Part shown: piece after piece, positions 1 through 64,000 of the stretch
Numbering within the stretch: the stretch's first letter is position 1
Layout of the letters: each line of letters starts with the position of its first letter
NCBI GenBank assembly: GCA_003173895.1
Contig: PJMG01000001.1
Span: 15,576-79,575, forward strand
Length of the DNA stretch: 64,000 nucleotides
Reading direction: 5' to 3'
Source of the DNA: Candidatus Levyibacteriota bacterium
GTDB taxonomy: Bacteria; Patescibacteriota; Microgenomatia; Levybacterales; UBA12049
Notes under the pieces: generated by a model
What the model was told of the DNA's origin: nothing
The model's input: the letters and a program-made list of their open reading frames with translations, nothing else
Databases searched by the model: none
Program-made: the position numbers and the translations under genes

Positions 1-97
1 TAAAACTAACCACGATTTAGCTTTCGATTAGTATTAGAAAATTAGAGTTAAAGAATTTCTTGATTATCCTATAATCATTAAGTATAATATGTGAATT

Positions 98-808
98 ATG
101 CCAGAAAGAGTATCTGTCCAAACACTTGAAGTTTTGTATCCTTTTATATCCCGTAATCCAGTCCAAATACCACACCAATACGCTTTTACACATAGACTTA
201 TTTCAGATTATGAACACCAATATCCCAAGTTGGGTTGGCGGGACAGTGGTCAGGCTGTCAAGTACACATATAGCCTAAACATGACACCAGAAGATTATAG
301 AGGTAAAAAAGTGCTTGATGCAGGATCTGGTTTGGGAAGATTTAAGCGTGCATTAAAATCAATGGGAGTTGAGGCAGATGTTACGAATTTCGATGATGGA
401 GAAACGTATGGAAGAGGGGAAGATTATGTAGTAGATGTTCAAGGAAAAGTAGAACATATGCCATTTGCAGATAATACATTCGATGTTTCGGTTGTCAGTT
501 GGGTTTTCCCAAATCAGTTCTTAGATGAAACTGTAGATACAAATTTTATGGCAGAACAACTTCGTGAACTAGTTCGGGTTACTAAAAAAGGGGGAGGTAT
601 TATTCGCTATACTCCAGTCAGAATGTTTCAAGTATTGCAAGGACCAGAACAACAAGCCGTGTATGACGAAGCAACAATCAAAGCTTTTGCAGAATTAGAA
701 AAACTTCACAGAGAAAACCCTGGTATGAAAACTCGAATTACTCGTTTAATTGATGATCAAGATAACGGTCAAGATCAATTTGAAGATATACTTGAAATAA
801 CTCTCTAA
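98..808 (+). CDS. Class I SAM-dependent methyltransferase
   Basis: Glycine-rich SAM-binding motif I VLDAGSGLGRF. A downstream acidic/hydrophobic motif FDVSVVSWVF resembles methyltransferase motif II. Confidence 0.6.
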   Translation: MPERVSVQTLEVLYPFISRNPVQIPHQYAFTHRLISDYEHQYPKLGWRDSGQAVKYTYSLNMTPEDYRGKKVLDAGSGLGRFKRALKSMGVEADVTNFDDGETYGRGEDYVVDVQGKVEHMPFADNTFDVSVVSWVFPNQFLDETVDTNFMAEQLRELVRVTKKGGGIIRYTPVRMFQVLQGPEQQAVYDEATIKAFAELEKLHRENPGMKTRITRLIDDQDNGQDQFEDILEITL

Positions 809-857
809 TAAAAATTAGCTCATTAAAGCGACCTAATCGTAATCTGTGGATATATCT

Positions 858-878
858 GAAAAAAGTTGGAACCAACTT
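858..878 (-). terminator. Intrinsic terminator for minus-strand gene 1000..2037
   Basis: On the minus strand the transcript reads AAGUUGG-uu-CCAACUU followed by a U-run. It lies between convergent genes. Confidence 0.45.
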
Positions 879-999
879 GAAGATTACATTTGGAAGTGGT
901 CTCCGATATTACAAAATAGACAGGAAATAGATTTGGAATCGTATCACAGGTAGGTATTAGAGCCTATTAAAAATTTTCTGCAGTTGTTTTTTAAATATA

Positions 1000-2037
1000 T
1001 TAGTGAATAATACCTATTCTTCTTTCTGCTTTTTCAACAGCAACAATAATTTCTTTAAAGTTATCAGGATGATCACCTGCAGAAAGGATAGTCGGTGCAT
1101 CTTCTCTAAAAATATTTTCAATATATTCGTGTGCTTGTCTTGTACCAGTAAATCTGCTTATTTCAAGTATATCCCTTCCATTTTGAACAATTGTTTGTAC
1201 ATCGTCTGATTGCACTGAAGTATTGGAATACCTACCAATAAGTCTAGCGATCCTCCACATAATGGTTATGTTAAATAGATTGCTTGATGAATATACATAA
1301 GGTTCTAATAACGCATCTGGGATTCCTATTTGCCTCGCTTTAGAAATAATATTATGCAGTTCTCTGCCGTAGTCTGTATCTAGAAACTCGGAAGAACTTA
1401 TATGCTCTAAAGACTCATGACGAAGAGATGTACTTTCTCCAAAAATTTTTTTAGATTTAAACCTATTATACATATCTGCTGTATCCCATACGGACATTCC
1501 ATTTTCAAGTAGATTTCCCTCTCTAGTCATAGTTTTGTAGTAATAGCGATAAAGTCCCCTAATATGATCTCTACCACTCTGTCCCCTGTGGTAATCATGT
1601 ATTAAACCTCTAGAGGCATGGGATAATTCATGCGATGCTGTCATTGCAGTTTCTAAAGGATCATCTGCATCAACTTCGACTACTATTAAACCGTTCCAAA
1701 GCACATACCCACTAGTTTTTGTCCCTGTCTCATCAAATTCAGTAGTATTTACATAAATAGGCTTTAGTTTATCTATCCCTGTTGTTAGTAAACCTAATCT
1801 ATTTAACTTTTCAGTTAAAAAATTTCTTGTTACAATTTCTACTAGTTTTAGTTGCGATTGTAATAATGTGTCTTGATTAAAATCAAAAATAGATAATGTA
1901 GAAAACTTTTCTTGGTAACTATTTGTTCTATCACGTTGGTCATGTCGGGTTTGTCGATGTAATCTTCTTCCACTCTCTGCCTGTCTTGCATAGAATGGCA
2001 TAGTACTTTCAGTTGTATAAGACTCTGTTGTGGACAT
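1000..2037 (-). CDS. Hypothetical protein with HExxH (HELSH) zinc-metallopeptidase-like motif
   Basis: Long ORF. The sequence TASHELSHASRG contains HExxH. No other family recognised. Confidence 0.4.
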   Translation of the reverse strand: MSTTESYTTESTMPFYARQAESGRRLHRQTRHDQRDRTNSYQEKFSTLSIFDFNQDTLLQSQLKLVEIVTRNFLTEKLNRLGLLTTGIDKLKPIYVNTTEFDETGTKTSGYVLWNGLIVVEVDADDPLETAMTASHELSHASRGLIHDYHRGQSGRDHIRGLYRYYYKTMTREGNLLENGMSVWDTADMYNRFKSKKIFGESTSLRHESLEHISSSEFLDTDYGRELHNIISKARQIGIPDALLEPYVYSSSNLFNITIMWRIARLIGRYSNTSVQSDDVQTIVQNGRDILEISRFTGTRQAHEYIENIFREDAPTILSAGDHPDNFKEIIVAVEKAERRIGIIH

Positions 2038-2113
2038 AGTGTCCTATAATATACAGGCCGTGTTGTAATTTGTCAAATAAGATGTAATAATTTGCTGTTC
2101 AAAAATATATCTG

Positions 2114-2186
2114 TGGACGATGAGGGACTTGAACCCCCGACATCTTCAGTGTAAATGAAGCGCTCTACCAACTGAGCTAATCGTCC
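2114..2186 (-). tRNA. tRNA-Val (anticodon TAC)
   Basis: The reverse complement folds as a cloverleaf: acceptor GGACGAT/ATCGTCC, D-arm GCTCAGTTGGTAGAGC, anticodon stem CTTCA/TGAAG with loop TTTACAC, T-arm GGGGGTTCAAGTCCCTC. Confidence 0.8.
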
Positions 2187-2242
2187 AAAAGATGCTATAA
2201 TTGTATAAGATTTTCGGTTTGCACGCAAACCTAAGTGATTTT

Positions 2243-3577
2243 ATGAATAAATTTATTTTTTCTAAAAGAAATTTTAATTTAAAAACTAAAGAATTAAGTT
2301 TCACTTATAAACTCCAAACTAAAAATCAAACTTACGATTTTACAGAAAAATTAACTTTACCAGAGAATTTTGAAATTTTAAATAAAGATGACCAAATTCT
2401 GGACCAACTTTTAAAAAATCTCCATTTAATTTTAGGTATAAGTTATTGGAAATTAACTGCTACTTCAGATTTAGATTTAGGAGATATTAAATTAACTAAA
2501 GAAGAGGCTGATTTCTGGAATACTGTTTGGACTAAAGGTATGGGTGAATTTTTTTATGTAAATAAAATTGACTTTAAAAATTTAATTAACTTTCCCTATG
2601 AAGCTCAAACTTCAACCGTAACCTCTAAACTACAACCTATAACTCAGACTTCGAAAAGTCTCTTATTTTTCTCGGGTGGTAAGGATAGTATAGTTTCAGC
2701 GGAAATATTAAAAGATAAAAAAAATGACTTCACTTGTTTCTCTGTAAATCCAGTTTCATTTGTTTCTAATATACAAAAATTAACTAATACAAACTTTTTA
2801 ATTGTAAAACGTCAAATCGATCCTATGCTCTTGGCTTTAAACTCTAAGCAATTATTTTATAACGGGCATATTCCATTTAATGCTATCTTAGCTTTTATTT
2901 CACTTTTAGTTTCTTATCTTTATGGCTTTAACTTTTTAATTACGTCTAATGAAGAAAGCAGTAATTATCCAAATGTAGAGTATATTGGTGAAAAAATTAA
3001 TCACCAATGGAGTAAATCTTTTGAATTTGAAAAAATGTTTCATGACTATGTTAAAAAACTATTACCAAACATAAATTATTTTTCACTACTTAGAAATTTT
3101 AGCGAGTATGAAATATCAGAAAAATTAACACAATATTCTAAATACCTCCCATATTTTTCTAGCTGTAATCGCAATTTTTTAATCAAACCTACTACTCAAT
3201 ATTTAAAACCTAATCAACTCTGGTGTGGAAATTGTCCTAAATGTCTTTTCACTTTTATCATGCTCTCCGCTTTTTTACCTAGAATAAAAGTTTTAGAAAT
3301 TTTAGGTGAGGATTTATTAAATAAATATGAATTATTACAGATCTTCTGTGAACTTTTAGGAATTGATATAAAACCTTTCGAATGTGTAGGAACACCAGAT
3401 GAAGTCAAATTAGCTTTAAATAAAATTTATGAAAAAAAAGAATTTAATAATTCTATTTTAATGACCTATTTTATAGGTGAAATTTTACCAACCGTAAATG
3501 AGGGAGAATTAGAAAAAAATGTTATTAATAAAAAAGTAGAAAATTTAATACCAGAAGAAATTTATGAAAATAAATGA
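2243..3577 (+). CDS. PP-loop ATP pyrophosphatase superfamily protein (adenine nucleotide alpha-hydrolase fold) with C-terminal Cys cluster
   Basis: PP-loop SGGKDS is present in FFSGGKDSIVSAEIL. A Cys cluster C...WCGNCPKC lies near the C-terminus, resembling a QueC/TtuA-like Zn or Fe-S site. The ORF-track start at 2201 is a TTG abutting the tRNA, so ATG 2243 is preferred. The 3' end overlaps the murD start by 14 nt. Confidence 0.5.
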   Translation: MNKFIFSKRNFNLKTKELSFTYKLQTKNQTYDFTEKLTLPENFEILNKDDQILDQLLKNLHLILGISYWKLTATSDLDLGDIKLTKEEADFWNTVWTKGMGEFFYVNKIDFKNLINFPYEAQTSTVTSKLQPITQTSKSLLFFSGGKDSIVSAEILKDKKNDFTCFSVNPVSFVSNIQKLTNTNFLIVKRQIDPMLLALNSKQLFYNGHIPFNAILAFISLLVSYLYGFNFLITSNEESSNYPNVEYIGEKINHQWSKSFEFEKMFHDYVKKLLPNINYFSLLRNFSEYEISEKLTQYSKYLPYFSSCNRNFLIKPTTQYLKPNQLWCGNCPKCLFTFIMLSAFLPRIKVLEILGEDLLNKYELLQIFCELLGIDIKPFECVGTPDEVKLALNKIYEKKEFNNSILMTYFIGEILPTVNEGELEKNVINKKVENLIPEEIYENK

Positions 3578-4838
3578 TTTAAAAAATAAAAAAATTTTAA
3601 TCTTAGGCTATGGAGTAGAAGGAAAAGAAACAGAAAAATTTCTAAAAAAACACTTAGGAGAAAATTCCGTTATAGAAGTGGCAGACCAAAAATTAGATCC
3701 TACTTATTTAGAAAAACAAAATAATTTTGATATAGTCATTAAATCTCCGGGTATCCATAAATCAAAAGTGAAAATCCCTTATACTACAGCTACTAATATT
3801 TTTTTGGAAAATGCCAAAGGAATTATTATTGGAGTAACTGGAACTAAAGGAAAAAGTACTACTACTAAATTAATTTATGAAATTTTAAAAAACGCATTTG
3901 GTAATCGCGTGCATTTACTCGGTAACATTACACATAAATTAACCTCTTTAGGTAATCCACTTTTATCAGAATTAGAACTAGAAAAAAAAGATCAAATTTA
4001 TGTCTGTGAACTTTCCAGTTTTCAACTAGATGATATTAAAAAAAGTCCGCATATTTCAGTTTTTACTTCTTTTTTTCCAGAGCATATGGATTTTCATGAA
4101 AATCTAGAAAATTATTTCAACGCTAAAGCAAATATTACCAAATTTCAAGATGAAAAAGATTATTTTATTTATAATCCCAAGTTTAAAGAACTACAAAATT
4201 TAGCCAAACAAACAAAAGCTAAATCTGTACCACTAGATAAAAATTATGAAATAAAGAAAACAAATTTATCAGGTGAACATAATTTAGATAATATAAAATT
4301 AGCTATTACAGTAGCTAAAATCTTAAATGTTAACGACGAAATAATTAAAAAAACTATAGCAGATTTTAGACCTTTACCACATCGACTAGAAAAAGTAGGG
4401 GAGTATAGAGGAATAATTTTTTACGATGACGCCATCTCTACTACACCTCAATCAACCATCGCTGCTATTAAAGCATTAAAAAATATTGAAACTATTTTTT
4501 TAGGCGGACAGGATCGAGGATATGATTTTAAAAATTTGGCTAAAACAATTATAGAATATAAAATCCCAAATTTAGTTTTTTTTCCAGAAAGTGGAGAAAA
4601 AATTTTAGAAGCAATTAACGTCTTTGCGAGGAGTGAAAATACGAAGCAATCTTACTCTTATAGACCAAATATCTTATCAACTAAATCTATGCAAACGGCA
4701 GTAAAATTTGCTTATGAAAATACTAAACCAGGTAAAATTGTTCTACTTTCAAATGCATCACCTAGTTATAGTATTTGGAAAAATTTTGAAGAAAAAGCTA
4801 AAGACTTTAGAGAAGAACTCAAAAAACAGATTACTTAA
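3564..4838 (+). CDS. murD: UDP-N-acetylmuramoylalanine--D-glutamate ligase
   Basis: MurD-type N-terminus KKILILGYGVEGK. Mur ligase P-loop GVTGTKGKSTT. Confidence 0.75.
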   Translation: MKINDLKNKKILILGYGVEGKETEKFLKKHLGENSVIEVADQKLDPTYLEKQNNFDIVIKSPGIHKSKVKIPYTTATNIFLENAKGIIIGVTGTKGKSTTTKLIYEILKNAFGNRVHLLGNITHKLTSLGNPLLSELELEKKDQIYVCELSSFQLDDIKKSPHISVFTSFFPEHMDFHENLENYFNAKANITKFQDEKDYFIYNPKFKELQNLAKQTKAKSVPLDKNYEIKKTNLSGEHNLDNIKLAITVAKILNVNDEIIKKTIADFRPLPHRLEKVGEYRGIIFYDDAISTTPQSTIAAIKALKNIETIFLGGQDRGYDFKNLAKTIIEYKIPNLVFFPESGEKILEAINVFARSENTKQSYSYRPNILSTKSMQTAVKFAYENTKPGKIVLLSNASPSYSIWKNFEEKAKDFREELKKQIT

Positions 4839-4924
4839 TCTAAAAATTTGTACTTAAACTCCACTTACTAATTTCTTACCAAATTTTGAATGTCTTTTTT
4901 ACTATTTAATTCAAAATAAATCGT

Positions 4925-5149
4925 ATGGGTGAAGGAAATGGGAGAGGTTTTGCAGGAATGCCGCCTGAAAAACAGCGTTTAATTGCAAGTATGGGAGGAC
5001 GAAGAGCACATGAATTAGGTGTTGCACATACATTTACTACTGACGAAGCAAGAAAAGCAGGACGTAAAGGGGGTAAAACTTCTAGAAGGAAATCGATAAC
5101 TACGCAGAATATTTCTTTAGAACTAAATAATTCATTAACAGAACCTTAA
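4925..5149 (+). CDS. KGG-repeat general stress protein (YciG/GsiB-like)
   Basis: Repeated (E/K)AGRKGG motifs, EARKAGRKGGKTS. The gene is visibly GC-richer than its surroundings. Confidence 0.6.
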   Translation: MGEGNGRGFAGMPPEKQRLIASMGGRRAHELGVAHTFTTDEARKAGRKGGKTSRRKSITTQNISLELNNSLTEP

Positions 5150-5197
5150 TAATTTACGCCGCTGGACTAGAAGAAAAACTTATGCTAAAAATACTTC

Positions 5198-6082
5198 ATG
5201 TTAAAAGTAGTTGAAATAAACCCACCACATGAAACAAAAATCCATGATAAAATCCCTCTTTATTTAAAATATCCAGACATGCCTGAGCTGCAAATTATTG
5301 ATCCTCCAACTGCTGAACATTTTAGAGAAAAATATTTAGAAGATATAATCAATGCTAAAAAAATCAATGAAATAGAAGGATTTGAAAACTATATTCCTTA
5401 TAAATGGGAGAAATTAAAACAATATTTCCCAAAGAAAGAATATTTTGAGAAAGAAAATCATGCAGATGGAATTCATGGTATAGCGCATGCCATTAGAGTA
5501 GAGTTAAATGTTTTACCACTGGCGTTTTCTGAAGGATTAAATGAAGAAGAAACTAAGCTAGTTCTAGCTGCTGCCAGTTTACATGATAGATCACGTATTT
5601 ACGATACAGTAGATGAGGGGCATGGAGCTAGAGCCGCTAAATGGATAAATGATAATAGAAACTTTTTAATTAATGAAGGGTATAATTTTAGTGAAGAAGA
5701 ATTTGAAACCATAGAAACTTTAGTTACATATCATGAAGTAAATTATTCTAAAATACCTGAGGATGTAAAAAATAGATATGATCAGTATGGAAAAAATAAG
5801 ATTCCTCTTTTATCTGTATTAATGGATGCCGATAAACTCGAAAGATTTCGCTCACCTAATGAAGAATGGTGGCCAAAACCAGAATATTTTCAATTAAAAA
5901 GTACCTCTAAACTTTATGAGTCTCAAACGGCTAAAGCATTATGTCTATATTCTCAGTATTTTCAATTTTCACCACAGTACATGATTAGGAGAATTTTTAG
6001 ACACGAAGAACCGATAATTTCGTCTATCCACAGAAAAGCTAAAGACTTAGGATATATTAATTTCCATGGGGGAAGCACCTAA
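5198..6082 (+). CDS. HD-domain phosphohydrolase family protein
   Basis: H...HD signature: HGIAHAIRV ... ASLHDRSRIYD. Confidence 0.5.
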   Translation: MLKVVEINPPHETKIHDKIPLYLKYPDMPELQIIDPPTAEHFREKYLEDIINAKKINEIEGFENYIPYKWEKLKQYFPKKEYFEKENHADGIHGIAHAIRVELNVLPLAFSEGLNEEETKLVLAAASLHDRSRIYDTVDEGHGARAAKWINDNRNFLINEGYNFSEEEFETIETLVTYHEVNYSKIPEDVKNRYDQYGKNKIPLLSVLMDADKLERFRSPNEEWWPKPEYFQLKSTSKLYESQTAKALCLYSQYFQFSPQYMIRRIFRHEEPIISSIHRKAKDLGYINFHGGST

Positions 6083-6889
6083 TTCAGAGACTATTTTCGC
6101 AGCCATTTGAGTTCCTTTTAACATAGCTTGTTCAATATTATTACTCATTTTATATTTGTTCAAAAATGCAGAAATATATGCATCTCCAGCACCTGATGTA
6201 TCTATAACTTGTGACTTTATAATTTTCTGCTGATAGATTTTATTTTTATAAAAAACTAAACTTCCATTTTTACCAAGTAAAATTAAAACTAATTTATTAT
6301 TTTTATTTGCAAAATTTCTTAAAAATTTTATTTCTTTTTTGTTATTAATTTCCAAACTTTTAATGATAATATCTAATCCTAGACCATATTTTTCGATGGC
6401 ATCCAATGCTAAACTATATTCATAAATTCCTGAAAAATCTCCTGATTTTAGAGTTTGAGGTAATTTTAAACTGCAAAAATCGCTAAATATTTTTTCTGTA
6501 GATTTAAATAAAATAGAATGAGCAATTTCTGACGTTTTTAAAAATTCTTTTTCTGATAAACGAAGTTTTCTTTTTTCAATTATTTCTACATTTAAATTAA
6601 AGTATTCTGGATTATTATCACTTAATAAAACATTTATAGTACTAGTTTTTTTAGTATTTTCAACTTTTATAAATTCAATATTTATATTCAATTTTTTACA
6701 ATTTAATAAAAATGTTGCACCAAATTTATCTTTTCCAATAGATGAAATAATATTTGATTTAGCGTCTAATAAAGTAGAGTAGTAAGCAGTATTAAAAGCG
6801 CAACCCCCTAAAAAATATTTCTCTTCATTTATATAATGATCTATACATAAATCCCCAATAGCTGTAAAAATGATATTTTTATTTGACAT
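6047..6889 (-). CDS. PfkB-family carbohydrate/nucleoside kinase (ribokinase-like)
   Basis: C-terminal PfkB signature DTSGAGDAYISAF and a ribokinase-like N-terminus. Confidence 0.65.
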   Translation of the reverse strand: MSNKNIIFTAIGDLCIDHYINEEKYFLGGCAFNTAYYSTLLDAKSNIISSIGKDKFGATFLLNCKKLNINIEFIKVENTKKTSTINVLLSDNNPEYFNLNVEIIEKRKLRLSEKEFLKTSEIAHSILFKSTEKIFSDFCSLKLPQTLKSGDFSGIYEYSLALDAIEKYGLGLDIIIKSLEINNKKEIKFLRNFANKNNKLVLILLGKNGSLVFYKNKIYQQKIIKSQVIDTSGAGDAYISAFLNKYKMSNNIEQAMLKGTQMAAKIVSELGASPMEINIS

Positions 6890-6950
6890 TTTATAGTAGA
6901 TTGTAGCAAATTTTATTGAAACGATTTTATAAAAATCTTATAATATAATT

Positions 6951-7493
6951 ATGTCAGAATATTTAACACAAAATTTAATAGTAGGAGAAAATATTTTTAC
7001 TCCAGAAATGATTTACGGACAGGAAATTCCTATAAAATTAGGAAATACCATAGCATACATTTCTGATATAAATGATAGAGTAAGATTACGTACAGAAGAT
7101 AATAATTTCTCCTGTCAAGCAAGCATTGAAGATATTTATGGGGAACATTTCTTAACTTTTGAACTACATAACAATATTCCTTCCGAACGAGAACGTAGGG
7201 GCTTTCCTTCTGAAGAAGATTTCGTTAAGTTTGCGGCAGATATTATTTTGAAAAGAGAACGAATAAGTGGATTGTATGATTTTTGGGTTCAAACAGGTAT
7301 AGATTATAATGAATATATGAAATTAAAAAATCAAGGTTTACCTCCAAAAAATGCTGCTTTAAATACACCATTTGGTAAAAATATAGCACAACTACTTAAC
7401 TTTTCAGAAGTAAAAGAAATTGAAGAGGGAAAAGATGGACATGGAACAATTCCCTTTGTAATAGCTATTTTTACTCAATCTACGTCTGAATAA
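6951..7493 (+). CDS. Hypothetical protein
   Basis: Intact ORF with coding-like composition. No motif recognised. Confidence 0.4.
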   Translation: MSEYLTQNLIVGENIFTPEMIYGQEIPIKLGNTIAYISDINDRVRLRTEDNNFSCQASIEDIYGEHFLTFELHNNIPSERERRGFPSEEDFVKFAADIILKRERISGLYDFWVQTGIDYNEYMKLKNQGLPPKNAALNTPFGKNIAQLLNFSEVKEIEEGKDGHGTIPFVIAIFTQSTSE

Positions 7494-8183
7494 TTATTCT
7501 TTTATTGCGTACTCCAATGCTTTTCTGGCAAGAAGACGAGTAGTATCAATAAAAGGTAATGGAGAATTCTCTTTTGTAATAATTATTGGTAACTCTGTGC
7601 ATCCCAGTATTACACTATCACATCCTCTCTCTTTCAATTTTTGTATAACTCCTAGTACTTTTTTTGTAGTTTCAATTGTAGGATTACCAGGGATAACATT
7701 CTCCCATAAAACTGTATTAACAATTGCTTGTTCTTTTTTTGTAGGTACTACTGGATTAATGGAAACTTTTTTTAGAGGATTTATATATAAATTCCCACTC
7801 ATTGTTTCTTCTATACCTAATACACCTACTTTTTTAAAACCCATCTTTTGGCATTCATTAACTGTTACATTTACAATACTTAAAATTGGTAAAGGAGACA
7901 TCATTTGCGTTTGTTTGATAGCATAATGAGCTGCATTTGAGGGAATGATAATAAAATCTGCACCAATTAAAGCTAGTTTTTTAATTGAATTATTTAAAAC
8001 TATTGCGACACCCTTATAATCTTTTATCTTTTCCTTTTGAGTAATTTTATCGTGAGAAAAAGTATGTAAAGAAATTTCAGGATGAATGTTTTCTCCTAAT
8101 ATTTTTCCTGCTTGAGAAACTATCTCTTTATAACAGAGAGCTGCTCCTTCTGCAGTTACTGCTGCAATACCAATATGTTTCAT
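7494..8183 (-). CDS. Aspartate/glutamate racemase family protein (aspartate racemase-like), paralogue 1
   Basis: Asp/Glu racemase signatures IIIPSNAAHY and VILGCTELP, containing the two catalytic Cys. Paralogous to 16022..16831. Confidence 0.7.
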   Translation of the reverse strand: MKHIGIAAVTAEGAALCYKEIVSQAGKILGENIHPEISLHTFSHDKITQKEKIKDYKGVAIVLNNSIKKLALIGADFIIIPSNAAHYAIKQTQMMSPLPILSIVNVTVNECQKMGFKKVGVLGIEETMSGNLYINPLKKVSINPVVPTKKEQAIVNTVLWENVIPGNPTIETTKKVLGVIQKLKERGCDSVILGCTELPIIITKENSPLPFIDTTRLLARKALEYAIKE

Positions 8184-8253
8184 ACGAGAGAGTATAGTAT
8201 ATTTTACTATATATTAGCTAATTTAGAGGGGATAATAAGATTATAGGCTTCAA

Positions 8254-9423
8254 TTATTGATTACTATATTCTACTTTTTTACCATCATTCATACCAGCAA
8301 TTGCTTCATCTATTGCTGTCTGGTTAGTTTTTTCCAAAGCAGCAGGAGCAGGGAAACCAAATGAACCTTCTGCGTGTTTCTTTATAGCACCTCTATGAGC
8401 GCGTAAGAAAAGAGCAAATTTATCACTTGCTTGTTTTGCTAATTCGATAGCTAGTTCTCGTTGATGATGATCTAATGTAGATTCAGCAATTAATTCAGGA
8501 AGAGTTTTAAACTTTCCCTCTCTTACTTGTTCTATTAGGGAATCGGCATCTCTATCATAGGCTTTTTGATTTTCATCTCTTAAGAGTCTATCTTTAAATG
8601 CTTCATTTCCTCCTAGGAAATATCCTGCTAAATATGACCAAGCTGAAAATGCACCTGTTCCATGTCCTATATACTGTCCGTTACCTCCTAGATAAGGATC
8701 TAGTTGATAAAATTGTCCTGGAGTACGTACTCTATTTAAATAAACTACTGCTTCTACTACTGCATCTAAATCTTGTACCACCTCACTAAGTCTATCAAGT
8801 GATAAAATAGCGTAGTCACCTTCAACAATTTCTTTAAAAGTCTTATCAATACCACTTTGGGTTCTATAAAGAAGAATTTCTTGATCACGAGCTGCACTAG
8901 GTTCTAGAAAAGTTCTCGGTTCATCTACAGGATGATATAAAGATATATCTGACCAAGAAAGATTAGGATGTCTATTTTCTTTATCTGCTAGTAACTTTGT
9001 TCTTTTAAGAAGTAGAGAAGCATCTCTTCTAGAAATATATTCAGAATTTGTATTAAATGCACTATCATGTGCAATATCTAATGATCTAATCATCCAAACT
9101 AAATCTAAAATTGCAGCTCTTCTTTCTGTTACTCGATCATCTCTTAAAAGATTCTGGAATACTCCCTCTGGTATTTGTTTCAGCATTTCTTCTGCCTTAT
9201 CAAACAACTGACTGGCTGACATCTCACCATCCCTAACCATTTTATTATGTTTACCTAATTCATTTACTACATACTCACTAACTAACCCTAAAGGTCTAAT
9301 TTGTTCAATAACATTATCTGTATTTTCTATATGATTATTATTTAACAGTGTAACTGGATTAGATTCTGATGCAGGAATATTTGGTTGTTTTAGTTTTAAT
9401 AAACTTTCTCTATTAATGCTCAT
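8254..9423 (-). CDS. Hypothetical protein
   Basis: Long ORF, third gene of a minus-strand three-gene cluster. No motif recognised. Confidence 0.45.
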   Translation of the reverse strand: MSINRESLLKLKQPNIPASESNPVTLLNNNHIENTDNVIEQIRPLGLVSEYVVNELGKHNKMVRDGEMSASQLFDKAEEMLKQIPEGVFQNLLRDDRVTERRAAILDLVWMIRSLDIAHDSAFNTNSEYISRRDASLLLKRTKLLADKENRHPNLSWSDISLYHPVDEPRTFLEPSAARDQEILLYRTQSGIDKTFKEIVEGDYAILSLDRLSEVVQDLDAVVEAVVYLNRVRTPGQFYQLDPYLGGNGQYIGHGTGAFSAWSYLAGYFLGGNEAFKDRLLRDENQKAYDRDADSLIEQVREGKFKTLPELIAESTLDHHQRELAIELAKQASDKFALFLRAHRGAIKKHAEGSFGFPAPAALEKTNQTAIDEAIAGMNDGKKVEYSNQ

Positions 9424-9512
9424 AATATTAAAATTAGCGAAGATACCAATTTACTTTAAATATATAATAGAGAAATTTATTTTGTCAAGAGTCACGACAA
9501 CAATTATTTGAT

Positions 9513-9776
9513 TTACAATCCAGTATTTTCCCCAGGATAAAATCTATCAAAGTAAGATTTGTCATGACCTGTACGTTCTTTTCCTAAAATATTATCTTCA
9601 TCAGAAATCCATCCCGAACGTAACCACCTTCTTATATTACTAACCCTACGTAAACATTCTGGACAACCACACCCTCTACCATCCTGAAGATTATGCATTT
9701 GACTCTCTATAAGTGTTCTATTTGCCTGAGATTGTAGATCCCCTTGTACAAGAGGAGTTAATTTTTGTTCTGACAT
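9513..9776 (-). CDS. Small hypothetical protein with CxCxxC motif
   Basis: GCGCPEC motif. Lies between two larger hypotheticals on the same strand. Confidence 0.35.
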   Translation of the reverse strand: MSEQKLTPLVQGDLQSQANRTLIESQMHNLQDGRGCGCPECLRRVSNIRRWLRSGWISDEDNILGKERTGHDKSYFDRFYPGENTGL

Positions 9777-9803
9777 AGTTCAAATTATTATTTATTAATC
9801 AAT

Positions 9804-11261
9804 TTATGCTGTAAGTGGTAATGCTGTAACTTTATATGAACCAATTTTTTGTTTATATAAATCAGTTTCTACAATATGTCTTCCTAAAATATGGGGATAT
9901 TCATATGCAGGATCTTCTTGATCATGTGTATAGCTGTAAACTTCAATTTGTCCATTTGTTATAACTAAGAGAGATACATGTTTACTATGTGTACCATCTA
10001 AAATATTTGATAAATAAATTCCATCAGAAAGGTAAGAGAAATCTTCAATAATTCTCTCATTTTCAGAAAAACCTAAAGCTTGTTCTACTGTTCTCATAAT
10101 TCTTCCTGAATATTTTCCTACTTGATAACCTAATAATTTAAATGCCCTTCTATATATCTCACTACAATCAAAAATACCTCTTATATAGGGGACATCTAAC
10201 CCATATAAAAAATCTAATAACTCTTGTGGTGTTTCTAATTTTTCAGTTATTTTTTCTGATGATAAGTTATCAATAGGATAAAGACTAACATCTTTAGTCT
10301 TTTCATTTCTTTGGAGTATGTAATATTGTCCTGAATCTTCATAGACAGTATCACCAGGAAGTAATGTCCTTTTTTCTCTATTAATATCAGTATAGAAAAT
10401 AGGTTCACCACCCTTATAGTAAACTACCTTTGCATTTTGAATTATTTTTTGTTCATCGATACTAGCAACTTGATCAATATTAATCCATCCATATCCATCT
10501 CCACTAGTGGCTAATGCATAGTCTCCATAAGTAGCGAGAAGTACTACTTTATCACCACGTCCAAAACTGGTAACTTGCATTAAATTTACTTCATCTGAGT
10601 CAAATTCAGCTGAATTATTACTTGCCGCTATTGAAGTGGGCAACAGATTACCATATGTGATAGAATCTATTACTTCTACTTGTGGTCTTTCATTTGTGTT
10701 AAAAATTTTTAGTCTATCATTACTTTCTATTCCACGTCTTCTTTGACCTAAAGTTGTACGTAAATTCATTTTTAAATCTTCGATTAAAGGAAATATATCT
10801 ATCTGACTATCTATACTCTCCTTTTGAAAAAATGGAATATATACATGCTCAGGAAATAACCGAGAAGTACCATCTATCATACGAGATATCATTGATATTA
10901 CTTCTTGTTCTCCTAATGTAGATATAGATTCTGAAAGATGATTATATGGCGGAAGTTTTTTCAGCTTTTCAGCAAAACTAAGATTAGATACATCAGGAAT
11001 TTCATCTCTTTCGCTTGAAAAAGCTTTATAAGCTTCCTCATCTCCTCTTAACAAAGCAGAAGCTTGAGAAGAAGTGAGATGAACTGAATCTCGATAAATT
11101 TCTGGATCTGCTGCACCTATAAGTTCATTAAGTATTGGGTGGAGTTCATTCAAGGATGTAGGTTGTGTTAAACCTGCACGAACTCTTTTAGCTAAATCAT
11201 TGTAGATATTTAAAGTTAAATTTTCATTCATATTAATTGAATTAGTATTGTAACCAATCAA
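9804..11261 (-). CDS. Hypothetical protein with SH3b-like and NlpC/P60-like (Cys/His) regions, no signal peptide
   Basis: Central GDYALATSGDGYGWINIDQV is bacterial SH3-like. C-terminal GIFDCSEIYRRA followed by GTHSKHV suggests a papain-like Cys...His pair. No N-terminal signal peptide. Confidence 0.45.
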   Translation of the reverse strand: MIGYNTNSINMNENLTLNIYNDLAKRVRAGLTQPTSLNELHPILNELIGAADPEIYRDSVHLTSSQASALLRGDEEAYKAFSSERDEIPDVSNLSFAEKLKKLPPYNHLSESISTLGEQEVISMISRMIDGTSRLFPEHVYIPFFQKESIDSQIDIFPLIEDLKMNLRTTLGQRRRGIESNDRLKIFNTNERPQVEVIDSITYGNLLPTSIAASNNSAEFDSDEVNLMQVTSFGRGDKVVLLATYGDYALATSGDGYGWINIDQVASIDEQKIIQNAKVVYYKGGEPIFYTDINREKRTLLPGDTVYEDSGQYYILQRNEKTKDVSLYPIDNLSSEKITEKLETPQELLDFLYGLDVPYIRGIFDCSEIYRRAFKLLGYQVGKYSGRIMRTVEQALGFSENERIIEDFSYLSDGIYLSNILDGTHSKHVSLLVITNGQIEVYSYTHDQEDPAYEYPHILGRHIVETDLYKQKIGSYKVTALPLTA

Positions 11262-11284
11262 TTAAAAAAGTACAAGAAAATTTT

Positions 11285-11311
11285 TGACAACTTAGTATTT
11301 TTATGTATAAT
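11285..11311 (+). promoter_or_regulatory. Sigma70-like promoter, TTGACA-15-TGtATAAT (extended -10)
   Basis: TTGACA at 11285-11290. TATAAT at 11306-11311, preceded by TG. The ATG at 11319 is 8 nt downstream, implying a leaderless mRNA. Confidence 0.5.
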
Positions 11312-11318
11312 CTAATTT

Positions 11319-12518
11319 ATGTGGCAGCAAGCAAAAAATACATATCATCTTTTTCAAGGAATTACTGCTAATATTTATTATGGAAAACCTGGTAGGAAAT
11401 TAATTGTTATCGGTGTCACGGGAACTGATGGGAAAACCACTACAGTAAATCTTATTTATCATATTTTAAGAAATGCAGGGAAAAATGTATCAATTGTCTC
11501 AACTACAGGGGCCAATATACACGGAAAACAATCAAATTTAGCATTTCATGTTACTAATCCCGCTTCCTGGCCTTTACAGAAATTTTTAAATCAAGCAGCA
11601 AAAACTAACTTTAAAGAGAATTATATTGTTTTAGAAGTAAGTTCTCATGGTATTGACCAACATAGAGTATTTGGAATACCTTTTACTATTGGCGTTGTAA
11701 CTAATATAACTCCAGAACATTTGGATTATCATAAAACTTATAATGAATACGTTAGAACTAAAACTAAGCTTCTTAACAGAGCTAAAATAGCAGTAATAAA
11801 TAAGGATGATAGTTCTTATTCAAAAATATTAAGGTATCTAAAAAATAAAAATGTAGTTACTTATGGCATGGGTAAAAATGTTGATGTAAATGAAAAAATT
11901 TTCTCTTATAAATCACCTCTTATTGGAGATTTTAATAGATATAATGTTTTAGCTGCTATTAGTGCTTGTAAAAGTTTAGGACTAACAAATAAAGAGATAG
12001 CAAAAGGCATTGAAACTTTTAAAACTCCTCTAGGTAGAATGAATAAAATACCCAATAAGCTTGGAATTAATATTATTGTCGACTATGCCCATACTGCTAA
12101 TGGTATTAAACAAGCGCTAACAGCACTCAAAAAACAAAGTAAGAAAAAACTTATTGCAATTGTGGGTGGAGAAGGGTATAGAGATGAAAAGAAAAGACCT
12201 ATTATTGGAGAGGTTGCTACAAAGTTAGCTAATTATGTCATTATTAGTGCTGTGGATCCTAGAGGACTTCAAGAGGAAATTAATAAAGAAATCTTAGCAG
12301 GTGTTAAAAAGGCAGGCGGTAAATTAGATAAAAATATTTTTGTAATAAATGATCGAAAAGAAGCTATTGATTTTGCAATTAATAAACTGGCTAGAAAAGG
12401 AGATACCGTTAGTATGTTTGGTAAAGGGCATGAGAGATCTATGAATATAGATGGAAAACATGAGATTCCTTGGTCAGAATACGAAGCTGTAGCAAGTGCT
12501 CTTAAAAAACATATATAA
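11319..12518 (+). CDS. Mur ligase family protein, MurE-like, lacking the N-terminal substrate-binding domain
   Basis: Mur ligase P-loop GVTGTDGKTTT begins near residue 30. C-terminal GKGHE motif is typical of MurE. SAVDPRG sits at the position of the DNPR-type motif. Confidence 0.6.
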   Translation: MWQQAKNTYHLFQGITANIYYGKPGRKLIVIGVTGTDGKTTTVNLIYHILRNAGKNVSIVSTTGANIHGKQSNLAFHVTNPASWPLQKFLNQAAKTNFKENYIVLEVSSHGIDQHRVFGIPFTIGVVTNITPEHLDYHKTYNEYVRTKTKLLNRAKIAVINKDDSSYSKILRYLKNKNVVTYGMGKNVDVNEKIFSYKSPLIGDFNRYNVLAAISACKSLGLTNKEIAKGIETFKTPLGRMNKIPNKLGINIIVDYAHTANGIKQALTALKKQSKKKLIAIVGGEGYRDEKKRPIIGEVATKLANYVIISAVDPRGLQEEINKEILAGVKKAGGKLDKNIFVINDRKEAIDFAINKLARKGDTVSMFGKGHERSMNIDGKHEIPWSEYEAVASALKKHI

Positions 12519-12547
12519 TCTTCATTTTGAGGAATTAGTATTAAATT

Positions 12548-13480
12548 ATGAATAAGGTATCTTTAATTGGAATTCCTTTAGATTTGGGGGCAGAAAATTT
12601 GGGTGTAGATATTGGCCCTAATGCATTTCGTTATCAACATATTAAAGAGAAACTAGAAGAAAGTGGTATATTTATAAATGATCTAGGTAATATTCTTTGT
12701 AATCCCCGTACTTCTTTAAGAATAGGTGAACCTAAATTGAAGTATCTTCAAGAAATAGTTCGTGTATCAGAAAAATCTGCGAATAAAATTTTTAATATCA
12801 TTAAAAAAAATGGGAGAGTTATTGCTCTGGGAGGAGATCACTCAATAAGCTTAGGTTTAGTCTCGGGCGCTTCGGCAGCATTAAATGGTGATTTAGGATT
12901 AATATATCTTGATGCTCATGGAGATATGAATACTGATAAAACAACTTCTACTGGAAATATTCATGGTATGCATTTAGCATCATTAATGGGTTTTGGAGAT
13001 AAGAGACTTACAAATGTTTATGATACTTCAACTAAAATTAAAAAAGAAAATTTACTTCATATAGGAAGTAATGATCTAGATGAAGGTGAAATTACATTTA
13101 TAAAAAAAGAAGAATTACAATGTTATAGTATATTTGATATTCTATCTCATGGACTAGCTCCTTTATTTAAATTAATTGATAAACTTCAATCCTCCGTTAA
13201 AAATTTATGGATAAGTTTAGATCTAGATGTGATTGACAGCATTTATGCCCCAGGTGCTGGCATGCCTAATAAAGCAGGATTAAGTTATAGAGAAATAACT
13301 ACTATTGCTCAGTATATTGGAAATCATTGTAATATTATTGGATTGGATATCGTAGAGTATAATCCTTTACAAGATATCGAAGGAAAAACTGCTGAATTAG
13401 GAATTGAACTTATTGCTAAATTATTAGGACATAACTATAGTTGGTATACTAATTACATGAAAGAAAACAAAATTAAATAA
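12548..13480 (+). CDS. Arginase/agmatinase (ureohydrolase) family protein, arginase-like
   Basis: Ureohydrolase Mn-binding motifs GGDHS, DAHGD and SLDLDVID. Confidence 0.7.
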   Translation: MNKVSLIGIPLDLGAENLGVDIGPNAFRYQHIKEKLEESGIFINDLGNILCNPRTSLRIGEPKLKYLQEIVRVSEKSANKIFNIIKKNGRVIALGGDHSISLGLVSGASAALNGDLGLIYLDAHGDMNTDKTTSTGNIHGMHLASLMGFGDKRLTNVYDTSTKIKKENLLHIGSNDLDEGEITFIKKEELQCYSIFDILSHGLAPLFKLIDKLQSSVKNLWISLDLDVIDSIYAPGAGMPNKAGLSYREITTIAQYIGNHCNIIGLDIVEYNPLQDIEGKTAELGIELIAKLLGHNYSWYTNYMKENKIK

Positions 13481-13484
13481 GCTT

Positions 13485-14261
13485 ATGAGTAATTCTCTCT
13501 ATGAGCTAGCAAATGAGTATATAAATTTTAGGATTGGATTTAAAAAAATTAATGTTCCATATGCCATATCCTCTTATGCAATTAAAAAATATGGCATTGG
13601 AAGTAATATACAAGCAGCTACTACAGGCAAATTTGAAAATTATTCAGGTAAAGGAACTCCTAATCAAATCAGAAAAGCATTAATTAATGCAGCAAAAAAA
13701 GAAAACTTCAATTTGGATAAAGCTACGTCAAAAGATATTTATAAATTTATGGAATCGCATGGAATAGGTATAGATTGTTCTGGTTTTGTTTATAACATTT
13801 TAAATACATATTTAATTAAAAAAGAAAATAAAAGTTTAGATAATATAATTCTTCGCTATAAAGGAGTATTAGGATATTTTGAAAGATTTTTACTTGTAAA
13901 AAATCGTGTGAGAAGAAGCAGTGCGAATACCTTAACAAATGATTTAAATACAATAAAAATAAATAAAGTAAAAGATATAGAATTAGCCGATATAATCAGA
14001 CTTACTCATTCTGATTGGAAGGGGAAACATATTGCAATTATTGTTGATGTAAATAAAAAATATATTACCTATGCTATGAGCAGTGAGTATACTAAAATTA
14101 AAGGAGCTCATTTTGGGCGAATTAAAATAATAGATCCAGATAAAAGCCTTGAAAAACAACAATGGGAAGAGTTAACAAAGAAGGGTAAAAATTATGGAAG
14201 AGATGAATTTAATCCCAAAAGAGGAGATGCTGTTAAAAGATTAAGAATATTTAGTAAATAA
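13485..14261 (+). CDS. Hypothetical protein with NlpC/P60- or CHAP-like Cys motif
   Basis: GIDCSGFVYNIL with downstream His residues. Weak. Confidence 0.35.
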   Translation: MSNSLYELANEYINFRIGFKKINVPYAISSYAIKKYGIGSNIQAATTGKFENYSGKGTPNQIRKALINAAKKENFNLDKATSKDIYKFMESHGIGIDCSGFVYNILNTYLIKKENKSLDNIILRYKGVLGYFERFLLVKNRVRRSSANTLTNDLNTIKINKVKDIELADIIRLTHSDWKGKHIAIIVDVNKKYITYAMSSEYTKIKGAHFGRIKIIDPDKSLEKQQWEELTKKGKNYGRDEFNPKRGDAVKRLRIFSK

Positions 14262-14294
14262 AATTATCCAGATATTTATTCTAAAATAAAAAAA

Positions 14295-15278
14295 ATGAAA
14301 GTTAAAATAATAGAGCTTCAGAATCTAGCTCATAAAATACTCCATAAATATAATTATTCTACTCAAGAAATAGAAATAATTTTAGAAATACTTATGTATG
14401 CTCAACTACGAGGTAATAATCAAGGTTTAATAAAATTGGTGGGTCAAACTTTCCTTAAAAATTTAGACTCTAAACCTTTAGAGGTATTAAAAGAAACAAA
14501 ACTTTCTATTATCCTTAATGGTAATCAATCTCCAGCCATGATAGTTATGAAAAATGCTATGGATGGGGTTATAAAAAAAGCCTTAGAACATGGTTTTGGA
14601 ATTGCTGGAACTAATAATACTAGTTCGTCTACTGGAGCAATTGGTTATTATGCTAATGAAATAGCTAAAAAAGGATTGATCGGTTTCGTGTTTGCTGGAT
14701 CATCTGAAACTGTGGCTACTTATGGATCTTATGAACCAATATTCGGGACAAATCCTTTAGCAATAGGTATACCATCAGATAAAAACCCTATTGTATTGGA
14801 TATGGCAACAGCCGCAATGGCTTATTTTGGAATTGTGGAAGCAAAAGTTGCTGGAAAATCTATTCCTACTAATATTGCTTATGATTCAGAGGGAAATATA
14901 ACTACTGATCCTACAAAAGCATTAGAAGGAGCAATTATGACATTCGATAGAAGTTATAAAAGTGCAGGCTTAGCTATGATTATAGAAATATTAACTGGGC
15001 CATTAGTTGGTGCTACTTTTACTGGAATAGGTAAAGAAAATAATTGGGGAAATTTAATTTTTGCACTTGATCCGGATTTATTAGTAGATAAGGAAGAATT
15101 TAAACAAAATATTTCTTTGATGGTGAAAAAGATAAAAGGTAGTAAAAAATTACCAGAAACTAAAGAAATTTATGTTCCTGGAGAAAGAGGTAACAATTTA
15201 GCACAAAAAAGAATTTCCTTAGGAGAGATTGAAATTGAAGATAATTTATATAACCAATTAATGAAAATTATCAATTAA
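14295..15278 (+). CDS. Ldh_2 family (malate/L-lactate/pyrroline-2-carboxylate-type) NAD(P)H-dependent oxidoreductase
   Basis: Length and N-terminal pattern (EL..L...ILHKY..S..E.E.I.EIL.YAQLRGNNQG) are typical of the Ldh_2 family. Weak by-eye call. Confidence 0.45.
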   Translation: MKVKIIELQNLAHKILHKYNYSTQEIEIILEILMYAQLRGNNQGLIKLVGQTFLKNLDSKPLEVLKETKLSIILNGNQSPAMIVMKNAMDGVIKKALEHGFGIAGTNNTSSSTGAIGYYANEIAKKGLIGFVFAGSSETVATYGSYEPIFGTNPLAIGIPSDKNPIVLDMATAAMAYFGIVEAKVAGKSIPTNIAYDSEGNITTDPTKALEGAIMTFDRSYKSAGLAMIIEILTGPLVGATFTGIGKENNWGNLIFALDPDLLVDKEEFKQNISLMVKKIKGSKKLPETKEIYVPGERGNNLAQKRISLGEIEIEDNLYNQLMKIIN

Positions 15279-15297
15279 GATAATAAAGTTTAGTGAC

Positions 15298-16035
15298 TTA
15301 AAATGGCTGTTCATTTGGATGATTTTCACTCCACAGTTTTCTAAACTCAGCCAGGGCGATTAAACGAGAATTATTTAAAATCCCTTGATTCAGCGCCTGT
15401 AAATCTGTACGTAATAAAGTCCCTAATTGTGAAAATAGTGTGTCATATTCTGGATGACGAGTGCTATCTCCTTGTAAAGCATAACGTGTAAGAAAGCTAG
15501 CATATGGATCGCGACTAGAGTCAGCTTCTGGGAGAGAAGTATCTATATTTCCTTCATTTGGTCTTATTCTTGGATTCTTTTGATAATAAAGATCTCTTTT
15601 TATCATTCCTTCTAGAATAGAAGGTAAAATATCATGAGGTTTAGGATACATTTGTAAGTTAGTCCTATGATTTGCAGATTCTGTAGCTAGGACATTCCAT
15701 GCGTTAATAATCATTTTTCCTCTCATTGGATCATCTGATGTTCCGAAAGAGGGATTATGCTGATGAGGCGCAGTAATATTTAATATGTCTTCTGGAGAAT
15801 AAGGAGTTATATTTTCTTTATCCAAATAACCACTTGCAATAATCCATTTAAGAATCTCAGGTTGTAATTTAATGTGATCGCCTTGAGCAAATCTAAAAGA
15901 TTGCCTAAATAAACGGTGGGTTAATCCAAGAGTATCAACTTGTCGTTCCACTTTATTCTCAATAGCCATATTAATAAATATAGTAACACAAATTGGTTGC
16001 TTCGTATATAAAGTAGATTTATTACTTATCTTCAA
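15298..16035 (-). CDS. Hypothetical protein
   Basis: ORF. An internal start at MAIENK is possible. Confidence 0.4.
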   Translation of the reverse strand: MKISNKSTLYTKQPICVTIFINMAIENKVERQVDTLGLTHRLFRQSFRFAQGDHIKLQPEILKWIIASGYLDKENITPYSPEDILNITAPHQHNPSFGTSDDPMRGKMIINAWNVLATESANHRTNLQMYPKPHDILPSILEGMIKRDLYYQKNPRIRPNEGNIDTSLPEADSSRDPYASFLTRYALQGDSTRHPEYDTLFSQLGTLLRTDLQALNQGILNNSRLIALAEFRKLWSENHPNEQPF

Positions 16036-16831
16036 TATCTGCAGCTAATTCAAAAGCTTTTTTTGCCAATAAACGAGTTGTATCAATAAAGGGTAAGGGA
16101 GATTGTTCTTCGCTGGTAATGACAACAGGTATTTCTGTACATCCTGCAATAAATGCATCACAACCCATATCTTTTAGTTCTTGAATAAAATGTAGCATTT
16201 TACTTGTAGTTTCGGACGTAGGGCTACCTTCAATAATATCTTTAAAAATTAAATCGTTCAATTGTTTTTGTCTAGTAGGAGATAATGTTAGCGATTTTAT
16301 ACCAACTTTTTTTAACGCATCTTCGTATAACCCATCACTCATAGTAACATCTACTCCTAAAACACCTACCATATTGAACCCTCTTCTTTTACACTCTTCA
16401 ACTGTAATATCAACGATATTCATTACAGGAATTGGAGAAAGTTCTTGGACTTTTTTTATTGCATAATGAGGAGAATTTGATGGTATAAGTGCGAAATCCA
16501 CTCCAGATCTATCTAATAATTCTAAAGATTCTAGGAGTTTCTCTGCCACAACATCCCAATCTTTGGAATGGATAGCAGGATTAATCTCATTTAAAGGTAA
16601 GTTAGAGTAGGTAATTTGTGGATGGATTAGAGTGGTTTCACCAAAATACTTATAGCTTTCATTCATAATAGTCTCTATACATAAAAGCGCTCCGGGAATA
16701 GTTACCCCAGCAATACCAATATGTTTCATAGGCCTTCGAATCTCTCTTCTTTCTGCTTGACCTACTTGAATAACCTGAATTCCTTTATTTTCTAATTCAG
16801 AACTTCTTGGATTATTATCGGGTTGAGACAT
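16022..16831 (-). CDS. Aspartate/glutamate racemase family protein (aspartate racemase-like), paralogue 2
   Basis: ALIPSNSPHY and IAGCTEIP motifs. Clearly paralogous to 7494..8183. Confidence 0.7.
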   Translation of the reverse strand: MSQPDNNPRSSELENKGIQVIQVGQAERREIRRPMKHIGIAGVTIPGALLCIETIMNESYKYFGETTLIHPQITYSNLPLNEINPAIHSKDWDVVAEKLLESLELLDRSGVDFALIPSNSPHYAIKKVQELSPIPVMNIVDITVEECKRRGFNMVGVLGVDVTMSDGLYEDALKKVGIKSLTLSPTRQKQLNDLIFKDIIEGSPTSETTSKMLHFIQELKDMGCDAFIAGCTEIPVVITSEEQSPLPFIDTTRLLAKKAFELAADIEDK

Positions 16832-16892
16832 AAACCAATAAAGTATAACATAGGTAAAAATGTGTTTGCTCTACAGTTTTAACCGAACTTTA

Positions 16893-17234
16893 TTAGAACA
16901 GTTTTTCTCCAATTTTAGCTTCTTTATTAGGAGTGACTAAAACTACATTACCATTTTTATCTTTAACACCTAAGGTTAGTACTTCAGAAATAAATGGACC
17001 AATTTGCTTAGGCGGAAAATTTACTACTCCTAAAACTTGCGTATAAATTAAGTCTTCTTTTTTATAATTAGCTACAATTTGTGCCGATGATTTTTTAATT
17101 CCTATTTCTTCTCCAAAATCTATTTCTAGTTTGTATGCAGGTTTTCTAGCTTCTGGAAAATCTTCCACTTTAATTATTTTTCCAACCTTAATATCTATTT
17201 TTTCAAAACCAGAAAAATCAATCATATTATCCAT
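16893..17234 (-). CDS. Stand-alone tRNA-binding protein (CsaA/Trbp111, EMAP-II-like OB fold)
   Basis: IDIKVGKIIKVEDFPEARKPAYKLEIDFGEE matches the tRNA-binding domain normally found at the PheT or MetRS N- or C-terminus. Confidence 0.65.
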   Translation of the reverse strand: MDNMIDFSGFEKIDIKVGKIIKVEDFPEARKPAYKLEIDFGEEIGIKKSSAQIVANYKKEDLIYTQVLGVVNFPPKQIGPFISEVLTLGVKDKNGNVVLVTPNKEAKIGEKLF

Positions 17235-17298
17235 AGCAATTTATATAAGTGTTGACGGTTGTGTAAGGGAAAGTCGCGACAGAACCACAAGAATTAAA

Positions 17299-18756
17299 TT
17301 AATATGCTTGCGCAAAATACCATCTGTATTTTGCATCTTTACCACAATAAATGCATTTACCGTTTTCTTCTTTTGTATCAAAAGATAAACAGCGAGTAGT
17401 AGCTTTTGTTTCTTCTTTAATTTTAGCTTCACAGTTAGCATCTTCACACCATAATGCTTTTATAAAACCACGTTTAGTCGCCATAATTTTTTTGAATTCA
17501 TCATAGGAATCAATTGTATGGGTATTTTCATCTAAAAATTTCTTAGCATTTTTAAAAAGTTGATTTTGAACTTTTGAAAGTAAATGATCTACCTCCACTC
17601 CCGCTTTATCTAAAATAATTTCAAAACTATTTTTATCTTCAATACTAATTCTAGTTTTTACTGTTAATGATCTATTTTCTAACTCTTTTAAGCCAACGAC
17701 AATTCTAACTGGTATGCCTTTTAATTCTGCTTCGTTATTTTTAAAACCAAATGTTTTCCAACTCTCATCCCAAATTTCTATACCACCTGGAAATTCTGAA
17801 CTACTACTTTCTAAAATCTCTTTAATTTTTTTGGCATAATCCAGTATTTTTTCGTCTTCTTTGCCTAAGATTGGAATTATTACTATTTTAGTTGGTGCTA
17901 TTTTAGGAGGAAGAATGAGCCCTTGATCATCTCCATGAGTTAAGAAAAGGCCACCTAAACTTCGAGTAGAAAAACCCCAAGAAGTTTGCCAAACAAAATC
18001 ATTATTCCCTTCTTTATTTTGAAATGAAATATTAAAAGCTTTAGAAAAATTTTGTCCTAAATTATGAGATGTACACGCTTGAAGAGCTTTACCATCTGGC
18101 ATAAGTGCTTCCACTGTAAAAGTAGTTTTAGCACCAGCAAATTTTTCTTTTTCACTTTTTCGACCTGTTATAACAGGCATTGCATAATAATTCTCATAAG
18201 TTGTTTGATACCACTCAAGTGCTTTAGTTTGCATTTCTATTGCTTCCTTTTCGGTAGCATGAGCTGTATGTCCCTCTTGCCATAGAAATTCTGTAGTTCT
18301 AAGAAATAAATATGTTCTTTTTTCCCATCTAACTACATTATTCCATTGATTAATAAGTAGAGGTAAATCTCGCCAGGACTGAATCCACTTAGAATAAGTA
18401 TCGTACATAATAGTTTCTGAAGTAGGACGAACTACAACTGGCTCTTGAAGTTTCTCACCCCCACCAATAGTCACTACTGCTAATTCTGGTGAAAATCCTT
18501 CTACATGACTTTTCTCGCGATTTAAAAATCCCATTGGGATAAAAAGAGGGAAGTAAGCATTCTTTACTCCATAACTTTTAAACATCCTATCCAAAATATT
18601 CTGGACATTTTCCCAAATTGAATAACCATAAGGACGAATAATCATAGTTCCCTTAACAGGACCATAATCAGCTAGTTGAGCTTTTAAAACCACATCGTTA
18701 TACCACTCAGAAATGTTTTCAGATTTTTTAGTAATTTCTTTTTTATCAAAACTCAT
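17299..18756 (-). CDS. proS: Proline--tRNA ligase (archaeal/eukaryal-type class II)
   Basis: N-terminus SEWYNDVVLKAQLADYGPVKGTMIIRPYGYSIWE and class II motifs. C-terminal Zn-binding C..C...C..C. Confidence 0.85.
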   Translation of the reverse strand: MSFDKKEITKKSENISEWYNDVVLKAQLADYGPVKGTMIIRPYGYSIWENVQNILDRMFKSYGVKNAYFPLFIPMGFLNREKSHVEGFSPELAVVTIGGGEKLQEPVVVRPTSETIMYDTYSKWIQSWRDLPLLINQWNNVVRWEKRTYLFLRTTEFLWQEGHTAHATEKEAIEMQTKALEWYQTTYENYYAMPVITGRKSEKEKFAGAKTTFTVEALMPDGKALQACTSHNLGQNFSKAFNISFQNKEGNNDFVWQTSWGFSTRSLGGLFLTHGDDQGLILPPKIAPTKIVIIPILGKEDEKILDYAKKIKEILESSSSEFPGGIEIWDESWKTFGFKNNEAELKGIPVRIVVGLKELENRSLTVKTRISIEDKNSFEIILDKAGVEVDHLLSKVQNQLFKNAKKFLDENTHTIDSYDEFKKIMATKRGFIKALWCEDANCEAKIKEETKATTRCLSFDTKEENGKCIYCGKDAKYRWYFAQAY

Positions 18757-18774
18757 AATTTTAGTATATAAAAT

Positions 18775-19797
18775 TTATTTTATTAAAGATATCAAATCTT
18801 TAGGATCTTTCATATCAGGAAGTAAATTAAGTTCTTCACCAATTCCATATCTCTTTGACAATTCATAAGTGAGCCTTAGGGCAGAGTAGTCTTCTAAACC
18901 AATTCCTACAGAATCAAATAATGTTATCTCTTTATCATTTTCGCGTCCTTTTTGATTACCATTTATTATTTCAAACATTTCAGCACTTACCATTTTTTTA
19001 GCATCTTTCAGTTTTAAACGTTGAATTTCTCCTTCTATAAAAGATTGTTCAAAATATTCGACGACAATTCTGCTCCTATTTAGAATACTTAACTCAAGCT
19101 CTGTTTTTCCCACTGTATCTCCTCCAAGTGCATTAAGATGCATACCATTTTTAACCCAATCATTTTTAATTACATCTACATTGGCTTTACAAGCAGTACA
19201 AACTGTAATAATATCTGCATTTTCTATTGTTTCCTGTACATTTTTGCCACGAACAAGCTTAAGTCCACTATCTTTCATATTTTTTTCAAATTTATCCATT
19301 GCTTTAGCATCAATATCAAAGTATCTTACTTCTTTAATATCTCTAATTAATTGCATACCTTTAACTTGAAATTCACTTTGAGCACCTGTACCAATAACGG
19401 CTAAAACTTTAGCATTTTTTCGCGCCATTAAATTTGTAGCTAAAGCAGAATTAGCAGCAGTTCGAAGAGCAGTAAGTAAAGTCATCTCACTGAACATGAG
19501 TGGATAGCCTGTATCAATTCGTGACAACTGACCTGTGGCCACTATGGTCATTTTCCCACTTTCTGGATTTTTAGGATGACAATTTACATATTTAAATGTG
19601 TAATAAAGTTCATTATCACAAATAGGCATGAGCTCTAAAACTCCACCAGGAACATGCATAGCAGGGCGGGGCATTTTAGTAAATTTATCCCACCTACTAT
19701 AATCTCTCTTTAATGCTTCCATTAAATCTTTCAGATAGTTTTCAAAACCATGTTTTTCTAAAATTTTATTTAATGATTCAATTGATATTATTTTCAT
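18775..19797 (-). CDS. Ornithine cyclodeaminase/mu-crystallin family protein
   Basis: OCD-like pattern: LLTALRTAANSALAT, Rossmann VLAVIGTGAQS. Confidence 0.75.
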   Translation of the reverse strand: MKIISIESLNKILEKHGFENYLKDLMEALKRDYSRWDKFTKMPRPAMHVPGGVLELMPICDNELYYTFKYVNCHPKNPESGKMTIVATGQLSRIDTGYPLMFSEMTLLTALRTAANSALATNLMARKNAKVLAVIGTGAQSEFQVKGMQLIRDIKEVRYFDIDAKAMDKFEKNMKDSGLKLVRGKNVQETIENADIITVCTACKANVDVIKNDWVKNGMHLNALGGDTVGKTELELSILNRSRIVVEYFEQSFIEGEIQRLKLKDAKKMVSAEMFEIINGNQKGRENDKEITLFDSVGIGLEDYSALRLTYELSKRYGIGEELNLLPDMKDPKDLISLIK

Positions 19798-20047
19798 ATA
19801 TTTTTAAACAAAAAACCCTTGTAAAAACACCAATAAAAATATTGATATTCTTACAAGGGCCCTTCGACATTGCTCCGGACGGTACCACCTTGCTTTTACT
19901 CATTCATCCTCTTCTTTTATCTTTAAACAAAGAGTGCTGTCTTTTACACTTTCGCCTGTGTAGCTGCTCATCGCAGTCAGCTCATGGGTGGGAAACCCAA
20001 TCAACGCTTTATAAATTAAGTATACAAACTAAATTTAACTACGTCAA
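19798..20047 (-). promoter_or_regulatory. T-box leader (tRNA-sensing riboswitch) with promoter and intrinsic terminator, upstream of ocd-proS
   Basis: Minus-strand RNA contains the T-box motif GGUGGUACCG (forward 19880-19889). Next is a terminator hairpin CCCUUGUAA...UUACAAGGG + U6 (forward 19809-19859), then the ocd ATG. Promoter TTGACG-17-TATACT lies at forward 20019-20047. Confidence 0.6.
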
Positions 20048-20140
20048 TAATTAAAAAACTACTTTAGGAAAAAGAAATTTATTTCTTTCTTCTTACATTT
20101 TTCATATTGCAGCTTTGCAAAGGAAGCATTTAATATATCT

Positions 20141-20539
20141 ATGATTAGAAAAGCGGTAGTAGTGGAAGACAATACACCTACTATTGATTCTACTACATCA
20201 CTTAAAACTAAAAAAACTATTTTTCGATTTTATCAAGTAGTGTGGTATATATTGGGAACCATTGAATTATTACTAGCTTTTCGCTTTGCATTAAAATTAT
20301 TAGCAGCTAATCCCTATAGTTATTTTACTAATTTCATTTATAGTCTTTCCTATCCTTTAGTTTTACCTTTCGAAGGCATATTAAGAACTCCTTATATTAC
20401 TAATGGTTATATTTTTGAATGGTCTACTTTGATAGCTATGGCTGTTTATTTAGTTGTTGCTTATCTTATAGTAGAACTTTTACAACTTATCAAACCCGTT
20501 TCTCCAGAAGAAGTAGAAGAGGGTATAAATGAAGAATGA
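20141..20539 (+). CDS. Small integral membrane protein (YggT-like)
   Basis: Two predicted TM segments. The pattern FRFALKLLAANPYS...PLVLPFEGIL resembles YggT. Confidence 0.4.
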   Translation: MIRKAVVVEDNTPTIDSTTSLKTKKTIFRFYQVVWYILGTIELLLAFRFALKLLAANPYSYFTNFIYSLSYPLVLPFEGILRTPYITNGYIFEWSTLIAMAVYLVVAYLIVELLQLIKPVSPEEVEEGINEE

Positions 20540-20552
20540 AAGTAGGTGAAGT

Positions 20553-20696
20553 ATGGGAATATTAGTAACAATTGCTTTAATACTAGTAATATTTTGGTTA
20601 TTAGGTTTTATTTTTCATATAGCTGGAGCTTTTATTCATATTTTATTAGTTTTAGCAGTAATAAGCTTTATAGCAGGGTTTTTTATAAAGAAATAA
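20553..20696 (+). CDS. lmo0937-family small membrane protein (47 aa), not in ORF track
   Basis: ATG at 20553 is preceded by AGGTGA. The product is MGILVTIALILVIFWLLGFIFHIAGAFIHILLVLAVISFIAGFFIKK. Confidence 0.5.
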   Translation: MGILVTIALILVIFWLLGFIFHIAGAFIHILLVLAVISFIAGFFIKK

Positions 20697-20744
20697 TTCT
20701 TAAAGCATTAACAAATATACGAGTTGTGGTATTATTTGTTAACT

Positions 20745-21539
20745 ATGTTTGATGATTTTAAAAAAGAAATAAACCCCTATTGGATACAACTTTTAATGGG
20801 CGGTGGTAGATTATCAGTTAAAAATTCTATCCTTCGAATGTCCTATGAATCTTCACGTAGCAATTACTATACTTTGTCTCAGATTGATGATTGTACTGTT
20901 TATGCGAGAAAAGATTTTCGTTGGAAATTACCTCTTAGAATGACAGTAAAAGCACGTTTTTCACTACCAGCATCTAATCTTCAAACTAAAAATGGATTTC
21001 TAAAAGGTACTGCTGGTTTTGGTTTTTGGAATAATACATTTTCAGTGGATGGACGCGTTCATACTTTACCTGAAGCTATTTGGTTTTTCTATTCAGCTCC
21101 TCCTTCTAATATGAAACTCCTTCCCGGAATTCCAGGATGGGGATGGAAAGCTCAAGTAGTACATACTGCCAGGATAGAAAGTTTTGCTAATGTTTTACCT
21201 ATGGCTGCGGCTATTGGGTTAAATAGATTAACTGGTTACTCTAAACCTGGTGAGCATTTAATGCAACATTTAGCCGGCTCAGATGAAGTACTTATCAATG
21301 AAGATATAACTAAATGGCATGAATATAAATTAGAATGGTATAAAAATTATGCTAAATTTTGGGTAGATGGAAAATTAGTTTTGAGAAGCAAATATGCACC
21401 CTCACGACCTTTAGGCTTCGTAGCTTGGATTGATAATCTTTATGCTATAGCTACACCAATGGGAATCTATAAATTTGGAAAAGTTGATACAAGCTCTCAA
21501 TGGATGGATCTGGATTCAATTAAGATTGAGAAATTATAA
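20745..21539 (+). CDS. Hypothetical protein, possibly concanavalin-A-like/GH16-like beta-sandwich
   Basis: EWYKNYAKFWVDGKLVL-type segment. An alternative TTG start at 20724 is possible. Weak. Confidence 0.4.
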   Translation: MFDDFKKEINPYWIQLLMGGGRLSVKNSILRMSYESSRSNYYTLSQIDDCTVYARKDFRWKLPLRMTVKARFSLPASNLQTKNGFLKGTAGFGFWNNTFSVDGRVHTLPEAIWFFYSAPPSNMKLLPGIPGWGWKAQVVHTARIESFANVLPMAAAIGLNRLTGYSKPGEHLMQHLAGSDEVLINEDITKWHEYKLEWYKNYAKFWVDGKLVLRSKYAPSRPLGFVAWIDNLYAIATPMGIYKFGKVDTSSQWMDLDSIKIEKL

Positions 21540-21553
21540 GGAAATTTCATTTG

Positions 21554-21636
21554 TGCGGATGAGAGGAGTTGAACCTCCACACTCTTGCGAGCACAGCCAC
21601 CTCAAGGCTGCGTGTATACCATTTCACCACATCCGC
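21554..21636 (-). tRNA. tRNA-Leu (anticodon GAG)
   Basis: Reverse-complement cloverleaf with a long variable arm and anticodon loop TTGAGGT. Confidence 0.75.
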
Positions 21637-21697
21637 GTGTGTACAATTATAACAAATCTTACTATTCAGCTGTTGAAGTAAATTTCAAATAACTTAG

Positions 21698-21781
21698 TGT
21701 CGGGGGAGGGACTTGAACCCTCACGCTTTTTAAAGCATAGCGTTCTGAACACTACGTGTCTACCAATTCCACCACCTCGAC
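21698..21781 (-). tRNA. tRNA-Leu (anticodon CAG)
   Basis: Reverse-complement cloverleaf with a long variable arm and anticodon loop TTCAGAA. One acceptor-stem mismatch. Confidence 0.7.
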
Positions 21782-21884
21782 ATGCTTTTAAATTATACAC
21801 TCAAATAAGCATAATTCCTACTTCTTTATTCAAAATTCCTATCAAAATTTGACAAGTTTTTTAAAAAGTGACACTATAAATTGG

Positions 21885-22460
21885 ATGCGGAAACTGCTCA
21901 GTTTTTTCACATTTTTTGCTATTACACCGCTAGTACTTTTAATAAGTATAGTGTTTTTTTCTTATCGAAGTTTCCAAAGTCAAAACGCATTTAACATAAC
22001 TAATCTTTATCCATCTAAAACCATAGCTTTTTCAGCTATTCCTACGGATCCAAATTTAATAGATACTCAAATTAATACTAGTGATAGTAGAATAGAGCGG
22101 CTTTATCATTTTTTTAGTGTATACAATTCACCTTTAGCCAATTATGCACAGCAATTTGTAAGCGTAGCTGATCAATATGGTTTAGACTATAGACTTCTAC
22201 CTGCTATAGCTGCTCAAGAATCAGGACTTTGTGCTACCGCACCTAAAGATTCATATAATTGTTGGGGATGGGGAATTTATACTCATAAAATGACTATTTT
22301 TTCTTCTTATGCGGATGCTATTAATTCTATTGGTAGACAAATGTCCCAAAATTATTATAGTAAAGGGCTAACTACACCTGAATCTATTGGTAAAGTTTAT
22401 AACCCAGCTAGCCCAGAAGGATGGGCTAATCATATAAATTACTTCATAAATCAAATCTAA
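21885..22460 (+). CDS. Secreted/membrane-anchored lysozyme-like protein (glucosaminidase/lytic transglycosylase-like), paralogue 1
   Basis: N-terminal TM/signal segment. LPAIAAQESGLCATAPKDSYNCWGWGIY resembles glucosaminidase and SLT catalytic segments. Paralogous to 24884..25435. Confidence 0.45.
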   Translation: MRKLLSFFTFFAITPLVLLISIVFFSYRSFQSQNAFNITNLYPSKTIAFSAIPTDPNLIDTQINTSDSRIERLYHFFSVYNSPLANYAQQFVSVADQYGLDYRLLPAIAAQESGLCATAPKDSYNCWGWGIYTHKMTIFSSYADAINSIGRQMSQNYYSKGLTTPESIGKVYNPASPEGWANHINYFINQI

Positions 22461-22480
22461 AGATATTATATAATCATTGG

Positions 22481-23923
22481 GTGAATAAAGTTTCTCAACC
22501 AAATCTCAAATCAAAAGTCATTAAATCTTTTTCCTATTTACTTTTAAGAGAAGCTGGCATGAAAATTTTTGCTTTTTTAGGTCAGATTTTCTTAGCAAGA
22601 CTTCTTTTACCAACGGACTTTGGAATTTTTGCTATTTTTTCTTTTGTAATAAATTTTTTCCAACTTTTTACTACGTTAGGTTTTAATTATTCTATTATTC
22701 AACGGGAAAAAGAGATTACTAAAAAAGAAATTAATACTTCTTTTTTTATTCAAGAATTTTTTTCATTTTTATTTGTAATTTTAATTTTTATATTTGGCTC
22801 TAACTTAAAATTATTTTATCCAAATTTATCTACTACCAACATTTCTTGGTTAAAACTCTTCTCCTTAGGTATGATTATTACTCCCTATAGTAATACTGTT
22901 ACTGCTATTTTGGAGCGAAAATTAAGTTATAAGAAAGTTTCATTTGTAGAATTAAGTGGAGTAGTGATTTATGAAATTATAGCAGTAATTTTAGCTTTTC
23001 AGAGAATGGGTGTATTAAGTTTTATAATAGCAATTTTAGTGAAAGAAGTTTTTCAAGATATTTTACTTTTCATTTTAGAACCTTATTTACCAACTTTATC
23101 TTTTGATGCTAGAAAAATTAGATCACTTTTAAATTTTGGGCTTTTTGTGCAATTTCAGGGATTTTTAACTCTACTTTTAAATTCACTAAATCCCATTATT
23201 ATAGGTAAATTTCTTAATACATATTTTGTGGGTATTATTGATTTTGCAGCTACTATTGGCTATGCGCCTGAAGCACTAGCAGATAATTTAGGAAGAGTAT
23301 CCTTTGCTTCATTTTCTCGAATTCAAAAACAGAGAAAATCTCTTATAAGAGCAGCTCAAATCTCCACTAGTTTTATAGCATCTATTTGTTTTTTTGTTCT
23401 TATGATTATTTTTACCAGTGGATTTGATTTAATCAATTTTGTCTTCACTAGTAAATGGGTACTTTCTATCATTTCTATTTATTTCTTTTCTATTTCTATG
23501 CTTTTTTATTCTCTAAGAAGTCCATTGGTACAGATAGTTTTAGCTATGGGTAAATCTAAAGTATATTTTAGTATTAATTTAATAGGTTTTATTATCCAAG
23601 TAATATTATCATTAATCTTAATCAAACACTTTTCTTATAATTCTATAGCCATTGCAGCAGCTATTTCTACATTTTTAACTTACTTAATGTACCTTATAGT
23701 TCTTAATTTTCTCGATACAAATATAGGAAGCTTAAGGCTAATTATGCCCAAAATATTTATCTTTATATTGTCTTTAATTTTTAATTATGGCATGATCTTT
23801 TATCTGGTAAATATCACTTTTTGGTATAAAATAGCTTTTGATAGCATTTTTTATTTCTTATTATATTTTGTGTTCTGTAAAGAAGAATTTAAAGAACTTT
23901 TATCTTTAGTTAAAAACATTTAA
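22481..23923 (+). CDS. MOP-superfamily flippase (Wzx/MurJ-like polysaccharide biosynthesis protein)
   Basis: Polytopic membrane protein with Polysacc_synt-like N-terminus. Confidence 0.6.
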   Translation: MNKVSQPNLKSKVIKSFSYLLLREAGMKIFAFLGQIFLARLLLPTDFGIFAIFSFVINFFQLFTTLGFNYSIIQREKEITKKEINTSFFIQEFFSFLFVILIFIFGSNLKLFYPNLSTTNISWLKLFSLGMIITPYSNTVTAILERKLSYKKVSFVELSGVVIYEIIAVILAFQRMGVLSFIIAILVKEVFQDILLFILEPYLPTLSFDARKIRSLLNFGLFVQFQGFLTLLLNSLNPIIIGKFLNTYFVGIIDFAATIGYAPEALADNLGRVSFASFSRIQKQRKSLIRAAQISTSFIASICFFVLMIIFTSGFDLINFVFTSKWVLSIISIYFFSISMLFYSLRSPLVQIVLAMGKSKVYFSINLIGFIIQVILSLILIKHFSYNSIAIAAAISTFLTYLMYLIVLNFLDTNIGSLRLIMPKIFIFILSLIFNYGMIFYLVNITFWYKIAFDSIFYFLLYFVFCKEEFKELLSLVKNI

Positions 23924-24004
23924 CTTCAACTATTTAGACTCTTACTCTAATCCAATCGCTTGCTTGACCTATATTAATATCTTTAGTAAAATGCTGTCTT
24001 AGAT

Positions 24005-24655
24005 ATGACAAATGAAATAATTTCTAATCTCATAGGAGTTACTAAAAGATGGTTCGTAGGTGGTCAAAACATCCGAGAATTTGATTTAGATAAATCTCTC
24101 TTAGATCAAGAGAGTAATATTCTATTAAATGATTTGAAGTATAAAGTGGATCTCTTTGTAAAAATTTTTGGAAATCAAATAAATTCAATTATTTCCAATA
24201 CCGATTATTTTAATACATTTAAATCTTCATTAGGACTTATATTATTACCTTTAAATGTAGATAGTAACTACAATGTGGATATAATTAGAAATGTGCAAAA
24301 TAAATTAAAAGAAGAAGCACCTACTTTAGAAACTTTATCTGTTCAAGATTATTATAAATCTGTAATGACATCTGGTCTAGCTGCTGAAATTGGTCCGTTA
24401 TGGCAAGAGAGATTAAACTTAGAACGATTAAATACAGATTTTATTAGGAAATATTCTAATTCATCTTATGTAGGTGAAGATGTATTAAAACAAGATGATA
24501 ATAGAAATGAAGAAATTAGTAGAAGAATAAGGTTATTAAACAATTATCCATCTGAATATGATAGATATCAAGCTGATAGACAACAGGCAGATTTACTGGA
24601 TTTGAAAATCAAATACATATTACAATCTTTTGAAAGTAGGGCAGTTACAAAATAG
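24005..24655 (+). CDS. Hypothetical protein
   Basis: ORF downstream of promoter TTGACC-17-TAAAAT at about 23960-23990. Confidence 0.4.
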   Translation: MTNEIISNLIGVTKRWFVGGQNIREFDLDKSLLDQESNILLNDLKYKVDLFVKIFGNQINSIISNTDYFNTFKSSLGLILLPLNVDSNYNVDIIRNVQNKLKEEAPTLETLSVQDYYKSVMTSGLAAEIGPLWQERLNLERLNTDFIRKYSNSSYVGEDVLKQDDNRNEEISRRIRLLNNYPSEYDRYQADRQQADLLDLKIKYILQSFESRAVTK

Positions 24656-24756
24656 ACTAAATTTAGTCTTATATTAAGATAGCATTTGCTAGAGATCCTC
24701 ATTTTAGCCTCATTTTTAGACCAAAATATTCATTCGCTTTAATTTCGTATTGCCCC

Positions 24757-24838
24757 TTGACAATCCTATAATTATTTGGTAATATATTTATTAGATCCTA
24801 AGGTATGCCTATCCAATGCATACGTTAGGATTTTTTTT
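24757..24838 (+). promoter_or_regulatory. Promoter (TTGACA-17-TAATAT) followed immediately by a long hairpin + U8 (small RNA or leader attenuator)
   Basis: TTGACA at 24757-24762, TAATAT at 24780-24785. Hairpin GATCCTAAGGTATGC...GCATACGTTAGGAT + T8 spans 24794-24838. Confidence 0.4.
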
Positions 24839-24883
24839 ATGCACTAATATTTATGTAATAGTGCAAGGTAAATCAAACAATTT

Positions 24884-25435
24884 ATGAAGACAAAAATTAT
24901 ATTTTTTGTCCTCACAATATTTTCTCTTCTTCTTTTTAAATTTCCACAACCTATCTCAGCAGACACTCAAAATTCTAATTTTAGAGCTGTCTTAACTTCT
25001 AGTGATACTAGTGATTATCGTGCTATGGCTCTTAAGAGTTTTTTAGAGAAAAATAATTCTCCTTTAGCACCTTATGCCTTTTATATGGTAAATAAAGCTG
25101 ATCAATATGCTATACCTTGGGATTTACTAGCTGCTATATCAGGAACTGAATCTACTTGGGCTACAGCAGAACCCGCTAACTGTTATAACGCTTGGGGATT
25201 TGGAATTTATGGGGATCAAACTCGCTGTTTTAATTCATATGAAGAGGCAATTGACACTATTTCTAAATCTATCCGAACAGATTATATTGATAAAGGTGGA
25301 TGTAGATATGTAGATGACATTGGCAGAATGTATGCGTCATCTCCTTATTGGGCTGATCATACTAAAGGTTTCATGCAACAAATCGAAGACTACGCTGAAA
25401 GTTATAAAATTTATTCACTTCCAATTTCCATGTAA
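24884..25435 (+). CDS. Secreted lysozyme-like protein, paralogue 2
   Basis: Signal peptide. LLAAISGTESTWATAEPANCYNAWGFGIY aligns with the paralogue 1 catalytic segment. Confidence 0.45.
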   Translation: MKTKIIFFVLTIFSLLLFKFPQPISADTQNSNFRAVLTSSDTSDYRAMALKSFLEKNNSPLAPYAFYMVNKADQYAIPWDLLAAISGTESTWATAEPANCYNAWGFGIYGDQTRCFNSYEEAIDTISKSIRTDYIDKGGCRYVDDIGRMYASSPYWADHTKGFMQQIEDYAESYKIYSLPISM

Positions 25436-25457
25436 GATTTGGTATACTAAGTCTCAC

Positions 25458-25539
25458 GGGTCGGTGGCGGAATTGGTATACGCGTATGGTTTAGGACCAT
25501 ATCCCGCAAGGGTTGGGGGTTCAAGTCCCTTCCGACCCA
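25458..25539 (+). tRNA. tRNA-Leu (anticodon TAG)
   Basis: Acceptor GGGTCGG/CCGACCC, anticodon stem TATGG/CCATA with loop TTTAGGA, long variable arm CCCGCAAGGG. Confidence 0.75.
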
Positions 25540-25551
25540 CTAATTAAACTT

Positions 25552-26460
25552 ATGGCAAATAAGAAAACACAAACTAAAAAAACCGAAGTTAAGAAGACAG
25601 AAGAGCAGTCAACTAAAACTGCTACTCAACCTGGTATGAAGCGTGAAGAGAATGGAAATATAGTTTTAACTATAGCCATTCCAAGTGCCAATATTAAAAA
25701 AGTCTATGAGGAAGAAATAGGAAATGCAGTAAAAAATGCTACTTTACCTGGATTTAGGCCCGGAACTGCACCTAGAGCCATGGTGGAACCTAAATTAGAT
25801 AAAGAGAAATTAAAAGAAGAAGCTTTGAAAAAACTATTACCGGAATTTTATTTAAAAGCTATTGATGAAAATAAATTAAAACCTGTTATCTCTCCTAGAA
25901 TTCATATAGAAAAATTAGATGATCCAGAAATGGGGAATAATTGGACATTTGAAGCGACTACTTGTGAAGGACCTGACGTGAATTTAGGGAACTATAAAGA
26001 TGATATAAAAAAACTAACTGCTAAAAGCAAAATTATAGTTCCAGGAAAAGAACAACCAAAACCTAGTTTAGATGAAATTTTAGCAATACTCGTAAAATCA
26101 GTAAAAGTACTTATGCCTCAAATTATATTAGATGCTGAAACTGAAAGACTTTTATCACAGCTTTTAAATGAAATTAAAAGACTAGGGTTAACTTTAGACC
26201 AATATTTAGGATCAAGTAAAAAAACTATTGAGGAGTTAAAAAAAGATTATGAAGAAAAAGCTAAAGCTGATTTAACTATAGAGTTTGCATTGGCTAAAAT
26301 AGCTGATACAGAAAAAATTGAAGTTGCTCCAGAAGAATTAAATGAAGCTTTAACTAAAGCCCAAAGTCCTGCGGAAAAAGAACAGCTTCAAAAAAATATG
26401 TATCTACTAGCTAGTGTTCTAAGACAGCAAAAAACTTTAGACTTTTTGAAAAACCTTTGA
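25552..26460 (+). CDS. tig: Trigger factor-like chaperone (N- and C-terminal domains; PPIase domain apparently absent)
   Basis: Ribosome-binding signature LPGFRPGTAP. C-terminal arm-like region. Only about 300 aa, so there is no room for an FKBP domain. The start is set at ATG 25552 because the track start overlaps the tRNA. Confidence 0.65.
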   Translation: MANKKTQTKKTEVKKTEEQSTKTATQPGMKREENGNIVLTIAIPSANIKKVYEEEIGNAVKNATLPGFRPGTAPRAMVEPKLDKEKLKEEALKKLLPEFYLKAIDENKLKPVISPRIHIEKLDDPEMGNNWTFEATTCEGPDVNLGNYKDDIKKLTAKSKIIVPGKEQPKPSLDEILAILVKSVKVLMPQIILDAETERLLSQLLNEIKRLGLTLDQYLGSSKKTIEELKKDYEEKAKADLTIEFALAKIADTEKIEVAPEELNEALTKAQSPAEKEQLQKNMYLLASVLRQQKTLDFLKNL

Positions 26461-26472
26461 TAGTATATTCTT

Positions 26473-27261
26473 GTGAATGACGATAAAAATAATAACGATC
26501 CTCTAAAAATTCAGCTTTTTGGTAAACCCACTAATGCGTCTACTAGTTCTTTAAAGAACCAAGTTTTAGGCCCTTCTAAACCTGTTCATAAAAAACCACC
26601 TAAAATAATTCATAATTATGAAACCTTATCAGAACCTGTAGACGAATTAAAAAAAGACTTAAATAAACAAGTGGGCGCTAAAGATAGTATTAAAAAAGCC
26701 TGGGAACAACTATTGGGTGCAGATAATCTTTTCTTTGGTAAAACTGGTGGGAGTAGTGGAGGACTAGAACCAGGACAAGAACTAGATTTAAAAGCATTAC
26801 AACAGCAGCAAGAACAAAAAAATGAAGAAGAGCAAAAAAAACATAATATAGATCCTCATATTAAATATAAGGATGAAATCTTACATGGTACTGAAAGAGC
26901 CATTCAAAAAGAACGTCAAGAAACTACTCGTCAAGTACAGGAATTAGTAGTAGACGTAAGACAAGCAGGTGCGGCAGCCCAAATGGACAGACAAGCTATT
27001 CAAGCTACTGAAGGTTCTATGCAAGATGTAGGTATATCTCATAAAAGACATTTACAACGATTATTATCCTGGCTCCAAGAGTTAAAAACTAAACTAGAAG
27101 ATGGAGAAAGTTGGGTAAATGCAGTACAAGGTAAGAAAAATATGAAAGGTAAAATCGGTGCTCCTGCTAAACAACAATCTAAACATCAGATGAATATTAA
27201 GAAAATGGGAGAAAAATATAGACAATCCGGAGAGCGTGCTCTTAATAGCTCTGGAAATTAG
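26473..27261 (+). CDS. Hypothetical coiled-coil protein
   Basis: ORF with charged, Q-rich composition. Confidence 0.4.
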   Translation: MNDDKNNNDPLKIQLFGKPTNASTSSLKNQVLGPSKPVHKKPPKIIHNYETLSEPVDELKKDLNKQVGAKDSIKKAWEQLLGADNLFFGKTGGSSGGLEPGQELDLKALQQQQEQKNEEEQKKHNIDPHIKYKDEILHGTERAIQKERQETTRQVQELVVDVRQAGAAAQMDRQAIQATEGSMQDVGISHKRHLQRLLSWLQELKTKLEDGESWVNAVQGKKNMKGKIGAPAKQQSKHQMNIKKMGEKYRQSGERALNSSGN

Positions 27262-27407
27262 TTTCACAATTTTATTGACTTATTTACTATTATAATGCTA
27301 AACTAATAAACATTATGAATTGGCAGTGCCTTCACTATACAACTATTAATCTCTCAGCTAGAGGGATGCATTTGTGTGGGAGGATACAAGTCTAAAAAGA
27401 AATTAAA

Positions 27408-27440
27408 TAAAAAATTCAACCTCCCAAAATGGGAGGTTTT
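27408..27440 (+). terminator. Intrinsic terminator/attenuator hairpin AACCUCCC-AAAA-UGGGAGGUU + U-run
   Basis: Perfect inverted repeat followed by a T-run, immediately before the ATG at 27450. Confidence 0.5.
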
Positions 27441-27449
27441 TTAATATTT

Positions 27450-28262
27450 ATGATAAGCGAAAACGAACAACTTAAACAAATCCAAGAAGCTAAAGCTAAT
27501 TTAAAAATAAGCTATGATAATTATTGGCGACGAAGACGTGAGGTAGGCAATCCTCACATGAGCCAAGAAATATACACATTAAGAGAAAAATTGGCACAAG
27601 CAGAGGAAGGATATAGACAAACGCTAGGTATAGATGGAATAATTGTTCCCTCACATTTTAATTCTTTTTCAAACGAAAGAAATAAAATTAGAGATTTACA
27701 AGATCGTTTTGGAATGGAAATCACTACTGTGGGAAGAATTGGTACATTGGCTTTAAATGGAGAAGATCCAATTAGAGCTGCTGAAATATTAGAAGAGCGT
27801 GGTATACACTATGCAATATTAGTATCTGGTCCTGGTGGATCATATATTATAGAAGGAAGTAAAGGACAAAAACATAGTAATATAAGAGAAGCTTTGTGGG
27901 GAGTAGAACCAGAAATTGGTTTAAGACGTCCTGATGTGTCAGGTTTCATTTTTAATATCGATGGTAGAAAATTTTTTGTTACAGACGACCCTACGGGGGA
28001 TATGCTATGGCCTTCGTTACATTTTACCTTAGATAGTGGATATCAAATGGGCGCAGAAGTATTAAACGTTAACTCTAATCTTAATGGAGCAAGAAATATT
28101 TTTAATAAAACCAGACGTCAAATAGGAATAAAAAGATTAGATGATAAATCTGCAGTCATTTTATTAGGTGAAAGTTTAAAGCCTCTAATATTAAACACAT
28201 TTAATATGCAAGCAAAAATTAATCAAATAGAAGCGCGTATTAAAGGCCATCAATTTAATTAG
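27450..28262 (+). CDS. Hypothetical protein
   Basis: ORF with start reassigned to ATG 27450, downstream of the hairpin. Confidence 0.45.
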   Translation: MISENEQLKQIQEAKANLKISYDNYWRRRREVGNPHMSQEIYTLREKLAQAEEGYRQTLGIDGIIVPSHFNSFSNERNKIRDLQDRFGMEITTVGRIGTLALNGEDPIRAAEILEERGIHYAILVSGPGGSYIIEGSKGQKHSNIREALWGVEPEIGLRRPDVSGFIFNIDGRKFFVTDDPTGDMLWPSLHFTLDSGYQMGAEVLNVNSNLNGARNIFNKTRRQIGIKRLDDKSAVILLGESLKPLILNTFNMQAKINQIEARIKGHQFN

Positions 28263-29566
28263 TTCCCGAAGAAGTTTTCGTCGAATTCCATTTGTTTTTC
28301 AATATTTTTTAGAGCGAAGTTTTCATTCATCCCATGCATCATGCCATCTTCGTTAGCAAAAGGAACTAATACCTGAGGTTTATTTAAGGTTTGATCAAAG
28401 AAAACTATGACAGGCTCTGTTCCACCTACATATCTATGCAAAACTTCTTGGTTAAATATTTCTGAAAGTATTTTTTTAGCTTTTAAAACATATTTATTAT
28501 CTACATTAATTCTGACTGGATAAGTAGCTGCTTCTGATTCAAACTCATACTCAATATAGTCTGGAATATTTTCTTTAATAAATTTTTTAAGTTGTGAAAG
28601 AATTTTTTCAGGCACTTGGTTATTTACCAACCTTATATTAAATTTAACTGTAGTTTTAGATGGAATACTGTTTCGATATCCCACTCCTGTATAACCTGAA
28701 TTAAAACCTGTAATTTCTATACTAGGTTTTTGTCCTGTTTGCTGATATAAGTCTAAACCTTCTTCTGTTAAAACAGTCTTAGTTCCAGTATTTTTTTTAT
28801 AAGTTTCTAAGTCAAATGGAATCATTACTGATTTATCTAAAGGTAAAACATCTTCATAAAATCCTTCTATCATTACTTTTCTTTCATCATCAAAAATTTT
28901 ATTAATAAATGTTATAGCTTCTTTTACAGAACTGGGCGCCGCCCCTCCATAAAGTCCGGAATGTAAATCATTATTAGAAGAGAAAAAGGTGAGAGTACAA
29001 TTTATGACTCCACGCGTTCCTAACTCTATCGTAGGTTGTCCTGCTGACATTTCACCATCTGAAATCATGATAAAATCGCATTTTAAAAGATTTTTATGCT
29101 CTTTTATAAAACCTTCAATAAATTCTGATCCTGTTTCTTCATTTCCTTCTGAAATAAATTTAATATTATATTTTAATTTTTTCTCTTTTATTAAGTTAAC
29201 AATGGTAATCATATGAACAAAAAGTTGTCCTTTATCATCCATAATCCCACGACCAAATAATTTCCCCTCTTTTTCTACTACTTCAAATGGTTCAGTGTCC
29301 CAACCATCCTCTTTAGATGCAGGTTGTACGTCATAATGGCCATAGATAAGACAAGTTTCAGCATTAGGGTTAACCACATATTCAGCAAAGAAAACAGGAT
29401 TTCCTTCAGCTTCAAAAGTCTGCGTTTTAAAACCTACTGATTCTAAATATTTAGAAAAAAATTCAACCGTTTTTGTAGCTTCTCCTTTTAAGGAAGTATC
29501 AGCAGAAACAGTTTTAAAAGAAATTAATTCCTTTACTAATTTTTTATATTCATCAAGCATTTGCAT
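28259..29566 (-). CDS. M20-family metallopeptidase (dipeptidase-like)
   Basis: GHYDVQP and FGRGIMDDKGQ motifs. Confidence 0.7.
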   Translation of the reverse strand: MQMLDEYKKLVKELISFKTVSADTSLKGEATKTVEFFSKYLESVGFKTQTFEAEGNPVFFAEYVVNPNAETCLIYGHYDVQPASKEDGWDTEPFEVVEKEGKLFGRGIMDDKGQLFVHMITIVNLIKEKKLKYNIKFISEGNEETGSEFIEGFIKEHKNLLKCDFIMISDGEMSAGQPTIELGTRGVINCTLTFFSSNNDLHSGLYGGAAPSSVKEAITFINKIFDDERKVMIEGFYEDVLPLDKSVMIPFDLETYKKNTGTKTVLTEEGLDLYQQTGQKPSIEITGFNSGYTGVGYRNSIPSKTTVKFNIRLVNNQVPEKILSQLKKFIKENIPDYIEYEFESEAATYPVRINVDNKYVLKAKKILSEIFNQEVLHRYVGGTEPVIVFFDQTLNKPQVLVPFANEDGMMHGMNENFALKNIEKQMEFDENFFGN

Positions 29567-29590
29567 ATCTAGTTTAGTATAACGTATTTA

Positions 29591-30241
29591 TTATTTTATA
29601 GTAATAATATTTGGATCAGTACCTAATATCCACATTATAAAATATGGATATTGAGATAGGGTAGGATCAGTCTTAAAAGATGTAAGTCCCATTATTTCTA
29701 ATTCTTGGTGTATTTCAAATTCTTGAAGTTGGCCAAGCGCTTCCGCTGTTTGTTTATCATTTAATTCCTCATCACCAATTTCATCATAAATATAAGGATT
29801 ATACGAGCTTAGTACAGCACGTACTTCAGAATCCTCAGGGAATTTTGTTTCTAAGAGCAATTCCACTAATTTAAACGCACCAAAAAGTTTCAATCCTTTA
29901 ATAGCAGTTGCTAAAATATCTCTAGGATTAATTATCTTATCTTCAGAAGAAACTTCAGCATTAATTTCTCCATTATTTTTTGATACATATATATAAGAAT
30001 AGTTATTAGGTTGAGAAGAATTATTTGTACTTATTAATACTTTTTTAGATGAAACTTCATCCAACTGGTTCGCTGGAATTACGGATAAATATAAATGTTG
30101 GATAGTTCCATTTTCTAAATTTTGGTTAATGGTAATTATTCCTGTATCTTTCCTTAATACAGATATATCTCTATTAGATTCAACTAAATTTTTTAAATTT
30201 GTAATTGCTGTTTCTATATTCAAGCTTTCTGGATTTGACAT
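29591..30241 (-). CDS. Hypothetical protein
   Basis: ORF only. Confidence 0.4.
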   Translation of the reverse strand: MSNPESLNIETAITNLKNLVESNRDISVLRKDTGIITINQNLENGTIQHLYLSVIPANQLDEVSSKKVLISTNNSSQPNNYSYIYVSKNNGEINAEVSSEDKIINPRDILATAIKGLKLFGAFKLVELLLETKFPEDSEVRAVLSSYNPYIYDEIGDEELNDKQTAEALGQLQEFEIHQELEIMGLTSFKTDPTLSQYPYFIMWILGTDPNIITIK

Positions 30242-30319
30242 AAGCGTATTATATTAAATGTAATTCCACTTGTAAATTTAGTAGTTGACAGATAAACAAG
30301 CTGTTTGATAACATAATAT

Positions 30320-30429
30320 TCATAAATATGAAATCTACACAAATGTATATTGTCCTTTTTATTAACCGCTAAGGCGGAGGGACTTTTTCGTATAGAAAAG
30401 TTTTCAACCGCCAAATAGGCGGTTTTTTT
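30320..30429 (+). promoter_or_regulatory. Leader-peptide transcription attenuator, copy A (three hairpins ending in an intrinsic terminator)
   Basis: Hairpin 1 GUCC..CCGC-UAAG-GCGG..GGAC, hairpin 2 CUUUUU/GAAAAG, terminator AACCGCC-AAAU-AGGCGGUU + U7 at 30407-30429. An alternative GGCGG:CCGCC antiterminator is possible. Nearly identical to copy B. Confidence 0.55.
30328..30372 (+). CDS. Putative leader peptide MKSTQMYIVLFINR (14 aa)
   Basis: ATG 30328 to TAA 30370-30372. The stop codon sits in the loop of hairpin 1. The C-terminus is conserved with the copy B peptide. Confidence 0.4.
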   Translation: MKSTQMYIVLFINR

Positions 30430-30435
30430 GTGGAT

Positions 30436-31605
30436 ATGAAAGATAATTTACTTAAATTAAATTTAAAAAAAGATTATTCAGAACGTAAAAATATTGGTAC
30501 ATTTACCTCTATTTTTAGATCTCCTATGTTACAAGAATATATAGACTATTATTTAAATAAAAATTTTGTAGATAAAAATGCTTACGAATCTTTACATTAT
30601 TTAAAAGAAGATGTTTTAAGTAATTTTTTCCATTCTTTATTTGAGATAAAAGAAGGGAAAATTCTTACTACCTCTGGATCAACTGAATCTATATTATTAG
30701 CCTTATTTTATGCTAGAGAAAAAGCAAAAGTAGAAAAAGGTATTAATAAACCAAATATTATTGTAGGAGAGAATACTCATTATAGTATTCAGAATTGTGC
30801 ACGCTTCTTAAAAATACATGTAAAATATGCAGGATTAAATGATAAGTATGAAATAAATATTAAAGATGTAGAAAAAAGAATAGATAAAAATACTATTTTA
30901 TTAGTGGGTACGTTGGGTACTACGGAATTAGGAGTCGTTGATAATATTTTATTATTAGATAAATTAGCTATCGAATATAATATTCCTTTACATATTGATG
31001 CGGCTATAGGAGGCTTTATTCTCCCATTTTTAGAAAAGAATAATGATTATTCATTCTCTAGTTTAAAAAGTTTATTTTCTATGAATATATCCGGACATAA
31101 ATTTGGACTAGCCCTACCGGGTAGTGGGATACTCTTATTAAGAGAAAAACATTTAATCGATAATCATGGTGGTGAAATAGAATACTTAAGTTCAGGTAAA
31201 AGTATAGTAGAAAATCTTTTAATTTCATCTAACTCTCTTGGAGTTTTAAGTCTAGGTATAAATATATTAAGTTTAGGAAAAGAAGGATATAAAAATTTAG
31301 CTGAGAATTATTTAAAAACAAAAAAAGTATTACAGAGAGAATTAGACAATTTAAAGGTAGATTATTTTTCAGGATCTAACTACATGCCACAGTTATTTTT
31401 ACACCCAGAAAATGTTAAGGAGATATCAAAAAAACTTGCGGAAAATGGATGGATTCAACACACCTATAAGCCAAAAGGATTACAAAAAGAAGGAATTCGT
31501 ATTGTAATAAAGAATAATCAAGAAATGCTTTTAGAAAAAGACTTATTAGATGACTTAAAATTTTGGAATAAAGAGATGAAAGGAGAAAATTATATTTATG
31601 AATAA
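30436..31605 (+). CDS. PLP-dependent group II decarboxylase (MfnA/GadB-like)
   Basis: PLP-Lys motif NISGHKFGLA. Fold-type I pattern TTSGSTESILLAL...HIDAAIGG. Start taken as ATG 30436; GTG 30430 is the alternative. Confidence 0.7.
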   Translation: MKDNLLKLNLKKDYSERKNIGTFTSIFRSPMLQEYIDYYLNKNFVDKNAYESLHYLKEDVLSNFFHSLFEIKEGKILTTSGSTESILLALFYAREKAKVEKGINKPNIIVGENTHYSIQNCARFLKIHVKYAGLNDKYEINIKDVEKRIDKNTILLVGTLGTTELGVVDNILLLDKLAIEYNIPLHIDAAIGGFILPFLEKNNDYSFSSLKSLFSMNISGHKFGLALPGSGILLLREKHLIDNHGGEIEYLSSGKSIVENLLISSNSLGVLSLGINILSLGKEGYKNLAENYLKTKKVLQRELDNLKVDYFSGSNYMPQLFLHPENVKEISKKLAENGWIQHTYKPKGLQKEGIRIVIKNNQEMLLEKDLLDDLKFWNKEMKGENYIYE

Positions 31606-32959
31606 AAATGAAATACAAAATCATATAGTATTTCAAAATACTCCAGATGTATTAGACCCTGCTCAGATGAGCGGAGCTACTGGTAGAACGGCAGAATTAA
31701 TTATGAATTTATTAGCCAGAGCAAATCATATGGCTCTTACTGGAGATACTGTAATTAATTCTTCAAATGTCCCTGATGATTTTATTCAATATTTATCAGC
31801 TGTTACTGGGGAATATCCAGATATAGTAAAAACTCAAATAGAACCTCCTTTATTTACAAAAGATTTATTAGATGCTTTACCTACTGGATCTTTTGAAGGA
31901 TATTTACTTGATCCCTATATTCAGTCAAAAACTATTGCTCTATATAGTCAAGAACAAAATATACCCATGGCATATACTCCTTCTGAAACTATTTTAAATG
32001 GAGTTACCGATTTAGCAAATAATAAAAAATATTTTAGAGAAACTGCAAATCAATTAGGTATACCATTAATCCCTGATCAAGCAACGTTCACTACAGAAGA
32101 CTTTTCTGGGTTGCGAAAAAAAATTATAGATATGATGAAAAAACATAAGAGTGTATTTATACAAGCTAACAGTTCTGGTGGTGGCATTGGTAATATTGAT
32201 ATTAGAGGAAATACTTGGCAATCAAAATTAGGATTAGGTAAAGAGAAAGTTTTAGAAGAATTGAAAAAATGGATGAAAGAAATGAAAGACGCTGGATCGG
32301 ATACAATTCTTCTAGCTCCATATGTTGAATTACTTTCTAGTCCTACTGTTAGTGGATTTATTCCTAAGGAAGGCGAACCGATAATTTATGGTATTTTTGA
32401 CCAAACTTTAGATCCTACTTCTCATGACTATCAAGGATTTGAATGGCCAGCCAATGATCAATATTCAAAGATTTATGGATCTACTATGATTAAGGGAGCA
32501 AAAAAATGGTTTAAGCATCTACAAAAGTTAGGGTATGTAGGTCCTTCCGACGTGGATTACATTATAGGATACAATGATGCATTAGGAGAAGTAATAGGAG
32601 CAAGTGAATCAAATACTAGATGGGACGCATTTAGATTCGCTCTTCAACATGCAGGAAGATTACAGAGATGGAATTTAAGGACACTTGAAGGAATTGATGT
32701 TTTAAATGCTCCTTATATTAAATCTAATGATCATATACATACAAACGCAGCTTCAACTACAGAAATAGTTCAAAGATTACGTAATGGTAGAATTCCTCTG
32801 TTAGGATTAGATCATCAACAAATGGGAATTATTGTTATGGTACCTCCACAACCTACTGATAGACGAGGAGACCAACAATTAGCGTTGGCTGTTATTGGAC
32901 CAGATAAAAAAACAACGAAAAAACTTTTTGAAGATGCACAAATTTTACTGCATAGTTAA
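31598..32959 (+). CDS. ATP-grasp-like enzyme (putative amino-acid/peptide ligase)
   Basis: Gly-rich loop FIQANSSGGGIGNIDIR. The C-terminal ESNTRWD resembles the ATP-grasp E-x-N-x-R motif. Moderate confidence. Confidence 0.45.
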   Translation: MNKNEIQNHIVFQNTPDVLDPAQMSGATGRTAELIMNLLARANHMALTGDTVINSSNVPDDFIQYLSAVTGEYPDIVKTQIEPPLFTKDLLDALPTGSFEGYLLDPYIQSKTIALYSQEQNIPMAYTPSETILNGVTDLANNKKYFRETANQLGIPLIPDQATFTTEDFSGLRKKIIDMMKKHKSVFIQANSSGGGIGNIDIRGNTWQSKLGLGKEKVLEELKKWMKEMKDAGSDTILLAPYVELLSSPTVSGFIPKEGEPIIYGIFDQTLDPTSHDYQGFEWPANDQYSKIYGSTMIKGAKKWFKHLQKLGYVGPSDVDYIIGYNDALGEVIGASESNTRWDAFRFALQHAGRLQRWNLRTLEGIDVLNAPYIKSNDHIHTNAASTTEIVQRLRNGRIPLLGLDHQQMGIIVMVPPQPTDRRGDQQLALAVIGPDKKTTKKLFEDAQILLHS

Positions 32960-32964
32960 ATAAA

Positions 32965-34059
32965 ATGATTAAAATAAATAGGCAAAGACTTATAGAAAAT
33001 TTTATAGCTCTTGTTAAAACAAACAGTACTTCAGGGAATGAAAAAGATATTAGTAATTTTTTAAAAAGTAATTTAGAAAATTTAGGTGGTAAAGTAACTT
33101 TTGACTCTTATGGGAATCTTTTATCTTTTTTTGAAGGTAAAGGAGAAACAATAATATTAAATTGCCATTTAGACACAGTTCACCCAGGTGAAAATATAAG
33201 AACCATTCAAAAAGGAGATAGACTCTTTTCAGATGGTAAAACCATATTAGGAGCAGACGCAAAAGCAGGATTAGCGATAATTTTAGAGATTCTTAATTTA
33301 AGAAAAGAAAAAAAAATAAATTGTCCTCCTTTACAAATTATCCTCACTAAAGAAGAAGAATCTGGTCTTATTGGCGCTAGGAATTTAGACTTTAGTTTAG
33401 TTAAAGGGAAATATGGTTTGGTGTTTGATGGAGATTTTGGACCTGACAATATTACAATTTATGCTCCAGGTTATTATTTTTTTGAATGTTCAGTTTTAGG
33501 TAAAGCAGCTCATGCTGGAATGGAACCAGAAAAAGGCGTATCTGCTATTTTAGGTGCGGCAAAATTAATAAATAAAATTCCCTTTGGACGAATAGATTCC
33601 GAAACTACTCAAAATATCGGTATTATACAGGGTGGAGACGGTACTAATATAATTTCTAATAAAGTAATTTTTAAAGGAGAAATTAGGGGTAGAAATAAAA
33701 CTAAATTATTAAAGCAAATAAAAAAATTAAAGTTTATTATAGAAAAATTTTTAAGTGAAAATAAAAATATCAAAGTAAAATTAAATGGACAAATTATATT
33801 CGATCCTTACGCTTTTAGTCTAAAAAACAAATTTTTAAAAAAAATTCAATTAGCATATGAACCAATAGGATTAAAACCTAAATTTTTACCTTCAGGTGGA
33901 GGTACAGATGCTAATATTTTTAATAATAAGGGTTTTAATCTATTTCCTATAGGTTTTGGTGCATATAATACTCATACAACTTCTGAGTATCTAATTCTAT
34001 CTGAAATGGAAAAAACACTAATTTTTTGTATTAATCTTTTAAAAATAAAAAGAAGATAA
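32965..34059 (+). CDS. M20-family peptidase, PepT (tripeptidase)-like
   Basis: CHLDTVHPG, GADAKAGLAI and TKEEESGLIGA motifs. Confidence 0.7.
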   Translation: MIKINRQRLIENFIALVKTNSTSGNEKDISNFLKSNLENLGGKVTFDSYGNLLSFFEGKGETIILNCHLDTVHPGENIRTIQKGDRLFSDGKTILGADAKAGLAIILEILNLRKEKKINCPPLQIILTKEEESGLIGARNLDFSLVKGKYGLVFDGDFGPDNITIYAPGYYFFECSVLGKAAHAGMEPEKGVSAILGAAKLINKIPFGRIDSETTQNIGIIQGGDGTNIISNKVIFKGEIRGRNKTKLLKQIKKLKFIIEKFLSENKNIKVKLNGQIIFDPYAFSLKNKFLKKIQLAYEPIGLKPKFLPSGGGTDANIFNNKGFNLFPIGFGAYNTHTTSEYLILSEMEKTLIFCINLLKIKRR

Positions 34060-34088
34060 ATTCTTTTATCAATATTATTGTCCAGTAT

Positions 34089-34227
34089 TTGACATCATAT
34101 TTTAAATACACTATAATCTCATTATGAGTTCGAAATACGCACAAGTTTTTGTCCTTATTATTAACCGCTAAGGCGGAGGACTTTTTATATAAAAAAGTTT
34201 CAACCGCCAAAAAAGGCGGTTTTTTTG
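34089..34227 (+). promoter_or_regulatory. Sigma70 promoter (TTGACA-17-TATAAT) plus leader-peptide attenuator, copy B
   Basis: Perfect -35 and -10 at 34089-34094 and 34112-34117. Same three-hairpin element as copy A. Terminator AACCGCC-AAAAA-AGGCGGUU + U7 ends at 34227. Confidence 0.55.
34124..34171 (+). CDS. Putative leader peptide MSSKYAQVFVLIINR (15 aa), leaderless
   Basis: The ATG lies 7 nt after the -10 box. The TAA falls in the loop of hairpin 1. The C-terminal VL(I/F)INR-stop is conserved with copy A. Confidence 0.4.
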   Translation: MSSKYAQVFVLIINR

Positions 34228-34239
34228 TAAAATGAACTT

Positions 34240-35331
34240 ATGTTAGATCAAATAAAATTATTAACCAATATTTTACTCTCTATTCATTCTGTAAAAACAG
34301 AATTTGAGAATTTAAATTTAGCCTTAGAAGTGGCTGAAACAGAACTCTCTGAATTTAAAATAGAAAAATTTACCAGTAATAATTTCCCCAGCCTTTTAGT
34401 CTATAATCAACACACTTTACCTGCCAAATTTAAGGTAATTTTAAATGCTCATTTGGATGTCACACCAGCTCCTGATGAATTTTTCCATGCAAAAGAGAAA
34501 AGTGGAAAACTTTATGGTCGTGGAGTATATGATATGAAAGCAGCCGCAGCTGTAATGATTTTAGTTTTTAAAGAAATGGCTAAGAAGGTTAATTATCCGC
34601 TAGGACTTCAATTAGTAACTGATGAAGAACTAGGTGGCCATAATGGAACTAAATATCAAATAGAAAAAGGCGTAAAAAGCGATTTCGTTTTATGTGGAGA
34701 TGCTTCTAATTTAGAAGTAGTTAATAAATCTAAAGGCTTTGCTTGGATGAAGATAAGTTGTAAAGGTGCTACTTCTCATGGAGCTTATCCATGGGAAGGA
34801 GATAATGCTTTGTGGAAAATAAATCATTTTCTAAATAAATTAAAGCAAGCATTTCCAATACCTGAAAAAGATTCATGGGTTACTACTATTAATTTAGCTA
34901 AAATAGAAACATCTAATAATACATTTAATGAAATACCATCTGATTCTACAGTTTGGTTGGATATAAGATATATTCCTGAAGAAAAAAATATCTTAAGGAA
35001 AAAGATTCTAGATCTTATACCTAAAGATTTTTCTTATAAATTCGTATTAAATGAATCTTATGCATATCTAGATCCTAAGAATGAGTATATTCAGAAACTT
35101 CAAAACGCAAGCGAGAAAGTGATAAAAAAACCTTTAACTATCTCTGCTCACAATGGTGGATCTGATGCTAGACTTTATACTAATAAAGATATGGATAGCT
35201 TAGAATTCGGGCCTAAAGGTGGGAGATTACCTGATGGTAACGAATGGATAGATTTTAAAAATCTGGAAGAGTATCATAAAATTTTAAAAGAATTTTTAAA
35301 ATCAATAAATAATTTTTCATTAAACAATTAA
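34240..35331 (+). CDS. M20-family peptidase (ArgE/DapE-like), tandem paralogue 1
   Basis: NAHLDV, YGRGVYDMKA and LVTDEELGG motifs. Confidence 0.7.
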   Translation: MLDQIKLLTNILLSIHSVKTEFENLNLALEVAETELSEFKIEKFTSNNFPSLLVYNQHTLPAKFKVILNAHLDVTPAPDEFFHAKEKSGKLYGRGVYDMKAAAAVMILVFKEMAKKVNYPLGLQLVTDEELGGHNGTKYQIEKGVKSDFVLCGDASNLEVVNKSKGFAWMKISCKGATSHGAYPWEGDNALWKINHFLNKLKQAFPIPEKDSWVTTINLAKIETSNNTFNEIPSDSTVWLDIRYIPEEKNILRKKILDLIPKDFSYKFVLNESYAYLDPKNEYIQKLQNASEKVIKKPLTISAHNGGSDARLYTNKDMDSLEFGPKGGRLPDGNEWIDFKNLEEYHKILKEFLKSINNFSLNN

Positions 35332-35337
35332 CTGACC

Positions 35338-36453
35338 ATGACTATGGACGAAGATATTTTAGAATTAACTAAAAATCTAATAAGTTTACATACTGTGTCT
35401 AAAAATTCAGGAGTAAATGCTGACGCTTTAGCTTTTATAGAACATTATTTAAAGGATTCACATTTATTTTTTAAAAAATACCATAAAAATGGAATCTATA
35501 ATTTAGTTATTTCTAATAAACCAGTAACAAATAATTTTGATCTTATTTTGCATGGACACATAGATGTAATCCCTGCTACAAATCCAGAAGATTTTATTCC
35601 TAGAGTAGGGAACGGAAAATTATTTGGTCGCGGATCCATGGATATGAAAGGAGGATTGGCAGCCTTAATAGTTTTGATGAGAGAAATAGGAAAAGGAAAT
35701 ATTCAGATAGATAAAAATATTGCACTTTTTATAACTGCAGATGAAGAGTTGGGTGGAGCTAATGGAACTAAATATTTAATTCAACAGTTAGGCTATAAAT
35801 CTAAATTTTTTTTAACAGGCGAGGGAGTAAAAGAAAATTTTCCTATTTATAATAAGAGTAAAGGAGTTCTCTCTTTAAAAGTAAAATCTAAGGGAAAAGG
35901 AAAACATGCATCTCTACCTTGGTTAGGAGAAAGCGCTATAGATAATTTAATAAATTTCTATCATGATATTAGAATTTTATTTCCTAAAAAAGATAATAAA
36001 AATAATTGGTATTCTACCTGTTTATTAAGTACTATATATGGTGGAGAAGCTATTAATTCTGTATCAGAATATGCAGAAGGTAGTATAGACATACGCTTTA
36101 CAGAAGAATTCAAATCAGCAGATCAAGTTTTAGAAAAAATTTATAGTATTCAAAAAAATCATCCTGGAATTAGCTTGGAAGTAGTAGTAAAAAATGAAAT
36201 GTTAAATACTTCTAGAGATAATAACTATATTAAAATATTAGCAAATGCTGTTAAAAAAAATATCAATCCATGGAATAATTATTTTTTAAGTGCTCATGGA
36301 GTTTCAGATGCTAGATTTGCTGCTGAAAATGGAATACCTGGTGTAGAATTTGGTCCTTCTGGCAATAATAGTCATAGTACTAGTGAATATGTAAAAATTG
36401 ATAGTTTATCTGTGTTCTATGATATCTTAAAAGATTTTATTAAAAATATTTAA
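35338..36453 (+). CDS. M20-family peptidase (ArgE/DapE-like), tandem paralogue 2
   Basis: HGHIDVIP, FGRGSMDMKG and ITADEELGG motifs. Confidence 0.7.
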   Translation: MTMDEDILELTKNLISLHTVSKNSGVNADALAFIEHYLKDSHLFFKKYHKNGIYNLVISNKPVTNNFDLILHGHIDVIPATNPEDFIPRVGNGKLFGRGSMDMKGGLAALIVLMREIGKGNIQIDKNIALFITADEELGGANGTKYLIQQLGYKSKFFLTGEGVKENFPIYNKSKGVLSLKVKSKGKGKHASLPWLGESAIDNLINFYHDIRILFPKKDNKNNWYSTCLLSTIYGGEAINSVSEYAEGSIDIRFTEEFKSADQVLEKIYSIQKNHPGISLEVVVKNEMLNTSRDNNYIKILANAVKKNINPWNNYFLSAHGVSDARFAAENGIPGVEFGPSGNNSHSTSEYVKIDSLSVFYDILKDFIKNI

Positions 36454-36460
36454 ATTATTT

Positions 36461-37531
36461 ATGATTGACCAAATTAAATCTCTAAGCAGTTTACTTATTT
36501 CTATTCCTTCTGTAAAAGGAGATAGAAAAAGTTTAGACTTAGTTTTAACAGTAGCTAAACAAGAACTTTCAGACTTTAAAGTAAAAGAATTTGAAAGTAA
36601 TAATATTCCTAGTTTACTAGTTTATAATACTGAAACTTTACCTGAAAAATTTAAAGTTTTAATTAGTGCTCATTTAGATGTCGTTCCTGCTAAAAAAGAT
36701 CAATTTAATGCGGTTGAGAAAAATGGCCGGCTTTATGGTCGTGGAGCATATGATATGAAAGCTGGTGCAGCTGCCAGTATATTAGTATTTAAAGAAGTAG
36801 CTAAAAAAGTGAATTATCCCTTTGGCCTTCAATTAGTAACTGATGAGGAAATTGGTGGATATGATGGTGCTTTATATCAAGTGAAACAGGGAGTTAAAAC
36901 TGATTTTGTTATAGCCGGTGATTCATCTAACTTCTCGATGGTAACAGAAGCTAAAACACTCTTCTGGATAAAAGTTAGTGCACCGGGTAAAACAGAACAT
37001 GCAGGTTATCCCTGGTTGGGAGACAATGCAATTGATAAGATGGTAGATTTTGCTAAAAGAGTAAAAGAAGAATTTCCCACTTTAAAAGAAGATAAATGGA
37101 CCAATACAGTAACACTCTCTAAAATAGAAACTAATAATATAGCAATTAATAAAATACCTGCTGACTGTAGTACTACGTTTGATATTCGTTGTATTCCTGA
37201 AGATAGAGAAAAAGTTTTTAATAAATTTATCAGTTTAATTCCTAAAAATTTTAAATATGAAGTTTTATTAGATGAACCCGCAGAATTAACTCCTAAAGAT
37301 AGTCCATATTTACAGAAATTAGTCTCTACAGTTGAAAAAGTGACTGGAAAAAGACCAGAAATGATTACTAAACACGGTCTATCTGATGTACGTTTTTTTA
37401 TGGAACAAGGAGCACATGGTACCCAATTTGGTCCCAAGGGAGCAGGACATCATAGTGATGATGAGTGGGTAGACCTTAAAAATTTAAATGACTACTATCA
37501 TATATTAAAAAACTTCCTCCTTTCACTTTAA
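36461..37531 (+). CDS. M20-family peptidase (ArgE/DapE-like), tandem paralogue 3
   Basis: SAHLDVVP, YGRGAYDMKA and LVTDEEIGG motifs. Very similar to 34240..35331. Confidence 0.7.
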   Translation: MIDQIKSLSSLLISIPSVKGDRKSLDLVLTVAKQELSDFKVKEFESNNIPSLLVYNTETLPEKFKVLISAHLDVVPAKKDQFNAVEKNGRLYGRGAYDMKAGAAASILVFKEVAKKVNYPFGLQLVTDEEIGGYDGALYQVKQGVKTDFVIAGDSSNFSMVTEAKTLFWIKVSAPGKTEHAGYPWLGDNAIDKMVDFAKRVKEEFPTLKEDKWTNTVTLSKIETNNIAINKIPADCSTTFDIRCIPEDREKVFNKFISLIPKNFKYEVLLDEPAELTPKDSPYLQKLVSTVEKVTGKRPEMITKHGLSDVRFFMEQGAHGTQFGPKGAGHHSDDEWVDLKNLNDYYHILKNFLLSL

Positions 37532-37564
37532 CTTAAAAATATCCTTTGGTATAATCAAACAACG

Positions 37565-37637
37565 GACGGTTAGCTCAGTTGGTTAGAGCGTTACATTGAC
37601 ATTGTAAAGGTCACTGGTTCGAGTCCAGTACCGTCCA
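37565..37637 (+). tRNA. tRNA-Val (anticodon GAC)
   Basis: Acceptor GGACGGT/ACCGTCC, D-arm GCTCAGTTGGTTAGAGC, anticodon stem TTACA/TGTAA with loop TTGACAT, T-arm ACTGGTTCGAGTCCAGT. Confidence 0.8.
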
Positions 37638-37662
37638 CTAAATAATTTGCTACAATACTATT

Positions 37663-38214
37663 ATGACGCGAGATCAAGCTTGGGAAATCTTAAATAAACA
37701 TCTTAAAAACGATAAGCTTATTAAACACTGCTTAGCTGCTGAAGCTACTATGCGAGGTTTAGCAAGATATTTTGGTGAAGATCAAGAAGTTTGGGGAATA
37801 ACAGGACTTCTGCACGATGCAGATTATGAAAAGTCAAAAGGTCACCCAGAAAAACATGGACTTTTACTTTTTGAGTTAGAAAAAGATATCCCTGATGATA
37901 TAAAACATGCTATTCAGTCACATAATTACGATGATACTAATGTCATGCCAGAAACTAAAATGGATTGGGCTATCACTTGCTGTGATCAATTAACTGGACT
38001 TATAGTAGCCTGTGCACTAGTAACACCAAACAGAAAACTTTCCGAATTAACTAACGACTTTATTATAAAGAAATTAAAAGAAGTAAAATTTGCAGCAGGA
38101 GCAGATAGATCTAAAATTTATATGTGTGAGGAAAAATTAGGAATTCCTCTTATAGAATTCGTAACCATAGCATTAACTTCTATGCAGGAAATCAGCGATC
38201 AATTAGGCCTCTAG
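37663..38214 (+). CDS. HD-domain (HDIG-type) phosphohydrolase
   Basis: HCLAAEATMRGLA ... GLLHDADY motifs. Confidence 0.6.
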   Translation: MTRDQAWEILNKHLKNDKLIKHCLAAEATMRGLARYFGEDQEVWGITGLLHDADYEKSKGHPEKHGLLLFELEKDIPDDIKHAIQSHNYDDTNVMPETKMDWAITCCDQLTGLIVACALVTPNRKLSELTNDFIIKKLKEVKFAAGADRSKIYMCEEKLGIPLIEFVTIALTSMQEISDQLGL

Positions 38215-38240
38215 TTTTCTTATCTTATTCTTAAAATTAT

Positions 38241-38537
38241 TTGTTATTTAAAAAACCTATGAGTAAAAGACAATTTATAAAAACTAAATATATTAAAGAA
38301 GTACCCACGAATCAAGAAGTTAATAAATCGGCTGATAAATATTTAGCTGTAGACCGTTCTAAAAAAGCTTTATTTATAAATAATTTTATTGGTGGAATTG
38401 CATGGGGAATAGGAGCTAGTATTGGTGCGTCAATAATAATCACTATACTCGGATTTATTTTAGGACAATTGGGTTTTATTCCATTTCTTCATCCATATAC
38501 TTCACAAGTATTAAAATTTTTCCCACATAAACAGTAA
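38241..38537 (+). CDS. Small membrane protein, hypothetical
   Basis: C-terminal glycine-rich TM segments GGIAWGIGASIGASIIITILGFILGQLGF. Confidence 0.4.
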   Translation: MLFKKPMSKRQFIKTKYIKEVPTNQEVNKSADKYLAVDRSKKALFINNFIGGIAWGIGASIGASIIITILGFILGQLGFIPFLHPYTSQVLKFFPHKQ

Positions 38538-38545
38538 AATACTGC

Positions 38546-38684
38546 TTGCGTCGATAAATTATTCATGTTAATATATTTTTATGATTAAAAATATCGCAAT
38601 GAATTGTCCAACTACAAAGTCAACTTCTGATTAGGAGGTTTTCTTTTTGTGGAAAAGTATAACCTCCGAAAGGAGGTTTTTTTT
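38546..38684 (+). promoter_or_regulatory. Promoter (TTGCGT-17-TGtTAATAT) plus leaderless leader-peptide attenuator, copy C
   Basis: Antiterminator GGAGGUU (38634-38640) pairs with AACCUCC. The competing terminator AACCUCC-GAAA-GGAGGUU + U8 lies at 38661-38684. The leader-peptide stop codon overlaps the antiterminator 5' arm. Confidence 0.5.
38581..38634 (+). CDS. Putative leader peptide MIKNIAMNCPTTKSTSD (17 aa), leaderless
   Basis: ATG is 7 nt after the -10 box. The last seven sense codons include three Thr and two Ser. TAG lies at 38632-38634. Confidence 0.35.
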   Translation: MIKNIAMNCPTTKSTSD

Positions 38685-38692
38685 GTGCCTTT

Positions 38693-39880
38693 ATGGAATT
38701 AAAAATACAACCATCATTACAACCATTACATGAATTAGCAGAAAGCTCTTTTTCTTATGGTAGAGCACAGGCTAAAATACAACCTTTAGAGCAAGCTAAT
38801 AGAAATTCTCGTGTAATAGCTAGAAAATTAGGAGAGATCGTAGAGGGATTACAATTATCTATCGACATTCCTGAAACAAGAAGAATAATTAGTCATGATA
38901 ATGGCAATGCCTTTGCTGAAGTAATTTTAAACGGAAAAAAACATTTTATTATGGCTAGAACACCATTAGATGGAAGAAACTTTAGTGAATCTCTACAAGA
39001 ACAGAAGCCTGAAGTAACTATCGTAAGTGGTCCATGTTTATTTAGTGCCGATGCAGTACAAGCTATTTCTCATGAAGGAGAAAACTTTGCCCTTACTAGG
39101 CGCGGAGAAATAATTAATCAAACTATTTCTCATATAAATGTTGATAATAATTTATCCTTGTATGAAGCAGAAGCTATTTCTAGATTAAGTACTTTAATTC
39201 ATGATTTAGTACAAAATAACCAACATATTAAACACGTCGCGCTTAATATTCCAGAAGCAGAATATTATCTTTTTGGTCTGGAAGCATTTGAACAAGGACA
39301 TCTCTCTTCTCATCAATTAAGAGAATGGTTTAATAATGTGGATTATAGACATGATAGGCAAATTAAATTAATTAAAAATAGAATTCAAAGAGGTACAAAT
39401 GTAGAAATTTATGAATCTTCACCTCTTTTACCTGTTAAAAACTATATACGTATTAAAGTATTAAATAATGAATTACCAACCTTTTCTGAAGCTGTTGAAT
39501 TATTATCAGAAAATAATGAATTATGGAGAGATCTCTTTGCTGTAAGTAAAATTAACAATTGGCAAGATATTATTGATTTATCTTATGTATATGCTGAACT
39601 TGAAGCAGGAGAACAACACGGTGGAAAACCTACATTCGCTCTAGTTATAGAAAATCCAACTGAAAATAAAATATTTGCTAATGCTAAAAAGGTAGCTATA
39701 GAACTTCAGAAAATACGCTCAAGAATTTTTAATGTTGTGGCCATTTATCCTCATGAATTAATTCTTCCTGTAGGAGATAATGCTAATAGAACTATGTATC
39801 ATATAACAGAAACTACTGATGATAAATTTTCATTATTTAGACAAATTGTTAATATATATAGGAGAGGAGGATCTGTATGA
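38693..39880 (+). CDS. Hypothetical protein
   Basis: ORF, first gene downstream of attenuator C. Overlaps the next gene by 4 nt. Confidence 0.45.
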   Translation: MELKIQPSLQPLHELAESSFSYGRAQAKIQPLEQANRNSRVIARKLGEIVEGLQLSIDIPETRRIISHDNGNAFAEVILNGKKHFIMARTPLDGRNFSESLQEQKPEVTIVSGPCLFSADAVQAISHEGENFALTRRGEIINQTISHINVDNNLSLYEAEAISRLSTLIHDLVQNNQHIKHVALNIPEAEYYLFGLEAFEQGHLSSHQLREWFNNVDYRHDRQIKLIKNRIQRGTNVEIYESSPLLPVKNYIRIKVLNNELPTFSEAVELLSENNELWRDLFAVSKINNWQDIIDLSYVYAELEAGEQHGGKPTFALVIENPTENKIFANAKKVAIELQKIRSRIFNVVAIYPHELILPVGDNANRTMYHITETTDDKFSLFRQIVNIYRRGGSV

Positions 39881-40938
39881 AAAAGAATTTAAATTATCAA
39901 AATGCAATATCCATGATTCGGGGCTCTTCTATATATTCTACAGGAGGTGGATTTGCTTACAGTGGGCAAAAAAGAATGTTTAATAATCTTTTTAAAAAAG
40001 TAAATTCCATTAAATTAATTTCTATAGATGAATTAAAAGATAATGATTATATTTGTACTGCATATGCCGTAGGCTCTGCTGGAAATACAGACATTGACTT
40101 ATCACCAGCATTAAGACAAGGCCTTCAAGTCTTACAAAATTTTACTGGTATTAAACCCAAAGCTATTTTTGCTGGAGAAACGAATATTGATATTATTGCT
40201 TCTCAATCGGCAGTAGCTTTAAATTTACCTATATTAGACGCAGATAGTAATGGCGGTAGGGCTGTACCAGAAATACAAATGGATAATTTTGTAATTTATG
40301 ATAAACCCATTACTCCTGTGGTAGTTGTAACTTTAGACGGAGATGTTGCTATTTTGCAACAAACTAAAAATCCATATAATATAGAAAATTTTGTGAGATC
40401 TATCGCAGGTAATTCAAAAATTGGTATGGTAGCAGTATTAGATCATTTAATTCAAGTTAAACTAGCAAAGAAAATATTAACACATGGTATTTTTAGTAGA
40501 TCACTTAAATTGGGTCAATTAATTCAAGAGAATTATAATAATCAAGATTTGTTAGAAAAAATAATTAGAGAAATTAACGGGCAGTTATTAATTAAAGGAA
40601 AAGTTTTTAAATCTACTTTAAAAAGTAATTTAAAAGAAGGTTTTCTAAATGGGGATTATTTTATAAAAGATAGAAAAGGAAATGTGGTAAAAGTTTATGC
40701 TAAAAATGAGAATATAATTTGTTGGAAAAATAATAGAGTATTTGCTACAAGCCCTGATAGAATTTTGACTATTGATACTAAAACATTTTTAGGTATTCAT
40801 AACAGTCAATTAAAAGAAGATGAAGAAGTAGCTGTTATAGTAGCTAAAGCAAGTGAAATGTGGAGAAGTAAGAAAGCTCTAGAATTATTTGAACCTAGAC
40901 ATTTTGGTTTTTTATTTAAACCTAAATTATTAAAGTAA
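39877..40938 (+). CDS. Hypothetical protein (Gly-rich N-terminal GSSIYSTGGGFAYSG motif)
   Basis: ORF, translationally coupled to the upstream gene. Followed 38 nt later by thrS. Confidence 0.45.
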   Translation: MKKNLNYQNAISMIRGSSIYSTGGGFAYSGQKRMFNNLFKKVNSIKLISIDELKDNDYICTAYAVGSAGNTDIDLSPALRQGLQVLQNFTGIKPKAIFAGETNIDIIASQSAVALNLPILDADSNGGRAVPEIQMDNFVIYDKPITPVVVVTLDGDVAILQQTKNPYNIENFVRSIAGNSKIGMVAVLDHLIQVKLAKKILTHGIFSRSLKLGQLIQENYNNQDLLEKIIREINGQLLIKGKVFKSTLKSNLKEGFLNGDYFIKDRKGNVVKVYAKNENIICWKNNRVFATSPDRILTIDTKTFLGIHNSQLKEDEEVAVIVAKASEMWRSKKALELFEPRHFGFLFKPKLLK

Positions 40939-40976
40939 TTGTTTTAAAAACTAGTAGCGTTTGCTATCATATTGCT

Positions 40977-42740
40977 ATGAATGAGAACAAAGAAAAATTA
41001 GAACATCTTAGACATTCTGCAGCGCATTTACTTGCAGCGGCCATTATTGAATTATGGCCTGGCTCTAAACAAACTATTGGTCCTGCTATAGAAAATGGAT
41101 TTTATGAGGATATGGATTTAGGTGATGTAAAAATTTCAGAAGCAGACTTACCAAAGATTGAAGAAAAAATGAGAGAAATAGTTAAAGGGTGGAAAAAATT
41201 TGAAAGAATGGAAGTTTCTAAAGAAGAAGCCATTAAAGCGTTCCCTAATAATGAATATAAACATGAATTAATAAATGAATTTGCAGACCAAGGAAAAACA
41301 TTAACTATTTATAAATCTGGTGATTATATAGATCTTTGTCGTGGAGGACATGATATGGATCCATCTGAAGATTTAAAACATTTTAAGCTCTTAAAAATAG
41401 CAGGAGCATATTGGCGAGGAAATGAAAAAAATAAAATGTTAACTCGTATTTATGGAGCTGCATTTTTTACTCAAGAAGAATTAGATAATTATTTAAAAAT
41501 GCTGGAAGAAGCAGAAAAAAGAGATCACAAAAAGATCGGTCGAGAGCTGGATCTATTTATATTTGTAGATAGTGCTGCAGGGATGCCATATTGGTTACCA
41601 AAAGGATTGATAATCTACAACGAACTACTCAACTTCTCACGAGAAGTTCATAAAAAATTTGGGTATCAAGAAGTTATGACTCCTATTATAAATAAAAAAG
41701 AATTATTTGAAACTTCAGGACATTGGTTTCATTATCGAGATGATATGTTTATTTCACCGATGAGTTATCTGAGAAGCGATTCTAAAGATCCCTACGAAGG
41801 AACTGAAGTTTTTGGTATAAAACCTATGAATTGTCCCAATGCTATGAATATTTTTGATTCTAAAACTCGAAGTTATAGAGACTTACCTATGAGGCTTTCT
41901 GAAACTACAGCGCTTCATAGATTTGAATTATCTGGAACTTTAAACGGCTTATTTAGAGCCAGAGAATTTCATCAAGATGACTCTCATACTTTCTTAGCTG
42001 TTTCACAAGTAGAAGAAGAATTTAAAAAAATTATGGAAATGATCGAGATTTTTTATTCTAGTTTCAATCTTTCTTACAAACTCAGATTTGGTACTAGACC
42101 AGAGAATTTTATGGGTGAAGCTTCTGACTGGGATATTGCAGAAAAAAGCCTTGAAGGAGTTTTAAAAGAATCAGGTAAAGAATATTTTAAAGTAGAAGGA
42201 GAAGGAGCATTTTATGGTCCAAAAGTAGATATTTTAATGAAAGATTCGCTAGGGCGTGAATGGCAGACAGGAACGATTCAACTAGATTTTCAGCAACCAA
42301 AGAATTTTAAATTAAAATATACTGATTCAAACGGTAAAGAAACACAACCAGTAGTTTTACATAAAGCCATTTATGGCTCATTAGAACGTTTTTTAGGCAT
42401 ACTAATTGAGAATTATATTGGTAAACTCCCACTTTGGCTTTCGCCAGTTCAAGTAGTAATTTTACCAATTGCTGATAGACATATAGATTTTGCTAAAAAA
42501 CTTACCAATGAACTATCCACTGCTAATATTCGTACGGAAATTGATATAACTAGCGAGCGTTTGCAAGCTAAAATACGAAATTTTACTTTACAAAAAGTGC
42601 CCTTTATGGGTATAATAGGAGATCAGGAAGTCGAAAATTCATCTGTTGCTATAAGATCCCGAGAGGGTGAAGATTTAGGAAAGATGAAATTAAACGACTT
42701 AATTAATTTCTTAAAAGACAAAATTGATAAAAAGATTTAA
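40977..42740 (+). CDS. thrS: Threonine--tRNA ligase (lacking N-terminal TGS domain)
   Basis: HSAAHLLAAA (HxxxH editing/N2 motif) sits at the very N-terminus. Class II core and anticodon-binding domain follow. Shorter than canonical ThrRS. Confidence 0.85.
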   Translation: MNENKEKLEHLRHSAAHLLAAAIIELWPGSKQTIGPAIENGFYEDMDLGDVKISEADLPKIEEKMREIVKGWKKFERMEVSKEEAIKAFPNNEYKHELINEFADQGKTLTIYKSGDYIDLCRGGHDMDPSEDLKHFKLLKIAGAYWRGNEKNKMLTRIYGAAFFTQEELDNYLKMLEEAEKRDHKKIGRELDLFIFVDSAAGMPYWLPKGLIIYNELLNFSREVHKKFGYQEVMTPIINKKELFETSGHWFHYRDDMFISPMSYLRSDSKDPYEGTEVFGIKPMNCPNAMNIFDSKTRSYRDLPMRLSETTALHRFELSGTLNGLFRAREFHQDDSHTFLAVSQVEEEFKKIMEMIEIFYSSFNLSYKLRFGTRPENFMGEASDWDIAEKSLEGVLKESGKEYFKVEGEGAFYGPKVDILMKDSLGREWQTGTIQLDFQQPKNFKLKYTDSNGKETQPVVLHKAIYGSLERFLGILIENYIGKLPLWLSPVQVVILPIADRHIDFAKKLTNELSTANIRTEIDITSERLQAKIRNFTLQKVPFMGIIGDQEVENSSVAIRSREGEDLGKMKLNDLINFLKDKIDKKI

Positions 42741-43284
42741 TAAACCCAATACTAAGTTTTATAGAATTAACGAGAGGATTTTTGCTAACGAGCTTCGTGT
42801 AATAGATAGCGAAGGAAAGCAAATCGGAATTTTAAGTAAACAGGAAGCATTAAGTAAAGCCAGAGAAGAGGGATTAGATTTAGTAGAAATAGCGGAAAAT
42901 GCGAAGCCACCTGTAGCTAAGATTATTGATTTTAATAAATTTTTATATCAGGAAGCGAAGCGTAAACAGGAGGAGAAGAAAAAAGCTAAAACGACAGATA
43001 CTAAAGAGATTAGACTCGGCCCATTCATGGGTGAAAATGATTTGCAGACCATGATTAGCCGTGCGAGAGGATTTTTAGAGGATGGGAATAAAGTAAGATT
43101 TGTGGTAAAATTTAGAGGAAGACAGATAATTAGGACTAATTTTGGCTTTGAACTTTTACAGAGAATATTTAAAAATTTAGAAGATATTTCTAAAGTAGAT
43201 AGAGAACCAAAATTAGAAGGTAAACAGATTTTTTCGATTATATCGCCAGAAAGGAAAACTAAAAATGCCAAAACAGAAAATTAA
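42724..43284 (+). CDS. infC: Translation initiation factor IF-3
   Basis: YRINERIFANELRVIDSEGKQIGI...LDLVEI...PPVAKIIDFNKFLYQ. The start is non-canonical (TTG 42724 or ATA 42727) and overlaps the thrS 3' end. Confidence 0.8.
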   Translation: MIKRFNKPNTKFYRINERIFANELRVIDSEGKQIGILSKQEALSKAREEGLDLVEIAENAKPPVAKIIDFNKFLYQEAKRKQEEKKKAKTTDTKEIRLGPFMGENDLQTMISRARGFLEDGNKVRFVVKFRGRQIIRTNFGFELLQRIFKNLEDISKVDREPKLEGKQIFSIISPERKTKNAKTEN

Positions 43285-43462
43285 AAGATCCGTACAAAGA
43301 CGTTTTAGAGTGACTAGAACTGGAAAAGTTATTTTCGCTCATCAGTATAATAGTCATTTAAAAAGCGGTAAAAGTAAATCTAGAAAAAGAAGACAAGCAG
43401 TACCAGGAGTTTTAAATGTTGCTTTTGCTAGGAAAATAAAGAGATTATTAGGATATTTATAA
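43265..43462 (+). CDS. rpmI: 50S ribosomal protein L35
   Basis: MPKQKIKRSVQRRFRVTRTGKV. Confidence 0.8.
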   Translation: MPKQKIKRSVQRRFRVTRTGKVIFAHQYNSHLKSGKSKSRKRRQAVPGVLNVAFARKIKRLLGYL

Positions 43463-43466
43463 ATAT

Positions 43467-43811
43467 ATGAGAGTTAAAAGAGGACTAGTTTCTAAAAGAA
43501 AACATAATAAGATTTTTGATTTAACTAAAGGTTATCGAGGATCTAGAAATAGACTTATCAGAACTGCTAAACAATCAGTTATTCAAGCAGGTGCTTATTC
43601 TTTTGCTGGTCGAAAAAACAGAAAAAGAGATTTTAGAGCTCTTTGGATTACCAGAATTTCAGAAGCTGTAAAAGAATATGGAGTTTCATATAGTAAATTT
43701 GTAAAACAATTAAAAACAGCACAAGTAAATTTAAATCGTAAAATGTTAGCAGATTTAGTATTAAATGATAAAGAAAGTTTTAAAAAAGTGGTTGAAGCAG
43801 TAAAAGCCTAA
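43467..43811 (+). CDS. rplT: 50S ribosomal protein L20
   Basis: MRVKRGLVSKRKHNKIF...GYRGSRNRLIRTAKQ. Confidence 0.85.
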   Translation: MRVKRGLVSKRKHNKIFDLTKGYRGSRNRLIRTAKQSVIQAGAYSFAGRKNRKRDFRALWITRISEAVKEYGVSYSKFVKQLKTAQVNLNRKMLADLVLNDKESFKKVVEAVKA

Positions 43812-43836
43812 AAAGCTTTTAAAGTTTCAACTACAT

Positions 43837-43859
43837 AATCCGCTTATAGCGGATTTTTT
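43837..43859 (+). terminator. Intrinsic terminator after rplT
   Basis: AATCCGC-TTATA-GCGGATT + T-run. Confidence 0.55.
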
Positions 43860-43912
43860 AATAGAAAATTAGATTCTGGACAAGCCAGAATGACGCAAGA
43901 TATAATCAATTT

Positions 43913-44953
43913 ATGATTGAAGAACTTTTACAAATTAAAAATGATGCAATTTCTTTAATTCTCTCAACTCAAACCACCGAGCAACTAGAAGAAATAAGAA
44001 TTCAATTTTTAGGAAGATCTGGAAAATTAAATATTGCAATGAAGCAATTACCTAAACTGACTCCAGAAGAACGTGCTAGATTTGGTAAAACTGCTAACGA
44101 AATAAAAAATATTTTGGAAGAAGCTATAATAAATCAAAAATCAAAGTTAAAAAATCAAAATAAAAATAAAGAAAAATTATCCATTGATTTTACTACGCCT
44201 AGTATACCTCCTAAAATAGGCCATTTACACCCTATAACTCAGGCTATAACTGATACCGTAGAAGTTTTTAAAATGTTAGGTTATCAAGCTGCAGATGGAC
44301 CAGAAATAGAAACAGATTATTATAATTTTGAAGCATTAAATATTCCTAAAGATCATCCATCCCGCGATACCCAAATGACTTTTTATTTGGATGATAAAGA
44401 AGTACAGACAAATACTCCTGGAGAAATAATTCTAAGAACACAAATGTCGGGCATGCAAGCTCGTGTTATGGAAAAAATGGAGCCACCAGTTCGTGTTATA
44501 GTCCCTGGAAAAGTGTATAGATATGAACAGGTTGACGCATCACATGGGTTTGAATTCTGGCAATTGGAAGGATTTTTAGTAGATAAACATGTAAGATTAA
44601 CTGATCTTTTTGGAACTTTAGATTATGTTTTAAAAGCACTACTAGGTAAAAATATAGAATTAAAATTTGCTACTACTAACTTCCCGTTTGTGGAACCAGG
44701 TGTAGATACATATATTAAATGCACTGTCTGTGGAGGAATAGGATGTAGTTTTTGCAAAAATAGCGGATGGAGTGAAATAATGCCTGCCGGAATGATTCAT
44801 CCAAATGTTTTAAGAAATGTAGGATTTGATCCTAAAGTTTATAATGGATTCGCTTTTTGTATAGGTTTTTCCAGACTTGTAACTCTTAAATATCAAATGA
44901 GTGATTTAAGATTATTAAGTAACCCTGATTTAAGAATTATCAATCAATTTTAA
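43913..44953 (+). CDS. pheS: Phenylalanine--tRNA ligase alpha subunit
   Basis: Class II motifs, FPFVEPG and GWSEIMPAGMIHPNV. Confidence 0.85.
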   Translation: MIEELLQIKNDAISLILSTQTTEQLEEIRIQFLGRSGKLNIAMKQLPKLTPEERARFGKTANEIKNILEEAIINQKSKLKNQNKNKEKLSIDFTTPSIPPKIGHLHPITQAITDTVEVFKMLGYQAADGPEIETDYYNFEALNIPKDHPSRDTQMTFYLDDKEVQTNTPGEIILRTQMSGMQARVMEKMEPPVRVIVPGKVYRYEQVDASHGFEFWQLEGFLVDKHVRLTDLFGTLDYVLKALLGKNIELKFATTNFPFVEPGVDTYIKCTVCGGIGCSFCKNSGWSEIMPAGMIHPNVLRNVGFDPKVYNGFAFCIGFSRLVTLKYQMSDLRLLSNPDLRIINQF

Positions 44954-44958
44954 TTTAT

Positions 44959-46836
44959 ATGTTAGTACCTTTATCTTGGCTAAAAGAATATGTTAATGTA
45001 ACGCTGGACCCTAGAACTTTAGGTGATCGATTAACTGAAGTGGGACTTTCATGCGAAAAAATTATAAAAACTTCAGATGATGTCATTCTAGAGTTAGAAA
45101 TTACTCCTAATCGTCCTGATTGGTTATCAATTATGGGTGTAGCACGTGAAGTAGCAGCAATCGAGAATAAAAAAATAAATTATCCAAAGTTAAAAACTAA
45201 TTTAAAACCAAAAGGTGATATTTTACCTCTTAAAATTCATCCAAATTATAAAATAACACCAAGAATTTCAGGAATAATCATCAATAATGTTAAAGTCGGT
45301 CTATCGCCAAAATGGCTGGTTGAGAAATTAGAACAATTAGGACAAAGGTCAATTAATAATATTGTGGATATAACTAATTTTGTGATGTGGGAGTTGGGAA
45401 ATCCTATTCATTCGTTTGATTATCATAGAATTGAAGGTTCTGAGATGTGGGTAAAACAATCAGCGGGTGGCGAAGAATTTGAATCTGTAGATAATATTAA
45501 ATATAAATTACCAAAAGGAGCAATAGTTTATGAAGATAAGAATAAAATATTTGATTTAGTAGGAATTAAAGGCGGCGCGAATAGTGGAACTTATGATGAT
45601 ACAAAAGCAGTATTTATAGTTGTAGAAGTTGATGACCCGGTACTAATTAGAAAGGCATCACAAAAATTAGCTCTTAGATCTGATGCTAGTGCTATATTTG
45701 AAAGAAATGTTAATCGTGGTGGAACAATTGATGCTCTAAGGCGAGTTACTGATTTAATTTTAGAATTAGCAGGAGGCAATATAGCTAGTAATTTAATAGA
45801 TCTTAAAGAAGAAGAATTTAATCCATGGAAATTAGATTTAAGTTTAGAAAGATTAGAATTTGTGTTAGGAATTAAAATATCAGAAAAAGATGTAATAAAT
45901 ATTTTAGATAAATTATCGCTAAATCCTAAAAAATTAAAAGGCAATATTATTCAGTGTTTAATTCCTACTTACCGAAATGATTTAAAAATAGAAGAGGATT
46001 TAATAGAAGAAGTCGCTAGAATTTATGGTTATAATAATTTTCCAAAAACTCTTCCAACTGGACAAATTCCAACTGATGAAATTCCACATTATAAAGATTA
46101 TTTACTTTACGATAAAGCTAAAAATATTTTAACAGGCGCAGGATTTTCTGAAATTTATACTTACTCTCTAGTTAGTAAAAAGGATTTAGAAGAGAATGAT
46201 ATAGAAATAGTAGATTTAATCAAAGTTACTAATCCTGTGAGTTTAGAATTTGAATATCTAAGACCGAGTTTATTAATAAATCTTAAAAAAGCATATAAAT
46301 TAAATATATCTAATTTTAAAGAGGTAAATTTATTTGAGTTAGGTAAAATTTATCATGGTAAAACTTTAGAAACAGCCAAAGAACCATATTATTTAAGTGG
46401 AATTACAAATTCTTTAAATTTCGCACGGGTAAAAGGAGTTATAGAAAGACTAATTAGTGAATTAGGATTAGCTGATGCTAAATATGATATTTCCTTAAGT
46501 GGTAAAACTATAATTTTTGACATGAATTTTAGTGATGCTATAAAAAATAGAAATACTAAAAAAATCTTTAAACCAATTTCTAAATATCCACCCATAACTG
46601 AAGATTTATCTCTAGAATTAAATGAAAATGTAAAAGTCGGTGAAGTAATAGAAGTAATTAAAAAACAGAGTAATTTAGTGTCTGATGTTTCACTTTTAGA
46701 TATTTATGGAAACACTAAAACATTTCATATTATTTATTTAGACGAAAATAAAAATTTAACCAATGAAGAAGTAGGGGAGATTAGAGAAAAAATTATAAAA
46801 GTACTAAAAGATAAATTTAATGCGAGAATTAAATAA
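44959..46836 (+). CDS. pheT: Phenylalanine--tRNA ligase beta subunit (shortened, no N-terminal tRNA-binding domain)
   Basis: N-terminus MLVPLSWLKEYVNV. B3/4, B5 and C-terminal FDX-ACB-like regions. About 625 aa, against roughly 800 aa typical. Confidence 0.8.
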   Translation: MLVPLSWLKEYVNVTLDPRTLGDRLTEVGLSCEKIIKTSDDVILELEITPNRPDWLSIMGVAREVAAIENKKINYPKLKTNLKPKGDILPLKIHPNYKITPRISGIIINNVKVGLSPKWLVEKLEQLGQRSINNIVDITNFVMWELGNPIHSFDYHRIEGSEMWVKQSAGGEEFESVDNIKYKLPKGAIVYEDKNKIFDLVGIKGGANSGTYDDTKAVFIVVEVDDPVLIRKASQKLALRSDASAIFERNVNRGGTIDALRRVTDLILELAGGNIASNLIDLKEEEFNPWKLDLSLERLEFVLGIKISEKDVINILDKLSLNPKKLKGNIIQCLIPTYRNDLKIEEDLIEEVARIYGYNNFPKTLPTGQIPTDEIPHYKDYLLYDKAKNILTGAGFSEIYTYSLVSKKDLEENDIEIVDLIKVTNPVSLEFEYLRPSLLINLKKAYKLNISNFKEVNLFELGKIYHGKTLETAKEPYYLSGITNSLNFARVKGVIERLISELGLADAKYDISLSGKTIIFDMNFSDAIKNRNTKKIFKPISKYPPITEDLSLELNENVKVGEVIEVIKKQSNLVSDVSLLDIYGNTKTFHIIYLDENKNLTNEEVGEIREKIIKVLKDKFNARIK

Positions 46837-46838
46837 TT

Positions 46839-47210
46839 ATGTTTAAAAATATTTCTACTGTTTTAATTTGGTCAGAAAATTTCAGAGCACTTTCTGACTG
46901 GTATAAAGAAAAGTTAAATTTAGAAGTGGCTAATGAACTAAATCATCCACAGGATACTGGAGTTTTATTTAAAGTCGGCAATGTTAACTTATGGATCGGA
47001 CAGCACGATAAGGTTCATGGTAAAAATTTAGATCCACATCGTCATATGTTTAATATAAATGTGGACTCAGTAACTGAAGGTTACGAACTTTTAAAAAGTC
47101 GCGGTGTAGAATTTTTAGCCACTCCTTTTAAAGCACCTACTATGGATCGCTATTTCGCCACTTTTTATGATTTAGATGGAAATTTAGTGCAGTTAATAGG
47201 AGATAAATAA
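46839..47210 (+). CDS. VOC/glyoxalase-bleomycin resistance family protein
   Basis: Two beta-alpha-beta-beta-beta modules, with His/Glu positions typical of VOC. Confidence 0.55.
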   Translation: MFKNISTVLIWSENFRALSDWYKEKLNLEVANELNHPQDTGVLFKVGNVNLWIGQHDKVHGKNLDPHRHMFNINVDSVTEGYELLKSRGVEFLATPFKAPTMDRYFATFYDLDGNLVQLIGDK

Positions 47211-47211
47211 C

Positions 47212-47478
47212 ATGGCAACCCTGGATGATTTAGAAAAAAGAGTAGAGAAGATAGAAAACAGAAATAAAAGAGTGGAAACAGATAAAGCTTGGGAAGGAAG
47301 TTGGACTCGTAAAATTCTTCTTATTATTTTTACATATTTATCCATTTCTCTTTATTTGAAATTTATAGTTGGCATTGATCCATGGATTAATGCTGTAATC
47401 CCAGCCATTGGCTTTCTATTATCAACCCTCACTCTCCCATGGTTTAAAAAATTGTGGAGTAACTATTGGCACAAATAA
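47212..47478 (+). CDS. Small membrane protein, hypothetical
   Basis: Coiled-coil N-terminus plus two TM segments. Confidence 0.35.
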   Translation: MATLDDLEKRVEKIENRNKRVETDKAWEGSWTRKILLIIFTYLSISLYLKFIVGIDPWINAVIPAIGFLLSTLTLPWFKKLWSNYWHK

Positions 47479-47567
47479 ATTCAAATCCTGAAATTCCAAT
47501 ATCCCAATATAGGATCAAAGCTACGCCGTTTTATAATCCTTAATTTACCTATTTTTCTAAATATGAA

Positions 47568-49559
47568 TTGACAAATTACAAACATCATGATATAAGACAA
47601 GTTAAATTATATTATATGCCTACTTTACCTGAACAATTTCAAGCAGCCATGGAAAGGATACAAGGTGCTATAGGTGGAGCAGAAAATCGTATTGAAAGAT
47701 CGCGAAAATTTCTTAATGACATCTCTAGAGGTAGTAATTACACATTTGTACCAGGAGATAAATTTGCAATTGATCCCACTACTGGAATAGCAACTTATAA
47801 TGTTGAATTTTATCTTGAGCGTGGTTATTCTGAAAGACAAATGCTATTCGCTTTAGCTCATGAATTGAGAGATCATCTGGTTGAACACGATAAGTTAGTG
47901 GCTACGCCTGAAGGAGAAATAGCAGCCGAGAATCAACAAATAGAACTAGCAAATAAAGAATGGCTTAGAATTTGGCGAAATTCTAGAGAAGATATTGCAG
48001 GTAATCTATCTATTCTTAAATATCTTGCTCCTTCTTTACGTCCTGCTACTGAACGTTTATATAGAAAAAAACTTTTCCCAAATAGAGATTTTACCCAACT
48101 TCCTAGACATGTACAATTTTCTTATGCGGTTTTGGTAAAAACCATGTTACCAAATGCAACTGATATTAAAATTTCTCCTGAAGTTCAAGAAGTTTTAGAT
48201 AGGCTATCTAATACAGAATTTGAAGCTCCAGATAATGACGGAACCCTAACTAACATGGAAAATCCATTAGCCTATGTAACAGCTCCAGATGATTTATATA
48301 GCGCAAATGAACGCGCTTTATGGAGATTACAAGTAAGTAGAGATCTTATCGAACCTGAAATAGAAAAACTTTATCAACAAGATCTGGCTAATCCTAATAA
48401 AAATTGGTCAAAAGGAAATAATGATGATTCATTTTCAGAAGTTTATAAACAATATGATGACAGTATTCATCCTGATCCATGGGATAATCCCAATGAGCCA
48501 AAAAAAGAAAAAAAAGGTGGTAAGGATAAATCTGATGACAAAACAGGAGAGGATAAAGAGGCTGAAAATGAGGATGAAGAGGAAAAAGAAGCGGATGCAG
48601 ATATAGATGAAGATGAATTGCACGGAGATATGGAACAAAAAATGCGTGCTGCATTTATGCGCCAAAATAATCTAACTGAAGGAGAAATGAGTGTATTAGA
48701 TAATTATGATAGTGTATACAAACAAATTCAACCTTACCTAGATAAATTAAAAACTATATTTTTATCTATCGTTGATAGAACCATTAATATAGAGGAGGAT
48801 ATTGCTATACGTCAGAGAAGAGGACGTTTAACGTCTGAGGGAATTCATAGTGCATATGTTTATAGTAAAAGAGGTATTAGTGAACCACCTCCGGGTCGAA
48901 CAAATTTATCAGGAGAAATAATTCATGAAGAAGTACGACCTATTCCTTCCACTTGGCATTTAGTGGCTGATCAAAGCTCAAGTATGCAAGGAGAAAGAAC
49001 TCGAGCTCAATTACGTTCGGCAGTATTGTTCATTGAGGTGCTAGCTGAGATTGAAGAACAATTAAAATCTATGAGAAATATACATTCAAGCGCTATTGAC
49101 ATCAAATCTGATTTAAGAGGTTTTAGCTCAGGCGTAAGAATATATAAAAAAATTGAAGATATACTTTCTCCTCAAAAAAGAATCGAAATATTTCAAGGAT
49201 TATCCCGAACTTTTTTAGATACTAACGATTATGATGCCTTGGAACAAATTGCAAATGAGATTGATAAAAAAGGCTCAAATTATAAAAATGAAATTGCTAC
49301 TAGACATAGGAAAGAAATTGTGGTAGTGTTATCAGACGGACAAAGCAATAGCAGCAAGCTATTAAAAGAACAGATAGAAAGATTAAGAGATATGGGAGTA
49401 AAAGTTATAGGACTAGGTATGACTGAAAGTGCAATATCAATTATAGATTCCTATAGTCCTGAAGGAAGAGTTTGTAAAGATATTTCAGATTTACCTAAAT
49501 ACTTAGCTGAAATTATTCTTGAAGATTTAGTTGTAAAAGAAAGTGAGGAAACAAATTAA
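47568..49559 (+). CDS. VWA-domain protein with N-terminal HExxH (zincin/SprT-like) motif and acidic linker
   Basis: The MIDAS motif D-Q-S-S-S lies within LVADQSSSMQGER. VVLSDGQSN is typical of VWA domains. An N-terminal motif LAHELRDHLVEHD contains HExxH. A poly-acidic D/E/K stretch follows. Confidence 0.55.
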   Translation: MTNYKHHDIRQVKLYYMPTLPEQFQAAMERIQGAIGGAENRIERSRKFLNDISRGSNYTFVPGDKFAIDPTTGIATYNVEFYLERGYSERQMLFALAHELRDHLVEHDKLVATPEGEIAAENQQIELANKEWLRIWRNSREDIAGNLSILKYLAPSLRPATERLYRKKLFPNRDFTQLPRHVQFSYAVLVKTMLPNATDIKISPEVQEVLDRLSNTEFEAPDNDGTLTNMENPLAYVTAPDDLYSANERALWRLQVSRDLIEPEIEKLYQQDLANPNKNWSKGNNDDSFSEVYKQYDDSIHPDPWDNPNEPKKEKKGGKDKSDDKTGEDKEAENEDEEEKEADADIDEDELHGDMEQKMRAAFMRQNNLTEGEMSVLDNYDSVYKQIQPYLDKLKTIFLSIVDRTINIEEDIAIRQRRGRLTSEGIHSAYVYSKRGISEPPPGRTNLSGEIIHEEVRPIPSTWHLVADQSSSMQGERTRAQLRSAVLFIEVLAEIEEQLKSMRNIHSSAIDIKSDLRGFSSGVRIYKKIEDILSPQKRIEIFQGLSRTFLDTNDYDALEQIANEIDKKGSNYKNEIATRHRKEIVVVLSDGQSNSSKLLKEQIERLRDMGVKVIGLGMTESAISIIDSYSPEGRVCKDISDLPKYLAEIILEDLVVKESEETN

Positions 49560-52000
49560 TGGCAAATATAGAATTAACACCAATACCTAACAGACCTGCT
49601 AATTTAGATCCCAGAGTTATAGCTGCAGCAGATGCAATAACAGAAAGGACTAGACTTGAAAGCGTACAAGCAGGACTGGGAACTAGTATTCAAACTGGAA
49701 TATATTCTGAATTAGATCAAAGAACTAGAAGAGGATTAGCTGCTAGATTAACTGAATTAGATTCTCAAATAAATGTAGTACAGCAAGATAAAAGACTTAA
49801 TGAAGCTTTAGACAACGAAATTCAACGCAGAGATATAATTAGTCAACGTGCTCAACAAGCTTTAACTAGTGATAAAAGTATATATGATCTAAGAATTCTA
49901 GAACGGGGTTTAGTAAATAATAAACAGATACCTGTAGAAGCAAGACAAACTGCCATAAGTGAACTTAAACAACAATTATTAGAAGAATTACAAAGAAGAC
50001 AAGCTTTATTAAAAGAACCTAGCGTATTTTTTGAATATAGGCTGCAAAAATTGATGGAGTACCAACAGCAACTCTTGACAGGAGATCATTTTGTGGAATT
50101 ACCTACTCGTTTAGACCTTCAATATAAAATAATTGATGAATGGCTACATGGAAGTAGAGTTATGGCAGTAGGGCATACCGGTACTGGAAAAACTGAATTA
50201 ATGAAACATGCAGCAAGAGTTGTATCTGGAAAAGAACCATATGTTCTCCAAGGTGATCCTCATTTATTACCAGGTGAATTTGTGGGAGATTGGACTATGC
50301 AAGATGGATCAACTGTTTATCAACCTGCTGATTTAGTCAAAGCAATTATTCGTGGAGAACCATTCATTTATGACGATATGAACGTAACTCCAAATAGAAC
50401 TAATATGGGACTTAAATCTCTTTTTAACTTAAGAACAGGTAGTAAAATTAATGTTAAGAAACCTGATGGATCAGGAGTAGTACAAGAGACAGTAGCTGAA
50501 GGTTATTATTTTGGAGGGACACAAAATCCTCCAACAACTCAGTACAGACGCGAAGAAACATGGACAGAAATTGATAAAAATTTTTCTCATATAGATGTAG
50601 ATTATTTACCTGCAGATGAATTATATGACTTAGTAGTAGCGTCTATGTTAGATAGTACAGGTGGTTTACCCTTATCTAAAAATGACGCTCAAAATACTCT
50701 TAGAGAGCTTTGTGATACAGTAGCTTTTATACAACAAGCATATACGGGACAAGCAAATATTGAAGGTAGTGGTGGAATAATTAATAAAACTCAAACTTTA
50801 GAAAAAACGGTTGTAGATGCAGGAAAAATTATTTCTATGTTAAGTGGTTGGGAAGGTGCATCATCTTCTGAAAGTTTTAAAACTTATATAAGCCGTCAAT
50901 TTTTAAGAGAGTTTATTAATAATAAAAATTTGCCACCTTCTGATAGATACTATCTATTACAAATTATGGTTTTAAGAGGATTTTTCAGGGGCTTTAATGT
51001 ATCAGAATTTAATATTGAGGGTTATCCTACAGAGATACTTAAGAGTGACCTAAGTGCCTGGGGATTTTCATCAGCAGATAAACAAACTCATGATCATCAA
51101 GAATTATATCCTGAAGAAGTAGCAAGATTGGATCCTTACGGAAAAGTTCTTTCACTTATGAGAGAAGTTAATGTTCACCCTGATCACGAGGTTGTGAGAC
51201 AAGGAAGAAGAAGGATAACGCCTATTAGTTCTAATGATGACGAGAGAGTAGCAGCTATATTAAGAGGAGGAAAAAAAAATAATGGGTCAACAACGTCCAC
51301 ATCAGGAGAAGCAATAGTAGAATCTCATAATGAAGCGTTAGCACGTATAAAAAGTGTTAAAAGACAGATTAAATTTATGACTACTCCTCCAAGGACATTT
51401 TTTGTATTTCCAGGAGTAGGCATAGATGAACTTGAGGATTTACGACCTGCAATCATTAATCTTTTAGCTCCATTAACATACAATAGATTAAGATGGTATG
51501 AAAGATTATTGATTAATAGGGAAAAACAGCTAGTTAATGCTATTCAGAGATCTCCAGTATTCTCAGTTGAGGAATGGACAGAAGCTGTAAAAGCATATAA
51601 TGCTTTATCTTCTAGAGAAAATACTGAAGGCAATACAGATGAATTTTCTTTTACTGTAATTCCTGCAGACCGTAGAATGACTTATAAATTCACAATGTCT
51701 GGAGAAGCAGCAAGTGCAATTAATAATCGTTTTCCTAGACTTACTAGTGGCGAAGATGTAAAGAAGATCTGGAATGTCCTTTTTTCTAGACCAATCAAGG
51801 ATGATAAATATTCTGAGGTACAAAAAGCAACTATATTATCATTATATCAATTATTAAGAACTACTAATCTACCAGACATAAAACAAATGGCTTATATGTA
51901 TTTAAAAGATTTTATCTCTTCTTCTAGAAATTCTGCTTTAGTTGAAAAATGGTATGGTGCCAGTCAAGCTGCTTCAATTCGCCGAGCTCTAGGCTTATAA
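49559..52000 (+). CDS. AAA+ ATPase domain protein (MoxR-like partner of VWA protein), large
   Basis: Walker A VGHTGTGKTEL. Coiled-coil N-terminus. Start overlaps the upstream stop (ATGG/TAATGG). Confidence 0.5.
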   Translation: MANIELTPIPNRPANLDPRVIAAADAITERTRLESVQAGLGTSIQTGIYSELDQRTRRGLAARLTELDSQINVVQQDKRLNEALDNEIQRRDIISQRAQQALTSDKSIYDLRILERGLVNNKQIPVEARQTAISELKQQLLEELQRRQALLKEPSVFFEYRLQKLMEYQQQLLTGDHFVELPTRLDLQYKIIDEWLHGSRVMAVGHTGTGKTELMKHAARVVSGKEPYVLQGDPHLLPGEFVGDWTMQDGSTVYQPADLVKAIIRGEPFIYDDMNVTPNRTNMGLKSLFNLRTGSKINVKKPDGSGVVQETVAEGYYFGGTQNPPTTQYRREETWTEIDKNFSHIDVDYLPADELYDLVVASMLDSTGGLPLSKNDAQNTLRELCDTVAFIQQAYTGQANIEGSGGIINKTQTLEKTVVDAGKIISMLSGWEGASSSESFKTYISRQFLREFINNKNLPPSDRYYLLQIMVLRGFFRGFNVSEFNIEGYPTEILKSDLSAWGFSSADKQTHDHQELYPEEVARLDPYGKVLSLMREVNVHPDHEVVRQGRRRITPISSNDDERVAAILRGGKKNNGSTTSTSGEAIVESHNEALARIKSVKRQIKFMTTPPRTFFVFPGVGIDELEDLRPAIINLLAPLTYNRLRWYERLLINREKQLVNAIQRSPVFSVEEWTEAVKAYNALSSRENTEGNTDEFSFTVIPADRRMTYKFTMSGEAASAINNRFPRLTSGEDVKKIWNVLFSRPIKDDKYSEVQKATILSLYQLLRTTNLPDIKQMAYMYLKDFISSSRNSALVEKWYGASQAASIRRALGL

Positions 52001-52184
52001 TTAATATATTCTTATTCCACAAAGTAAATAAAATAACATATATTTGGACGAGCAGTTAAAGAACTTTTAATAAAAAAATAGTGAATAAAAGAGCAGGGAT
52101 TTTCTTCAAAATTTTAGAACAAAATAAAAATAATTCTATGTCAAATTCTAAAATTAAATTTATTATTAATGCTACAATATTACT

Positions 52185-53354
52185 ATGTTTAAAGCTATAA
52201 TTTTAATAATTTTTGGACTCTTCTTAGGAAGTATAGCATCATTAATTTATATTTTTTATTTTTATAACACTCCTATTAAATTAAATAATTTCTCGTTTAA
52301 TCAAATCATCAATAATACTTCATCCAAACAAATAATTGGATTTCTTCCATATTGGCTTTTAGATAAAGCACAAACTGATTATTCTAAATACGTTACTACA
52401 CTTTCATATTTTGCCATCCGAATAAGTAGTGATGGAAGTATTCAAAAATTATCTACTCCTACTCAAGAAGAAGCAGGATGGTATGCACTAGAAAGTGGAA
52501 AAGTAGATCCATTCTTAAATTTTGCAAAACAGAATAACGAAAAACTTTCATTAGTAGTCGATAGTGGTGATGTTAATGCCATAAATAAATTTATTTCTAA
52601 TCCTGAAAAAAGTAGTATAAATTTGATTAGTGATGTAAAACCATTATTAAACAAGTATGGATTTTCTGATCTAAATTTAGATATAGAATACACTCAAGAT
52701 GCATCAGATCAACAGAGATCGGAATTTAGTAATTTTATAAAGGATGTTCGCGTACTTTTACCAAAAGATAAAACTCTTACACTTGAGATTAGTCCAATTG
52801 ATGCAGTTCAAAAAAGATTAATAGATATTAAAGCAATAAATCCTTACATAGACCATATAGTTATTATGGCTTATGATTATCATGCACCAGATTCATTTGT
52901 TACAGGCCCCGTAGCACCTTTAAATGGAGGAGGAATAACCTCAGAGTATGATGTATCAGAAGCAATTGATAAAACACTATTAATTATTTCACCGTCAAAA
53001 TTAATTTTAGGAATACCACTTTATGGCTATGAATGGGAGATTTTAGGAGATGTTCCCAGAAGTGCGGTAATTCCAGGAAGTGGAGTGATTGCTAGTAATG
53101 ATAGAGTAGAGAATTTATTAAATAATTGTACTAATTGTAAGTTAGCGTTTGATTCTCAAGCTCAAGAATCTTATGTAACTTTTTTTAGCAATGATACTAA
53201 TACAACTCATTTAATATATTTCCCAGATATAACTTCCACAAAAGCTAAAGTAAATTTTGCGAATGATAATAATCTGGGTGGATTAGCACTTTGGGCGTTA
53301 GGTTATGAAGGAAGTAATATTTTAAACCCGATTATAAATTATAAAAATAATTAA
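52185..53354 (+). CDS. Glycoside hydrolase family 18-like protein, membrane-anchored
   Basis: The GH18 catalytic motif D-x-x-D-x-D-x-E appears as DLNLDIEY, together with MAYDYH. N-terminal TM segment. TACAAT -10 box lies 6 nt before the ATG, so the mRNA is leaderless. Confidence 0.6.
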   Translation: MFKAIILIIFGLFLGSIASLIYIFYFYNTPIKLNNFSFNQIINNTSSKQIIGFLPYWLLDKAQTDYSKYVTTLSYFAIRISSDGSIQKLSTPTQEEAGWYALESGKVDPFLNFAKQNNEKLSLVVDSGDVNAINKFISNPEKSSINLISDVKPLLNKYGFSDLNLDIEYTQDASDQQRSEFSNFIKDVRVLLPKDKTLTLEISPIDAVQKRLIDIKAINPYIDHIVIMAYDYHAPDSFVTGPVAPLNGGGITSEYDVSEAIDKTLLIISPSKLILGIPLYGYEWEILGDVPRSAVIPGSGVIASNDRVENLLNNCTNCKLAFDSQAQESYVTFFSNDTNTTHLIYFPDITSTKAKVNFANDNNLGGLALWALGYEGSNILNPIINYKNN

Positions 53355-54004
53355 GGATTAGTCGTGAAAGTTTTAGAATTATTATTAAAAATTAAATCTT
53401 CACCACTTTTAATATTTTGAATAATAGTTTTATTATTAGTATCAGTAAAAGCAATGGTTACATCGCCGGTTTTTATACTTATTTTAATGGTAGAGTCATT
53501 TTTATCTACACTGATTTCACTTTCACCATCATTAATATTTATTAATAAATCCAGCGCTCTAACTGAAACAGGAATACTACTATTTAATTTTTCATATTCT
53601 AATTTACCAAATAATTGATTAAAAACTAAATTAGCAGGAAGTGTTTGAATAATAGATAACTTACTATTAGCACTTATAGAAATAAAAACAATGTTATTAA
53701 AAGCCATTTTTAAACTACTATTAGTACCCGTTTCTACTTCTTCTCCCTGTTGAATATTTTGAGGTTTAGTGATTAACTGCTGATTATTATCACGAGCTGT
53801 CCAAAGTATAGTTCCTGATAAACCAGTAATTTTCCCAGTTAAACTGTCACTTGGAGCATTAAAAAGTGAAAGTTCAGAAGTTATAAGTGGAGAAACAATT
53901 TTATTTACGTTTACTTTATTAATTTTAAAATAAATAAAAATTGTTGATAAAAATCCTATTACTACAGCTAAGAAAAATAAAAATATTTTAAATATAAATT
54001 TCAC
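53351..54004 (-). CDS. Hypothetical membrane-anchored protein
   Basis: N-terminal TM segment. ORF only. Confidence 0.4.
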   Translation of the reverse strand: MKFIFKIFLFFLAVVIGFLSTIFIYFKINKVNVNKIVSPLITSELSLFNAPSDSLTGKITGLSGTILWTARDNNQQLITKPQNIQQGEEVETGTNSSLKMAFNNIVFISISANSKLSIIQTLPANLVFNQLFGKLEYEKLNSSIPVSVRALDLLININDGESEISVDKNDSTIKISIKTGDVTIAFTDTNNKTIIQNIKSGEDLIFNNNSKTFTTNP

Positions 54005-54024
54005 TTCCTATTTATAATATCAGA

Positions 54025-56313
54025 TTAATGTCCCGGTGTTGGAGACGGGGTAGGAGATATATTTAATGACTTTAACAAATCATCCGTAGGATACCATTGA
54101 TAATCTGCTGCTGAATGATTATCGTGAACCCAATTATCAATCCCAATTTGCCATCTATTCTGCCCATCTGTAGAAACAGGATCATTTTCGCGAATTACAT
54201 AATAAGTCTTTCCTTGGAATTGTTTATAAATTGGTGAAACAGTAGTAGGTTCTGTACCTTTTATAAAATATTCTGAGCGAGTTGGCTGTCCTGAATAGGG
54301 AAGTCCACCAAAGAGTGAATCTATTTGAAGAGCATTTACATCATCAGGCTTAGTAGGTGATTTATCAGGTTTTCCTTTTAGGACATAACTCATCACAGAA
54401 TTCCAAATAGGTGATGCTCCCGTTTCACCTGATGATATAGCTTGATTCATTGGTTCATTATTATTATTTCCTACCCAAACACCTACTACATAATCTGGTG
54501 AGTAACCAATAGTCCAGTTATCTCGTTTTTCATCAGTCGTTCCCGTTTTTACACTTACGGATGGATGAGATGGTAAAAATAGATAAGAATTTAGACCGAA
54601 ATCTAAACTTCTCGCATTATTATCCAGTAAAATGTGTGATGTTAAAAACGTTATATCCGCGGGTAAAACACGTGGACCGGTAGTGGGATGATATTGATAT
54701 AAAACATTACCTTTAGAATCTGTAACTTTTAAAATAAAGATAGGATCCTGTCTTATACCACTATTAGCCAATACACTATATGCTGTAGTTTCATCTAGTA
54801 AACTTACCTCACGCCCTCCTAAAACTAAAGATAAACCTACACTACTTAGATTTTGAGGAGTTGGATTCCAGTTAGAAAGTCCCATATTATAACCCAGTTG
54901 CATAAAGTTTTTAACACCTACTAACGCCTCCATTTTAACAGCAGGAATATTTAATGAATTAGCTAGTGCAAATCTTATTTGGACAGGTCCTAAAAATTTA
55001 CCACTATAATTTACTGGAGTATAAGTAGGATCGGTTGGATCACCTGTAGGAAAATCTGTCTTAGTATCCATTATCATCGTAGAAGGTGTATAACCTTTCT
55101 CAAAAGCTAGTGAATAAAGAATAGGTTTAGTAGAAGAACCGGGTTGTCTATTTACCACGGCTGCATTAACGTTAGGATCAAACACACAGTTTACACCGGG
55201 ATTACAACCTTTAGGAGAAGGATCACCAAAATAATCTTTACTTCCAGCCATAGCTAAAATCTCTCCAGTTTTAGGATCTCGAACTATTACTGCACCATTG
55301 CCTACGTTATATACTTTAAGACCATCTATTTGGGTTTTTAATTGATCTTCAGCATATTTTTCAATGTTATAATCCAGTGTAGTAGTGACTTGAAGGCCAC
55401 CATTTTCTACTTCGCTAGCACCAAATTCCTGAGTTAGAAGTTGTTTAACATAAATTACGAAATGAGGAGCTTTTATAGAAATATTATTATTTTGGAAATT
55501 AGTATTTTTTATTTCGTTATAAGCGCTCTCTGCTTGTTTTTGAGTAATATATCCACTATCAACCATCGCATTTAAAACGTTTTGAGTTCTATCTAAATAA
55601 TATTTATATCCACTAAAAGGTGAATAAGCATTTGGATCTTGAGGAAGACCTGCTAGAAAAGCACTCTGTGCTAAATCTAAATGCTGCACATCTTCACCAA
55701 AATATGTCTGAGATGCTGCCTCTACACCTTGGTTGGGACCTCCATAACCGACATCATTTAAGTACATCTCTAAGATTTGATCTTTAGAATAAGTTTTATT
55801 TACTTGAATTGATAAAATTAATTCTTTTATTTTGCGCTGTAAATTTTGAGCATTGGTTAGTAAAGTATTTTTCACTAACTGCTGAGTAAGTGTAGATCCA
55901 CCGCTCAACTGGTGATAAACTAAAATATTTCTTATTGCACGTAAATATCCAGTTATGGAAAATCCTTGGTTGTTATAAAAATTTTTATCTTCAATAGCAA
56001 TGGTAGCTTCTTGGAGGTATTTCGGAATACTTGGTAATTTTACATAAACTCTATTTTGATCCTGATAAACAGAATAGAGAAGTGTATTATTTCGATCATA
56101 AATTCTGGTAGACTGAGAACTTTGCGCTTCAATTAATTTACCTGGTGTAGGTAAATCACGTGAGTACCAGAAAAATAAGAAGATGGTAATTATAACTGTT
56201 GCTATTAAACCAAAAAATAAAAATGTAGCTATTTTGGAGTAAAGAGCAATTTTCGATTGTGACGAAATATGCTTTCTTCGGGATCTAAAATCCTGCATAT
56301 AGATATTATACAC
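54025..56313 (-). CDS. Class A penicillin-binding protein (PBP1A-type bifunctional transglycosylase/transpeptidase)
   Basis: GT51 motif ATIAIEDKNFY. Transpeptidase motifs SSTKP, SLN and KTGT. Confidence 0.8.
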   Translation of the reverse strand: MYNIYMQDFRSRRKHISSQSKIALYSKIATFLFFGLIATVIITIFLFFWYSRDLPTPGKLIEAQSSQSTRIYDRNNTLLYSVYQDQNRVYVKLPSIPKYLQEATIAIEDKNFYNNQGFSITGYLRAIRNILVYHQLSGGSTLTQQLVKNTLLTNAQNLQRKIKELILSIQVNKTYSKDQILEMYLNDVGYGGPNQGVEAASQTYFGEDVQHLDLAQSAFLAGLPQDPNAYSPFSGYKYYLDRTQNVLNAMVDSGYITQKQAESAYNEIKNTNFQNNNISIKAPHFVIYVKQLLTQEFGASEVENGGLQVTTTLDYNIEKYAEDQLKTQIDGLKVYNVGNGAVIVRDPKTGEILAMAGSKDYFGDPSPKGCNPGVNCVFDPNVNAAVVNRQPGSSTKPILYSLAFEKGYTPSTMIMDTKTDFPTGDPTDPTYTPVNYSGKFLGPVQIRFALANSLNIPAVKMEALVGVKNFMQLGYNMGLSNWNPTPQNLSSVGLSLVLGGREVSLLDETTAYSVLANSGIRQDPIFILKVTDSKGNVLYQYHPTTGPRVLPADITFLTSHILLDNNARSLDFGLNSYLFLPSHPSVSVKTGTTDEKRDNWTIGYSPDYVVGVWVGNNNNEPMNQAISSGETGASPIWNSVMSYVLKGKPDKSPTKPDDVNALQIDSLFGGLPYSGQPTRSEYFIKGTEPTTVSPIYKQFQGKTYYVIRENDPVSTDGQNRWQIGIDNWVHDNHSAADYQWYPTDDLLKSLNISPTPSPTPGH

Positions 56314-56397
56314 GAATTCCTTGTCTTGTCATCTTAAATGAGTAATCAGAATGACATAATGACTTAAGTAGCAATATTTGCTAATATTAGGCAAGAT

Positions 56398-57594
56398 ATG
56401 GATAAAATTGAAGAGATATTAACACGCGGGGTAGCTAATATTATTCCAGATAAAAATAAACTGCGAGAACTCTTAAAATCAGGTAAAAAATTAAATATTT
56501 ATTTAGGTATTGATCCTACCGCTATTAAAATTCATTTAGGACATGCAGTTCCACTTCGAAAATTACAAGCATTTGCAGAATTAGGTCATAATATTAGTTT
56601 TTTGATAGGTGATTTTACAGCACTTATTGGAGACACATCAGATAAAGATTCAGAGCGTCCTGTTTTAACTACTGAGCAAATTGAAGAAAATTTTCAAACT
56701 TATAAAAAGCAGGCTAGTAAAATTTTGGATTTTAATTTAAAAAATGTAAAGGTAGTACATAATAGTGAGTGGCTTAAAAAATTAAATTTTGAAGATATTA
56801 TAAAATTATGTCAGCATTTTTCCTTTGGAGATTTTGCTAGTCGTGAACTTATTGCAAAACGTTTAAAAAATAAAACTCATGTAGGACTTCATGAAGCTCT
56901 TTATCCAGTTATGCAAGGATATGATAGTTATTTTATGAATACAGATATCCAGCTAGGTGGTACTGACCAAACTTTTAATATGCAAGCAGGTAGAGTTCTA
57001 CAAAAAGATCTAAGAAATAAAGAATCATTTGTACTAGCTAACGAATTTTTAATTGGGACTGATGGCAAGAAAATGAGTAAAACCGGAGGAAATGCTATTT
57101 GGATAGATGACGACGCAAACACTATGTTTGGTAAAGTTATGGCTATAAATGATGATCTAATTATACAATATGCTTTACTTGGAACTAGATTATCTATTGA
57201 AGAAGTTAATGAATTTCAAAAAAGATTAACAGCGAATGAAAATCCTAGAGATATTAAAAAAGATTTAGCATTAGAAATAGTTAGTGAATTTTATGGAGAG
57301 AAAACTGCATTAGCAGCAAAAGGACTTTTTGAGAAAACAGTTCAGAAAAAAGAGATTCCAGACGAAATACCTATTTTTAAATTAGATAAAACAAATAAAC
57401 TTATTACAATCACAGATTTATTATTATCAACTCAAATGGCTGAAAGTAGATCAGAAGCTAAGCGTTTAATAGAACAGGGTGGAGTAGAATTAGATGGAGA
57501 AAAAATAACTGAAATTAATAAAGATCTGGAGATAAATGACGAAGCAATTTTAAAAGTTGGAAAGAGAAAATACTTAAAGATAGTTCATAGTTAA
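56398..57594 (+). CDS. tyrS: Tyrosine--tRNA ligase
   Basis: HIGH motif (HLGH), KMSKT motif, C-terminal S4 domain. Confidence 0.85.
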   Translation: MDKIEEILTRGVANIIPDKNKLRELLKSGKKLNIYLGIDPTAIKIHLGHAVPLRKLQAFAELGHNISFLIGDFTALIGDTSDKDSERPVLTTEQIEENFQTYKKQASKILDFNLKNVKVVHNSEWLKKLNFEDIIKLCQHFSFGDFASRELIAKRLKNKTHVGLHEALYPVMQGYDSYFMNTDIQLGGTDQTFNMQAGRVLQKDLRNKESFVLANEFLIGTDGKKMSKTGGNAIWIDDDANTMFGKVMAINDDLIIQYALLGTRLSIEEVNEFQKRLTANENPRDIKKDLALEIVSEFYGEKTALAAKGLFEKTVQKKEIPDEIPIFKLDKTNKLITITDLLLSTQMAESRSEAKRLIEQGGVELDGEKITEINKDLEINDEAILKVGKRKYLKIVHS

Positions 57595-57780
57595 CAGTTC
57601 ACTATAATCAGTTATAAATAAAATTAGTCAATTTTGAACTGTGAATTTTAAATTGATAACTAATATATGGAATTTTTAAGAAATAATTCGTGGATCTGGA
57701 AAGTAGTAATGGTAATAGCCAGTTTATGTCTTATAGCAGCTTCAGTATTTCCATATTTGATTTTAAGCCGATAAATAATC

Positions 57781-59802
57781 ATGGATCTTAATGCAAAAAT
57801 TAAAACTCAAGGTGGAGTTTATAAAAGATATGCACCACTCCTAGAAAAATTAGAAATAATAAATTTTTCGGATTTTCTATATCATATCCCTTCTCATTTC
57901 GATGATTTTACAAATATAAAAAAAATAAAAGATTTGCAAATTGGGGAAATAACAACACTAATCGGAACTATTGAAACAGTTAAAAATGTTTATACTAAAT
58001 CATATAAAAAGATACAACAAGTAGTTATTACAGACGAAACCGGAAAATTAGAGTTAGTCTGGTTTAATCAACCATTTATTTTAAATGTAATTAAAAAAGG
58101 AGATAAAATCTCAGTAGCAGGTAGAATAGAAAAAACTGGAAATTTTAAGATTGTTTCACCTGAATATGAAATTTTATTTAATGAGCAAACCAACTTAATT
58201 CATACAGGAAGATTAGTACCTGTATATCCTTTGACTCAGGGTTTAACGTCTAAATGGATTCGACGACAAACATATAAACTAATTCATGAAAATTTAGAAA
58301 ATTTAAATGATTATTTACCTATTTTAATTTTAAATGAGCAAAATTTAATGCCATTAACAAGTGCGTTTGAACAGTTACATTTTCCAAAAACTCTATCAGA
58401 TTTTAATAAAGCTAAAGAAAGATTAGCATTTGATGAAATTTTCATTTTAGATCTACTTTCTAAACAAAGAAAACAGTTATGGAATAAAAATAAAACCAAC
58501 TTAAAAATAAATTATGAAAAATATAAAGATAAAATTGAAGATTTTATAAAAAATTTGCCTTTTGAATTAACAAATTCTCAAAAAACAGCCATTAATGATA
58601 TGTTTTCAGATTTTAAAAATTTGAAATCTATGAATAGACTCCTTTTAGGAGATGTAGGAAGTGGTAAAACTATCGTAGCAGCTATTTTAATGTATTTAGC
58701 TCATTTAAATGGATATAAATCAGCTTTCATGGCACCAACTGAAATTTTAGCGACTCAACATTTTAAAACAATATCTAATCTACTAATACCACTTGGTCTA
58801 AAAATTGGAATACAAACAGGCAGCCAGAAAACGTTTAATCAAAATAACACAATTAATATAATTATTGGTACTCATGCACTCCTTTCAGATAAGCTTAATA
58901 TTCCAAACTTAGGCCTAGCTATAGTGGACGAACAACATAGATTTGGAGTCGAACAAAGAACTATTCTGAGAAAAAAAGGTGATAATATTCATTTTTTAGC
59001 CATGTCAGCTACACCTATCCCCAGAACTGTAGTCTTAACTGCATATGGAGATCTCGATGTCTCATATCTATCTGACATGCCAAAAGGAAGAAAAGTAATT
59101 AAAACTTGGCTTGTCCCTAATAATAAAAGAGAAGGAGCATATAAATGGATAGAAAAGCAAATTAAAAAGGGTGATCAAGCTTTTATTGTTTGTCCATTTA
59201 TCGAAGAATCAGAAAGTATGACTACGGTTAAAGCAGCCAAAAAAGAATTTGAGAGACTACAGAAAGAAATTTTCCCCAACTTAAAACTTGCTATGTTACA
59301 TGGAAAAATAAAAGCTAAAGAGAAAGACAAAATTCTATCGGATTTTAAAGATAAAAAATATGATATTTTAGTAGCCACTCCTGTCGTGGAAGTAGGGATT
59401 GATATTCCAAATGCTACAATCATATTAATCGAAGCTGCAGAGAGATTTGGATTAGCACAACTTCACCAACTTAGAGGTAGAGTAGGACGAGGAGAAAAGC
59501 AATCTTATTGTTTATTATTTAGTGAATCCAATAATATTCAAACTAGAGAACGACTCAAAAAAATGGAAAATATAAGTAGTGGGATAGAATTGGCTGAATT
59601 AGATTTACATTTACGGGGTGGAGGAGATATTTACGGAACTCTTCAATCTGGAAGTAAATTATTAAAAATAGCTTCATTTTCTGATTTTGAATTAATTTCT
59701 AAAGCTAAAAATGCAGCAAATAAAATTTGGCCGGAAATTAAAAAATATCCTGAACTTTTAAAAAAATTAGAAGAAAACTCCCATGATATAATGCCCGATT
59801 AA
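57781..59802 (+). CDS. recG: ATP-dependent DNA helicase RecG
   Basis: Wedge/OB N-terminus. Walker A GDVGSGKT, DEQHRFG, and C-terminal QLHQLRGRVGRG. Confidence 0.85.
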   Translation: MDLNAKIKTQGGVYKRYAPLLEKLEIINFSDFLYHIPSHFDDFTNIKKIKDLQIGEITTLIGTIETVKNVYTKSYKKIQQVVITDETGKLELVWFNQPFILNVIKKGDKISVAGRIEKTGNFKIVSPEYEILFNEQTNLIHTGRLVPVYPLTQGLTSKWIRRQTYKLIHENLENLNDYLPILILNEQNLMPLTSAFEQLHFPKTLSDFNKAKERLAFDEIFILDLLSKQRKQLWNKNKTNLKINYEKYKDKIEDFIKNLPFELTNSQKTAINDMFSDFKNLKSMNRLLLGDVGSGKTIVAAILMYLAHLNGYKSAFMAPTEILATQHFKTISNLLIPLGLKIGIQTGSQKTFNQNNTINIIIGTHALLSDKLNIPNLGLAIVDEQHRFGVEQRTILRKKGDNIHFLAMSATPIPRTVVLTAYGDLDVSYLSDMPKGRKVIKTWLVPNNKREGAYKWIEKQIKKGDQAFIVCPFIEESESMTTVKAAKKEFERLQKEIFPNLKLAMLHGKIKAKEKDKILSDFKDKKYDILVATPVVEVGIDIPNATIILIEAAERFGLAQLHQLRGRVGRGEKQSYCLLFSESNNIQTRERLKKMENISSGIELAELDLHLRGGGDIYGTLQSGSKLLKIASFSDFELISKAKNAANKIWPEIKKYPELLKKLEENSHDIMPD

Positions 59803-59947
59803 ATAAAAAAATGGCCGCTGTCCCCTGATTACAACGGCCAATTATAATTATACATCCGAAAATGAAAAATAGTTGAAGATTTAGTAAGTAATTTGTAAAA
59901 ATAAATCAATATTGCCAACTCTATGTTATTTTTGCTAAAATACCTAT

Positions 59948-60133
59948 ATGCCACACGAACCAAAAAGACGACATTCAACTGAGAGAAAAGGCCAAAGACG
60001 AGCCGCTATAAAATTGAATACACCAAAAGGTGTTATTTGTGCTAATTGCGGAAAAAGTATAAAAGCACATAGTATTTGTAAATATTGTGGTTATTATAAA
60101 GGGAAACAAGTTCTAAAAACCCCTAAAAAATAA
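59948..60133 (+). CDS. rpmF: 50S ribosomal protein L32
   Basis: PKRRHSTERKGQRR ... CANCG...CKYCGYYKG zinc ribbon. Confidence 0.7.
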   Translation: MPHEPKRRHSTERKGQRRAAIKLNTPKGVICANCGKSIKAHSICKYCGYYKGKQVLKTPKK

Positions 60134-60499
60134 ATGAAAGCACCTCTAGATCCTAGACATCAAAAAAGACAAAATCTTTTGGAAGAGATTTTTAAAATGG
60201 ATTTTTTACCTCAAGAAGTAAGTAGTAAAGCAAAAGAAATTTATAGTAAAAAAAAAGAATTGGATGAGCTTATAGTTAAATCTGCACCAGCTTTTCCGAT
60301 TGATAAAATTAACAAAGTGGATTTAGCTATTTTAAGACTTGCTTTTTATGAACTTTTTTTTGAAAAAAGTGAACCACCAAAGGCTATAATAGATGAAGCA
60401 ATAGAATTAGCTAAAGAATATGGGGGAGAAACTAGCCCGTCTTTTATAAATGGAGCACTTGGGAAAAATCTTGATATAATAAAATCGAAAGGAAAATAA
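60134..60499 (+). CDS. nusB: Transcription antitermination factor NusB
   Basis: C-terminal AIIDEAIELAKEYGGETSPSFINGALG matches the NusB signature. Confidence 0.7.
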   Translation: MKAPLDPRHQKRQNLLEEIFKMDFLPQEVSSKAKEIYSKKKELDELIVKSAPAFPIDKINKVDLAILRLAFYELFFEKSEPPKAIIDEAIELAKEYGGETSPSFINGALGKNLDIIKSKGK

Positions 60500-61158
60500 T
60501 GTTACCAAAATTTAAAAACCAAAAATTATTTGAACAGGCTTTTATTCATCGATCTTACTTAAATGAATTTAGACATTTAGAAGAATCTAATGAAAGACTA
60601 GAGTTTTTAGGTGATAGTATTTTATCTTTTGTGGTTTCTTGTTATCTTTATGATCATTTCCCACAATTTGAAGAAGGTACATTAACTAATGTTAGATCTA
60701 ATTTAGTTAATACTAAAATTCTAGCCAAATTAGCTAATAATTTAGGCTTTGGTAAATTATTAAAACTTTCTAAAGGAGAAGAGGAGAGTAATGGACGAGA
60801 AAATCAAAGTTTACTGGCTGATAGTTTTGAGGCATTTATCGGAGCATTATTTTTAGATCAGGGTCTAGAGATAGTCAAAGAATTTATTCTATCCAATTTA
60901 GATTCAGAATTAAAACTTTTGATTAGTGGAAAATCATTAAAAGATCCAAAGAGTTTACTTCAAGAGAAATCACAAGCAGCTAAATTTGGTACTCCTGTTT
61001 ATAAAGTTATTGATGAATCTGGCCCTGCACATAGTAAAATTTTTACAGTTCAAGTGGCTATAAATGATAAAATCGAGGGTATTGGGAAGGGTAAATCTAA
61101 ACAAGAAGCTGAGATCGAAGCCGCTAAAGTCGCTCTTGAGAAGAACTTCTTAAAATGA
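60499..61158 (+). CDS. rnc: Ribonuclease III
   Basis: ERLEFLGDS catalytic signature and C-terminal dsRBD. Confidence 0.85.
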   Translation: MLPKFKNQKLFEQAFIHRSYLNEFRHLEESNERLEFLGDSILSFVVSCYLYDHFPQFEEGTLTNVRSNLVNTKILAKLANNLGFGKLLKLSKGEEESNGRENQSLLADSFEAFIGALFLDQGLEIVKEFILSNLDSELKLLISGKSLKDPKSLLQEKSQAAKFGTPVYKVIDESGPAHSKIFTVQVAINDKIEGIGKGKSKQEAEIEAAKVALEKNFLK

Positions 61159-61170
61159 TAAAATACAAAT

Positions 61171-61404
61171 ATGGCATTAACAATTAGACTTACTAAACTT
61201 GGTAAAAAAGGCGAGGCTAAATTTAGAGTTATCGTTAAAGAAAAACGTGATAAAAGAGATGGAAAAGCTCTAGAATTTTTAGGCTTTTTTGAAAAATTGA
61301 CCGGTGGACGTGTGAATAAAAATTTAAAAATGGATCGTATTAAATACTGGATGTCTATGGGTGCTAAACCCAGTGCAACAGTTAGAAAATTAATAGAAGG
61401 ATGA
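61171..61404 (+). CDS. rpsP: 30S ribosomal protein S16
   Basis: MALTIRLTKLGKKGEAKFRVIV. Confidence 0.85.
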   Translation: MALTIRLTKLGKKGEAKFRVIVKEKRDKRDGKALEFLGFFEKLTGGRVNKNLKMDRIKYWMSMGAKPSATVRKLIEG

Positions 61405-61646
61405 AAGACGCTCTTTTATACATATTAAAATCTATAGTTGAAGATACAGATTCTTTATCTGTTGATGAAAATGATGACAATGGATTCGTTACTTTAGTAA
61501 TTCATGCAAATCCAAGTGAAATCGGGAAAATAATTGGTAAAAATGGAAAGATTATTAGAAGTATCAGAAATGTAATAAAAATTAAAGCTATTAAGGAAAA
61601 TAAGAAGATTCAAATCTCTATTGCAGAAACAAATCCACAAATATAA
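61401..61646 (+). CDS. KH-domain RNA-binding protein (KhpA/YlqC-like)
   Basis: GKIIGKNGKIIRSIR (GxxG KH motif). Conserved position between rpsP and trmD. Confidence 0.7.
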   Translation: MKDALLYILKSIVEDTDSLSVDENDDNGFVTLVIHANPSEIGKIIGKNGKIIRSIRNVIKIKAIKENKKIQISIAETNPQI

Positions 61647-61657
61647 TTATCACCTGG

Positions 61658-62356
61658 ATGAAAATAAACATTTTAACTCTTTTCCCAGAAATGTTTTCTG
61701 GCCCATTTCAACACTCAATAATTAAAAGAGCTATTTTTGATAAAAAAATTCAAGTTAATTTTATAAATATTCGTGATTTTGGTTTAGGAAAACATAAAGT
61801 GGTGGATGATAAGGTTTTTGGTGGGGGAGTAGGGATGATTTTAAGAGTAGATGTTATAGCAAAAGCTTTAGAGTCAATAAAAGAAGCTAATTCGCCAGCT
61901 GGCGGAAAAACAAAAACCATTTTATTAGATGCGAGAGGCAAAACTTTTAGTCAAAAGCTTGCAAAAGAGTTTTCAGATTTTGAAATATTAAATATCATTT
62001 GTGGACATTATGAAGGGTTTGATGAGAGAATTTTAGAATTAGTAGATGAAACCATCTCAATTGGAGATTTTATTTTAACTGGTGGAGAAATCGCAGCTAT
62101 GCTAATTACAGATAGCGTAGCGCGTTTAGTATTAGGCGTTTTAAAAGATGGAGCAACCAATAATGAATCATTCTCAATTTCTGATCAAGACCATAATCAA
62201 CTTTTAGAATATCCCCAGTATACACTCCCTCGTGAATTTAATGGCATGAAAGTTCCAGAAATTCTTTTAAATGGTAATCATAAAGAAATAGAGAAATGGA
62301 AAAAAGAAAAAGCTATAGAAATAACTAAGAAACAACGGCCTGATTTAGTGAGATAA
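61658..62356 (+). CDS. trmD: tRNA (guanine37-N1)-methyltransferase
   Basis: MKINILTLFPEMF ... SPOUT knot motifs. Confidence 0.85.
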   Translation: MKINILTLFPEMFSGPFQHSIIKRAIFDKKIQVNFINIRDFGLGKHKVVDDKVFGGGVGMILRVDVIAKALESIKEANSPAGGKTKTILLDARGKTFSQKLAKEFSDFEILNIICGHYEGFDERILELVDETISIGDFILTGGEIAAMLITDSVARLVLGVLKDGATNNESFSISDQDHNQLLEYPQYTLPREFNGMKVPEILLNGNHKEIEKWKKEKAIEITKKQRPDLVR

Positions 62357-63037
62357 AATCCCGCTTTGACTGGAAATATTATAAAAATTAGAATTAAACA
62401 CGGATAAATCTCTAATAGTTTTTAAATCGTCTGTTGATAAAGTGGAAAGAGGAAGTACAGGATTAAAAGCTACTGTAGTAGTGGGATCATAATAAAAAGA
62501 AACAGTTATTAAAGATGTATTTACACCTTGAATGGTTATTTGCGTAATATTATTTAAAGGTAATTCATTTTTAATTGCCCCTAGAAATTCTTCTACTTGT
62601 GTAGCACCGCCTAAAATAGTTAGGTTAATTCCAATACTATTTTGATTTACCAAGTTAGTTTTTAAGTCTCCTATTTGAAAATTATAATCACCCAAAGAAA
62701 CTCCTGATTTATTTTCTGCATCTGCTATAGAATTTAATATTCCTTCAAAATCTTTTGTTTGAGGAAGAGCACTTGTAACAGTATTAGTATAGTTATCTAG
62801 ATTATTAGTACTCAGACTAGTTGCTATATTCAAATTTTTATTTAGAATAGATAAAGTATTTTCAGCATTTTGCAAGTCACTTTTTTCATTTTGATAATTC
62901 TGTATATTAGAAAGAGTAAAGTAGAAAAATATTAAAATCCCCAACAACCCGAAAATAGATGGTAAAATGTACTCTTTATATTTTAAATAAAGTATTCTAA
63001 ATGTAGTTGAGTTAGAAAAATTAATATTTAAATCCAT
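62345..63037 (-). CDS. Type IV pilus assembly PilO-like membrane protein
   Basis: Single TM plus coiled coil. Position immediately downstream of pilN. Confidence 0.4.
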   Translation of the reverse strand: MDLNINFSNSTTFRILYLKYKEYILPSIFGLLGILIFFYFTLSNIQNYQNEKSDLQNAENTLSILNKNLNIATSLSTNNLDNYTNTVTSALPQTKDFEGILNSIADAENKSGVSLGDYNFQIGDLKTNLVNQNSIGINLTILGGATQVEEFLGAIKNELPLNNITQITIQGVNTSLITVSFYYDPTTTVAFNPVLPLSTLSTDDLKTIRDLSVFNSNFYNISSQSGILSH

Positions 63038-63038
63038 A

Positions 63039-63563
63039 TTAAAAAATTTGTCCTGATATTGATAATGAATATTTACCAGTGCCTGAATCTAAAAGGACAG
63101 AACTTATAACTATATTACTAAATATTTCTTTTTTGTTATAAAGTCCTATTAAAAAATCTGAAACATTATTAATATCTTTTAGGTTCTGAGAAGAAAAAGA
63201 AGCTGAGATATTTTTTTTATCAACTGAAACACTATCTGTGGATACGTCTGAGGGAATCCCATTTAAAATGGTTGATAAATAACCCTCGAAATTATCTCTA
63301 CTTTTTAAGATATTATTTATTTTAGTTAATCTATCTTTTATAAAAAGCAGTTTAGAAATTTTATCGTTTTGGGCTTTTATTTTATTTTCCACATATGATT
63401 CTTGAACTGTAACGTAGCTGGGATCAGAAATTTTACTTAAATAGAAAAATATTAAACCTAAAAGTAAACTTAAACCAAAAAAAGTATAAGAAACTATTTT
63501 AAAAATTAGGATGCCATTATTAGATTTTTTATTTATTCGTAATAAATTTATTTCATCATTCAT
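63039..63563 (-). CDS. pilN: Type IV pilus assembly protein PilN
   Basis: N-terminal INLL motif (MNDEINLLRINKK) followed by a TM segment. Confidence 0.5.
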   Translation of the reverse strand: MNDEINLLRINKKSNNGILIFKIVSYTFFGLSLLLGLIFFYLSKISDPSYVTVQESYVENKIKAQNDKISKLLFIKDRLTKINNILKSRDNFEGYLSTILNGIPSDVSTDSVSVDKKNISASFSSQNLKDINNVSDFLIGLYNKKEIFSNIVISSVLLDSGTGKYSLSISGQIF

Positions 63564-64000
63564 AAGTTCTCATAGCTAAACCTACAGCTATAGTGAAAGA
63601 AGGTGCATCATTAGTAATTTCAGCTGGTAATTTTTGATCTTTTAAGATTTTCCAAGGATTTCCTATAACTGTTTCTATTCCAGTATCAGCCGTAAAATAG
63701 GCATCTAAACCAGGAAGATTAGCACTTCCTCCACTAAGTATTAATTGGCTAATTGGGTCATCATTAGGATATTTTTCTTTATAAAAAGCTACTGCCTTTT
63801 TAATTTCCCCGCTTAGAGTGGAGAGGATGGGAATAGCTGCATGTCCGATTTTCCCTGAAAAATTATCTTTTTCTATTCCATAAGTTTTTTTATATTCTTC
63901 CGCTTGGCTAGCTGAAAATCCAAAATCAGATGCTATAGCTCGAGTTAAAGCTACACCACCTACAGGAACTGTATATACGAAAATTAAAAATGAATTTTTA
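63556..64000 (-). CDS. pilM: Type IV pilus assembly ATPase-like protein PilM (C-terminal part; runs off window)
   Basis: Minus-strand translation reads ...GGVALTRAIASDFG...LILSGGSANLPGLDAYFTADTGIETVIGNPWKIL..., an actin-like PilM C-terminus. The stop overlaps the pilN start (ATGA). Confidence 0.55.
   Translation of the reverse strand, partial: KNSFLIFVYTVPVGGVALTRAIASDFGFSASQAEEYKKTYGIEKDNFSGKIGHAAIPILSTLSGEIKKAVAFYKEKYPNDDPISQLILSGGSANLPGLDAYFTADTGIETVIGNPWKILKDQKLPAEITNDAPSFTIAVGLAMRTYE

What the first reader, a model, noticed from the sequence alone, without database searches (positions are those of the whole stretch)
19798..20047. T-box riboswitch upstream of ornithine cyclodeaminase-proS (proline supply operon)
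Seen in sequence: the 5' leader of ocd on the minus strand carries the conserved T-box sequence GGUGGUACCG (forward 19880-19889). About 25 nt downstream is an intrinsic terminator CCCUUGUAA-(loop)-UUACAAGGG + U6 (forward 19809-19859), placed where the T-box/antiterminator should compete with it. A strong promoter TTGACG-17-TATACT lies upstream (forward 20019-20047).

Established knowledge: T-box leaders sense uncharged tRNA and control aaRS and amino-acid biosynthesis genes, including proS and proBA in Firmicutes. Inference: here uncharged tRNA-Pro would induce both the proline-forming enzyme (OCD, from ornithine) and prolyl-tRNA synthetase. Candidate specifier triplets CCC/CCA occur early in the leader (UUUCCCACCC), but I could not fold Stem I by eye. 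A T-box in a CPR-like genome, coupled to an ornithine to proline route rather than to proBA, is noteworthy.
Basis: partly seen in the sequence, partly recalled or inferred. Interest (0 to 1): 0.7.

Follow-up and report, generated by a model that had tools for sequence, protein, structure and literature searches.

The report
Miniature proline T-box riboswitch, CPR bacteria
The leader RNA in front of the proline-making gene ocd and the prolyl-tRNA synthetase gene is a tRNA-sensing T-box riboswitch, but a stripped-down version that standard annotation misses, and it pairs a tiny tRNA-reading hairpin with a transcription terminator, a combination the field treats as atypical.

Summary
Rfam RF00230 scores 22.8 bits (gathering 93; E 0.59 window-wide), because 76 Stem I model positions are replaced by 7 nt. 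Comparative data settle the question. About 70 of 140 CPR (Microgenomates-type) ocd loci carry the same leader. A covariance model built without the window finds it at 48 bits (E about 2e-14). Across 57 distinct decoding domains, 96.5% of cells are paired and 16 of 18 pairs show compensatory changes. The 7-nt apical loop always carries a proline codon followed by a purine. The bulge UGGU matches A73 of CPR tRNA-Pro genes. A sister leader before tRNA-His and hisG switches to CAC and UGGG (C73). Every leader has an antiterminator overlapping a terminator with a U-tract. This is a proline T-box with an ultrashort Stem I (no elbow-binding platform), a 13-nt Stem II and an intrinsic terminator. Ultrashort Stem I is otherwise described for translational actinobacterial ileS T-boxes. 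I rate it a new variant of a known kind. Function is inferred, not tested.

The parts
20019..20047 (-). Sigma-70-type promoter TTGACG (20047-20042), 17-nt spacer, TATACT (20024-20019). The predicted transcription start is about 20012-20010.
   Evidence: One search gives a 10/12 match. Position is conserved: 41 of 51 related leaders have a promoter-like site of at least 9/12 within 60 nt upstream, against 5 of 51 shuffled controls.
19798..20010 (-). The whole 5' leader, a miniature proline T-box riboswitch.
19979..20008 (-). Basal helix P0 (AGC 20008-20006 pairs with GCU 19981-19979) with a K-turn/GA motif. The bulge is GUU (20005-20003). The tandem G.A pairs are GA 20002-20001 and GA 19983-19982. 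The helix encloses Stem I.
   Evidence: The Rfam T-box alignment places these on the consensus gC-gaU-GA...GA-Gc with posterior probability about 1. The P0 pairs covary in the family (helix 1).
19985..19999 (-). Ultrashort Stem I: UGGG (19999-19996), heptaloop UUUCCCA (19995-19989), CCCA (19988-19985). The specifier CCC is at 19992-19990 and the conserved 3' purine A is at 19989.
   Evidence: Hairpin covariation: 98.4% paired, 4 of 6 pairs with double-sided changes, 0/500 shuffles. The loop always carries CCN followed by a purine. In the Rfam alignment, 76 Stem I positions are replaced by these 7 nt.
19964..19976 (-). Miniature Stem II: CUGC-GAUGA-GCAG, a 4-bp stem with a conserved GAUGA/GAUAA pentaloop and no internal S-turn loop.
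   Evidence: All 5 pairs of helix 3 have double-sided changes and 97% of cells are paired. Relatives with a longer Stem II show an internal loop GAUA/GUAA at the same place.
19936..19961 (-). Stem IIA (ACAC-AGGCGAAA-GUGU, 19961-19946), an F-box-like tail GUGUAAAAG (19949-19941), and the putative IIB pseudoknot pairing GC (19955-19954) with GC (19937-19936).
   Evidence: The window's IIA carries two compensatory changes relative to the consensus ACGG/CCGU. IIB loop-to-own-tail complementarity scores 3.89 against 2.98 +/- 0.19 for permuted tails, with 0 of 20000 permutations reaching it. In the window IIB is only 2 bp.
19909..19934 (-). Linker hairpin CUCUUUGUUUAAAGAUAAAAGAAGAG, possibly the Stem III equivalent.
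   Evidence: It appears in the MFE fold. It is shared with L004, and L114 has a hairpin at the same place. Its homology to Stem III is uncertain.
19893..19908 (-). Purine-rich linker GAUGAAUGAGUAAAAG directly 5' of helix A1. It contains GAAUG and AAAAG, which resemble the RRRNG ... AA purines that flank Stem III.
   Evidence: Read from the sequence. The motif is described in PMC7778990. AAUGAG/AAUAAG and AAAG are conserved across the family.
19854..19892 (-). T-box sequence and antiterminator. A1 is CAAGG (19892-19888) paired with CCUUG (19858-19854). The 7-nt bulge is UGGUACC (19887-19881). A2 is GUCC (19880-19877) paired with GGGC (19862-19859), with a 14-nt loop.
   Evidence: A2 covaries across 37 distinct leaders. 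A1 covaries in L114. UGGU matches A73 of CPR tRNA-Pro genes.
19810..19861 (-). Intrinsic terminator: a 20-21 bp hairpin (19861-19814) whose 5' arm includes the 3' strands of A2 and A1, followed by U6 (19815-19810).
   Evidence: Free energy is -27 to -30 kcal/mol, against -6.5 for the antiterminator. For the whole leader, OFF is -48.9 and ON is -28.6 kcal/mol. Every leader of the family has the same arrangement.
18775..19797 (-). ocd, ornithine cyclodeaminase, the first regulated gene.
   Evidence: PF02423, E 1e-87. NF005762 equivalog, 435 bits against a cut-off of 350.
17299..18756 (-). proS, prolyl-tRNA synthetase of the archaeal/eukaryal type. It begins 19 nt after ocd.
   Evidence: Pfam domains. 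TIGR00408, 566 bits against a cut-off of 437.
16893..17234 (-). CsaA/YgjH-type tRNA-binding protein, probably the third gene of the operon.
   Evidence: PF01588. NF007494, 161 bits against a cut-off of 109. The gene follows ocd on the same strand in 38 of 140 loci.

Best explanation
The roughly 213-nt leader (20010 to 19798, minus strand) is a proline-specific T-box riboswitch of a miniaturised type. It controls ocd-proS by transcription attenuation.

Transcription starts at TTGACG-17-TATACT. The first 79 nt fold into the decoding module:
- a 3-bp basal helix with a K-turn;
- a 4-bp Stem I whose apical heptaloop UUUCCCA displays the Pro codon CCC followed by a purine;
- a 13-nt Stem II hairpin;
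- the Stem IIA/B element with its A-rich F-box-like tail.

The anticodon of tRNA-Pro (GGG) pairs with CCC. Further downstream, CAAGG-UGGUACC-GUCC...GGGC-CCUUG forms the antiterminator. Its bulge UGGU pairs with the free 3' ACCA of uncharged tRNA-Pro (discriminator A73) and is stabilised by that pairing.

Without uncharged tRNA, the strand GGGCCCUUG is captured by the much more stable 21-bp terminator, and RNA polymerase stops at the U6 tract 13-18 nt before the ocd start codon. Proline starvation therefore turns on both proline synthesis from ornithine and ProRS.

Shown here: all sequence elements, their conservation and covariation, the codon, discriminator and pathway changing together, and the mutually exclusive folds. 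Inferred: tRNA binding, charge sensing and termination in vivo.

Unlike canonical transcriptional T-boxes, this one has no distal Stem I platform for the tRNA elbow and no S-turn-bearing Stem II. So tRNA would be read essentially through its anticodon and its NCCA end.
For: 1. RF00230 aligns full-length to 20013-19852. The K-turn base and T-box/antiterminator columns are confident, and Stem I is collapsed to 7 nt.
2. Covariance model R1 was built from 11 relatives without the window. It hits 20010-19932 at 48.4 bits, E about 2e-14, and nothing else in 64 kb.
3. About 70 of 140 CPR ocd loci carry the leader.
4. Across 57 distinct decoding domains, 96.5% of cells are paired, against 23-37% when the partners are slid. 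16 of 18 pairs show double-sided changes, and 0/500 shuffles reach any measure. Stem I was also tested on a plain MAFFT alignment: 98.4% paired, 0/500.
5. The IIA/B pseudoknot is supported by a permutation test, 0 of 20000.
6. The apical loop codon is CCC, CCU, CCA or CCG. CC is fixed, the third base is free, and a purine follows.
7. All leaders have A1, a bulge starting UGGU, a covarying A2, and a terminator overlapping A1 followed by U5-8.
8. The CPR tRNA-Pro(GGG) and tRNA-Pro(CGG) genes read directly have A73, and L109's tRNA-Pro(UGG) ends ...CCCCCG-A-CCA in the sequence. tRNA-Pro genes are physically linked to five of these loci.
9. A sister leader in L005 has CAC in the apical loop and UGGG in the bulge. 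It precedes tRNA-His (G-1, C73) and hisG.
10. The OFF fold is about 20 kcal/mol more stable than the ON fold.
11. The promoter is positionally conserved.
Against: - The Rfam score is far below gathering and is not significant window-wide (E 0.59).
- The distal Stem I platform is absent. Reviews call it essential for transcriptional T-boxes because it speeds tRNA capture (PMC7583486).
- Stem II has no recognisable S-turn.
- In the window, IIB is only 2 bp and Stem III is ambiguous.
- No tRNA-Pro gene lies in the window, so its anticodon and discriminator are inferred from relatives.
- Alignments A5 and A6 were fitted to the model, and the shuffle controls do not remove phylogenetic relatedness.
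- There are no experimental data, and intrinsic termination has not been shown for CPR RNA polymerase.
Confidence: 0.8

Rival explanations
1. It is a canonical class I T-box (a standard RF00230 member) with a long Stem I that simply could not be folded by eye.
For: The T-box sequence, K-turn base, antiterminator and terminator all match the consensus.
Against: Only 15 nt lie between the two K-turn strands. 76 model positions are deleted, the score is 22.8 against a gathering score of 93, and no relative reaches gathering. The AG bulge, distal loop and specifier-loop S-turn cannot exist in this space.
Confidence: 0.02
2. It is a translational T-box like actinobacterial ileS. The downstream hairpin acts mainly by sequestering the ribosome-binding site, not by terminating transcription.
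For: An ultrashort Stem I is otherwise linked to translational control. In several relatives the AUG follows the U-tract directly, and GAGG lies in the 3' arm of the hairpin (L002, L007, L039, L083, L113, L121). Dual control is plausible in those loci.
Against: In the window the hairpin is 21 bp and followed by U6, the classic intrinsic-terminator signature. All leaders keep U5-8. The window's start codon is 13 nt beyond the U-tract with no SD-like motif, and the AAGGG in the hairpin arm is about 18 nt from the AUG.
Confidence: 0.1
3. It is a decayed or relic T-box that no longer binds tRNA. The terminator is constitutive, or regulated by something else such as a protein binding the K-turn.
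For: It lacks elements considered essential. Three relatives (L003, L009, L086) have lost the T-box sequence altogether.
Against: Purifying selection is evident. There are compensatory changes in every helix across 57 distinct sequences, an invariant CC in the loop, an invariant UGGU, and co-switching to His in a sister leader.
Confidence: 0.06
4. It is a chance co-occurrence of a T-box-like 9-mer with a terminator in an AT-rich intergenic region.
For: A 9-mer is expected about 0.5 times in 128 kb, and the Rfam E-value is 0.59 window-wide.
Against: The composite pattern occurs in 0 of 100 shuffles. The leave-one-out model gives E about 2e-14. About 70 homologous leaders exist.
Confidence: 0.01

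Closest known systems
Canonical transcriptional (class I) T-box riboswitches of Firmicutes (Rfam RF00230), for example the Bacillus subtilis proBA/proI proline T-boxes with a CCU specifier, and tyrS
   Same: - K-turn at the base of Stem I.
- A codon followed by a purine as the specifier.
- Stem IIA/B with an F-box-like CCGUAA.
- A T-box sequence with the 7-nt bulge UGGNACC, where N matches the tRNA discriminator.
- An antiterminator mutually exclusive with an intrinsic terminator plus U-tract.
- Default OFF state.
- Proline specificity and control of proline supply genes.
   Different: - Stem I is 4 bp with the specifier in the apical loop.
- There is no specifier-loop S-turn, AG bulge or distal loop, and therefore no interdigitated T-loop platform for the tRNA elbow.
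- Stem II is a 13-nt hairpin without an S-turn internal loop.
- Stem III is ambiguous.
- It scores 22.8 bits against the family model (gathering 93).
- It regulates ocd, the ornithine route, rather than proBA/proI.
- It is found in CPR (Microgenomates-type) genomes.
Translational (class II) ileS T-boxes of Actinobacteria with an 'ultrashort' Stem I (Sherwood, Grundy and Henkin 2015; M. tuberculosis PDB 6UFG and N. farcinica PDB 6UFM, as summarised in PMC7583486 and PMC10651847)
   Same: A short Stem I on a K-turn, the specifier in the apical loop followed by a purine, no elbow-binding platform, and an IIA/B pseudoknot next to the decoding site. The discriminator has the same design.
   Different: - Those leaders sequester the Shine-Dalgarno sequence and lack a terminator. 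This one ends in a 21-bp hairpin plus U6.
- Those have a long Stem II (about 50 nt) whose S-turn is required for tRNA binding. Here Stem II is 13 nt.
- Specificity is Ile there and Pro here.
- The phylum differs.
glyQS T-boxes, the natural minimal transcriptional T-boxes that lack the Stem II domain
   Same: They show that a transcriptional T-box can dispense with a whole module. The leaders are compact.
   Different: glyQS keeps the long Stem I with the elbow platform and drops Stem II and IIA/B. The CPR leader does the opposite: it drops the platform and keeps a vestigial Stem II and IIA/B.

Membership tests
T-box riboswitch (general mechanism class) | A T-box sequence forming a 7-nt bulge UGGNACC between helices A1 and A2, with N complementary to the discriminator base of the cognate tRNA. 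| tested here: met
   CAAGG-UGGUACC-GUCC...GGGC-CCUUG lies at 19892-19854. The CPR tRNA-Pro genes read here have A73. The His sister leader has UGGG, and its tRNA-His has C73.
T-box riboswitch (general mechanism class) | A specifier codon for the amino acid of the regulated genes, followed by a conserved purine. | tested here: met
   The window has CCC followed by A at 19992-19989. The family has CCC, CCU, CCA or CCG followed by G or A, with one C exception. The downstream genes are ocd and proS. The His leader has CAC followed by G before tRNA-His and hisG.
T-box riboswitch (general mechanism class) | Uncharged cognate tRNA binds and switches the fold. | not testable with these tools
   This needs in vitro transcription or binding assays.
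Class I transcriptional T-box (Rfam RF00230) | It reaches the curated Rfam gathering score. | tested here: not met
   22.8 bits against 93. 0 of 20 relatives reach gathering.
Class I transcriptional T-box (Rfam RF00230) | A long Stem I with a specifier internal loop (S-turn), AG bulge and distal loop that form the tRNA-elbow platform. | tested here: not met
   76 model positions are replaced by a 7-nt loop. Only 15 nt lie between the K-turn strands.
Class I transcriptional T-box (Rfam RF00230) | A K-turn (GA motif) at the base of Stem I. | tested here: met
   AGC-GUU-GA...GA-GCU aligns to the consensus with high posterior probability. This is a sequence-level test only.
Class I transcriptional T-box (Rfam RF00230) | A Stem II with an S-turn. 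| tested here: inconclusive
   The window has a 4-bp hairpin with a GAUGA loop (19976-19964). The helix covaries, but there is no internal loop. Relatives with extended Stem II have GAUA/GUAA, which resembles the consensus GAA/AGUA.
Class I transcriptional T-box (Rfam RF00230) | A Stem IIA/B pseudoknot with an F-box. | tested here: met
   For the family, IIA is 96% paired and the IIB permutation test gives 0 of 20000. The tail CCGUAAAA resembles the F-box CCGUCA. In the window itself the element is weak: IIA is 4 bp, IIB is 2 bp, and the tail is GUGUAAAAG.
Class I transcriptional T-box (Rfam RF00230) | An antiterminator mutually exclusive with an intrinsic terminator followed by a U-tract. | tested here: met
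Class I transcriptional T-box (Rfam RF00230) | A Stem III with flanking purines (RRRNG-Stem III-AA) immediately 5' of A1. | tested here: inconclusive
   GAAUG and AAAAG are present, but no helix lies between them. A hairpin lies 16 nt further upstream, at 19934-19909.
Class II translational T-box (actinobacterial ileS type) | A short or ultrashort Stem I with the specifier in the apical loop. | tested here: met
   The definition is taken from PMC7583486.
Class II translational T-box (actinobacterial ileS type) | The expression platform sequesters the Shine-Dalgarno sequence and there is no terminator. | tested here: not met
   The platform is a hairpin plus U6 and contains no SD-like motif within range of the AUG.
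Class II translational T-box (actinobacterial ileS type) | A long Stem II whose S-turn compensates for the missing elbow contact. | tested here: not met
   Stem II is 13 nt.

The most novel reading that the evidence does not exclude
CPR (Microgenomates-type) bacteria use a distinct, widespread class of miniature transcriptional T-boxes. These read tRNA only through its anticodon and its NCCA end. They have no elbow platform and only a vestigial Stem II.

This would contradict the view that co-transcriptional T-boxes need the elbow contact to capture tRNA in time. In about half of the family (not in this window), the missing kinetic help may come from an internal GC hairpin plus U-tract placed before the T-box sequence. 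That element could act as a programmed pause or as a first checkpoint terminator. Three leaders have kept only that element and lost the charge-sensing discriminator.
Probability: 0.35. Interest if true: 0.8.

Novelty: new variant of a known kind. Interest (0 to 1): 0.62.

Why it matters
Reviews and recent primary papers link Stem I length to regulatory mode. Long Stem I with the elbow platform goes with transcriptional T-boxes, and short Stem I goes with translational ones. The argument is kinetic: tRNA must be captured before the polymerase reaches the terminator. A conserved family of about 70 leaders that joins an ultrashort Stem I and a 13-nt Stem II to an intrinsic terminator is a natural counter-example, so the argument becomes directly testable.

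At about 175 nt from K-turn to terminator, with a 79-nt decoding module, it would be among the smallest natural T-boxes. That makes it attractive for structural work and for engineering.

It also shows that tRNA-sensing riboswitches exist in CPR genomes, where RF00230 at its gathering score found none in the window or in 20 relatives. It identifies ornithine cyclodeaminase as the starvation-induced proline source in these reduced genomes.

Tried and rejected
- **Rfam at gathering threshold.** There is no T-box in the window or in 20 relatives. Only the permissive mode shows the sub-threshold alignment.
- **Whole-leader MFE.** It pairs CCACC, in the Stem I loop and 3' arm, with GGUGG of the T-box. 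I rejected this as the native fold because comparative data support the local hairpin instead.
- **MAFFT alignment of the IIA/B region.** It did not keep the IIB tail in register, so I replaced it with a register-free permutation test.
- **Source identification.** The CPR assignment therefore rests on the names of homologues and on locus titles.
- **Papers not held.** Sherwood 2015, Vitreschak 2008 and Gutierrez-Preciado 2009 could not be read. The statements about actinobacterial ileS T-boxes come from reviews and later papers.
- **The co-encoded tRNA-binding protein as a substitute for the missing elbow contact.** I rejected it as a specific link. The gene follows ocd about equally often in loci with the leader (22) and without it (16).
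- **Exact-motif search for GGTGGTACC.** It undercounted the family. 27 further leaders have bulge variants UGGUACA, UGGUAAC or UGGUAUC.
- **First automatic terminator parse.** It failed for the window because of a U5 run inside the terminator loop. This was corrected.
Full report
**1. Observation**

- GGUGGUACC is at 19889-19881, followed by G at 19880.
- A 20-21 bp hairpin at 19861-19814 is followed by U6 at 19815-19810.
- TTGACG-17-TATACT is at 20047-20019.
- UUUCCCACCC is at 19995-19986.

The ORFs downstream are an ornithine cyclodeaminase and a family-I ProRS. The OCD matches PF02423 and the NF005762 equivalog at 435 bits (cut-off 350). The ProRS matches TIGR00408 at 566 bits (cut-off 437). 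A CsaA/YgjH-type tRNA-binding protein follows them.

Single elements are not significant on their own. Promoter-like sites are not enriched in this AT-rich region, and a 9-mer is expected about 0.5 times in 128 kb. The composite pattern AAGGTGGTACC-N8-38-CCTTG, however, occurs in 0 of 100 shuffles. The leader folds with z = -5.1.

**2. The proposed decisive test fails, for an informative reason**

RF00230 gives no hit at gathering threshold anywhere in the window.

With permissive filters it aligns full-length to 20013-19852. The score is only 22.8 bits against a gathering score of 93. E is 0.0046 for the 501 nt searched and 0.59 for the whole window.

The alignment explains the low score. The K-turn base (AGC-GUU-GA ... 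GA-GCU) and the T-box/antiterminator columns align with high posterior probability. But 76 consensus positions of Stem I are replaced by 7 nt. There is physically no long Stem I here: only 15 nt (UGGG-UUUCCCA-CCCA) lie between the two K-turn strands.

**3. Comparative evidence**

*Collecting relatives.* OCD homologues at 65-77% identity are abundant in CPR bacteria, including Levy-, Woese-, Gottesman- and Roizmanbacteria and Dojkabacteria. I fetched 60 CPR loci from species-representative genomes and 80 from metagenomes. Forty-five loci have an exact GGTGGTACC upstream of ocd. None of the 20 tested reaches the Rfam gathering score.

*Leave-one-out model.* I built a covariance model of the decoding domain from 11 relatives, with the window deliberately excluded (A4, R1). 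It finds 20010-19932 in the window at 48.4 bits, E about 2e-14, and nothing else in 64 kb. It also detects 27 more leaders whose bulge reads UGGUACA, UGGUAAC or UGGUAUC. About 70 of 140 CPR ocd loci therefore carry this leader. Saccharibacteria- and Parcubacteria-type loci mostly do not.

*Covariation.* On 57 distinct decoding domains, 96.5% of cells are paired, against 23-37% when partners are slid by 1-3 columns. Sixteen of 18 pairs have changes on both sides, in 171 cells, and 0 of 500 shuffles reach any measure. That alignment is fitted to the model, so I also tested Stem I on a plain MAFFT alignment. There, 98.4% of cells are paired, 4 of 6 pairs have double-sided changes, and 0 of 500 shuffles match.

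*Pseudoknot.* The IIA loop pairs with a tail 5-9 nt downstream. Examples are GUC/GAC, GGAU/AUCC, GUUU/AAAC, GUUA/UGAC, GCUU/AAGC and GCAA/UUGC. Complementarity to a leader's own tail scores 3.89, against 2.98 +/- 0.19 for permuted tails, and 0 of 20000 permutations reach it.

**4. Tests of T-box logic**

a. *Specifier.* The apical loop is a heptaloop. Positions 4-6 are CCC, CCU, CCA or CCG. CC is invariant, the third base is free, and a purine follows in all but one case. In L019 and L083 a small hairpin is inserted on the 5' side of the loop. This leaves UUUCCCG or GAACCCG on the 3' side, as in a canonical specifier loop.

b. *Discriminator base.* The bulge always begins UGGU. The CPR tRNA-Pro(GGG) and tRNA-Pro(CGG) genes I read directly have discriminator A73. 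L109's tRNA-Pro(UGG) ends ...CCCCCG-A-CCA in the sequence.

c. *Linkage.* tRNA-Pro genes lie next to five of these loci. In L109 the tRNA-Pro(UGG) gene sits between the terminator and ocd.

d. *Sister leader.* L005 contains a second leader of the same architecture at 3978-4230. Its Stem I loop is GUCACGA (CAC, His) and its bulge is UGGGACC. It precedes a tRNA-His gene with G-1 and C73, and then hisG (PF01634, E 2e-44). Codon, variable bulge base, tRNA discriminator and regulated pathway therefore change together.

e. *Expression platform.* All 37 distinct leaders with the exact motif, and the variant-bulge ones, have the same arrangement. A1 is CAAGG/CCUUG, and it covaries to UACGG/CCGUA in L114. 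A2 covaries strongly, for example ACGAG/CUCGU, GUCCU/GGGGC, GCCUU/AAGGC, GCGAG/CUCGC and ACGUUA/UAACGU. A terminator whose 5' arm consumes the 3' strands of A2 and A1 follows, and then U5-8.

In the window the terminator is -27 to -30 kcal/mol, against -6.5 for the antiterminator. The whole-leader OFF fold is about 20 kcal/mol more stable than the ON fold.

f. *Promoter.* A promoter-like site of at least 9/12 lies within 60 nt upstream of 41 of 51 leaders, against 5 of 51 shuffled controls.

**5. Anatomy of the window's leader (minus strand)**

| Element | Coordinates |
|---|---|
| P0 / K-turn | 20008-20001 and 19983-19979 |
| Stem I | 19999-19985 |
| Specifier CCC, then purine A | 19992-19990, then 19989 |
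| Stem II, CUGC-GAUGA-GCAG | 19976-19964 |
| Stem IIA, ACAC-AGGCGAAA-GUGU | 19961-19946 |
| IIB, GC with GC (only 2 bp) | 19955-19954 with 19937-19936 |
| Linker hairpin | 19934-19909 |
| Purine linker GAUGAAUGAGUAAAAG | 19908-19893 |
| A1 | 19892-19888 with 19858-19854 |
| Bulge UGGUACC | 19887-19881 |
| A2 | 19880-19877 with 19862-19859 |
| Terminator | 19861-19814 |
| U6 | 19815-19810 |
| ocd AUG | 19797 |

The window's IIA stem has two compensatory changes relative to the consensus ACGG/CCGU.

The window belongs to a subgroup that keeps a canonical K-turn and a GC-rich 4-bp Stem I. Its members include L001, L004, L114, L102, L113, L119, L121, L096, L086 and L059. The larger subgroup has GUUUGG/CCAAAC and often an extra hairpin that makes a three-way junction.

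**6. Mechanism**

The best-supported reading is a proline-specific T-box acting by transcription attenuation. Uncharged tRNA-Pro pairs its anticodon with CCC and its ACCA end with UGGU. This stabilises the antiterminator and allows read-through into ocd-proS. Otherwise the terminator forms.

Translational control is less likely for the window. The hairpin carries U6, and no SD-like motif lies within range of the AUG. It may contribute in relatives where the AUG abuts the U-tract and GAGG lies in the hairpin arm.

Binding, charge sensing and termination are inferred. None of them was tested here.

**7. Comparison with known systems**

It works like a T-box and meets the defining features that can be tested by sequence: the specifier, the UGGN bulge matched to the discriminator, the antiterminator/terminator competition, the K-turn and the IIA/B element.

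It is not a member of RF00230 as curated. It lacks the long Stem I with the elbow-binding platform and has no S-turn-bearing Stem II.

Its decoding hairpin resembles the 'ultrashort' Stem I of actinobacterial ileS T-boxes. Those are translational and rely on a long Stem II S-turn (PMC7583486, PMC10651847, PMC11297988).

[quoted passage not shown] Full-text searches found no paper linking T-boxes to CPR or Patescibacteria, or to ocd regulation. The held library lacks several key subscription papers, so prior description cannot be excluded.

**8. Verdict**

The object is more interesting than a routine T-box. It is a conserved, miniaturised, terminator-type T-box class in CPR bacteria, a new variant of a known kind.

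- Confidence that it is a tRNA-Pro-sensing T-box: about 0.9.
- Confidence that it acts by transcription termination as described: about 0.75-0.8.
- Interest: 0.62.

Noticed in passing
Relatives, for example L014:2330-2370, L019:2360-2400 and L007:1290-1330. Not present in the window.: In 26 of 53 distinct leaders, a 5-7 bp GC hairpin followed by U5-8 lies inside the Stem III region, upstream of the T-box sequence. Examples are CUCCACC-GCAA-GGUGG-U7 and CACACC-GCAA-GGUGUG-U6. It looks like an intrinsic terminator or a pause site. Its 5' arm is complementary to the conserved upstream GGAGC or GUGUGU. It could be a programmed pause or a first checkpoint.
   Followed up: partly
L003:1239-1416, L009:2343-2500, L086:724-892: Three leaders keep the full proline decoding domain but end at that internal hairpin plus U7-8, directly before the ocd AUG. 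They have no T-box sequence or antiterminator. They may be decayed leaders or an anticodon-only derivative.
   Followed up: no
L005:3978-4230, with tRNA-His at 4354-4426 and hisG at 4461-5099: This is a second leader of the same miniature architecture, specific for histidine. It has CAC in the Stem I heptaloop GUCACGA and the bulge UGGGACC. It precedes a tRNA-His gene (G-1, C73) and hisG. The design is therefore not restricted to proline. Here the codon sits at loop positions 3-5 rather than 4-6.
   Followed up: yes
L109:626-701. Also L088:204-275, L130:706-781, L006:1730-1801 and L056:2201-2271.: tRNA-Pro genes are physically linked to the ocd/T-box locus. In L109, tRNA-Pro(UGG) lies between the T-box terminator and ocd on the same strand. 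The riboswitch would then control transcription of a tRNA-Pro isoacceptor, one of its own class of ligand.
   Followed up: partly
window 16893-17234 (-), and 38 related loci: A CsaA/YgjH/Trbp111-type tRNA-binding-domain gene forms a conserved cluster with ocd and proS. It follows ocd on the same strand in 38 of 140 CPR loci: 22 with the leader and 16 without it. Its role is unknown. It may be a ProRS cofactor.
   Followed up: partly
L012, L022 and L028 (antiterminator helix A2): The apical loop of helix A2 carries AU-rich insertions of 53-93 nt. This recalls the A2 insertions described for translational T-boxes and for staphylococcal glyS.
   Followed up: no
L002, L007, L039, L083, L113, L121 (3' end of the leader): The ocd AUG follows the terminator U-tract directly, and GAGG lies in the terminator's 3' arm. 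The same hairpin could therefore also mask the ribosome-binding site, giving dual transcriptional and translational control.
   Followed up: no
window 19986-19990 and 19885-19889 (-): [quoted passage not shown] Most relatives have CCGCC, which is also complementary with one G-U pair. This may be an incidental result of the Pro codon resembling the tRNA CCA end, or it may be a self-inhibitory contact.
   Followed up: no
window 30327-30431 (+): There is a weak sub-threshold Rfam match to Phe_leader: 32 bits, gathering 55, E 0.2. It is probably chance.
   Followed up: no
Titles of loci L002-L033: Many MAG records that carry this CPR-type ocd/leader locus are titled 'uncultured Gammaproteobacteria', 'Methylomirabilota', 'Sulfotelmatobacter' or 'Acidiferrales'. 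These labels look like placeholders or mis-binned contigs, so taxon names in those records should not be trusted.
   Followed up: no

Follow-up and report, generated by a model that had tools for sequence, protein, structure and literature searches.

The CPR/Patescibacteria have tiny genomes, and to our knowledge very little has been established about how their genes are regulated. The locus described here raises the question of what two near-identical elements, each placed between a promoter and an operon, do in such a genome, that of a Microgenomates-like bacterium, and which signal they read. Both lie in the window, that is, the whole 64-kb stretch of DNA that was analysed. Copies A and B are very probably ribosome-mediated transcription attenuators of the trp/his/leu/ilv type, with the 1:2 / 2:3 / 3:4 topology proposed in a first-pass annotation of this DNA, and a shortage of Ile, Leu, Val or Phe most likely leads them to switch on the peptidase, ligase and decarboxylase genes behind them. 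This reading is supported by ribosome-mask folding, by a layout that is kept despite changed sequences, and by leader compositions that match the downstream gene.

Copy A occupies positions 30285-30429 of the plus strand, where a promoter, a 14-codon ORF, two hairpins and a terminator precede the decarboxylase gene:

30285..30314, plus strand: promoter, with -35 box TTGACA (30285-30290), an 18-nt spacer with TG, and -10 box TAACAT (30309-30314)
30328..30372, plus strand: leader ORF A, from ATG 30328 to TAA 30370-30372, product MKSTQMYIVLFINR
30352..30383, plus strand: hairpin 1 (regions 1:2), the anti-antiterminator and a possible pause hairpin
30373..30412, plus strand: antiterminator (regions 2:3), GGCGG 30373-77 with CCGCC 30408-12, enclosing hairpin 2
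30384..30400, plus strand: hairpin 2, UUUUUC-GUAUA-GAAAAG
30406..30429, plus strand: intrinsic terminator (regions 3:4), AACCGCC-AAAUA-GGCGGUU 30406-30424, U run to 30429

The elements of copy A described in the first-pass annotation are present base for base, including the terminator, although the terminator stem begins at 30406, not 30407, and the loop reads AAAUA instead of AAAU. The promoter is near-consensus; the leader ATG lies 13 nt downstream of the -10 box and has no Shine-Dalgarno sequence, and the 5' UTR is thus very short. In hairpin 1, an outer stem (GUCCUU 30352-57 / AGGGAC 30378-83) and an inner stem (CCGC 30366-69 / GCGG 30374-77) are separated by an asymmetric internal loop with 8 nt on the 5' side, and the stop codon UAA sits within the UAAG loop. 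Region 1 corresponds to codons 9-14 of the leader ORF, for which I8 V9 L10 F11 I12, at positions -7 to -3 from the stop, are the proposed regulatory codons. The GGCGG of region 2 can pair either with CCGC 30366-69 or with CCGCC 30408-12; the latter duplex, extended by GGGA/UUUC, amounts to -12.8 kcal/mol and is mutually exclusive with both hairpin 1 and the terminator, while hairpin 2 acts as a spacer stacked inside it. The terminator (7-bp GC-rich stem plus U7, -10.8 kcal/mol) ends 6 nt before the decarboxylase ATG (30436). Folding with RNAfold and a search for compensatory changes had both been proposed for this element; the minimum-energy structure contains all three hairpins, at -29.4 kcal/mol and z = -3.8 against 200 dinucleotide shuffles.

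As had been stated, a second near-identical copy begins at 34089. Copy B (34089-34226) is 82% identical to copy A and is composed of the same parts:

34089..34117, plus strand: promoter, TTGACA-17-TATAAT, a 12/12 consensus match
34124..34171, plus strand: leader ORF B, product MSSKYAQVFVLIINR, with V8 F9 V10 L11 I12 I13 at -8 to -3 from the stop
34151..34226, plus strand: RNA switch, comprising hairpin 1, hairpin 2 and the terminator
34151..34181, plus strand: hairpin 1, GUCCU 34151-55, CCGC-UAAG-GCGG 34165-76 and AGGAC 34177-81
34182-34196, plus strand: hairpin 2
34202-34226, plus strand: terminator, AACCGCC-AAAAAA-GGCGGUU 34202-34221, U run to 34226

Leader ORF B has 15 codons and differs from that of copy A by a 3-nt indel, which leaves the frame intact. 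Its ATG is only 6 nt past the -10 box, so that the ORF is probably leaderless. The terminator (-11.1 kcal/mol) ends 13 nt before the start codon of the first gene of operon B. In the whole window the 19-mer TTAACCGCTAAGGCGGAGG has exactly two matches, against 0.01 expected by chance. Judged from the DNA, the window appears to be rich in leaderless mRNAs, with an SD-like motif in front of 9/49 long ORFs, and the -10-to-ATG spacing of the leader ORFs is that of many ordinary genes in the genome, which makes translation of the leaders plausible.

The genes placed behind the two switches are these:

30436..34059, plus strand: operon A, decarboxylase, ATP-grasp peptide ligase and M20 peptidase
30436-31605, plus strand: operon A gene 1, a group II PLP decarboxylase, MfnA/GAD-like
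31598-32959, plus strand: operon A gene 2, a PGM1-type ATP-grasp peptide ligase, 453 aa
32965-34059, plus strand: operon A gene 3, a PepT-like M20 peptidase
34240..37531, plus strand: operon B, three tandem DapE/ArgE-like M20 hydrolases
34240-35331, plus strand: gene B1
35338-36453, plus strand: gene B2
36461-37531, plus strand: gene B3

The middle gene of operon A had been called an ATP-grasp enzyme, and profile and structural comparisons agree. Its 453-aa product has no Pfam match, and it gave a profile match to 8ynd_A (E = 5e-12). The AlphaFold model (pLDDT 91.7) retrieved 8ynd with Foldseek (E = 1.7e-23), followed by 3wvq and BesA 8yi6, with TM scores of 0.73-0.82 to 8ynd and 3wvq. The model thus combines a predicted ATP-grasp fold with an N-terminal pre-ATP-grasp domain and resembles solved members, as expected of a PGM1-type ligase; one homologue carries PF18604, rated faint, and a literature search on PDB 8YND found no paper. 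The induction of a decarboxylase and an ATP-grasp ligase upon amino-acid starvation has no obvious metabolic rationale.

The behaviour of the switch was modelled by partition-function folding in which the bases covered by a ribosome are masked, yielding the probabilities of the antiterminator, P(AT), and of the terminator, P(T). In copy A, with the A site on any codon from M6 to I12, P(AT) was 0.98-1.00 in a transcript ending before region 4, which bears out the proposal that a stall on the hydrophobic codons favours the antiterminator. When the A site was placed on either of the last two sense codons or on the stop, P(AT) fell to 0.32 or less and P(T) was about 1; with the ribosome on the stop codon itself, region 2 is covered, and in the thermodynamic model P(AT) did not exceed 0.12 and P(T) was 1.0. 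The permissive stall window therefore comprises codon -3 and those upstream, and the I/V/L/F codons lie within it. The behaviour of copies A and B was repeated in 23 further leaders, and in all short-type leaders the enriched codons are found at -3 to -9, inside the computed window; the second Thr leader of L096, for which the automatic terminator picker took hairpin 1, was left out. Termination had been predicted both for a ribosome at the stop and for an untranslated leader; the former held, while the latter state is poorly locked, because without a ribosome the truncated transcript favours the antiterminator at equilibrium in copy B (P(AT) 0.98) and partly in copy A (0.46). In the full-length equilibrium, stalls at L10 to I12 of copy A favour the terminator (P(T) 0.93-0.94), so that read-through at these codons requires the antiterminator to be formed first, as in the trp leader.

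From this layout we infer the following dynamics. Transcription would start a few bases before the AUG, and a ribosome would load on the leaderless or near-leaderless nascent RNA. When charged Ile, Val, Leu and Phe tRNAs are plentiful, it would reach the UAA, its footprint covering GGCGG (region 2); CCGCC (region 3) would then be free to pair with region 4, and transcription would end at the U run before the first gene. When the ribosome stalls with codon -3 to about -8 (AUU GUC CUU UUU AUU) in the A site, region 1 would be covered and region 2 exposed, and GGCGG would pair with CCGCC once the latter is made, with hairpin 2 stacked inside, blocking the terminator and allowing transcription of the operon. 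If no ribosome is present, hairpin 1 would sequester region 2 and favour termination, a lock that is weak in copies A and B. Since stalling on hydrophobic codons leads to the antiterminator, the signal would be the supply of hydrophobic aminoacyl-tRNAs, multivalent for Ile, Leu, Val and Phe. The output would be the induction of M20 hydrolases that liberate amino acids, encoded by operon B and by gene 3 of operon A, along with the conserved decarboxylase and ATP-grasp peptide-ligase pair.

Whether the leader residues report the function of the downstream genes can be judged from relatives. GTDB genomes and JGI metagenomes were searched for homologues with an RNA pattern, in two collection scans, and the genes behind three of those found were assigned by NCBIfam: MKFGLLLGLLLSR precedes leuA-leuC-leuD-leuB, MKHNGSILVLLITR precedes ilvE-ilvB and MKAIFSFILVILLIVR precedes ilvE. 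Among the relatives, MTLQIKSINIINS precedes ilvA. The dominant residue is thus Leu before leuA-leuCDB, I/L/V before ilvE-ilvB, Ile before ilvA and Thr before a thrS operon, Thr-rich leaders being located before thrS operons in the window (38581-38686), in L057 and in L096. The same correspondence extends to the M20 genes. L096 has an Ile-rich leader (MKNLSIIRVIIIR) before its B1 orthologue (58% identity), a Phe-rich one (MIATFTFFFTFTL) before its B2 orthologue (42%) and a Leu-rich one (MKHTVMQLLLLDR) before its B3 orthologue (72%), unlike the M20 trio of operon B, which stands under one shared V-F-V-L-I-I leader. In L099 a second B1 orthologue is preceded by MNFLSKIGIQIITR, the leader before another M20 paralogue is MKSLLTCVVVTLA, and in L098 an M20 paralogue stands behind a Val-rich leader. 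The Leu, Ile, Phe, Val and Thr runs of the relatives occupy positions equivalent to those of the I/V/L/F codons of copies A and B.

This match of leader residues to downstream genes favours the sensor of branched-chain or hydrophobic amino-acid supply, one of the two signals first suggested. The leader frames contain 45% I/L/V/F, against 29% for the proteome (p = 4e-11) and 39% for frame +1, the latter difference not being significant (p = 0.10); U-rich RNA alone explains part of the leader hydrophobicity. In copies A and B themselves there are no runs, but single, mixed codons for Ile, Leu, Val and Phe; the set that they sense is therefore deduced from the relatives, and their sensitivity to any one amino acid may be low.

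The decarboxylase/ATP-grasp/M20 cassette has a leader ORF and a terminator in all six homologous loci with readable upstream DNA (6/6). These loci (L087, L088, L089, L093, L094 and L095, of which L088 lacks the decarboxylase gene) were found through the downstream proteins alone. The orthologous proteins of relatives are only 39-50% identical, yet the leader arrangement recurs in front of them. The cores differ (GGCGG/CCGCC, GCGGG/CCCGC and GGGAGG/CCUCCC), and the 2:3 and 3:4 complementarity is kept across the three types through compensating changes; the sequences of hairpins 1 and 2 are wholly different between homologues, while hairpin 2 itself is kept. In 12 protein-found leaders, namely those of the six cassette loci and six before M20 genes in L096, L098 and L099, antiterminator complementarity gave p values of 0.001-0.066 each (1000 dinucleotide shuffles) and a Fisher combined p of 1.2e-11. 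This dinucleotide shuffle replaced an earlier, weaker test, which had given modest z-scores and taken the wrong hairpin for L089. Double changes were counted in 16/27 pair columns of a hand-made alignment fitted to the structure, which was used because MAFFT put the terminator arms out of register and re-shifted an N-padded structural alignment.

A short ORF is present in 28/28 distinct tabulated leaders, its ATG standing where that of an ordinary gene would, and region 1 always covered by the ORF. Most matches from the collection scans were chance pairings in GC-rich genomes, 3' ends of rpsI, or a tRNA followed by a terminator; L039 is a doubtful homologue, its ORF lying in another frame. The closest decarboxylase homologue with DNA (P0002, locus L001) lies in another context: the gap upstream of it measures 74 nt and contains no leader. 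Within the window, four terminator-like sites lie no more than 18 nt upstream of a gene start and have upstream complementarity of -11.5 to -13.8 kcal/mol, stronger than that of the remaining sites (-2.3 to -8.5 kcal/mol); the window holds two certain attenuators, copies A and B, and probably two more. In relatives, up to five attenuators occur within one 14-kb stretch. A device of this kind had been regarded as unexpected in a CPR-like genome; its repeated use in the lineage shows otherwise.

Several other explanations of the element have to be weighed. The terminators might be ordinary terminators or insulators beside a promoter, with the ORF and the alternative pairing arising by chance. 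Terminator B, 143 nt past the stop of the last operon A gene, could indeed also block read-through from operon A. Terminator A, which might have been assigned to a divergent upstream transcript, ends no upstream gene, since the gene before it (29591-30241) is on the minus strand. Each terminator stands between a consensus promoter and the gene presumably driven by it, the arrangement recurs before orthologous genes of relatives in spite of their protein divergence, and the antiterminator complementarity is non-random, all of which makes an absence of regulation very unlikely. Just as improbable is a riboswitch or protein-binding attenuator with an incidental ORF, in which a ligand or an RNA-binding protein would act by stabilising either hairpin 1 or the antiterminator. 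The conserved hairpin 1 with its asymmetric internal loop is suggestive, and a terminator/antiterminator pair is an expression platform typical of riboswitches, but an ORF with a gene-like ATG overlies region 1 in every distinct leader, no aptamer-like core is conserved, and the downstream gene is tracked by the amino-acid composition of the leader, not by the RNA sequence. At the Rfam gathering threshold, only tRNA and rRNA, and no leader or riboswitch family, were found in the window and 15 related loci. Below that threshold, Phe_leader RF01859 scored 32.1 bits (threshold 55), a match resting chiefly on AUGAAA plus the terminator and not counted as membership, and Trp_leader RF00513 scored 12.9 bits (threshold 41).

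Two further explanations assign a role to the peptide. A SpeFL-like arrest had been considered in the first-pass annotation; here the ...LFINR peptide, together with a small molecule such as the decarboxylase substrate, would arrest translation at the stop in SpeFL/TnaC fashion and turn the operon on. A PLP decarboxylase does lie downstream, the ...INR-stop loosely resembles the SpeFL ending as given there, and this ending recurs in copies A and B, L057 and L098. The terminal arginine is explained by the RNA, however, as CGC-UAA belongs to the hairpin CCGC-UAAG-GCGG; the orthologous cassette leaders end in ...ITH, ...NLA, ...GGRF, ...MERN, ...MLKI and ...YLR, without a common motif, and the identical ending is also found before leuA and ilvE. 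In the mask model, moreover, arrest at the stop would favour termination, because the ribosome there masks region 2. The known SpeFL/TnaC systems work through Rho, whereas control here is exerted via an intrinsic terminator, and arrest is regarded as extremely unlikely. A peptide that is functional in itself has hardly better prospects: it would be a substrate or primer of the PGM1-type ligase, or a small hydrophobic protein, with the terminator determining how many peptide transcripts are made per enzyme transcript. The acceptors of PGM1 are ribosomally made peptides, the product of operon A gene 2 is structurally PGM1-like, and precursor genes are usually laid out as a small ORF with a partial terminator behind it, as in many RiPP operons; but a near-identical leader stands before operon B, which has no ligase, the device is also found upstream of leu, ilv and thrS operons, orthologous cassettes have peptides that cannot be aligned and share only hydrophobicity, and the terminator is matched by an antiterminator positioned for control by the ribosome. 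There is an exceedingly slim chance of double duty, in which the 14-residue peptide of copy A would also serve as acceptor for the PGM1-type ligase, whose gene lies two genes downstream, like the ribosomal peptide in pheganomycin biosynthesis, while the decarboxylase and the M20 enzyme make or trim its partner; on that reading, an epibiotic CPR cell would, through the attenuator, make a peptide-derived small molecule in response to amino-acid starvation.

With ribosome-mediated attenuation as the preferred reading, the mechanism itself is known, and the interest lies in the host lineage, the targets and the size of the regulon, with dense use of one old mechanism within 64 kb. Of greater use than the mechanism is the way in which the leader peptides serve as built-in labels for genes without assigned function. 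The Ile-, Phe- and Leu-rich leaders of L096 and the Val-rich leader of L098 predict that each M20 paralogue liberates the corresponding amino acid; Thr-rich leaders mark an uncharacterised three-gene operon ending in thrS; and the cassette of decarboxylase, ATP-grasp ligase and PepT-like peptidase is tied to Ile/Leu/Phe supply. These labels provide testable hypotheses on amino-acid sensing and scavenging by cells of which some may lack amino-acid biosynthesis, and the succession of -10 box, AUG, short ORF, stop codon in a hairpin and terminator offers a search pattern for mapping the regulon.

A full-text literature search found no report of attenuation or leader peptides in Patescibacteria/CPR, and the closest parallels come from other phyla. 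The ilvGMEDA, ilvBN (multivalent), leu, phe, thr, his and trp leaders of E. coli and Salmonella consist of a short ORF rich in the relevant residue and mutually exclusive 1:2/2:3/3:4 pairings, followed by an intrinsic terminator before the first gene; a stall at the regulatory codons leads to read-through, and mixed Ile/Leu/Val codons make the response multivalent. Copies A and B share the leader ORF, the exclusive pairings, tested here by folding, and the terminator. They differ in being far more compact, with 14-15 codons and about 100 nt from the AUG to the U run, in having the stop codon in the loop of hairpin 1, in being leaderless or nearly so and devoid of a Shine-Dalgarno sequence, and in sensing, as predicted, Phe along with branched-chain residues; their targets are hydrolases, a ligase and a decarboxylase instead of a biosynthetic pathway, and no homology is detectable by sequence or covariance model (CM). 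A non-biosynthetic target is known from E. coli pheST, an aminoacyl-tRNA synthetase gene attenuated through the pheM leader peptide, which is paralleled by the Thr-rich leaders before thrS operons for another amino acid, in another phylum and with no sequence relationship.

Outside the Proteobacteria, leader-peptide control of ilv/leu genes was described in a survey of actinobacterial attenuators (PMC1262725), in the ilv-leu operon of S. aureus with its Leu-rich attenuator peptide (PMC5794164), and in Corynebacterium ilvBNC with its three-hairpin attenuator/uORF (PMC11857589, PMC10272879); BCAA/CodY regulation has been reviewed (PMC6123439). The three-hairpin layout of ilvBNC is shared by copies A and B, whereas all of these attenuators control BCAA biosynthesis. 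In mycobacteria, polycysteine-encoding leaderless short ORFs at operon 5' ends are reported to be Cys-responsive attenuators acting via ribosome stalling (bioRxiv 10.1101/834739). Copies A and B resemble them as leaderless or nearly leaderless short ORFs, in DNA that, like the mycobacterial genome, appears rich in leaderless mRNAs; the sensed amino acid is different. The logic of the response is closest to that of CodY, through which branched-chain amino acids control the proteolytic system (peptidases and Opp) in Lactococcus and Bacillus; CodY is a protein repressor that binds BCAA and GTP. In both cases scarcity of BCAA would induce peptide-degrading enzymes, the sensor here being the ribosome translating on an RNA switch.

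The probable leader-peptide attenuators before operons A and B are copy A (30285-30429) and copy B (34089-34226). When both were read directly, the layout that the first-pass annotation had drawn for copy A matched the sequence exactly. Hairpin 1 is formed by regions 1:2, the antiterminator by 2:3 and the terminator by 3:4. Features of copy A are:

30285-30290, plus strand: -35 box TTGACA, followed by an 18-nt spacer with TG
30309-30314, plus strand: -10 box TAACAT
30328 (ATG) to 30370-30372 (TAA), plus strand: leader ORF A, MKSTQMYIVLFINR
30352-30357 and 30378-30383, plus strand: hairpin 1 outer stem, GUCCUU/AGGGAC
30366-30369 and 30374-30377, plus strand: hairpin 1 inner stem, CCGC/GCGG, with the stop codon within the UAAG loop
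30384-30400, plus strand: hairpin 2
30406-30424, plus strand: terminator AACCGCC-AAAUA-GGCGGUU, with a U run up to 30429
30436, plus strand: ATG of the decarboxylase, first gene of operon A

In copy A, 13 nt lie between the -10 box and the ATG, without a Shine-Dalgarno motif. Copy B is 82% identical to copy A; its promoter agrees with the consensus at 12/12 positions, the -10 box ends 6 nt before the ATG, and leader ORF B (MSSKYAQVFVLIINR) differs by a 3-nt indel that keeps the frame. A 19-mer common to both copies occurs twice in the window, against 0.01 expected.

Operon A begins with a group II PLP decarboxylase, MfnA/GAD-like but scoring under every equivalog cut-off, and ends with a PepT-like M20 peptidase. 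Between them, a 453-aa protein without a match in Pfam or NCBIfam is identified as a PGM1-type ATP-grasp peptide ligase by a PDB profile match to 8ynd (E = 5e-12) and an AlphaFold model (pLDDT 91.7) with Foldseek matches to 8ynd (E = 1.7e-23, TM 0.73-0.82), 3wvq and BesA. Operon B consists of three DapE/ArgE-like M20 hydrolases in tandem (B1, B2 and B3). Those homologues that carry a name belong to Woese-, Roizman-, Davies- and Dojkabacteria, of the Microgenomates group. Two neighbours are:

28259-29566, minus strand: a further, divergent M20 dipeptidase upstream of copy A
37564-37638, plus strand: tRNA-Val(GAC), 32 nt past the last M20 gene of operon B

This tRNA has its own promoter-like site (37528-37555), and it is possible that transcription of operon B also reads through into it, the tRNA of a sensed amino acid.

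The alternative folds that the first-pass annotation proposed to compare were computed. The minimum-energy fold of copy A is the same three hairpins (-29.4 kcal/mol, z = -3.8; RNAfold), and the mutually alternative pairings shift with the position of a ribosome mask. In this mask model 27 nt were forced single-stranded, namely the first base of the A-site codon with 15 nt on its upstream and 11 nt on its downstream side, and the mask was shifted codon by codon; the probabilities of antiterminator pairing, P(AT), and of the terminator, P(T), are thermodynamic calculations, not measurements. With the A site of copy A at M6 to I12, P(AT) was 0.98-1.00 in a transcript ending before region 4; at N13, R14 and the stop it was 0.32, 0.03 and 0.00, with P(T) 1.0. 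Copy B and the other leaders behaved in the same way, and thus the permissive stall window starts three codons upstream of the stop. Counted back from the stop, the I/V/L/F codons of copy A fall within it at -3 to -7 and those of copy B at -3 to -8. Termination with a ribosome at the stop, as first proposed, is consistent with these values; termination without any ribosome would be only weakly enforced, since ribosome-free P(AT) was 0.46 in copy A, where the antiterminator is competitive, and 0.98 in copy B, where it dominates. In the full-length equilibrium the terminator prevails when the ribosome stalls closest to the stop. As is usual for such devices, the model must therefore invoke kinetics: region 3 would have to pair with region 2 before region 4 has been transcribed.

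A Shine-Dalgarno-like motif precedes only 9/49 window ORFs of at least 150 aa, and in many first genes a -10-like box ends 5-8 nt upstream of the ATG (ORF starts 98, 6951, 11319, 37663, 43913 and 52185 are examples, as are, on the minus strand, the genes that end at 29566 and 30241). Leaderless initiation therefore seems to be the rule in this genome. Leader ORFs share this geometry, with a -10 box that ends 6-13 nt upstream of the ATG, and are plausibly translated; with a leaderless start, the first ribosome would follow RNA polymerase in tight coupling.

Relatives were sought through the downstream proteins alone. The 453-aa ligase has 13 homologues (39-50% identity), and the decarboxylase-ligase-M20 cassette is conserved among relatives, with L088 keeping ligase and M20 without the decarboxylase. 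A promoter, ATG-ORF, antiterminator and terminator lie upstream of the cassette in 6/6 loci with readable DNA:

L088: MIRNMFTILLFITH, stop in the loop of CCC-ACUAAA-GGG, terminator CCCGC/GCGGG
L093: MTTQNTIILGLLLNLA
L087: MLNSFGILFMNLIGLLIVGDAQGGRF
L089: MNSLFLLSTILFILFLRRGMVWEEKMERN, 1:2 pairing of 10 bp and 2:3 pairing of 11 bp
L094: MLGISLFIIALFIFVLNWTEGSMLKI
L095: MNRQVNIFFTLPFLGLITRALGWEVVYLR

The cores vary (GGCGG, GCGGG, GGGAGG) with complementarity of 2:3 and 3:4 kept. Against 1000 dinucleotide shuffles, the 2:3 duplex gave p = 0.001-0.066 per leader and a Fisher combined p of 1.2e-11 for 12 leaders, six from cassette loci and six before M20 genes (L096, L098, L099), all obtained via protein homology only. 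When 12 short-type leaders were aligned by hand on their structure, canonical pairs filled 226/226 pair cells (45-65% with the partner slid) and 16/27 pair columns showed double changes, counts that are weak evidence alone because the alignment was fitted to the structure. L089 carries five tandem GAAATTAA copies between region 2 and the terminator (3823-3862), and its leader stop falls within the first. In L088 and L096, ThrRS-IF3-L35 lies downstream of the M20 cluster.

Two scans, one of GTDB representative genomes and one of JGI metagenomes, used patterns fixing just the two GC cores. Matches were mostly due to chance; about ten were real, all on low-GC contigs (0.30-0.42), including:

L002 and L008: MKFGLLLGLLLSR, before leuA-(136 aa)-leuC-(251 aa)-leuD-leuB
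L010: MKHNGSILVLLITR, before ilvE-ilvB
L018: MKAIFSFILVILLIVR, before ilvE
L079: MIQQSIVVVIPLR, before a glycosyltransferase, then valS

These leaders all finish in CGC-UAA within the same hairpin, so the "R-stop" ending is a property of the RNA. In L018, a record labelled Gammaproteobacteria despite a GC content of 0.42, ilvE (4670-5763) is split into an 80-aa and a 284-aa ORF, through either a frameshift or an error of assembly.

The strongest evidence on the amino acids probably sensed comes from relatives, where leader composition, read from sequence, matches the gene that follows:

L093: second leader MTLQIKSINIINS, immediately before ilvA
L096: MKNLSIIRVIIIR, before the B1 orthologue (58%)
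L096: MIATFTFFFTFTL, before the B2 orthologue (42%)
L096: MKHTVMQLLLLDR, before the B3 orthologue (72%)
L099: Ile-rich MNFLSKIGIQIITR, before a second B1 orthologue (61%)
L098: MKSLLTCVVVTLA, before another M20 paralogue
L098: MNKQFATMIVLINR, the leader most closely related to copies A and B, before an operon whose last gene is a B1-like M20

The M20-related leaders, together with two tandem Thr leaders of L096, lie within 1983-6744 and 10051-10251 (L096), 1653-1745 and 4662-4745 (L098) and 370-460 (L099). In every leader of the list above, the enriched codons stand at -3 to -9. The match to ilvA and M20 orthologues favours the branched-chain or hydrophobic supply signal suggested earlier. In L096 the M20 genes are in tandem, each with a separate leader; in the window three are fused in one operon whose single leader carries V, F, V, L, I and I, for which multivalent control is the simplest reading. 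Leaders of the M20 paralogues feature Ile, Phe and Leu (L096), Val (L098) and Ile again (L099). One amino-acid-specific leader per paralogue offers a possible route to assigning paralogue substrates. Cassette A leaders of all lineages are Ile-, Leu- and Phe-rich. I/L/V/F account for 45% of leader codons and 29% of the window proteome (p = 4e-11), but the leader frame did not differ significantly from frame +1 (39%), which is also hydrophobic, and composition alone thus proves little.

The promoter-like sites, ORF, alternative pairings and terminator are present in the sequences themselves, as are their conservation and, in relatives, the agreement of codons with genes; with the folding model, they support the 1:2/2:3/3:4 attenuator of the first-pass annotation. 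A ribosome at the stop codon would hide region 2 and let the terminator form. A stall at -3 to about -8, from scarce Ile-, Val-, Leu- or Phe-tRNA, would hide only region 1, whereupon GGCGG and CCGCC would pair around hairpin 2 and transcription would go on. With UUUUU behind it, hairpin 1 may in addition make the polymerase pause and so synchronise it with the ribosome. The output would be induced hydrolases, for which peptides or N-acyl amino acids are plausible sources of the sensed amino acids; the starvation role of the decarboxylase and peptide-ligase pair is not explained by this model.

The other proposal, a SpeFL-like peptide arresting the ribosome at the leader stop and thereby switching on the operon, is extremely unlikely: leader C termini vary between homologues, the RNA hairpin accounts for "NR-stop", and the geometry is contrary, with a ribosome at the stop masking region 2. 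A functional peptide or PGM1 substrate encoded by the leader is unnecessary and very improbable, given that the same leader heads operon B and biosynthetic operons. With an ORF in every case, no conserved aptamer core and no Rfam match, a riboswitch or protein-binding RNA is hardly credible. A plain terminator without regulation, such as that of a divergent upstream transcript, is very unlikely as well, since the gene upstream of copy A sits on the opposite strand and the terminator is placed downstream of a consensus promoter and upstream of the gene which that promoter serves.

Beyond copies A and B, candidate attenuators were also noted at:

38569-38686, plus strand: third attenuator-like element, before ORFs 38693-39880, 39877-40938 and 40977-42740
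27275-27443, plus strand: fourth candidate, before ORF 27450-28262
L057 8400-8520, minus strand: Phe-rich leader MSKQFFGFFFFTSLREVA, leaderless (TATAAT + 7 nt)

In the third, -10 TAATAT ends 6 nt upstream of ATG 38581, and the ORF MIKNIAMNCPTTKSTSD (TAG 38632-38634) stops at the edge of the hairpin AACUUCU-GAUUA-GGAGGUU; the terminator AACCUCC-GAAA-GGAGGUU + U8 (38661-38686) ends 6 nt before an operon for a 395-aa unknown, an S-Me-THD/DUF917-like protein and ThrRS. Its Thr codons at -3, -6 and -7, with Thr-rich leaders at the syntenic place in L057 (MKRNFVVNCTCTTTS) and L096 (two in tandem, ending CTTTTS, before a 267-aa/creatininase-like/ThrRS operon), suggest Thr-sensing control of the thrS operon. 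The fourth has a leader ORF MNWQCLHYTTINLSARGMHLCGRIQV (27315-27395) with no residue obviously enriched, region 2 GGGAGG, 2:3 complementarity of -13.8 kcal/mol and a terminator AACCUCCCA-AAA-UGGGAGGUU (27418-27438) about 6 nt before a gene for a 270-aa protein with no family match. Trigger factor, a DUF5660 protein and the attenuator-controlled gene follow the same order at window 25513-28262, L088 2603-4061 and L098 46-1617; conserved order around trigger factor and the M20 cluster aids recognition of orthologous loci. The L057 Phe-rich leader, with terminator ACCUCCC-AAUC-GGGAGGU, heads four small or unknown genes (76, 125, 314 and 329 aa), of which the one of 125 aa codes for a product resembling a ThrRS editing domain. 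L057 and the window share the order M20 dipeptidase, HDIG, DUF5665, Thr leader.

The window attenuators belong to no Rfam leader family (best match 32 bits, threshold 55), and a literature search of partial coverage found no leader-peptide attenuation in Patescibacteria/CPR. Beyond Proteobacteria it is described in Staphylococcus, Listeria, Corynebacterium and other Actinobacteria (PMC5794164, PMC5864092, PMC11857589, PMC10272879, PMC1262725), and leaderless short ORFs that attenuate are described in mycobacteria (bioRxiv 10.1101/834739). The window attenuators would work like the enterobacterial ilv/leu/phe/thr leaders, and their thrS-type relatives like pheM-pheST. What is unusual is their compactness, with the stop codon inside a hairpin loop, their targets, which are scavenging hydrolases and a ligase/decarboxylase pair instead of biosynthesis, and, apparently, how large the regulon is for such small genomes.

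Follow-up and report, generated by a model that had tools for sequence, protein, structure and literature searches.

Putative leader-peptide attenuators at the heads of two amino-acid and peptide operons in a Microgenomates-type bacterium

Introduction

Attenuation by leader peptides is a classic type of switch, in which genes are turned on when the amino acids encoded by the leader run short. The enterobacterial attenuators (ilvGMEDA, ilvBN, leu, pheA, thr and trp) have a short ORF near the promoter that is enriched in the regulatory amino acids (a multivalent mixture of Ile, Val and Leu in the ilv leaders), mutually exclusive 1:2, 2:3 and 3:4 helices, and an intrinsic terminator before the first structural gene; their targets are biosynthetic enzymes. 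Amino-acid status is read by a protein in the Firmicutes, where the repressor CodY senses free branched-chain amino acids and GTP and controls peptidase and oligopeptide-uptake genes. On the enzymatic side, archaeal MfnA and MfnD, a tyrosine decarboxylase and an ATP-grasp tyramine-glutamate ligase, convert the amine made by a group II decarboxylase into an amide, and the animal trio of GADL1, carnosine synthase and carnosinase follows the same logic, with an M20 enzyme (carnosinase) hydrolysing the product.

Mycobacteria carry short, leaderless polycysteine ORFs at the heads of operons, attenuators in which one amino acid is sensed via ribosome stalling (bioRxiv 10.1101/834739). In the Patescibacteria, the regulation of physiology has been called "virtually unknown" in a recent perspective (PMC11665869), and in our literature searches we came across no description of leader-peptide attenuation for these CPR bacteria.

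Here we describe two adjacent operons in a variable slot of a patescibacterial genome, each of which, with a probability that we put at about 70% from the sequence, is controlled by a classical ribosome-mediated (leader-peptide) transcription attenuator. Their leaders share the layout of the enterobacterial attenuators listed above and have a multivalent Ile/Val/Leu composition like that of the ilv leaders, but they come from a different phylum, are much shorter (~100 nt), belong to no Rfam leader family, have an ORF predicted to begin at or within a few nt of the transcript 5' end without a Shine-Dalgarno (SD) sequence, and, in place of biosynthetic genes, precede those for peptidases and for a decarboxylase/ligase pair. 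With the mycobacterial attenuators they have in common short, apparently leaderless ORFs heading operons; the residues concerned are Ile, Leu, Val and Phe instead of Cys, the lineage is unrelated, and read-out is by a clearly recognisable intrinsic terminator together with an antiterminator. The likeness to CodY is a functional analogy, in that branched-chain amino-acid status would govern peptide-utilisation genes of an amino-acid-dependent bacterium, but the mechanism is entirely different, the proposed attenuator acting in cis and responding to tRNA charging. Attenuation itself is a known mechanism, and what is new is the lineage, the leaderless leader ORFs and the targets, namely a ligase of a very rare family and the peptidases.

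Locus and operon structure

The window analysed, a 64-kb stretch of DNA, comes from an ultrasmall bacterium of the Patescibacteria with a Microgenomates-type genome. The two operons (positions 30436-37531, + strand) encode a decarboxylase, an ATP-grasp ligase and four M20 peptidases in total, in a variable slot flanked by trigger factor-DUF5660 and ThrRS-IF3. There is no close relative, the best homologue being 50% identical. Operon 1 consists of genes for a group II PLP decarboxylase (30436..31605, with an alternative GTG start at 30430), the ligase (31598..32959) and a PepT-like M20 metallopeptidase (32965..34059), and operon 2 of three ArgE/DapE-type M20 paralogues, A (34240..35331), B (35338..36453) and C (36461..37531). 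The successive intergenic junctions measure -8, 5, 180 (a leader), 6 and 7 nt. A fifth M20 gene, for a dipeptidase (28259..29566, - strand), lies upstream on the opposite strand, outside both operons and without an attenuator; upstream of it is an ORF of 216 aa without a family match (29591-30241).

An earlier note on this DNA had described two transcription units, each headed by a copy of one leader-peptide attenuator, and had seen in them a co-regulated amino-acid and peptide module. The enzyme families, the two operons, the presence of the attenuators and the idea of such a module are all supported by our analysis, but not the "recent" tandem triplication of M20 genes that it proposed (see below).

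The two leaders

Both units begin with a promoter, followed by a mini-ORF, competing 1:2, 2:3 and 3:4 helices that exclude one another, and a terminator adjoining the first gene. Operon 1 is preceded by a TG-extended promoter found by promoter scan (TTGACA, 18-nt spacer, TAACAT; 30285..30314, + strand). The first ATG past its -10 box, 13 nt downstream and without an SD, opens leader ORF 1, MKSTQMYIVLFINR (14 codons and a UAA stop; 30328..30372, +), whose stop codon sits in the loop of the CCGC/GCGG hairpin. This is the predicted 1:2 hairpin, GUCCUU..CCGC-UAAG-GCGG-AGGGAC (30352..30383, +), of which the 3' half (30372-30383) is region 2. The 3:4 intrinsic terminator, AACCGCC-AAAUA-GGCGGUU followed by a U-run (30406..30429, +; folding and terminator scan), stops 6 nt short of the decarboxylase ATG, and its CCGCC arm has the GGCGG of region 2 as an alternative partner.

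For operon 2, the promoter (TTGACA, 17-nt spacer, TATAAT; 34089..34117, +) scores 12/12, and the mRNA looks leaderless since the leader ATG lies 6 nt past the end of the -10 box. Leader ORF 2, MSSKYAQVFVLIINR (15 codons, stop UAA; 34124..34171, +), was picked by eye, as were the leader ORFs in general. Folding places the 1:2 hairpin at 34151..34181 (+) and, together with the terminator scan, the 3:4 intrinsic terminator at 34202..34226 (+), ending 13 nt before the start codon of the first gene. The two leaders are 80% identical and share a core 27-mer that the 64 kb contain nowhere else (0 occurrences expected). In an independent scan of 27-39 kb these two promoters were the best calls, and the four strongest + strand terminator calls all fell in 5' leaders, the others being weak (3 G-C pairs). 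Leaderless starts look common in this genome, judging from the 52 long ORFs of the window, among which a -10-like box stands 4-10 nt 5' of a start codon in 23 and an SD-like motif is present in only 8.

Leaders in related genomes

The decarboxylase-ATP-grasp(-M20) unit recurs in ~10 independent contigs with differing neighbourhoods, nearly always with a leader at its head, which strengthens the case for a co-regulated module. The same leader architecture, in unrelated sequence, was found at 9 of 10 heads of related decarboxylase/ATP-grasp operons in other Microgenomates contigs, and three M20 operon heads have the same layout. A short ORF is present in all 21 leaders collected, and in 14 out of 18 the duplex of regions 2 and 3 exceeds dinucleotide shuffles in strength (mean z-score -2.5). 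In 13 of 18 leaders, whose upstream sequences were read by eye, the ATG stands 5-9 nt past the -10 box, so that the leader ORFs look leaderless. This near-leaderless position had been missed in the earlier reading.

I, L, V and F are enriched in the leader ORFs, where they make up 43%, compared with 29% of the proteome (p = 1e-8). Of the frames, that of the ORF has the most codons with a U in second position, but frame +1 is likewise rich in them (128/335), and part of the hydrophobic bias is therefore due to base composition. Peptidases and a decarboxylase/ligase pair have no definable cognate amino acid with which these codons could be matched. In relatives, some leaders precede biosynthetic genes: an Ile-rich leader, MTLQIKSINIINS, upstream of threonine dehydratase (ilvA), an I/L/V leader upstream of an ilvA operon, and an aromatic (Phe/Tyr/Trp)-rich leader, ..FQTFYFWFYF.., upstream of prephenate dehydratase (pheA). 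Another M20 gene in relatives is preceded by a SAM-I riboswitch (42.4 bits, just under the 44.4 cut-off), which fits M20s as amino-acid supply genes. Given the kept architecture and the cognate Ile and aromatic leaders, true ribosome-mediated attenuation, on mRNAs that are leaderless or nearly so, is the most likely function of these elements.

It is unlikely that they are instead attenuators bound by a metabolite or a protein, of the riboswitch, PyrR or TRAP type, with mini-ORFs that are incidental to pyrimidine-rich stems. Region 1 must be pyrimidine-rich to match a purine-rich region 2, which alone favours L, F, S and P codons, and the composition of frame +1 points the same way; the leaders are also more alike within than between genomes, as a shared trans-acting factor could explain. 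However, only the three-helix logic is kept between genomes, with no conserved aptamer-like sequence, and the leaders span only ~100 nt. The positions of the ATG relative to the -10 box and of the stop codon relative to region 2 are both conserved, and for ilvA and pheA the amino-acid content fits the downstream gene. In an Rfam covariance-model search no leader match reached its gathering score: leader 1 gave a full-length match to Phe_leader (RF01859) at 32.1 bits, against a threshold of 55, leader 2 gave no score, and no other family came near threshold.

Proposed model of the switch

From sequence, folding and comparison, the switch would operate as follows. Transcription would start at or just 5' of the AUG of the 14- or 15-codon ORF. 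When charged tRNAs for Ile, Val, Leu and Phe (possibly also Tyr) are scarce, the ribosome would stall in Y-I-V-L-F-I or V-F-V-L-I-I and mask region 1 (GUCC..CCGC); the freed region 2 (GGCGG) could then pair with region 3 (CCGCC), no terminator would form and RNA polymerase would enter the operon. A ribosome that reaches the last codons (I-N-R-stop) would mask region 2, leaving the 3:4 terminator to end transcription a few nt before the first gene. Both operons would thereby be induced by a shortage of hydrophobic or branched-chain amino acids.

A ribosome-masking simulation agrees with this order of events, in that a ribosome stalled within the hydrophobic run leaves the terminator's 5' arm sequestered and one at the last 1-3 codons frees it, the boundary being the end of the run. 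Some results count against the switch. The equilibrium simulation of leader 2 gave a terminator probability of at least 0.6 at all stall positions, and the regulatory codons are a mixture, not a run of a single amino acid. The antiterminator helix in the window is short (about 5 bp, -11 kcal/mol including flanks). In the truncated-transcript proxy, regions 2 and 3 pair in both window leaders even without a ribosome, which leaves their default state uncertain. An amino-acid-consuming decarboxylase is also an odd member of a starvation-induced operon.

A different idea is that the leader peptides are ligand-sensing arrest peptides (TnaC/SpeFL-like), and that a catabolic operon is switched on by abundant substrate rather than by scarcity. 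The content of the operons does look catabolic, SpeFL controls a decarboxylase, and several class-A peptides finish in Pro-stop or Asn-Pro-stop, a slow-termination context. We nevertheless regard it as quite unlikely: no peptide motif is conserved across loci and the C-terminal residues vary, the geometry predicts termination and not read-through with the ribosome at the stop codon, and the cognate Ile and Phe leaders head biosynthetic genes.

Enzymes of the operons

The family calls of the earlier note for all enzymes were supported by domain and profile matches and by predicted fold. The decarboxylase matches Pfam Pyridoxal_deC (PF00282; E 5.5e-29, 101.5 bits, cut-off 27) and carries the S-x-H-K PLP-lysine motif as SGHK at residue 219, inside SGHKFGLA. 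Its PDB relatives are GAD, sphingosine-1-phosphate lyase and MfnA, and its best profile models are MfnA and GAD, with scores under both equivalog cut-offs (TIGR03812, 192.8 vs 299.4 bits; TIGR01788, 180.1 vs 380.4 bits).

For the second enzyme, predicted to be a PGM1/BesA-like ATP-grasp carboxylate-amine ligase, profiles were of little help: the Pfam PreAtp-grasp score was below threshold (18.2 vs 27.5 bits) and an NCBIfam profile search gave no match of any kind. A sequence match to a solved ATP-grasp peptide ligase from Streptomyces, 8ynd (E 7.7e-6), was found, and the AlphaFold model (pLDDT 92.5) retrieved with Foldseek 8ynd, the pheganomycin peptide ligase PGM1 (3wvq/3wvr) and BesA (8yi6), at E 3e-24 to 3e-15 and TM 0.66-0.81 over the whole chain, the best partners being 8ynd and PGM1 (E 3e-24 to 8e-21, TM 0.7-0.8). 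Structure prediction confirmed an ATP-grasp fold with a pre-ATP-grasp N-terminal domain; an unrelated fold for this protein would, by the earlier note, have refuted its reading. The motifs SGGGIGN (residue 193) and ESNTR (residue 337), most residues of which are invariant in the family alignment, align with RSGGGHGN and EINAR of 8ynd, i.e. the Gly-rich nucleotide-binding loop and the Mg-binding E-x-N. The group of 8ynd, PGM1 and BesA has in common with the window ligase the SGGGxGN loop, an E-x-N-x-RW motif and a similar length (~450 aa), but sequence identity is only 12-19%, and the setting here is a small primary-metabolism-like operon of a reduced genome instead of an actinomycete biosynthetic cluster. 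The family of the window ligase is confined to CPR bacteria, and it is so rare (~10 clusters with scores below 1e-70 in a set of 1.84 billion representative proteins) that the ligase makes a well-defined target for enzymology.

PGM1 ligates ribosomally made peptides. With this enzyme among the closest structural relatives of the ligase and small ORFs directly 5' of the ligase operon, the mini-ORFs might encode its substrate or precursor peptides (pheganomycin/RiPP-like) and the M20s might be processing peptidases. This is very improbable, as similar mini-ORFs head M20s, ilvA, pheA and family-less genes, all without an adjacent ligase, the peptides are not conserved, their ORFs overlap competing RNA helices and the terminator, and the residues whose side chains are cross-linked by graspetide-type ligases (Asp, Glu and Lys) are depleted in them. 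Just as improbable is that the hairpins are terminators or insulators of the usual intergenic kind, without a regulatory role: the leader 2 terminator could also end operon 1, no other terminator being present past 34059, but terminator 1 follows a divergent promoter region with no + strand gene upstream, a consensus promoter separates terminator 2 from the gene before it, and conserved alternative pairings exist.

All five M20 proteins exceed the Pfam cut-offs for the Peptidase_M20 and M20_dimer domains, and the candidate metal-ligand motifs HxD, D-x-K and (D/E)EE are present in all four of the cluster, the upstream dipeptidase having NEE where the others carry EE. Finer assignment is less firm, since no equivalog or subfamily cut-off was reached: the PepT-like protein scored 243 bits against TIGR01883 (cut-off 274), and the best scores against TIGR01910, on the DapE/ArgE side, were 172-192 bits (cut-off 217.6). 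Paralogues A and C are 50% identical and B, from another clade, is 32-33% identical to each; B clusters with operon-linked M20s of other genomes, and A and C have relatives of 40-45% identity elsewhere. Such divergence, together with the separate relatives, leaves the "recent" triplication of the earlier note unsupported.

Under leader-peptide attenuation, the induced M20 enzymes would free amino acids, either from peptides or from their N-acylated forms. The decarboxylase would convert an amino acid to an amine, which the ligase would couple to a carboxylate as an amide. The decarboxylase and ligase would share this enzyme logic with the MfnA/MfnD and carnosine systems, from which they differ in the sub-cut-off scores of the former and the PGM1-like nature of the latter. 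Their product may possibly be a gamma-glutamyl or omega-aminoacyl conjugate.

A wider reading, which we offer only tentatively, is that the Microgenomates have a lineage-wide amino-acid-sensing regulon, operated by leader-peptide attenuators of the leaderless type. Among the non-biosynthetic targets of this regulon, the best conserved would be a pathway not recognised before, consisting of a GAD/MfnA-like decarboxylase, a very rare PGM1-like ATP-grasp ligase and an M20 enzyme, making or turning over a new amide-linked amine metabolite in the starvation response of an obligate symbiont. The leaders would also link the conserved decarboxylase-ligase operon, in physiological terms, to the supply of amino acids. 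Switches that can be read from sequence would reveal which nutrients are monitored (Ile, Leu, Val and Phe here; Ile, aromatics and methionine/SAM in relatives) and which genes respond, in a lineage whose regulation is almost unknown. The small size of the elements suits them to reporter systems, and the genetic tools now emerging for these bacteria could use them as native control parts.

Additional leaders in the window

Two extra attenuator-like leaders, absent from the earlier reading, share one 13.7-kb island with both operons. The first (27315..27442, +) has a 26-codon ORF and a terminator at 27418-27442, before an ORF without a family match (27450-28262). The second (38581..38684, +) encodes MIKNIAMNCPTTKSTSD, has its terminator at 38661-38684, and precedes a 395-aa ORF without a family match and an S-Me-THD-like gene.

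Gene content and operon layout

The ORF listing and the family searches bear out every gene call made in the earlier note. By sequence, the first gene of the cluster (30436–31605) can be assigned securely to the group II PLP decarboxylases (Pfam Pyridoxal_deC, E 5.5e-29), with SGHK at residue 219 within SGHKFGLA. Its highest-scoring models, MfnA at 193 bits and glutamate decarboxylase at 180, leave it far under the equivalog cut-offs, and its solved relatives in the PDB are GADs, sphingosine-1-phosphate lyases and MfnA. An ATP-grasp ligase (31598–32959), a PepT-like M20 peptidase (32965–34059) and three ArgE/DapE-type M20s follow: A (34240–35331), B (35338–36453) and C (36461–37531). Candidate metal-ligand motifs are all present in these four M20s, and a further M20 dipeptidase lies on the minus strand at 28259–29566. 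Since the junctions between cluster genes measure -8, 5, 6 and 7 nt, with a single 180-nt gap (34060–34239), the cluster consists of two tightly packed operons. The proteins encoded at 29591–30241 and 38693–39880 gave no sequence match in Pfam, NCBIfam or PDB, and the ORF at about 27429/27450–28262 gave none in Pfam.

The tandem M20s had been taken for a recent triplication, a view that we reject. A and C are 50% identical and B is 32–33% identical to either. Among the related Microgenomates loci fetched for comparison (L001–L024), B groups with the operon-linked M20s of L005, L015 and L016, and A and C have 40–45% relatives in L004, L011 and L017. Because the three copies have diverged and are separately related to M20s elsewhere, a recent origin is unsupported, and on these comparisons they are old paralogues.

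Four further lineages among those fetched (L005, L015, L016, L017) have the order decarboxylase, ATP-grasp, M20, as does the contig of protein P0006. Decarboxylase and ATP-grasp genes occur without an adjoining M20 in L003, L001/L013 and L014, and the ATP-grasp gene stands on its own in L011. One relative, L004, has a ligase operon of ATP-grasp and M20 without the decarboxylase; its divergent neighbours (4045–5999, minus strand) are a MATCAP/DUF1704-type peptidase and a GATase/peptidase-C26 (gamma-glutamyl-hydrolase-like) gene. The third operon gene is always an M20, of varying subfamily (the PepT-like kind in the window and in L004, the ArgE/DapE-like kind in the others), and genomic neighbourhoods differ among the arrangements. 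In the window, the cluster sits between trigger factor-DUF5660 (25513–27261) on one side and ThrRS-IF3-L35-L20 (from 40977) on the other, a variable slot, occupied in Levybacteria by RidA-IlvA. In three lineages a tRNA-Val(GAC) lies directly 3′ of the attenuator-controlled cluster (window 37564–37638; L004 10519–10593; L001 3194–3270, equivalent to L013 7401–7477). Required co-transcription of this tRNA with the M20 operon is ruled out because the window copy has its own -10 box, TATAAT, 8 nt from the tRNA 5′ end.

Leaders of the two operons

The leaders heading the two operons are 80% identical, and no further copy of their shared core was found within the window. Leader 1 has a TTGACA-18-TAACAT promoter (30285–30314) and a mini-ORF at 30328–30372 (ATG..MKSTQMYIVLFINR-UAA); leader 2 has a perfect TTGACA-17-TATAAT promoter (34089–34117) and a mini-ORF at 34124–34171 (ATG..MSSKYAQVFVLIINR-UAA). 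A 3-nt indel within the ORF separates the two and retains the reading frame. In both, the stop codon lies within the loop of a CCGC/GCGG hairpin, the stem of which is lengthened by GUCC(UU)/(AG)GGAC; a small U/A hairpin follows on the 3′ side, and a terminator (AACCGCC-loop-GGCGGUU plus U-run) stops 6 nt (leader 1) or 13 nt (leader 2) short of the first structural gene. For the GGCGG of region 2 there are two possible partners, CCGC in region 1 and CCGCC in region 3, the latter being the terminator 5′ arm. Leader-peptide attenuation is a textbook mechanism, and these alternative pairings give the window leaders the 1:2, 2:3, 3:4 logic of classical attenuators, with a short antiterminator. Leader 1 is excluded as the terminator of the upstream gene, since that gene is divergent. 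Rfam searches at gathering and permissive thresholds returned only tRNAs and one sub-threshold Phe_leader match; no leader match reached a gathering score.

Comparison with leaders of related loci

An exact-motif search of the related loci for the CCGC-UAA-GGCGG core of the window found none; these loci carry the same device in sequence unrelated to the window leaders. A promoter, a 14–29-codon ORF, a region 2 complementary to the terminator 5′ arm and a terminator adjoining the start codon could be seen directly at nine of the ten operon heads for which DNA was at hand, the region 2:region 3 pairs including CGGGUGC:GCACCCG, GGACGGAGGG:CCCUCCGUCC, GUGAUGAGAG:CUCUCAUCAC and GGGAGGUUGU:ACAACCUCCC. 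When the upstream leader was dinucleotide-shuffled for comparison, 14 of 18 leaders proved to have a significant region 2:region 3 duplex (p < 0.05; mean z = -2.5). What is conserved in the element is its architecture and not its sequence.

The leaders fall into two classes. Class A leaders (the window's two, L004, L011, L014 and L021) have 13–16 codons and a stop 3–6 nt before region 2, and their peptides are strikingly similar (..YIVLFINR, ..VFVLIINR, ..IIVALLINP, ..IIVVLLLNP, ..IILGLLLNLA and ..TILLFITH). In class B (L003, L005, L013, L015, L016, L017 and L024) an ORF of 25–29 codons reads through region 2. Region 2 of nearly all leaders (window 30372–30383 and 34171–34181, and the related loci) carries a GGAGG-like, SD-like motif despite the rarity of SD sequences at gene starts, and leaders of the same genome have common stem sequences: CCGCC in the window, CCCGC in L004 and CCCGCC in L011. 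Together these features point to duplication, concerted evolution or an anti-SD interaction of the terminating ribosome.

Several leaders precede genes that match their own composition, and these cognate controls are direct observations. Threonine dehydratase (ilvA) of L014 has upstream of it (4388–4480) the leader MTLQIKSINIINS, which is rich in Ile (4 of its 13 residues) and comes with a terminator and a leaderless promoter of its own. L024, a Gottesmanbacteria contig, has two leader-peptide attenuators (4657–4790 and 2211–2342): MSKQSFQTFYFWFYFTDLKFGGIVLFKK (7 Phe, 2 Tyr, 1 Trp), with a terminator, upstream of prephenate dehydratase, and an I/L/V leader, MNRQNLLINVINVLLIGG.., upstream of an ilvA operon. 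In the Levybacteria locus L021 (4307–4413) a Thr/Leu/Asn leader, MKPARILTNRTLLTNP, stands before a small ORF downstream of ilvA. The pairings in L014 and L024 fit amino-acid-sensing leader peptides, because sensors of this kind predict them; if the ORFs were accidental, the match of peptide to gene would be hard to explain. L011 has one M20 with a class A I/V/L leader upstream and a second with a terminator and a SAM-I riboswitch directly upstream (11686–11837; its 42.4 bits narrowly miss the 44.4-bit gathering score; local E 8e-9), which suggests that the latter paralogue responds to methionine or SAM limitation. The M20 paralogues seem to be wired one by one to amino-acid sensors.

Evidence on mini-ORF translation and leader folding

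Read by eye, the upstream sequences of 13 of the 18 leaders show a recognisable -10 box with the leader ATG 5–9 nt after it, so their transcripts would be leaderless or nearly so. Leaderless-looking starts are common in the window: in a survey of its 52 ORFs of at least 150 aa, a TAnnnT -10-like box lies 4–10 nt before the start codon in 23 (ThrRS, an HD-domain gene and the divergent 216-aa gene among them), and an SD-like motif occurs in only 8. Operon-internal window genes likewise have no SD sequences.

The leader ORFs, which were picked by eye, are 43% I/L/V/F, as against 29% for the window proteome (binomial p = 1e-8), and are depleted in acidic residues and Lys. U stands at codon position 2 in 159 of 335 codons of the chosen frame, and in 128 and 83 in the other two frames. 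This codon bias is observed directly; base composition accounts for part of the hydrophobic bias. We infer that the mini-ORFs are translated.

Folding energetics were computed with a ribosome masking the mRNA as far as 12 nt beyond the A-site codon's first base. At full-leader equilibrium, the terminator becomes less probable in about two thirds of the leaders, leader 1 included, when the stall window lies in the hydrophobic run; leader 2 gave no convincing drop on stalling in this simulation. A co-transcriptional proxy was obtained by ending the RNA before the terminator 3′ arm. In most leaders, including both of the window, region 2 then goes on sequestering the 5′ arm while the ribosome is in the hydrophobic run, and the arm is freed by a ribosome at the last 1–3 codons or at the stop; little change is seen in L005 and L015. 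The last permissive codon, marked here by a slash, is the end of the amino-acid-rich run (..YIVLF/INR-stop, ..VFVLI/INR-stop, ..IKSINIIN/S-stop, ..YFWFYFTD/..). Without a ribosome the window leaders still form the 2:3 pairing in the proxy (0.64 and 0.71), so their untranslated default may, in this model, be read-through rather than super-attenuation. As to the direction of regulation and the physiological signal, we infer, with a probability of about 0.7, that a shortage of charged tRNAs for Ile, Val, Leu and Phe induces both operons of the window.

Regulation in Patescibacteria/CPR was called virtually unknown in a 2024 perspective (PMC11665869), and we found no report in the literature of attenuation in this group. 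In mycobacteria, leaderless Cys-sensing sORFs are already known (10.1101/834739). New here are the lineage and the targets, and also the way in which very compact attenuators (~100 nt) are built systematically on leader ORFs that are leaderless or nearly so.

The ATP-grasp ligase

In Pfam the ligase has a PreAtp-grasp match alone, sub-threshold, and in NCBIfam none. It matches the solved 'ATP-grasp peptide ligase' 8ynd in sequence (E 7.7e-6), with SGGGIGN and ESNTRW aligned to RSGGGHGN and EINARW of 8ynd. An AlphaFold model based on 14 homologues (mean pLDDT 92.5) retrieved 8ynd first from the PDB with Foldseek (E 3e-24, TM 0.72–0.81), then PGM1 (3wvq/3wvr), BesA (8yi6), and PurK and biotin carboxylases. 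Sequence and predicted fold agree, therefore, in upholding the ATP-grasp call, which the earlier note had set beforehand as a test of its reading.

The family has very few members. Searching 5.8 billion proteins by a word-based method gave 14 homologues, none but the protein itself above 50% identity, and in an exhaustive HMM search of 1.84 billion representatives about 10 clusters scored below 1e-70, with 15 below 1e-30 and 441 below 1e-3; genome-wide and metagenome-wide scans with the ligase alignment found 2 and 5 loci only. No close relative was found, the named relatives being Woesebacteria and 'Microgenomates group' MAGs. Distant relatives show weak links to ATP-grasp_3, BesA and LdmS. 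One of them from the HMM search, P0035, has its ATP-grasp domain fused to a C-terminal gamma-glutamyl cyclotransferase (GGACT/AIG2-like) domain, a hint that the wider family may include gamma-glutamyl-amine chemistry.

Possible functions of the operons

The M20s would act on peptides or on N-acyl amino acids and so free hydrophobic amino acids. We regard this role as reasonable, with about even odds; it fits the apparent wiring of individual paralogues to amino-acid sensors. The weakest part of the interpretation is the decarboxylase–ligase pair, for which we tentatively propose, by analogy, that an amine might be made and then coupled through an amide bond. The analogues are MfnA/MfnD and the GADL1/carnosine synthase/carnosinase trio. 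Three hints, all of them circumstantial, point towards gamma-glutamyl chemistry: the BesA-like relatives, the GGACT-fused distant relative and the peptidase-C26/GATase gene beside the L004 ligase. An amino-acid-consuming decarboxylase would be an unexpected component of an operon induced by starvation.

Other attenuator-like leaders and structured elements

Two more attenuator-like leaders occur in the window. At 27315–27442 a 26-codon ORF, MNWQCLHYTTINLSARGMHLCGRIQV, is not hydrophobic-rich, and a strong terminator directly adjoining the no-family-match ORF at about 27429/27450 contains CCUCCCA, with which GUGGGAGG can form a duplex. At 38581–38684 a leaderless 17-codon ORF, MIKNIAMNCPTTKSTSD, is Thr/Ser-rich near the switch point and its stop overlaps region 2, UAGGAGGUU; downstream are a 395-aa no-family-match protein and an S-Me-THD-like (DUF917-type) protein.

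A different element is found at window 24740–24838, L004 720–820 and L021 150–244, where a conserved promoter, CTTGACAAnCCTATAnTTAnTTG.., is followed immediately by a long hairpin and U-run, with no mini-ORF, and a 184-aa glucosaminidase-like ORF lies downstream. Three genera retain the nearly perfect hairpin, AGATCCTnAGGTA....TACGTnAGGATTT, and the L004 copy shows a compensatory A/C-T/G change. Rfam gave no match for the window copy, and the element could be a small RNA or a protein-dependent attenuator.

On the Daviesbacteria contig L022 (4300–4511), a structured leader of ~200 nt precedes trpE-trpG-trpD and ends in a 17-bp perfect hairpin and U-run; it looks T-box-like by eye and matches no Rfam family, and we do not count it as a T-box. 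In the decarboxylase leader of L005, the spacer that separates region 2 from the terminator is taken up by AGAAATTA, repeated five times in tandem (3808–3847).
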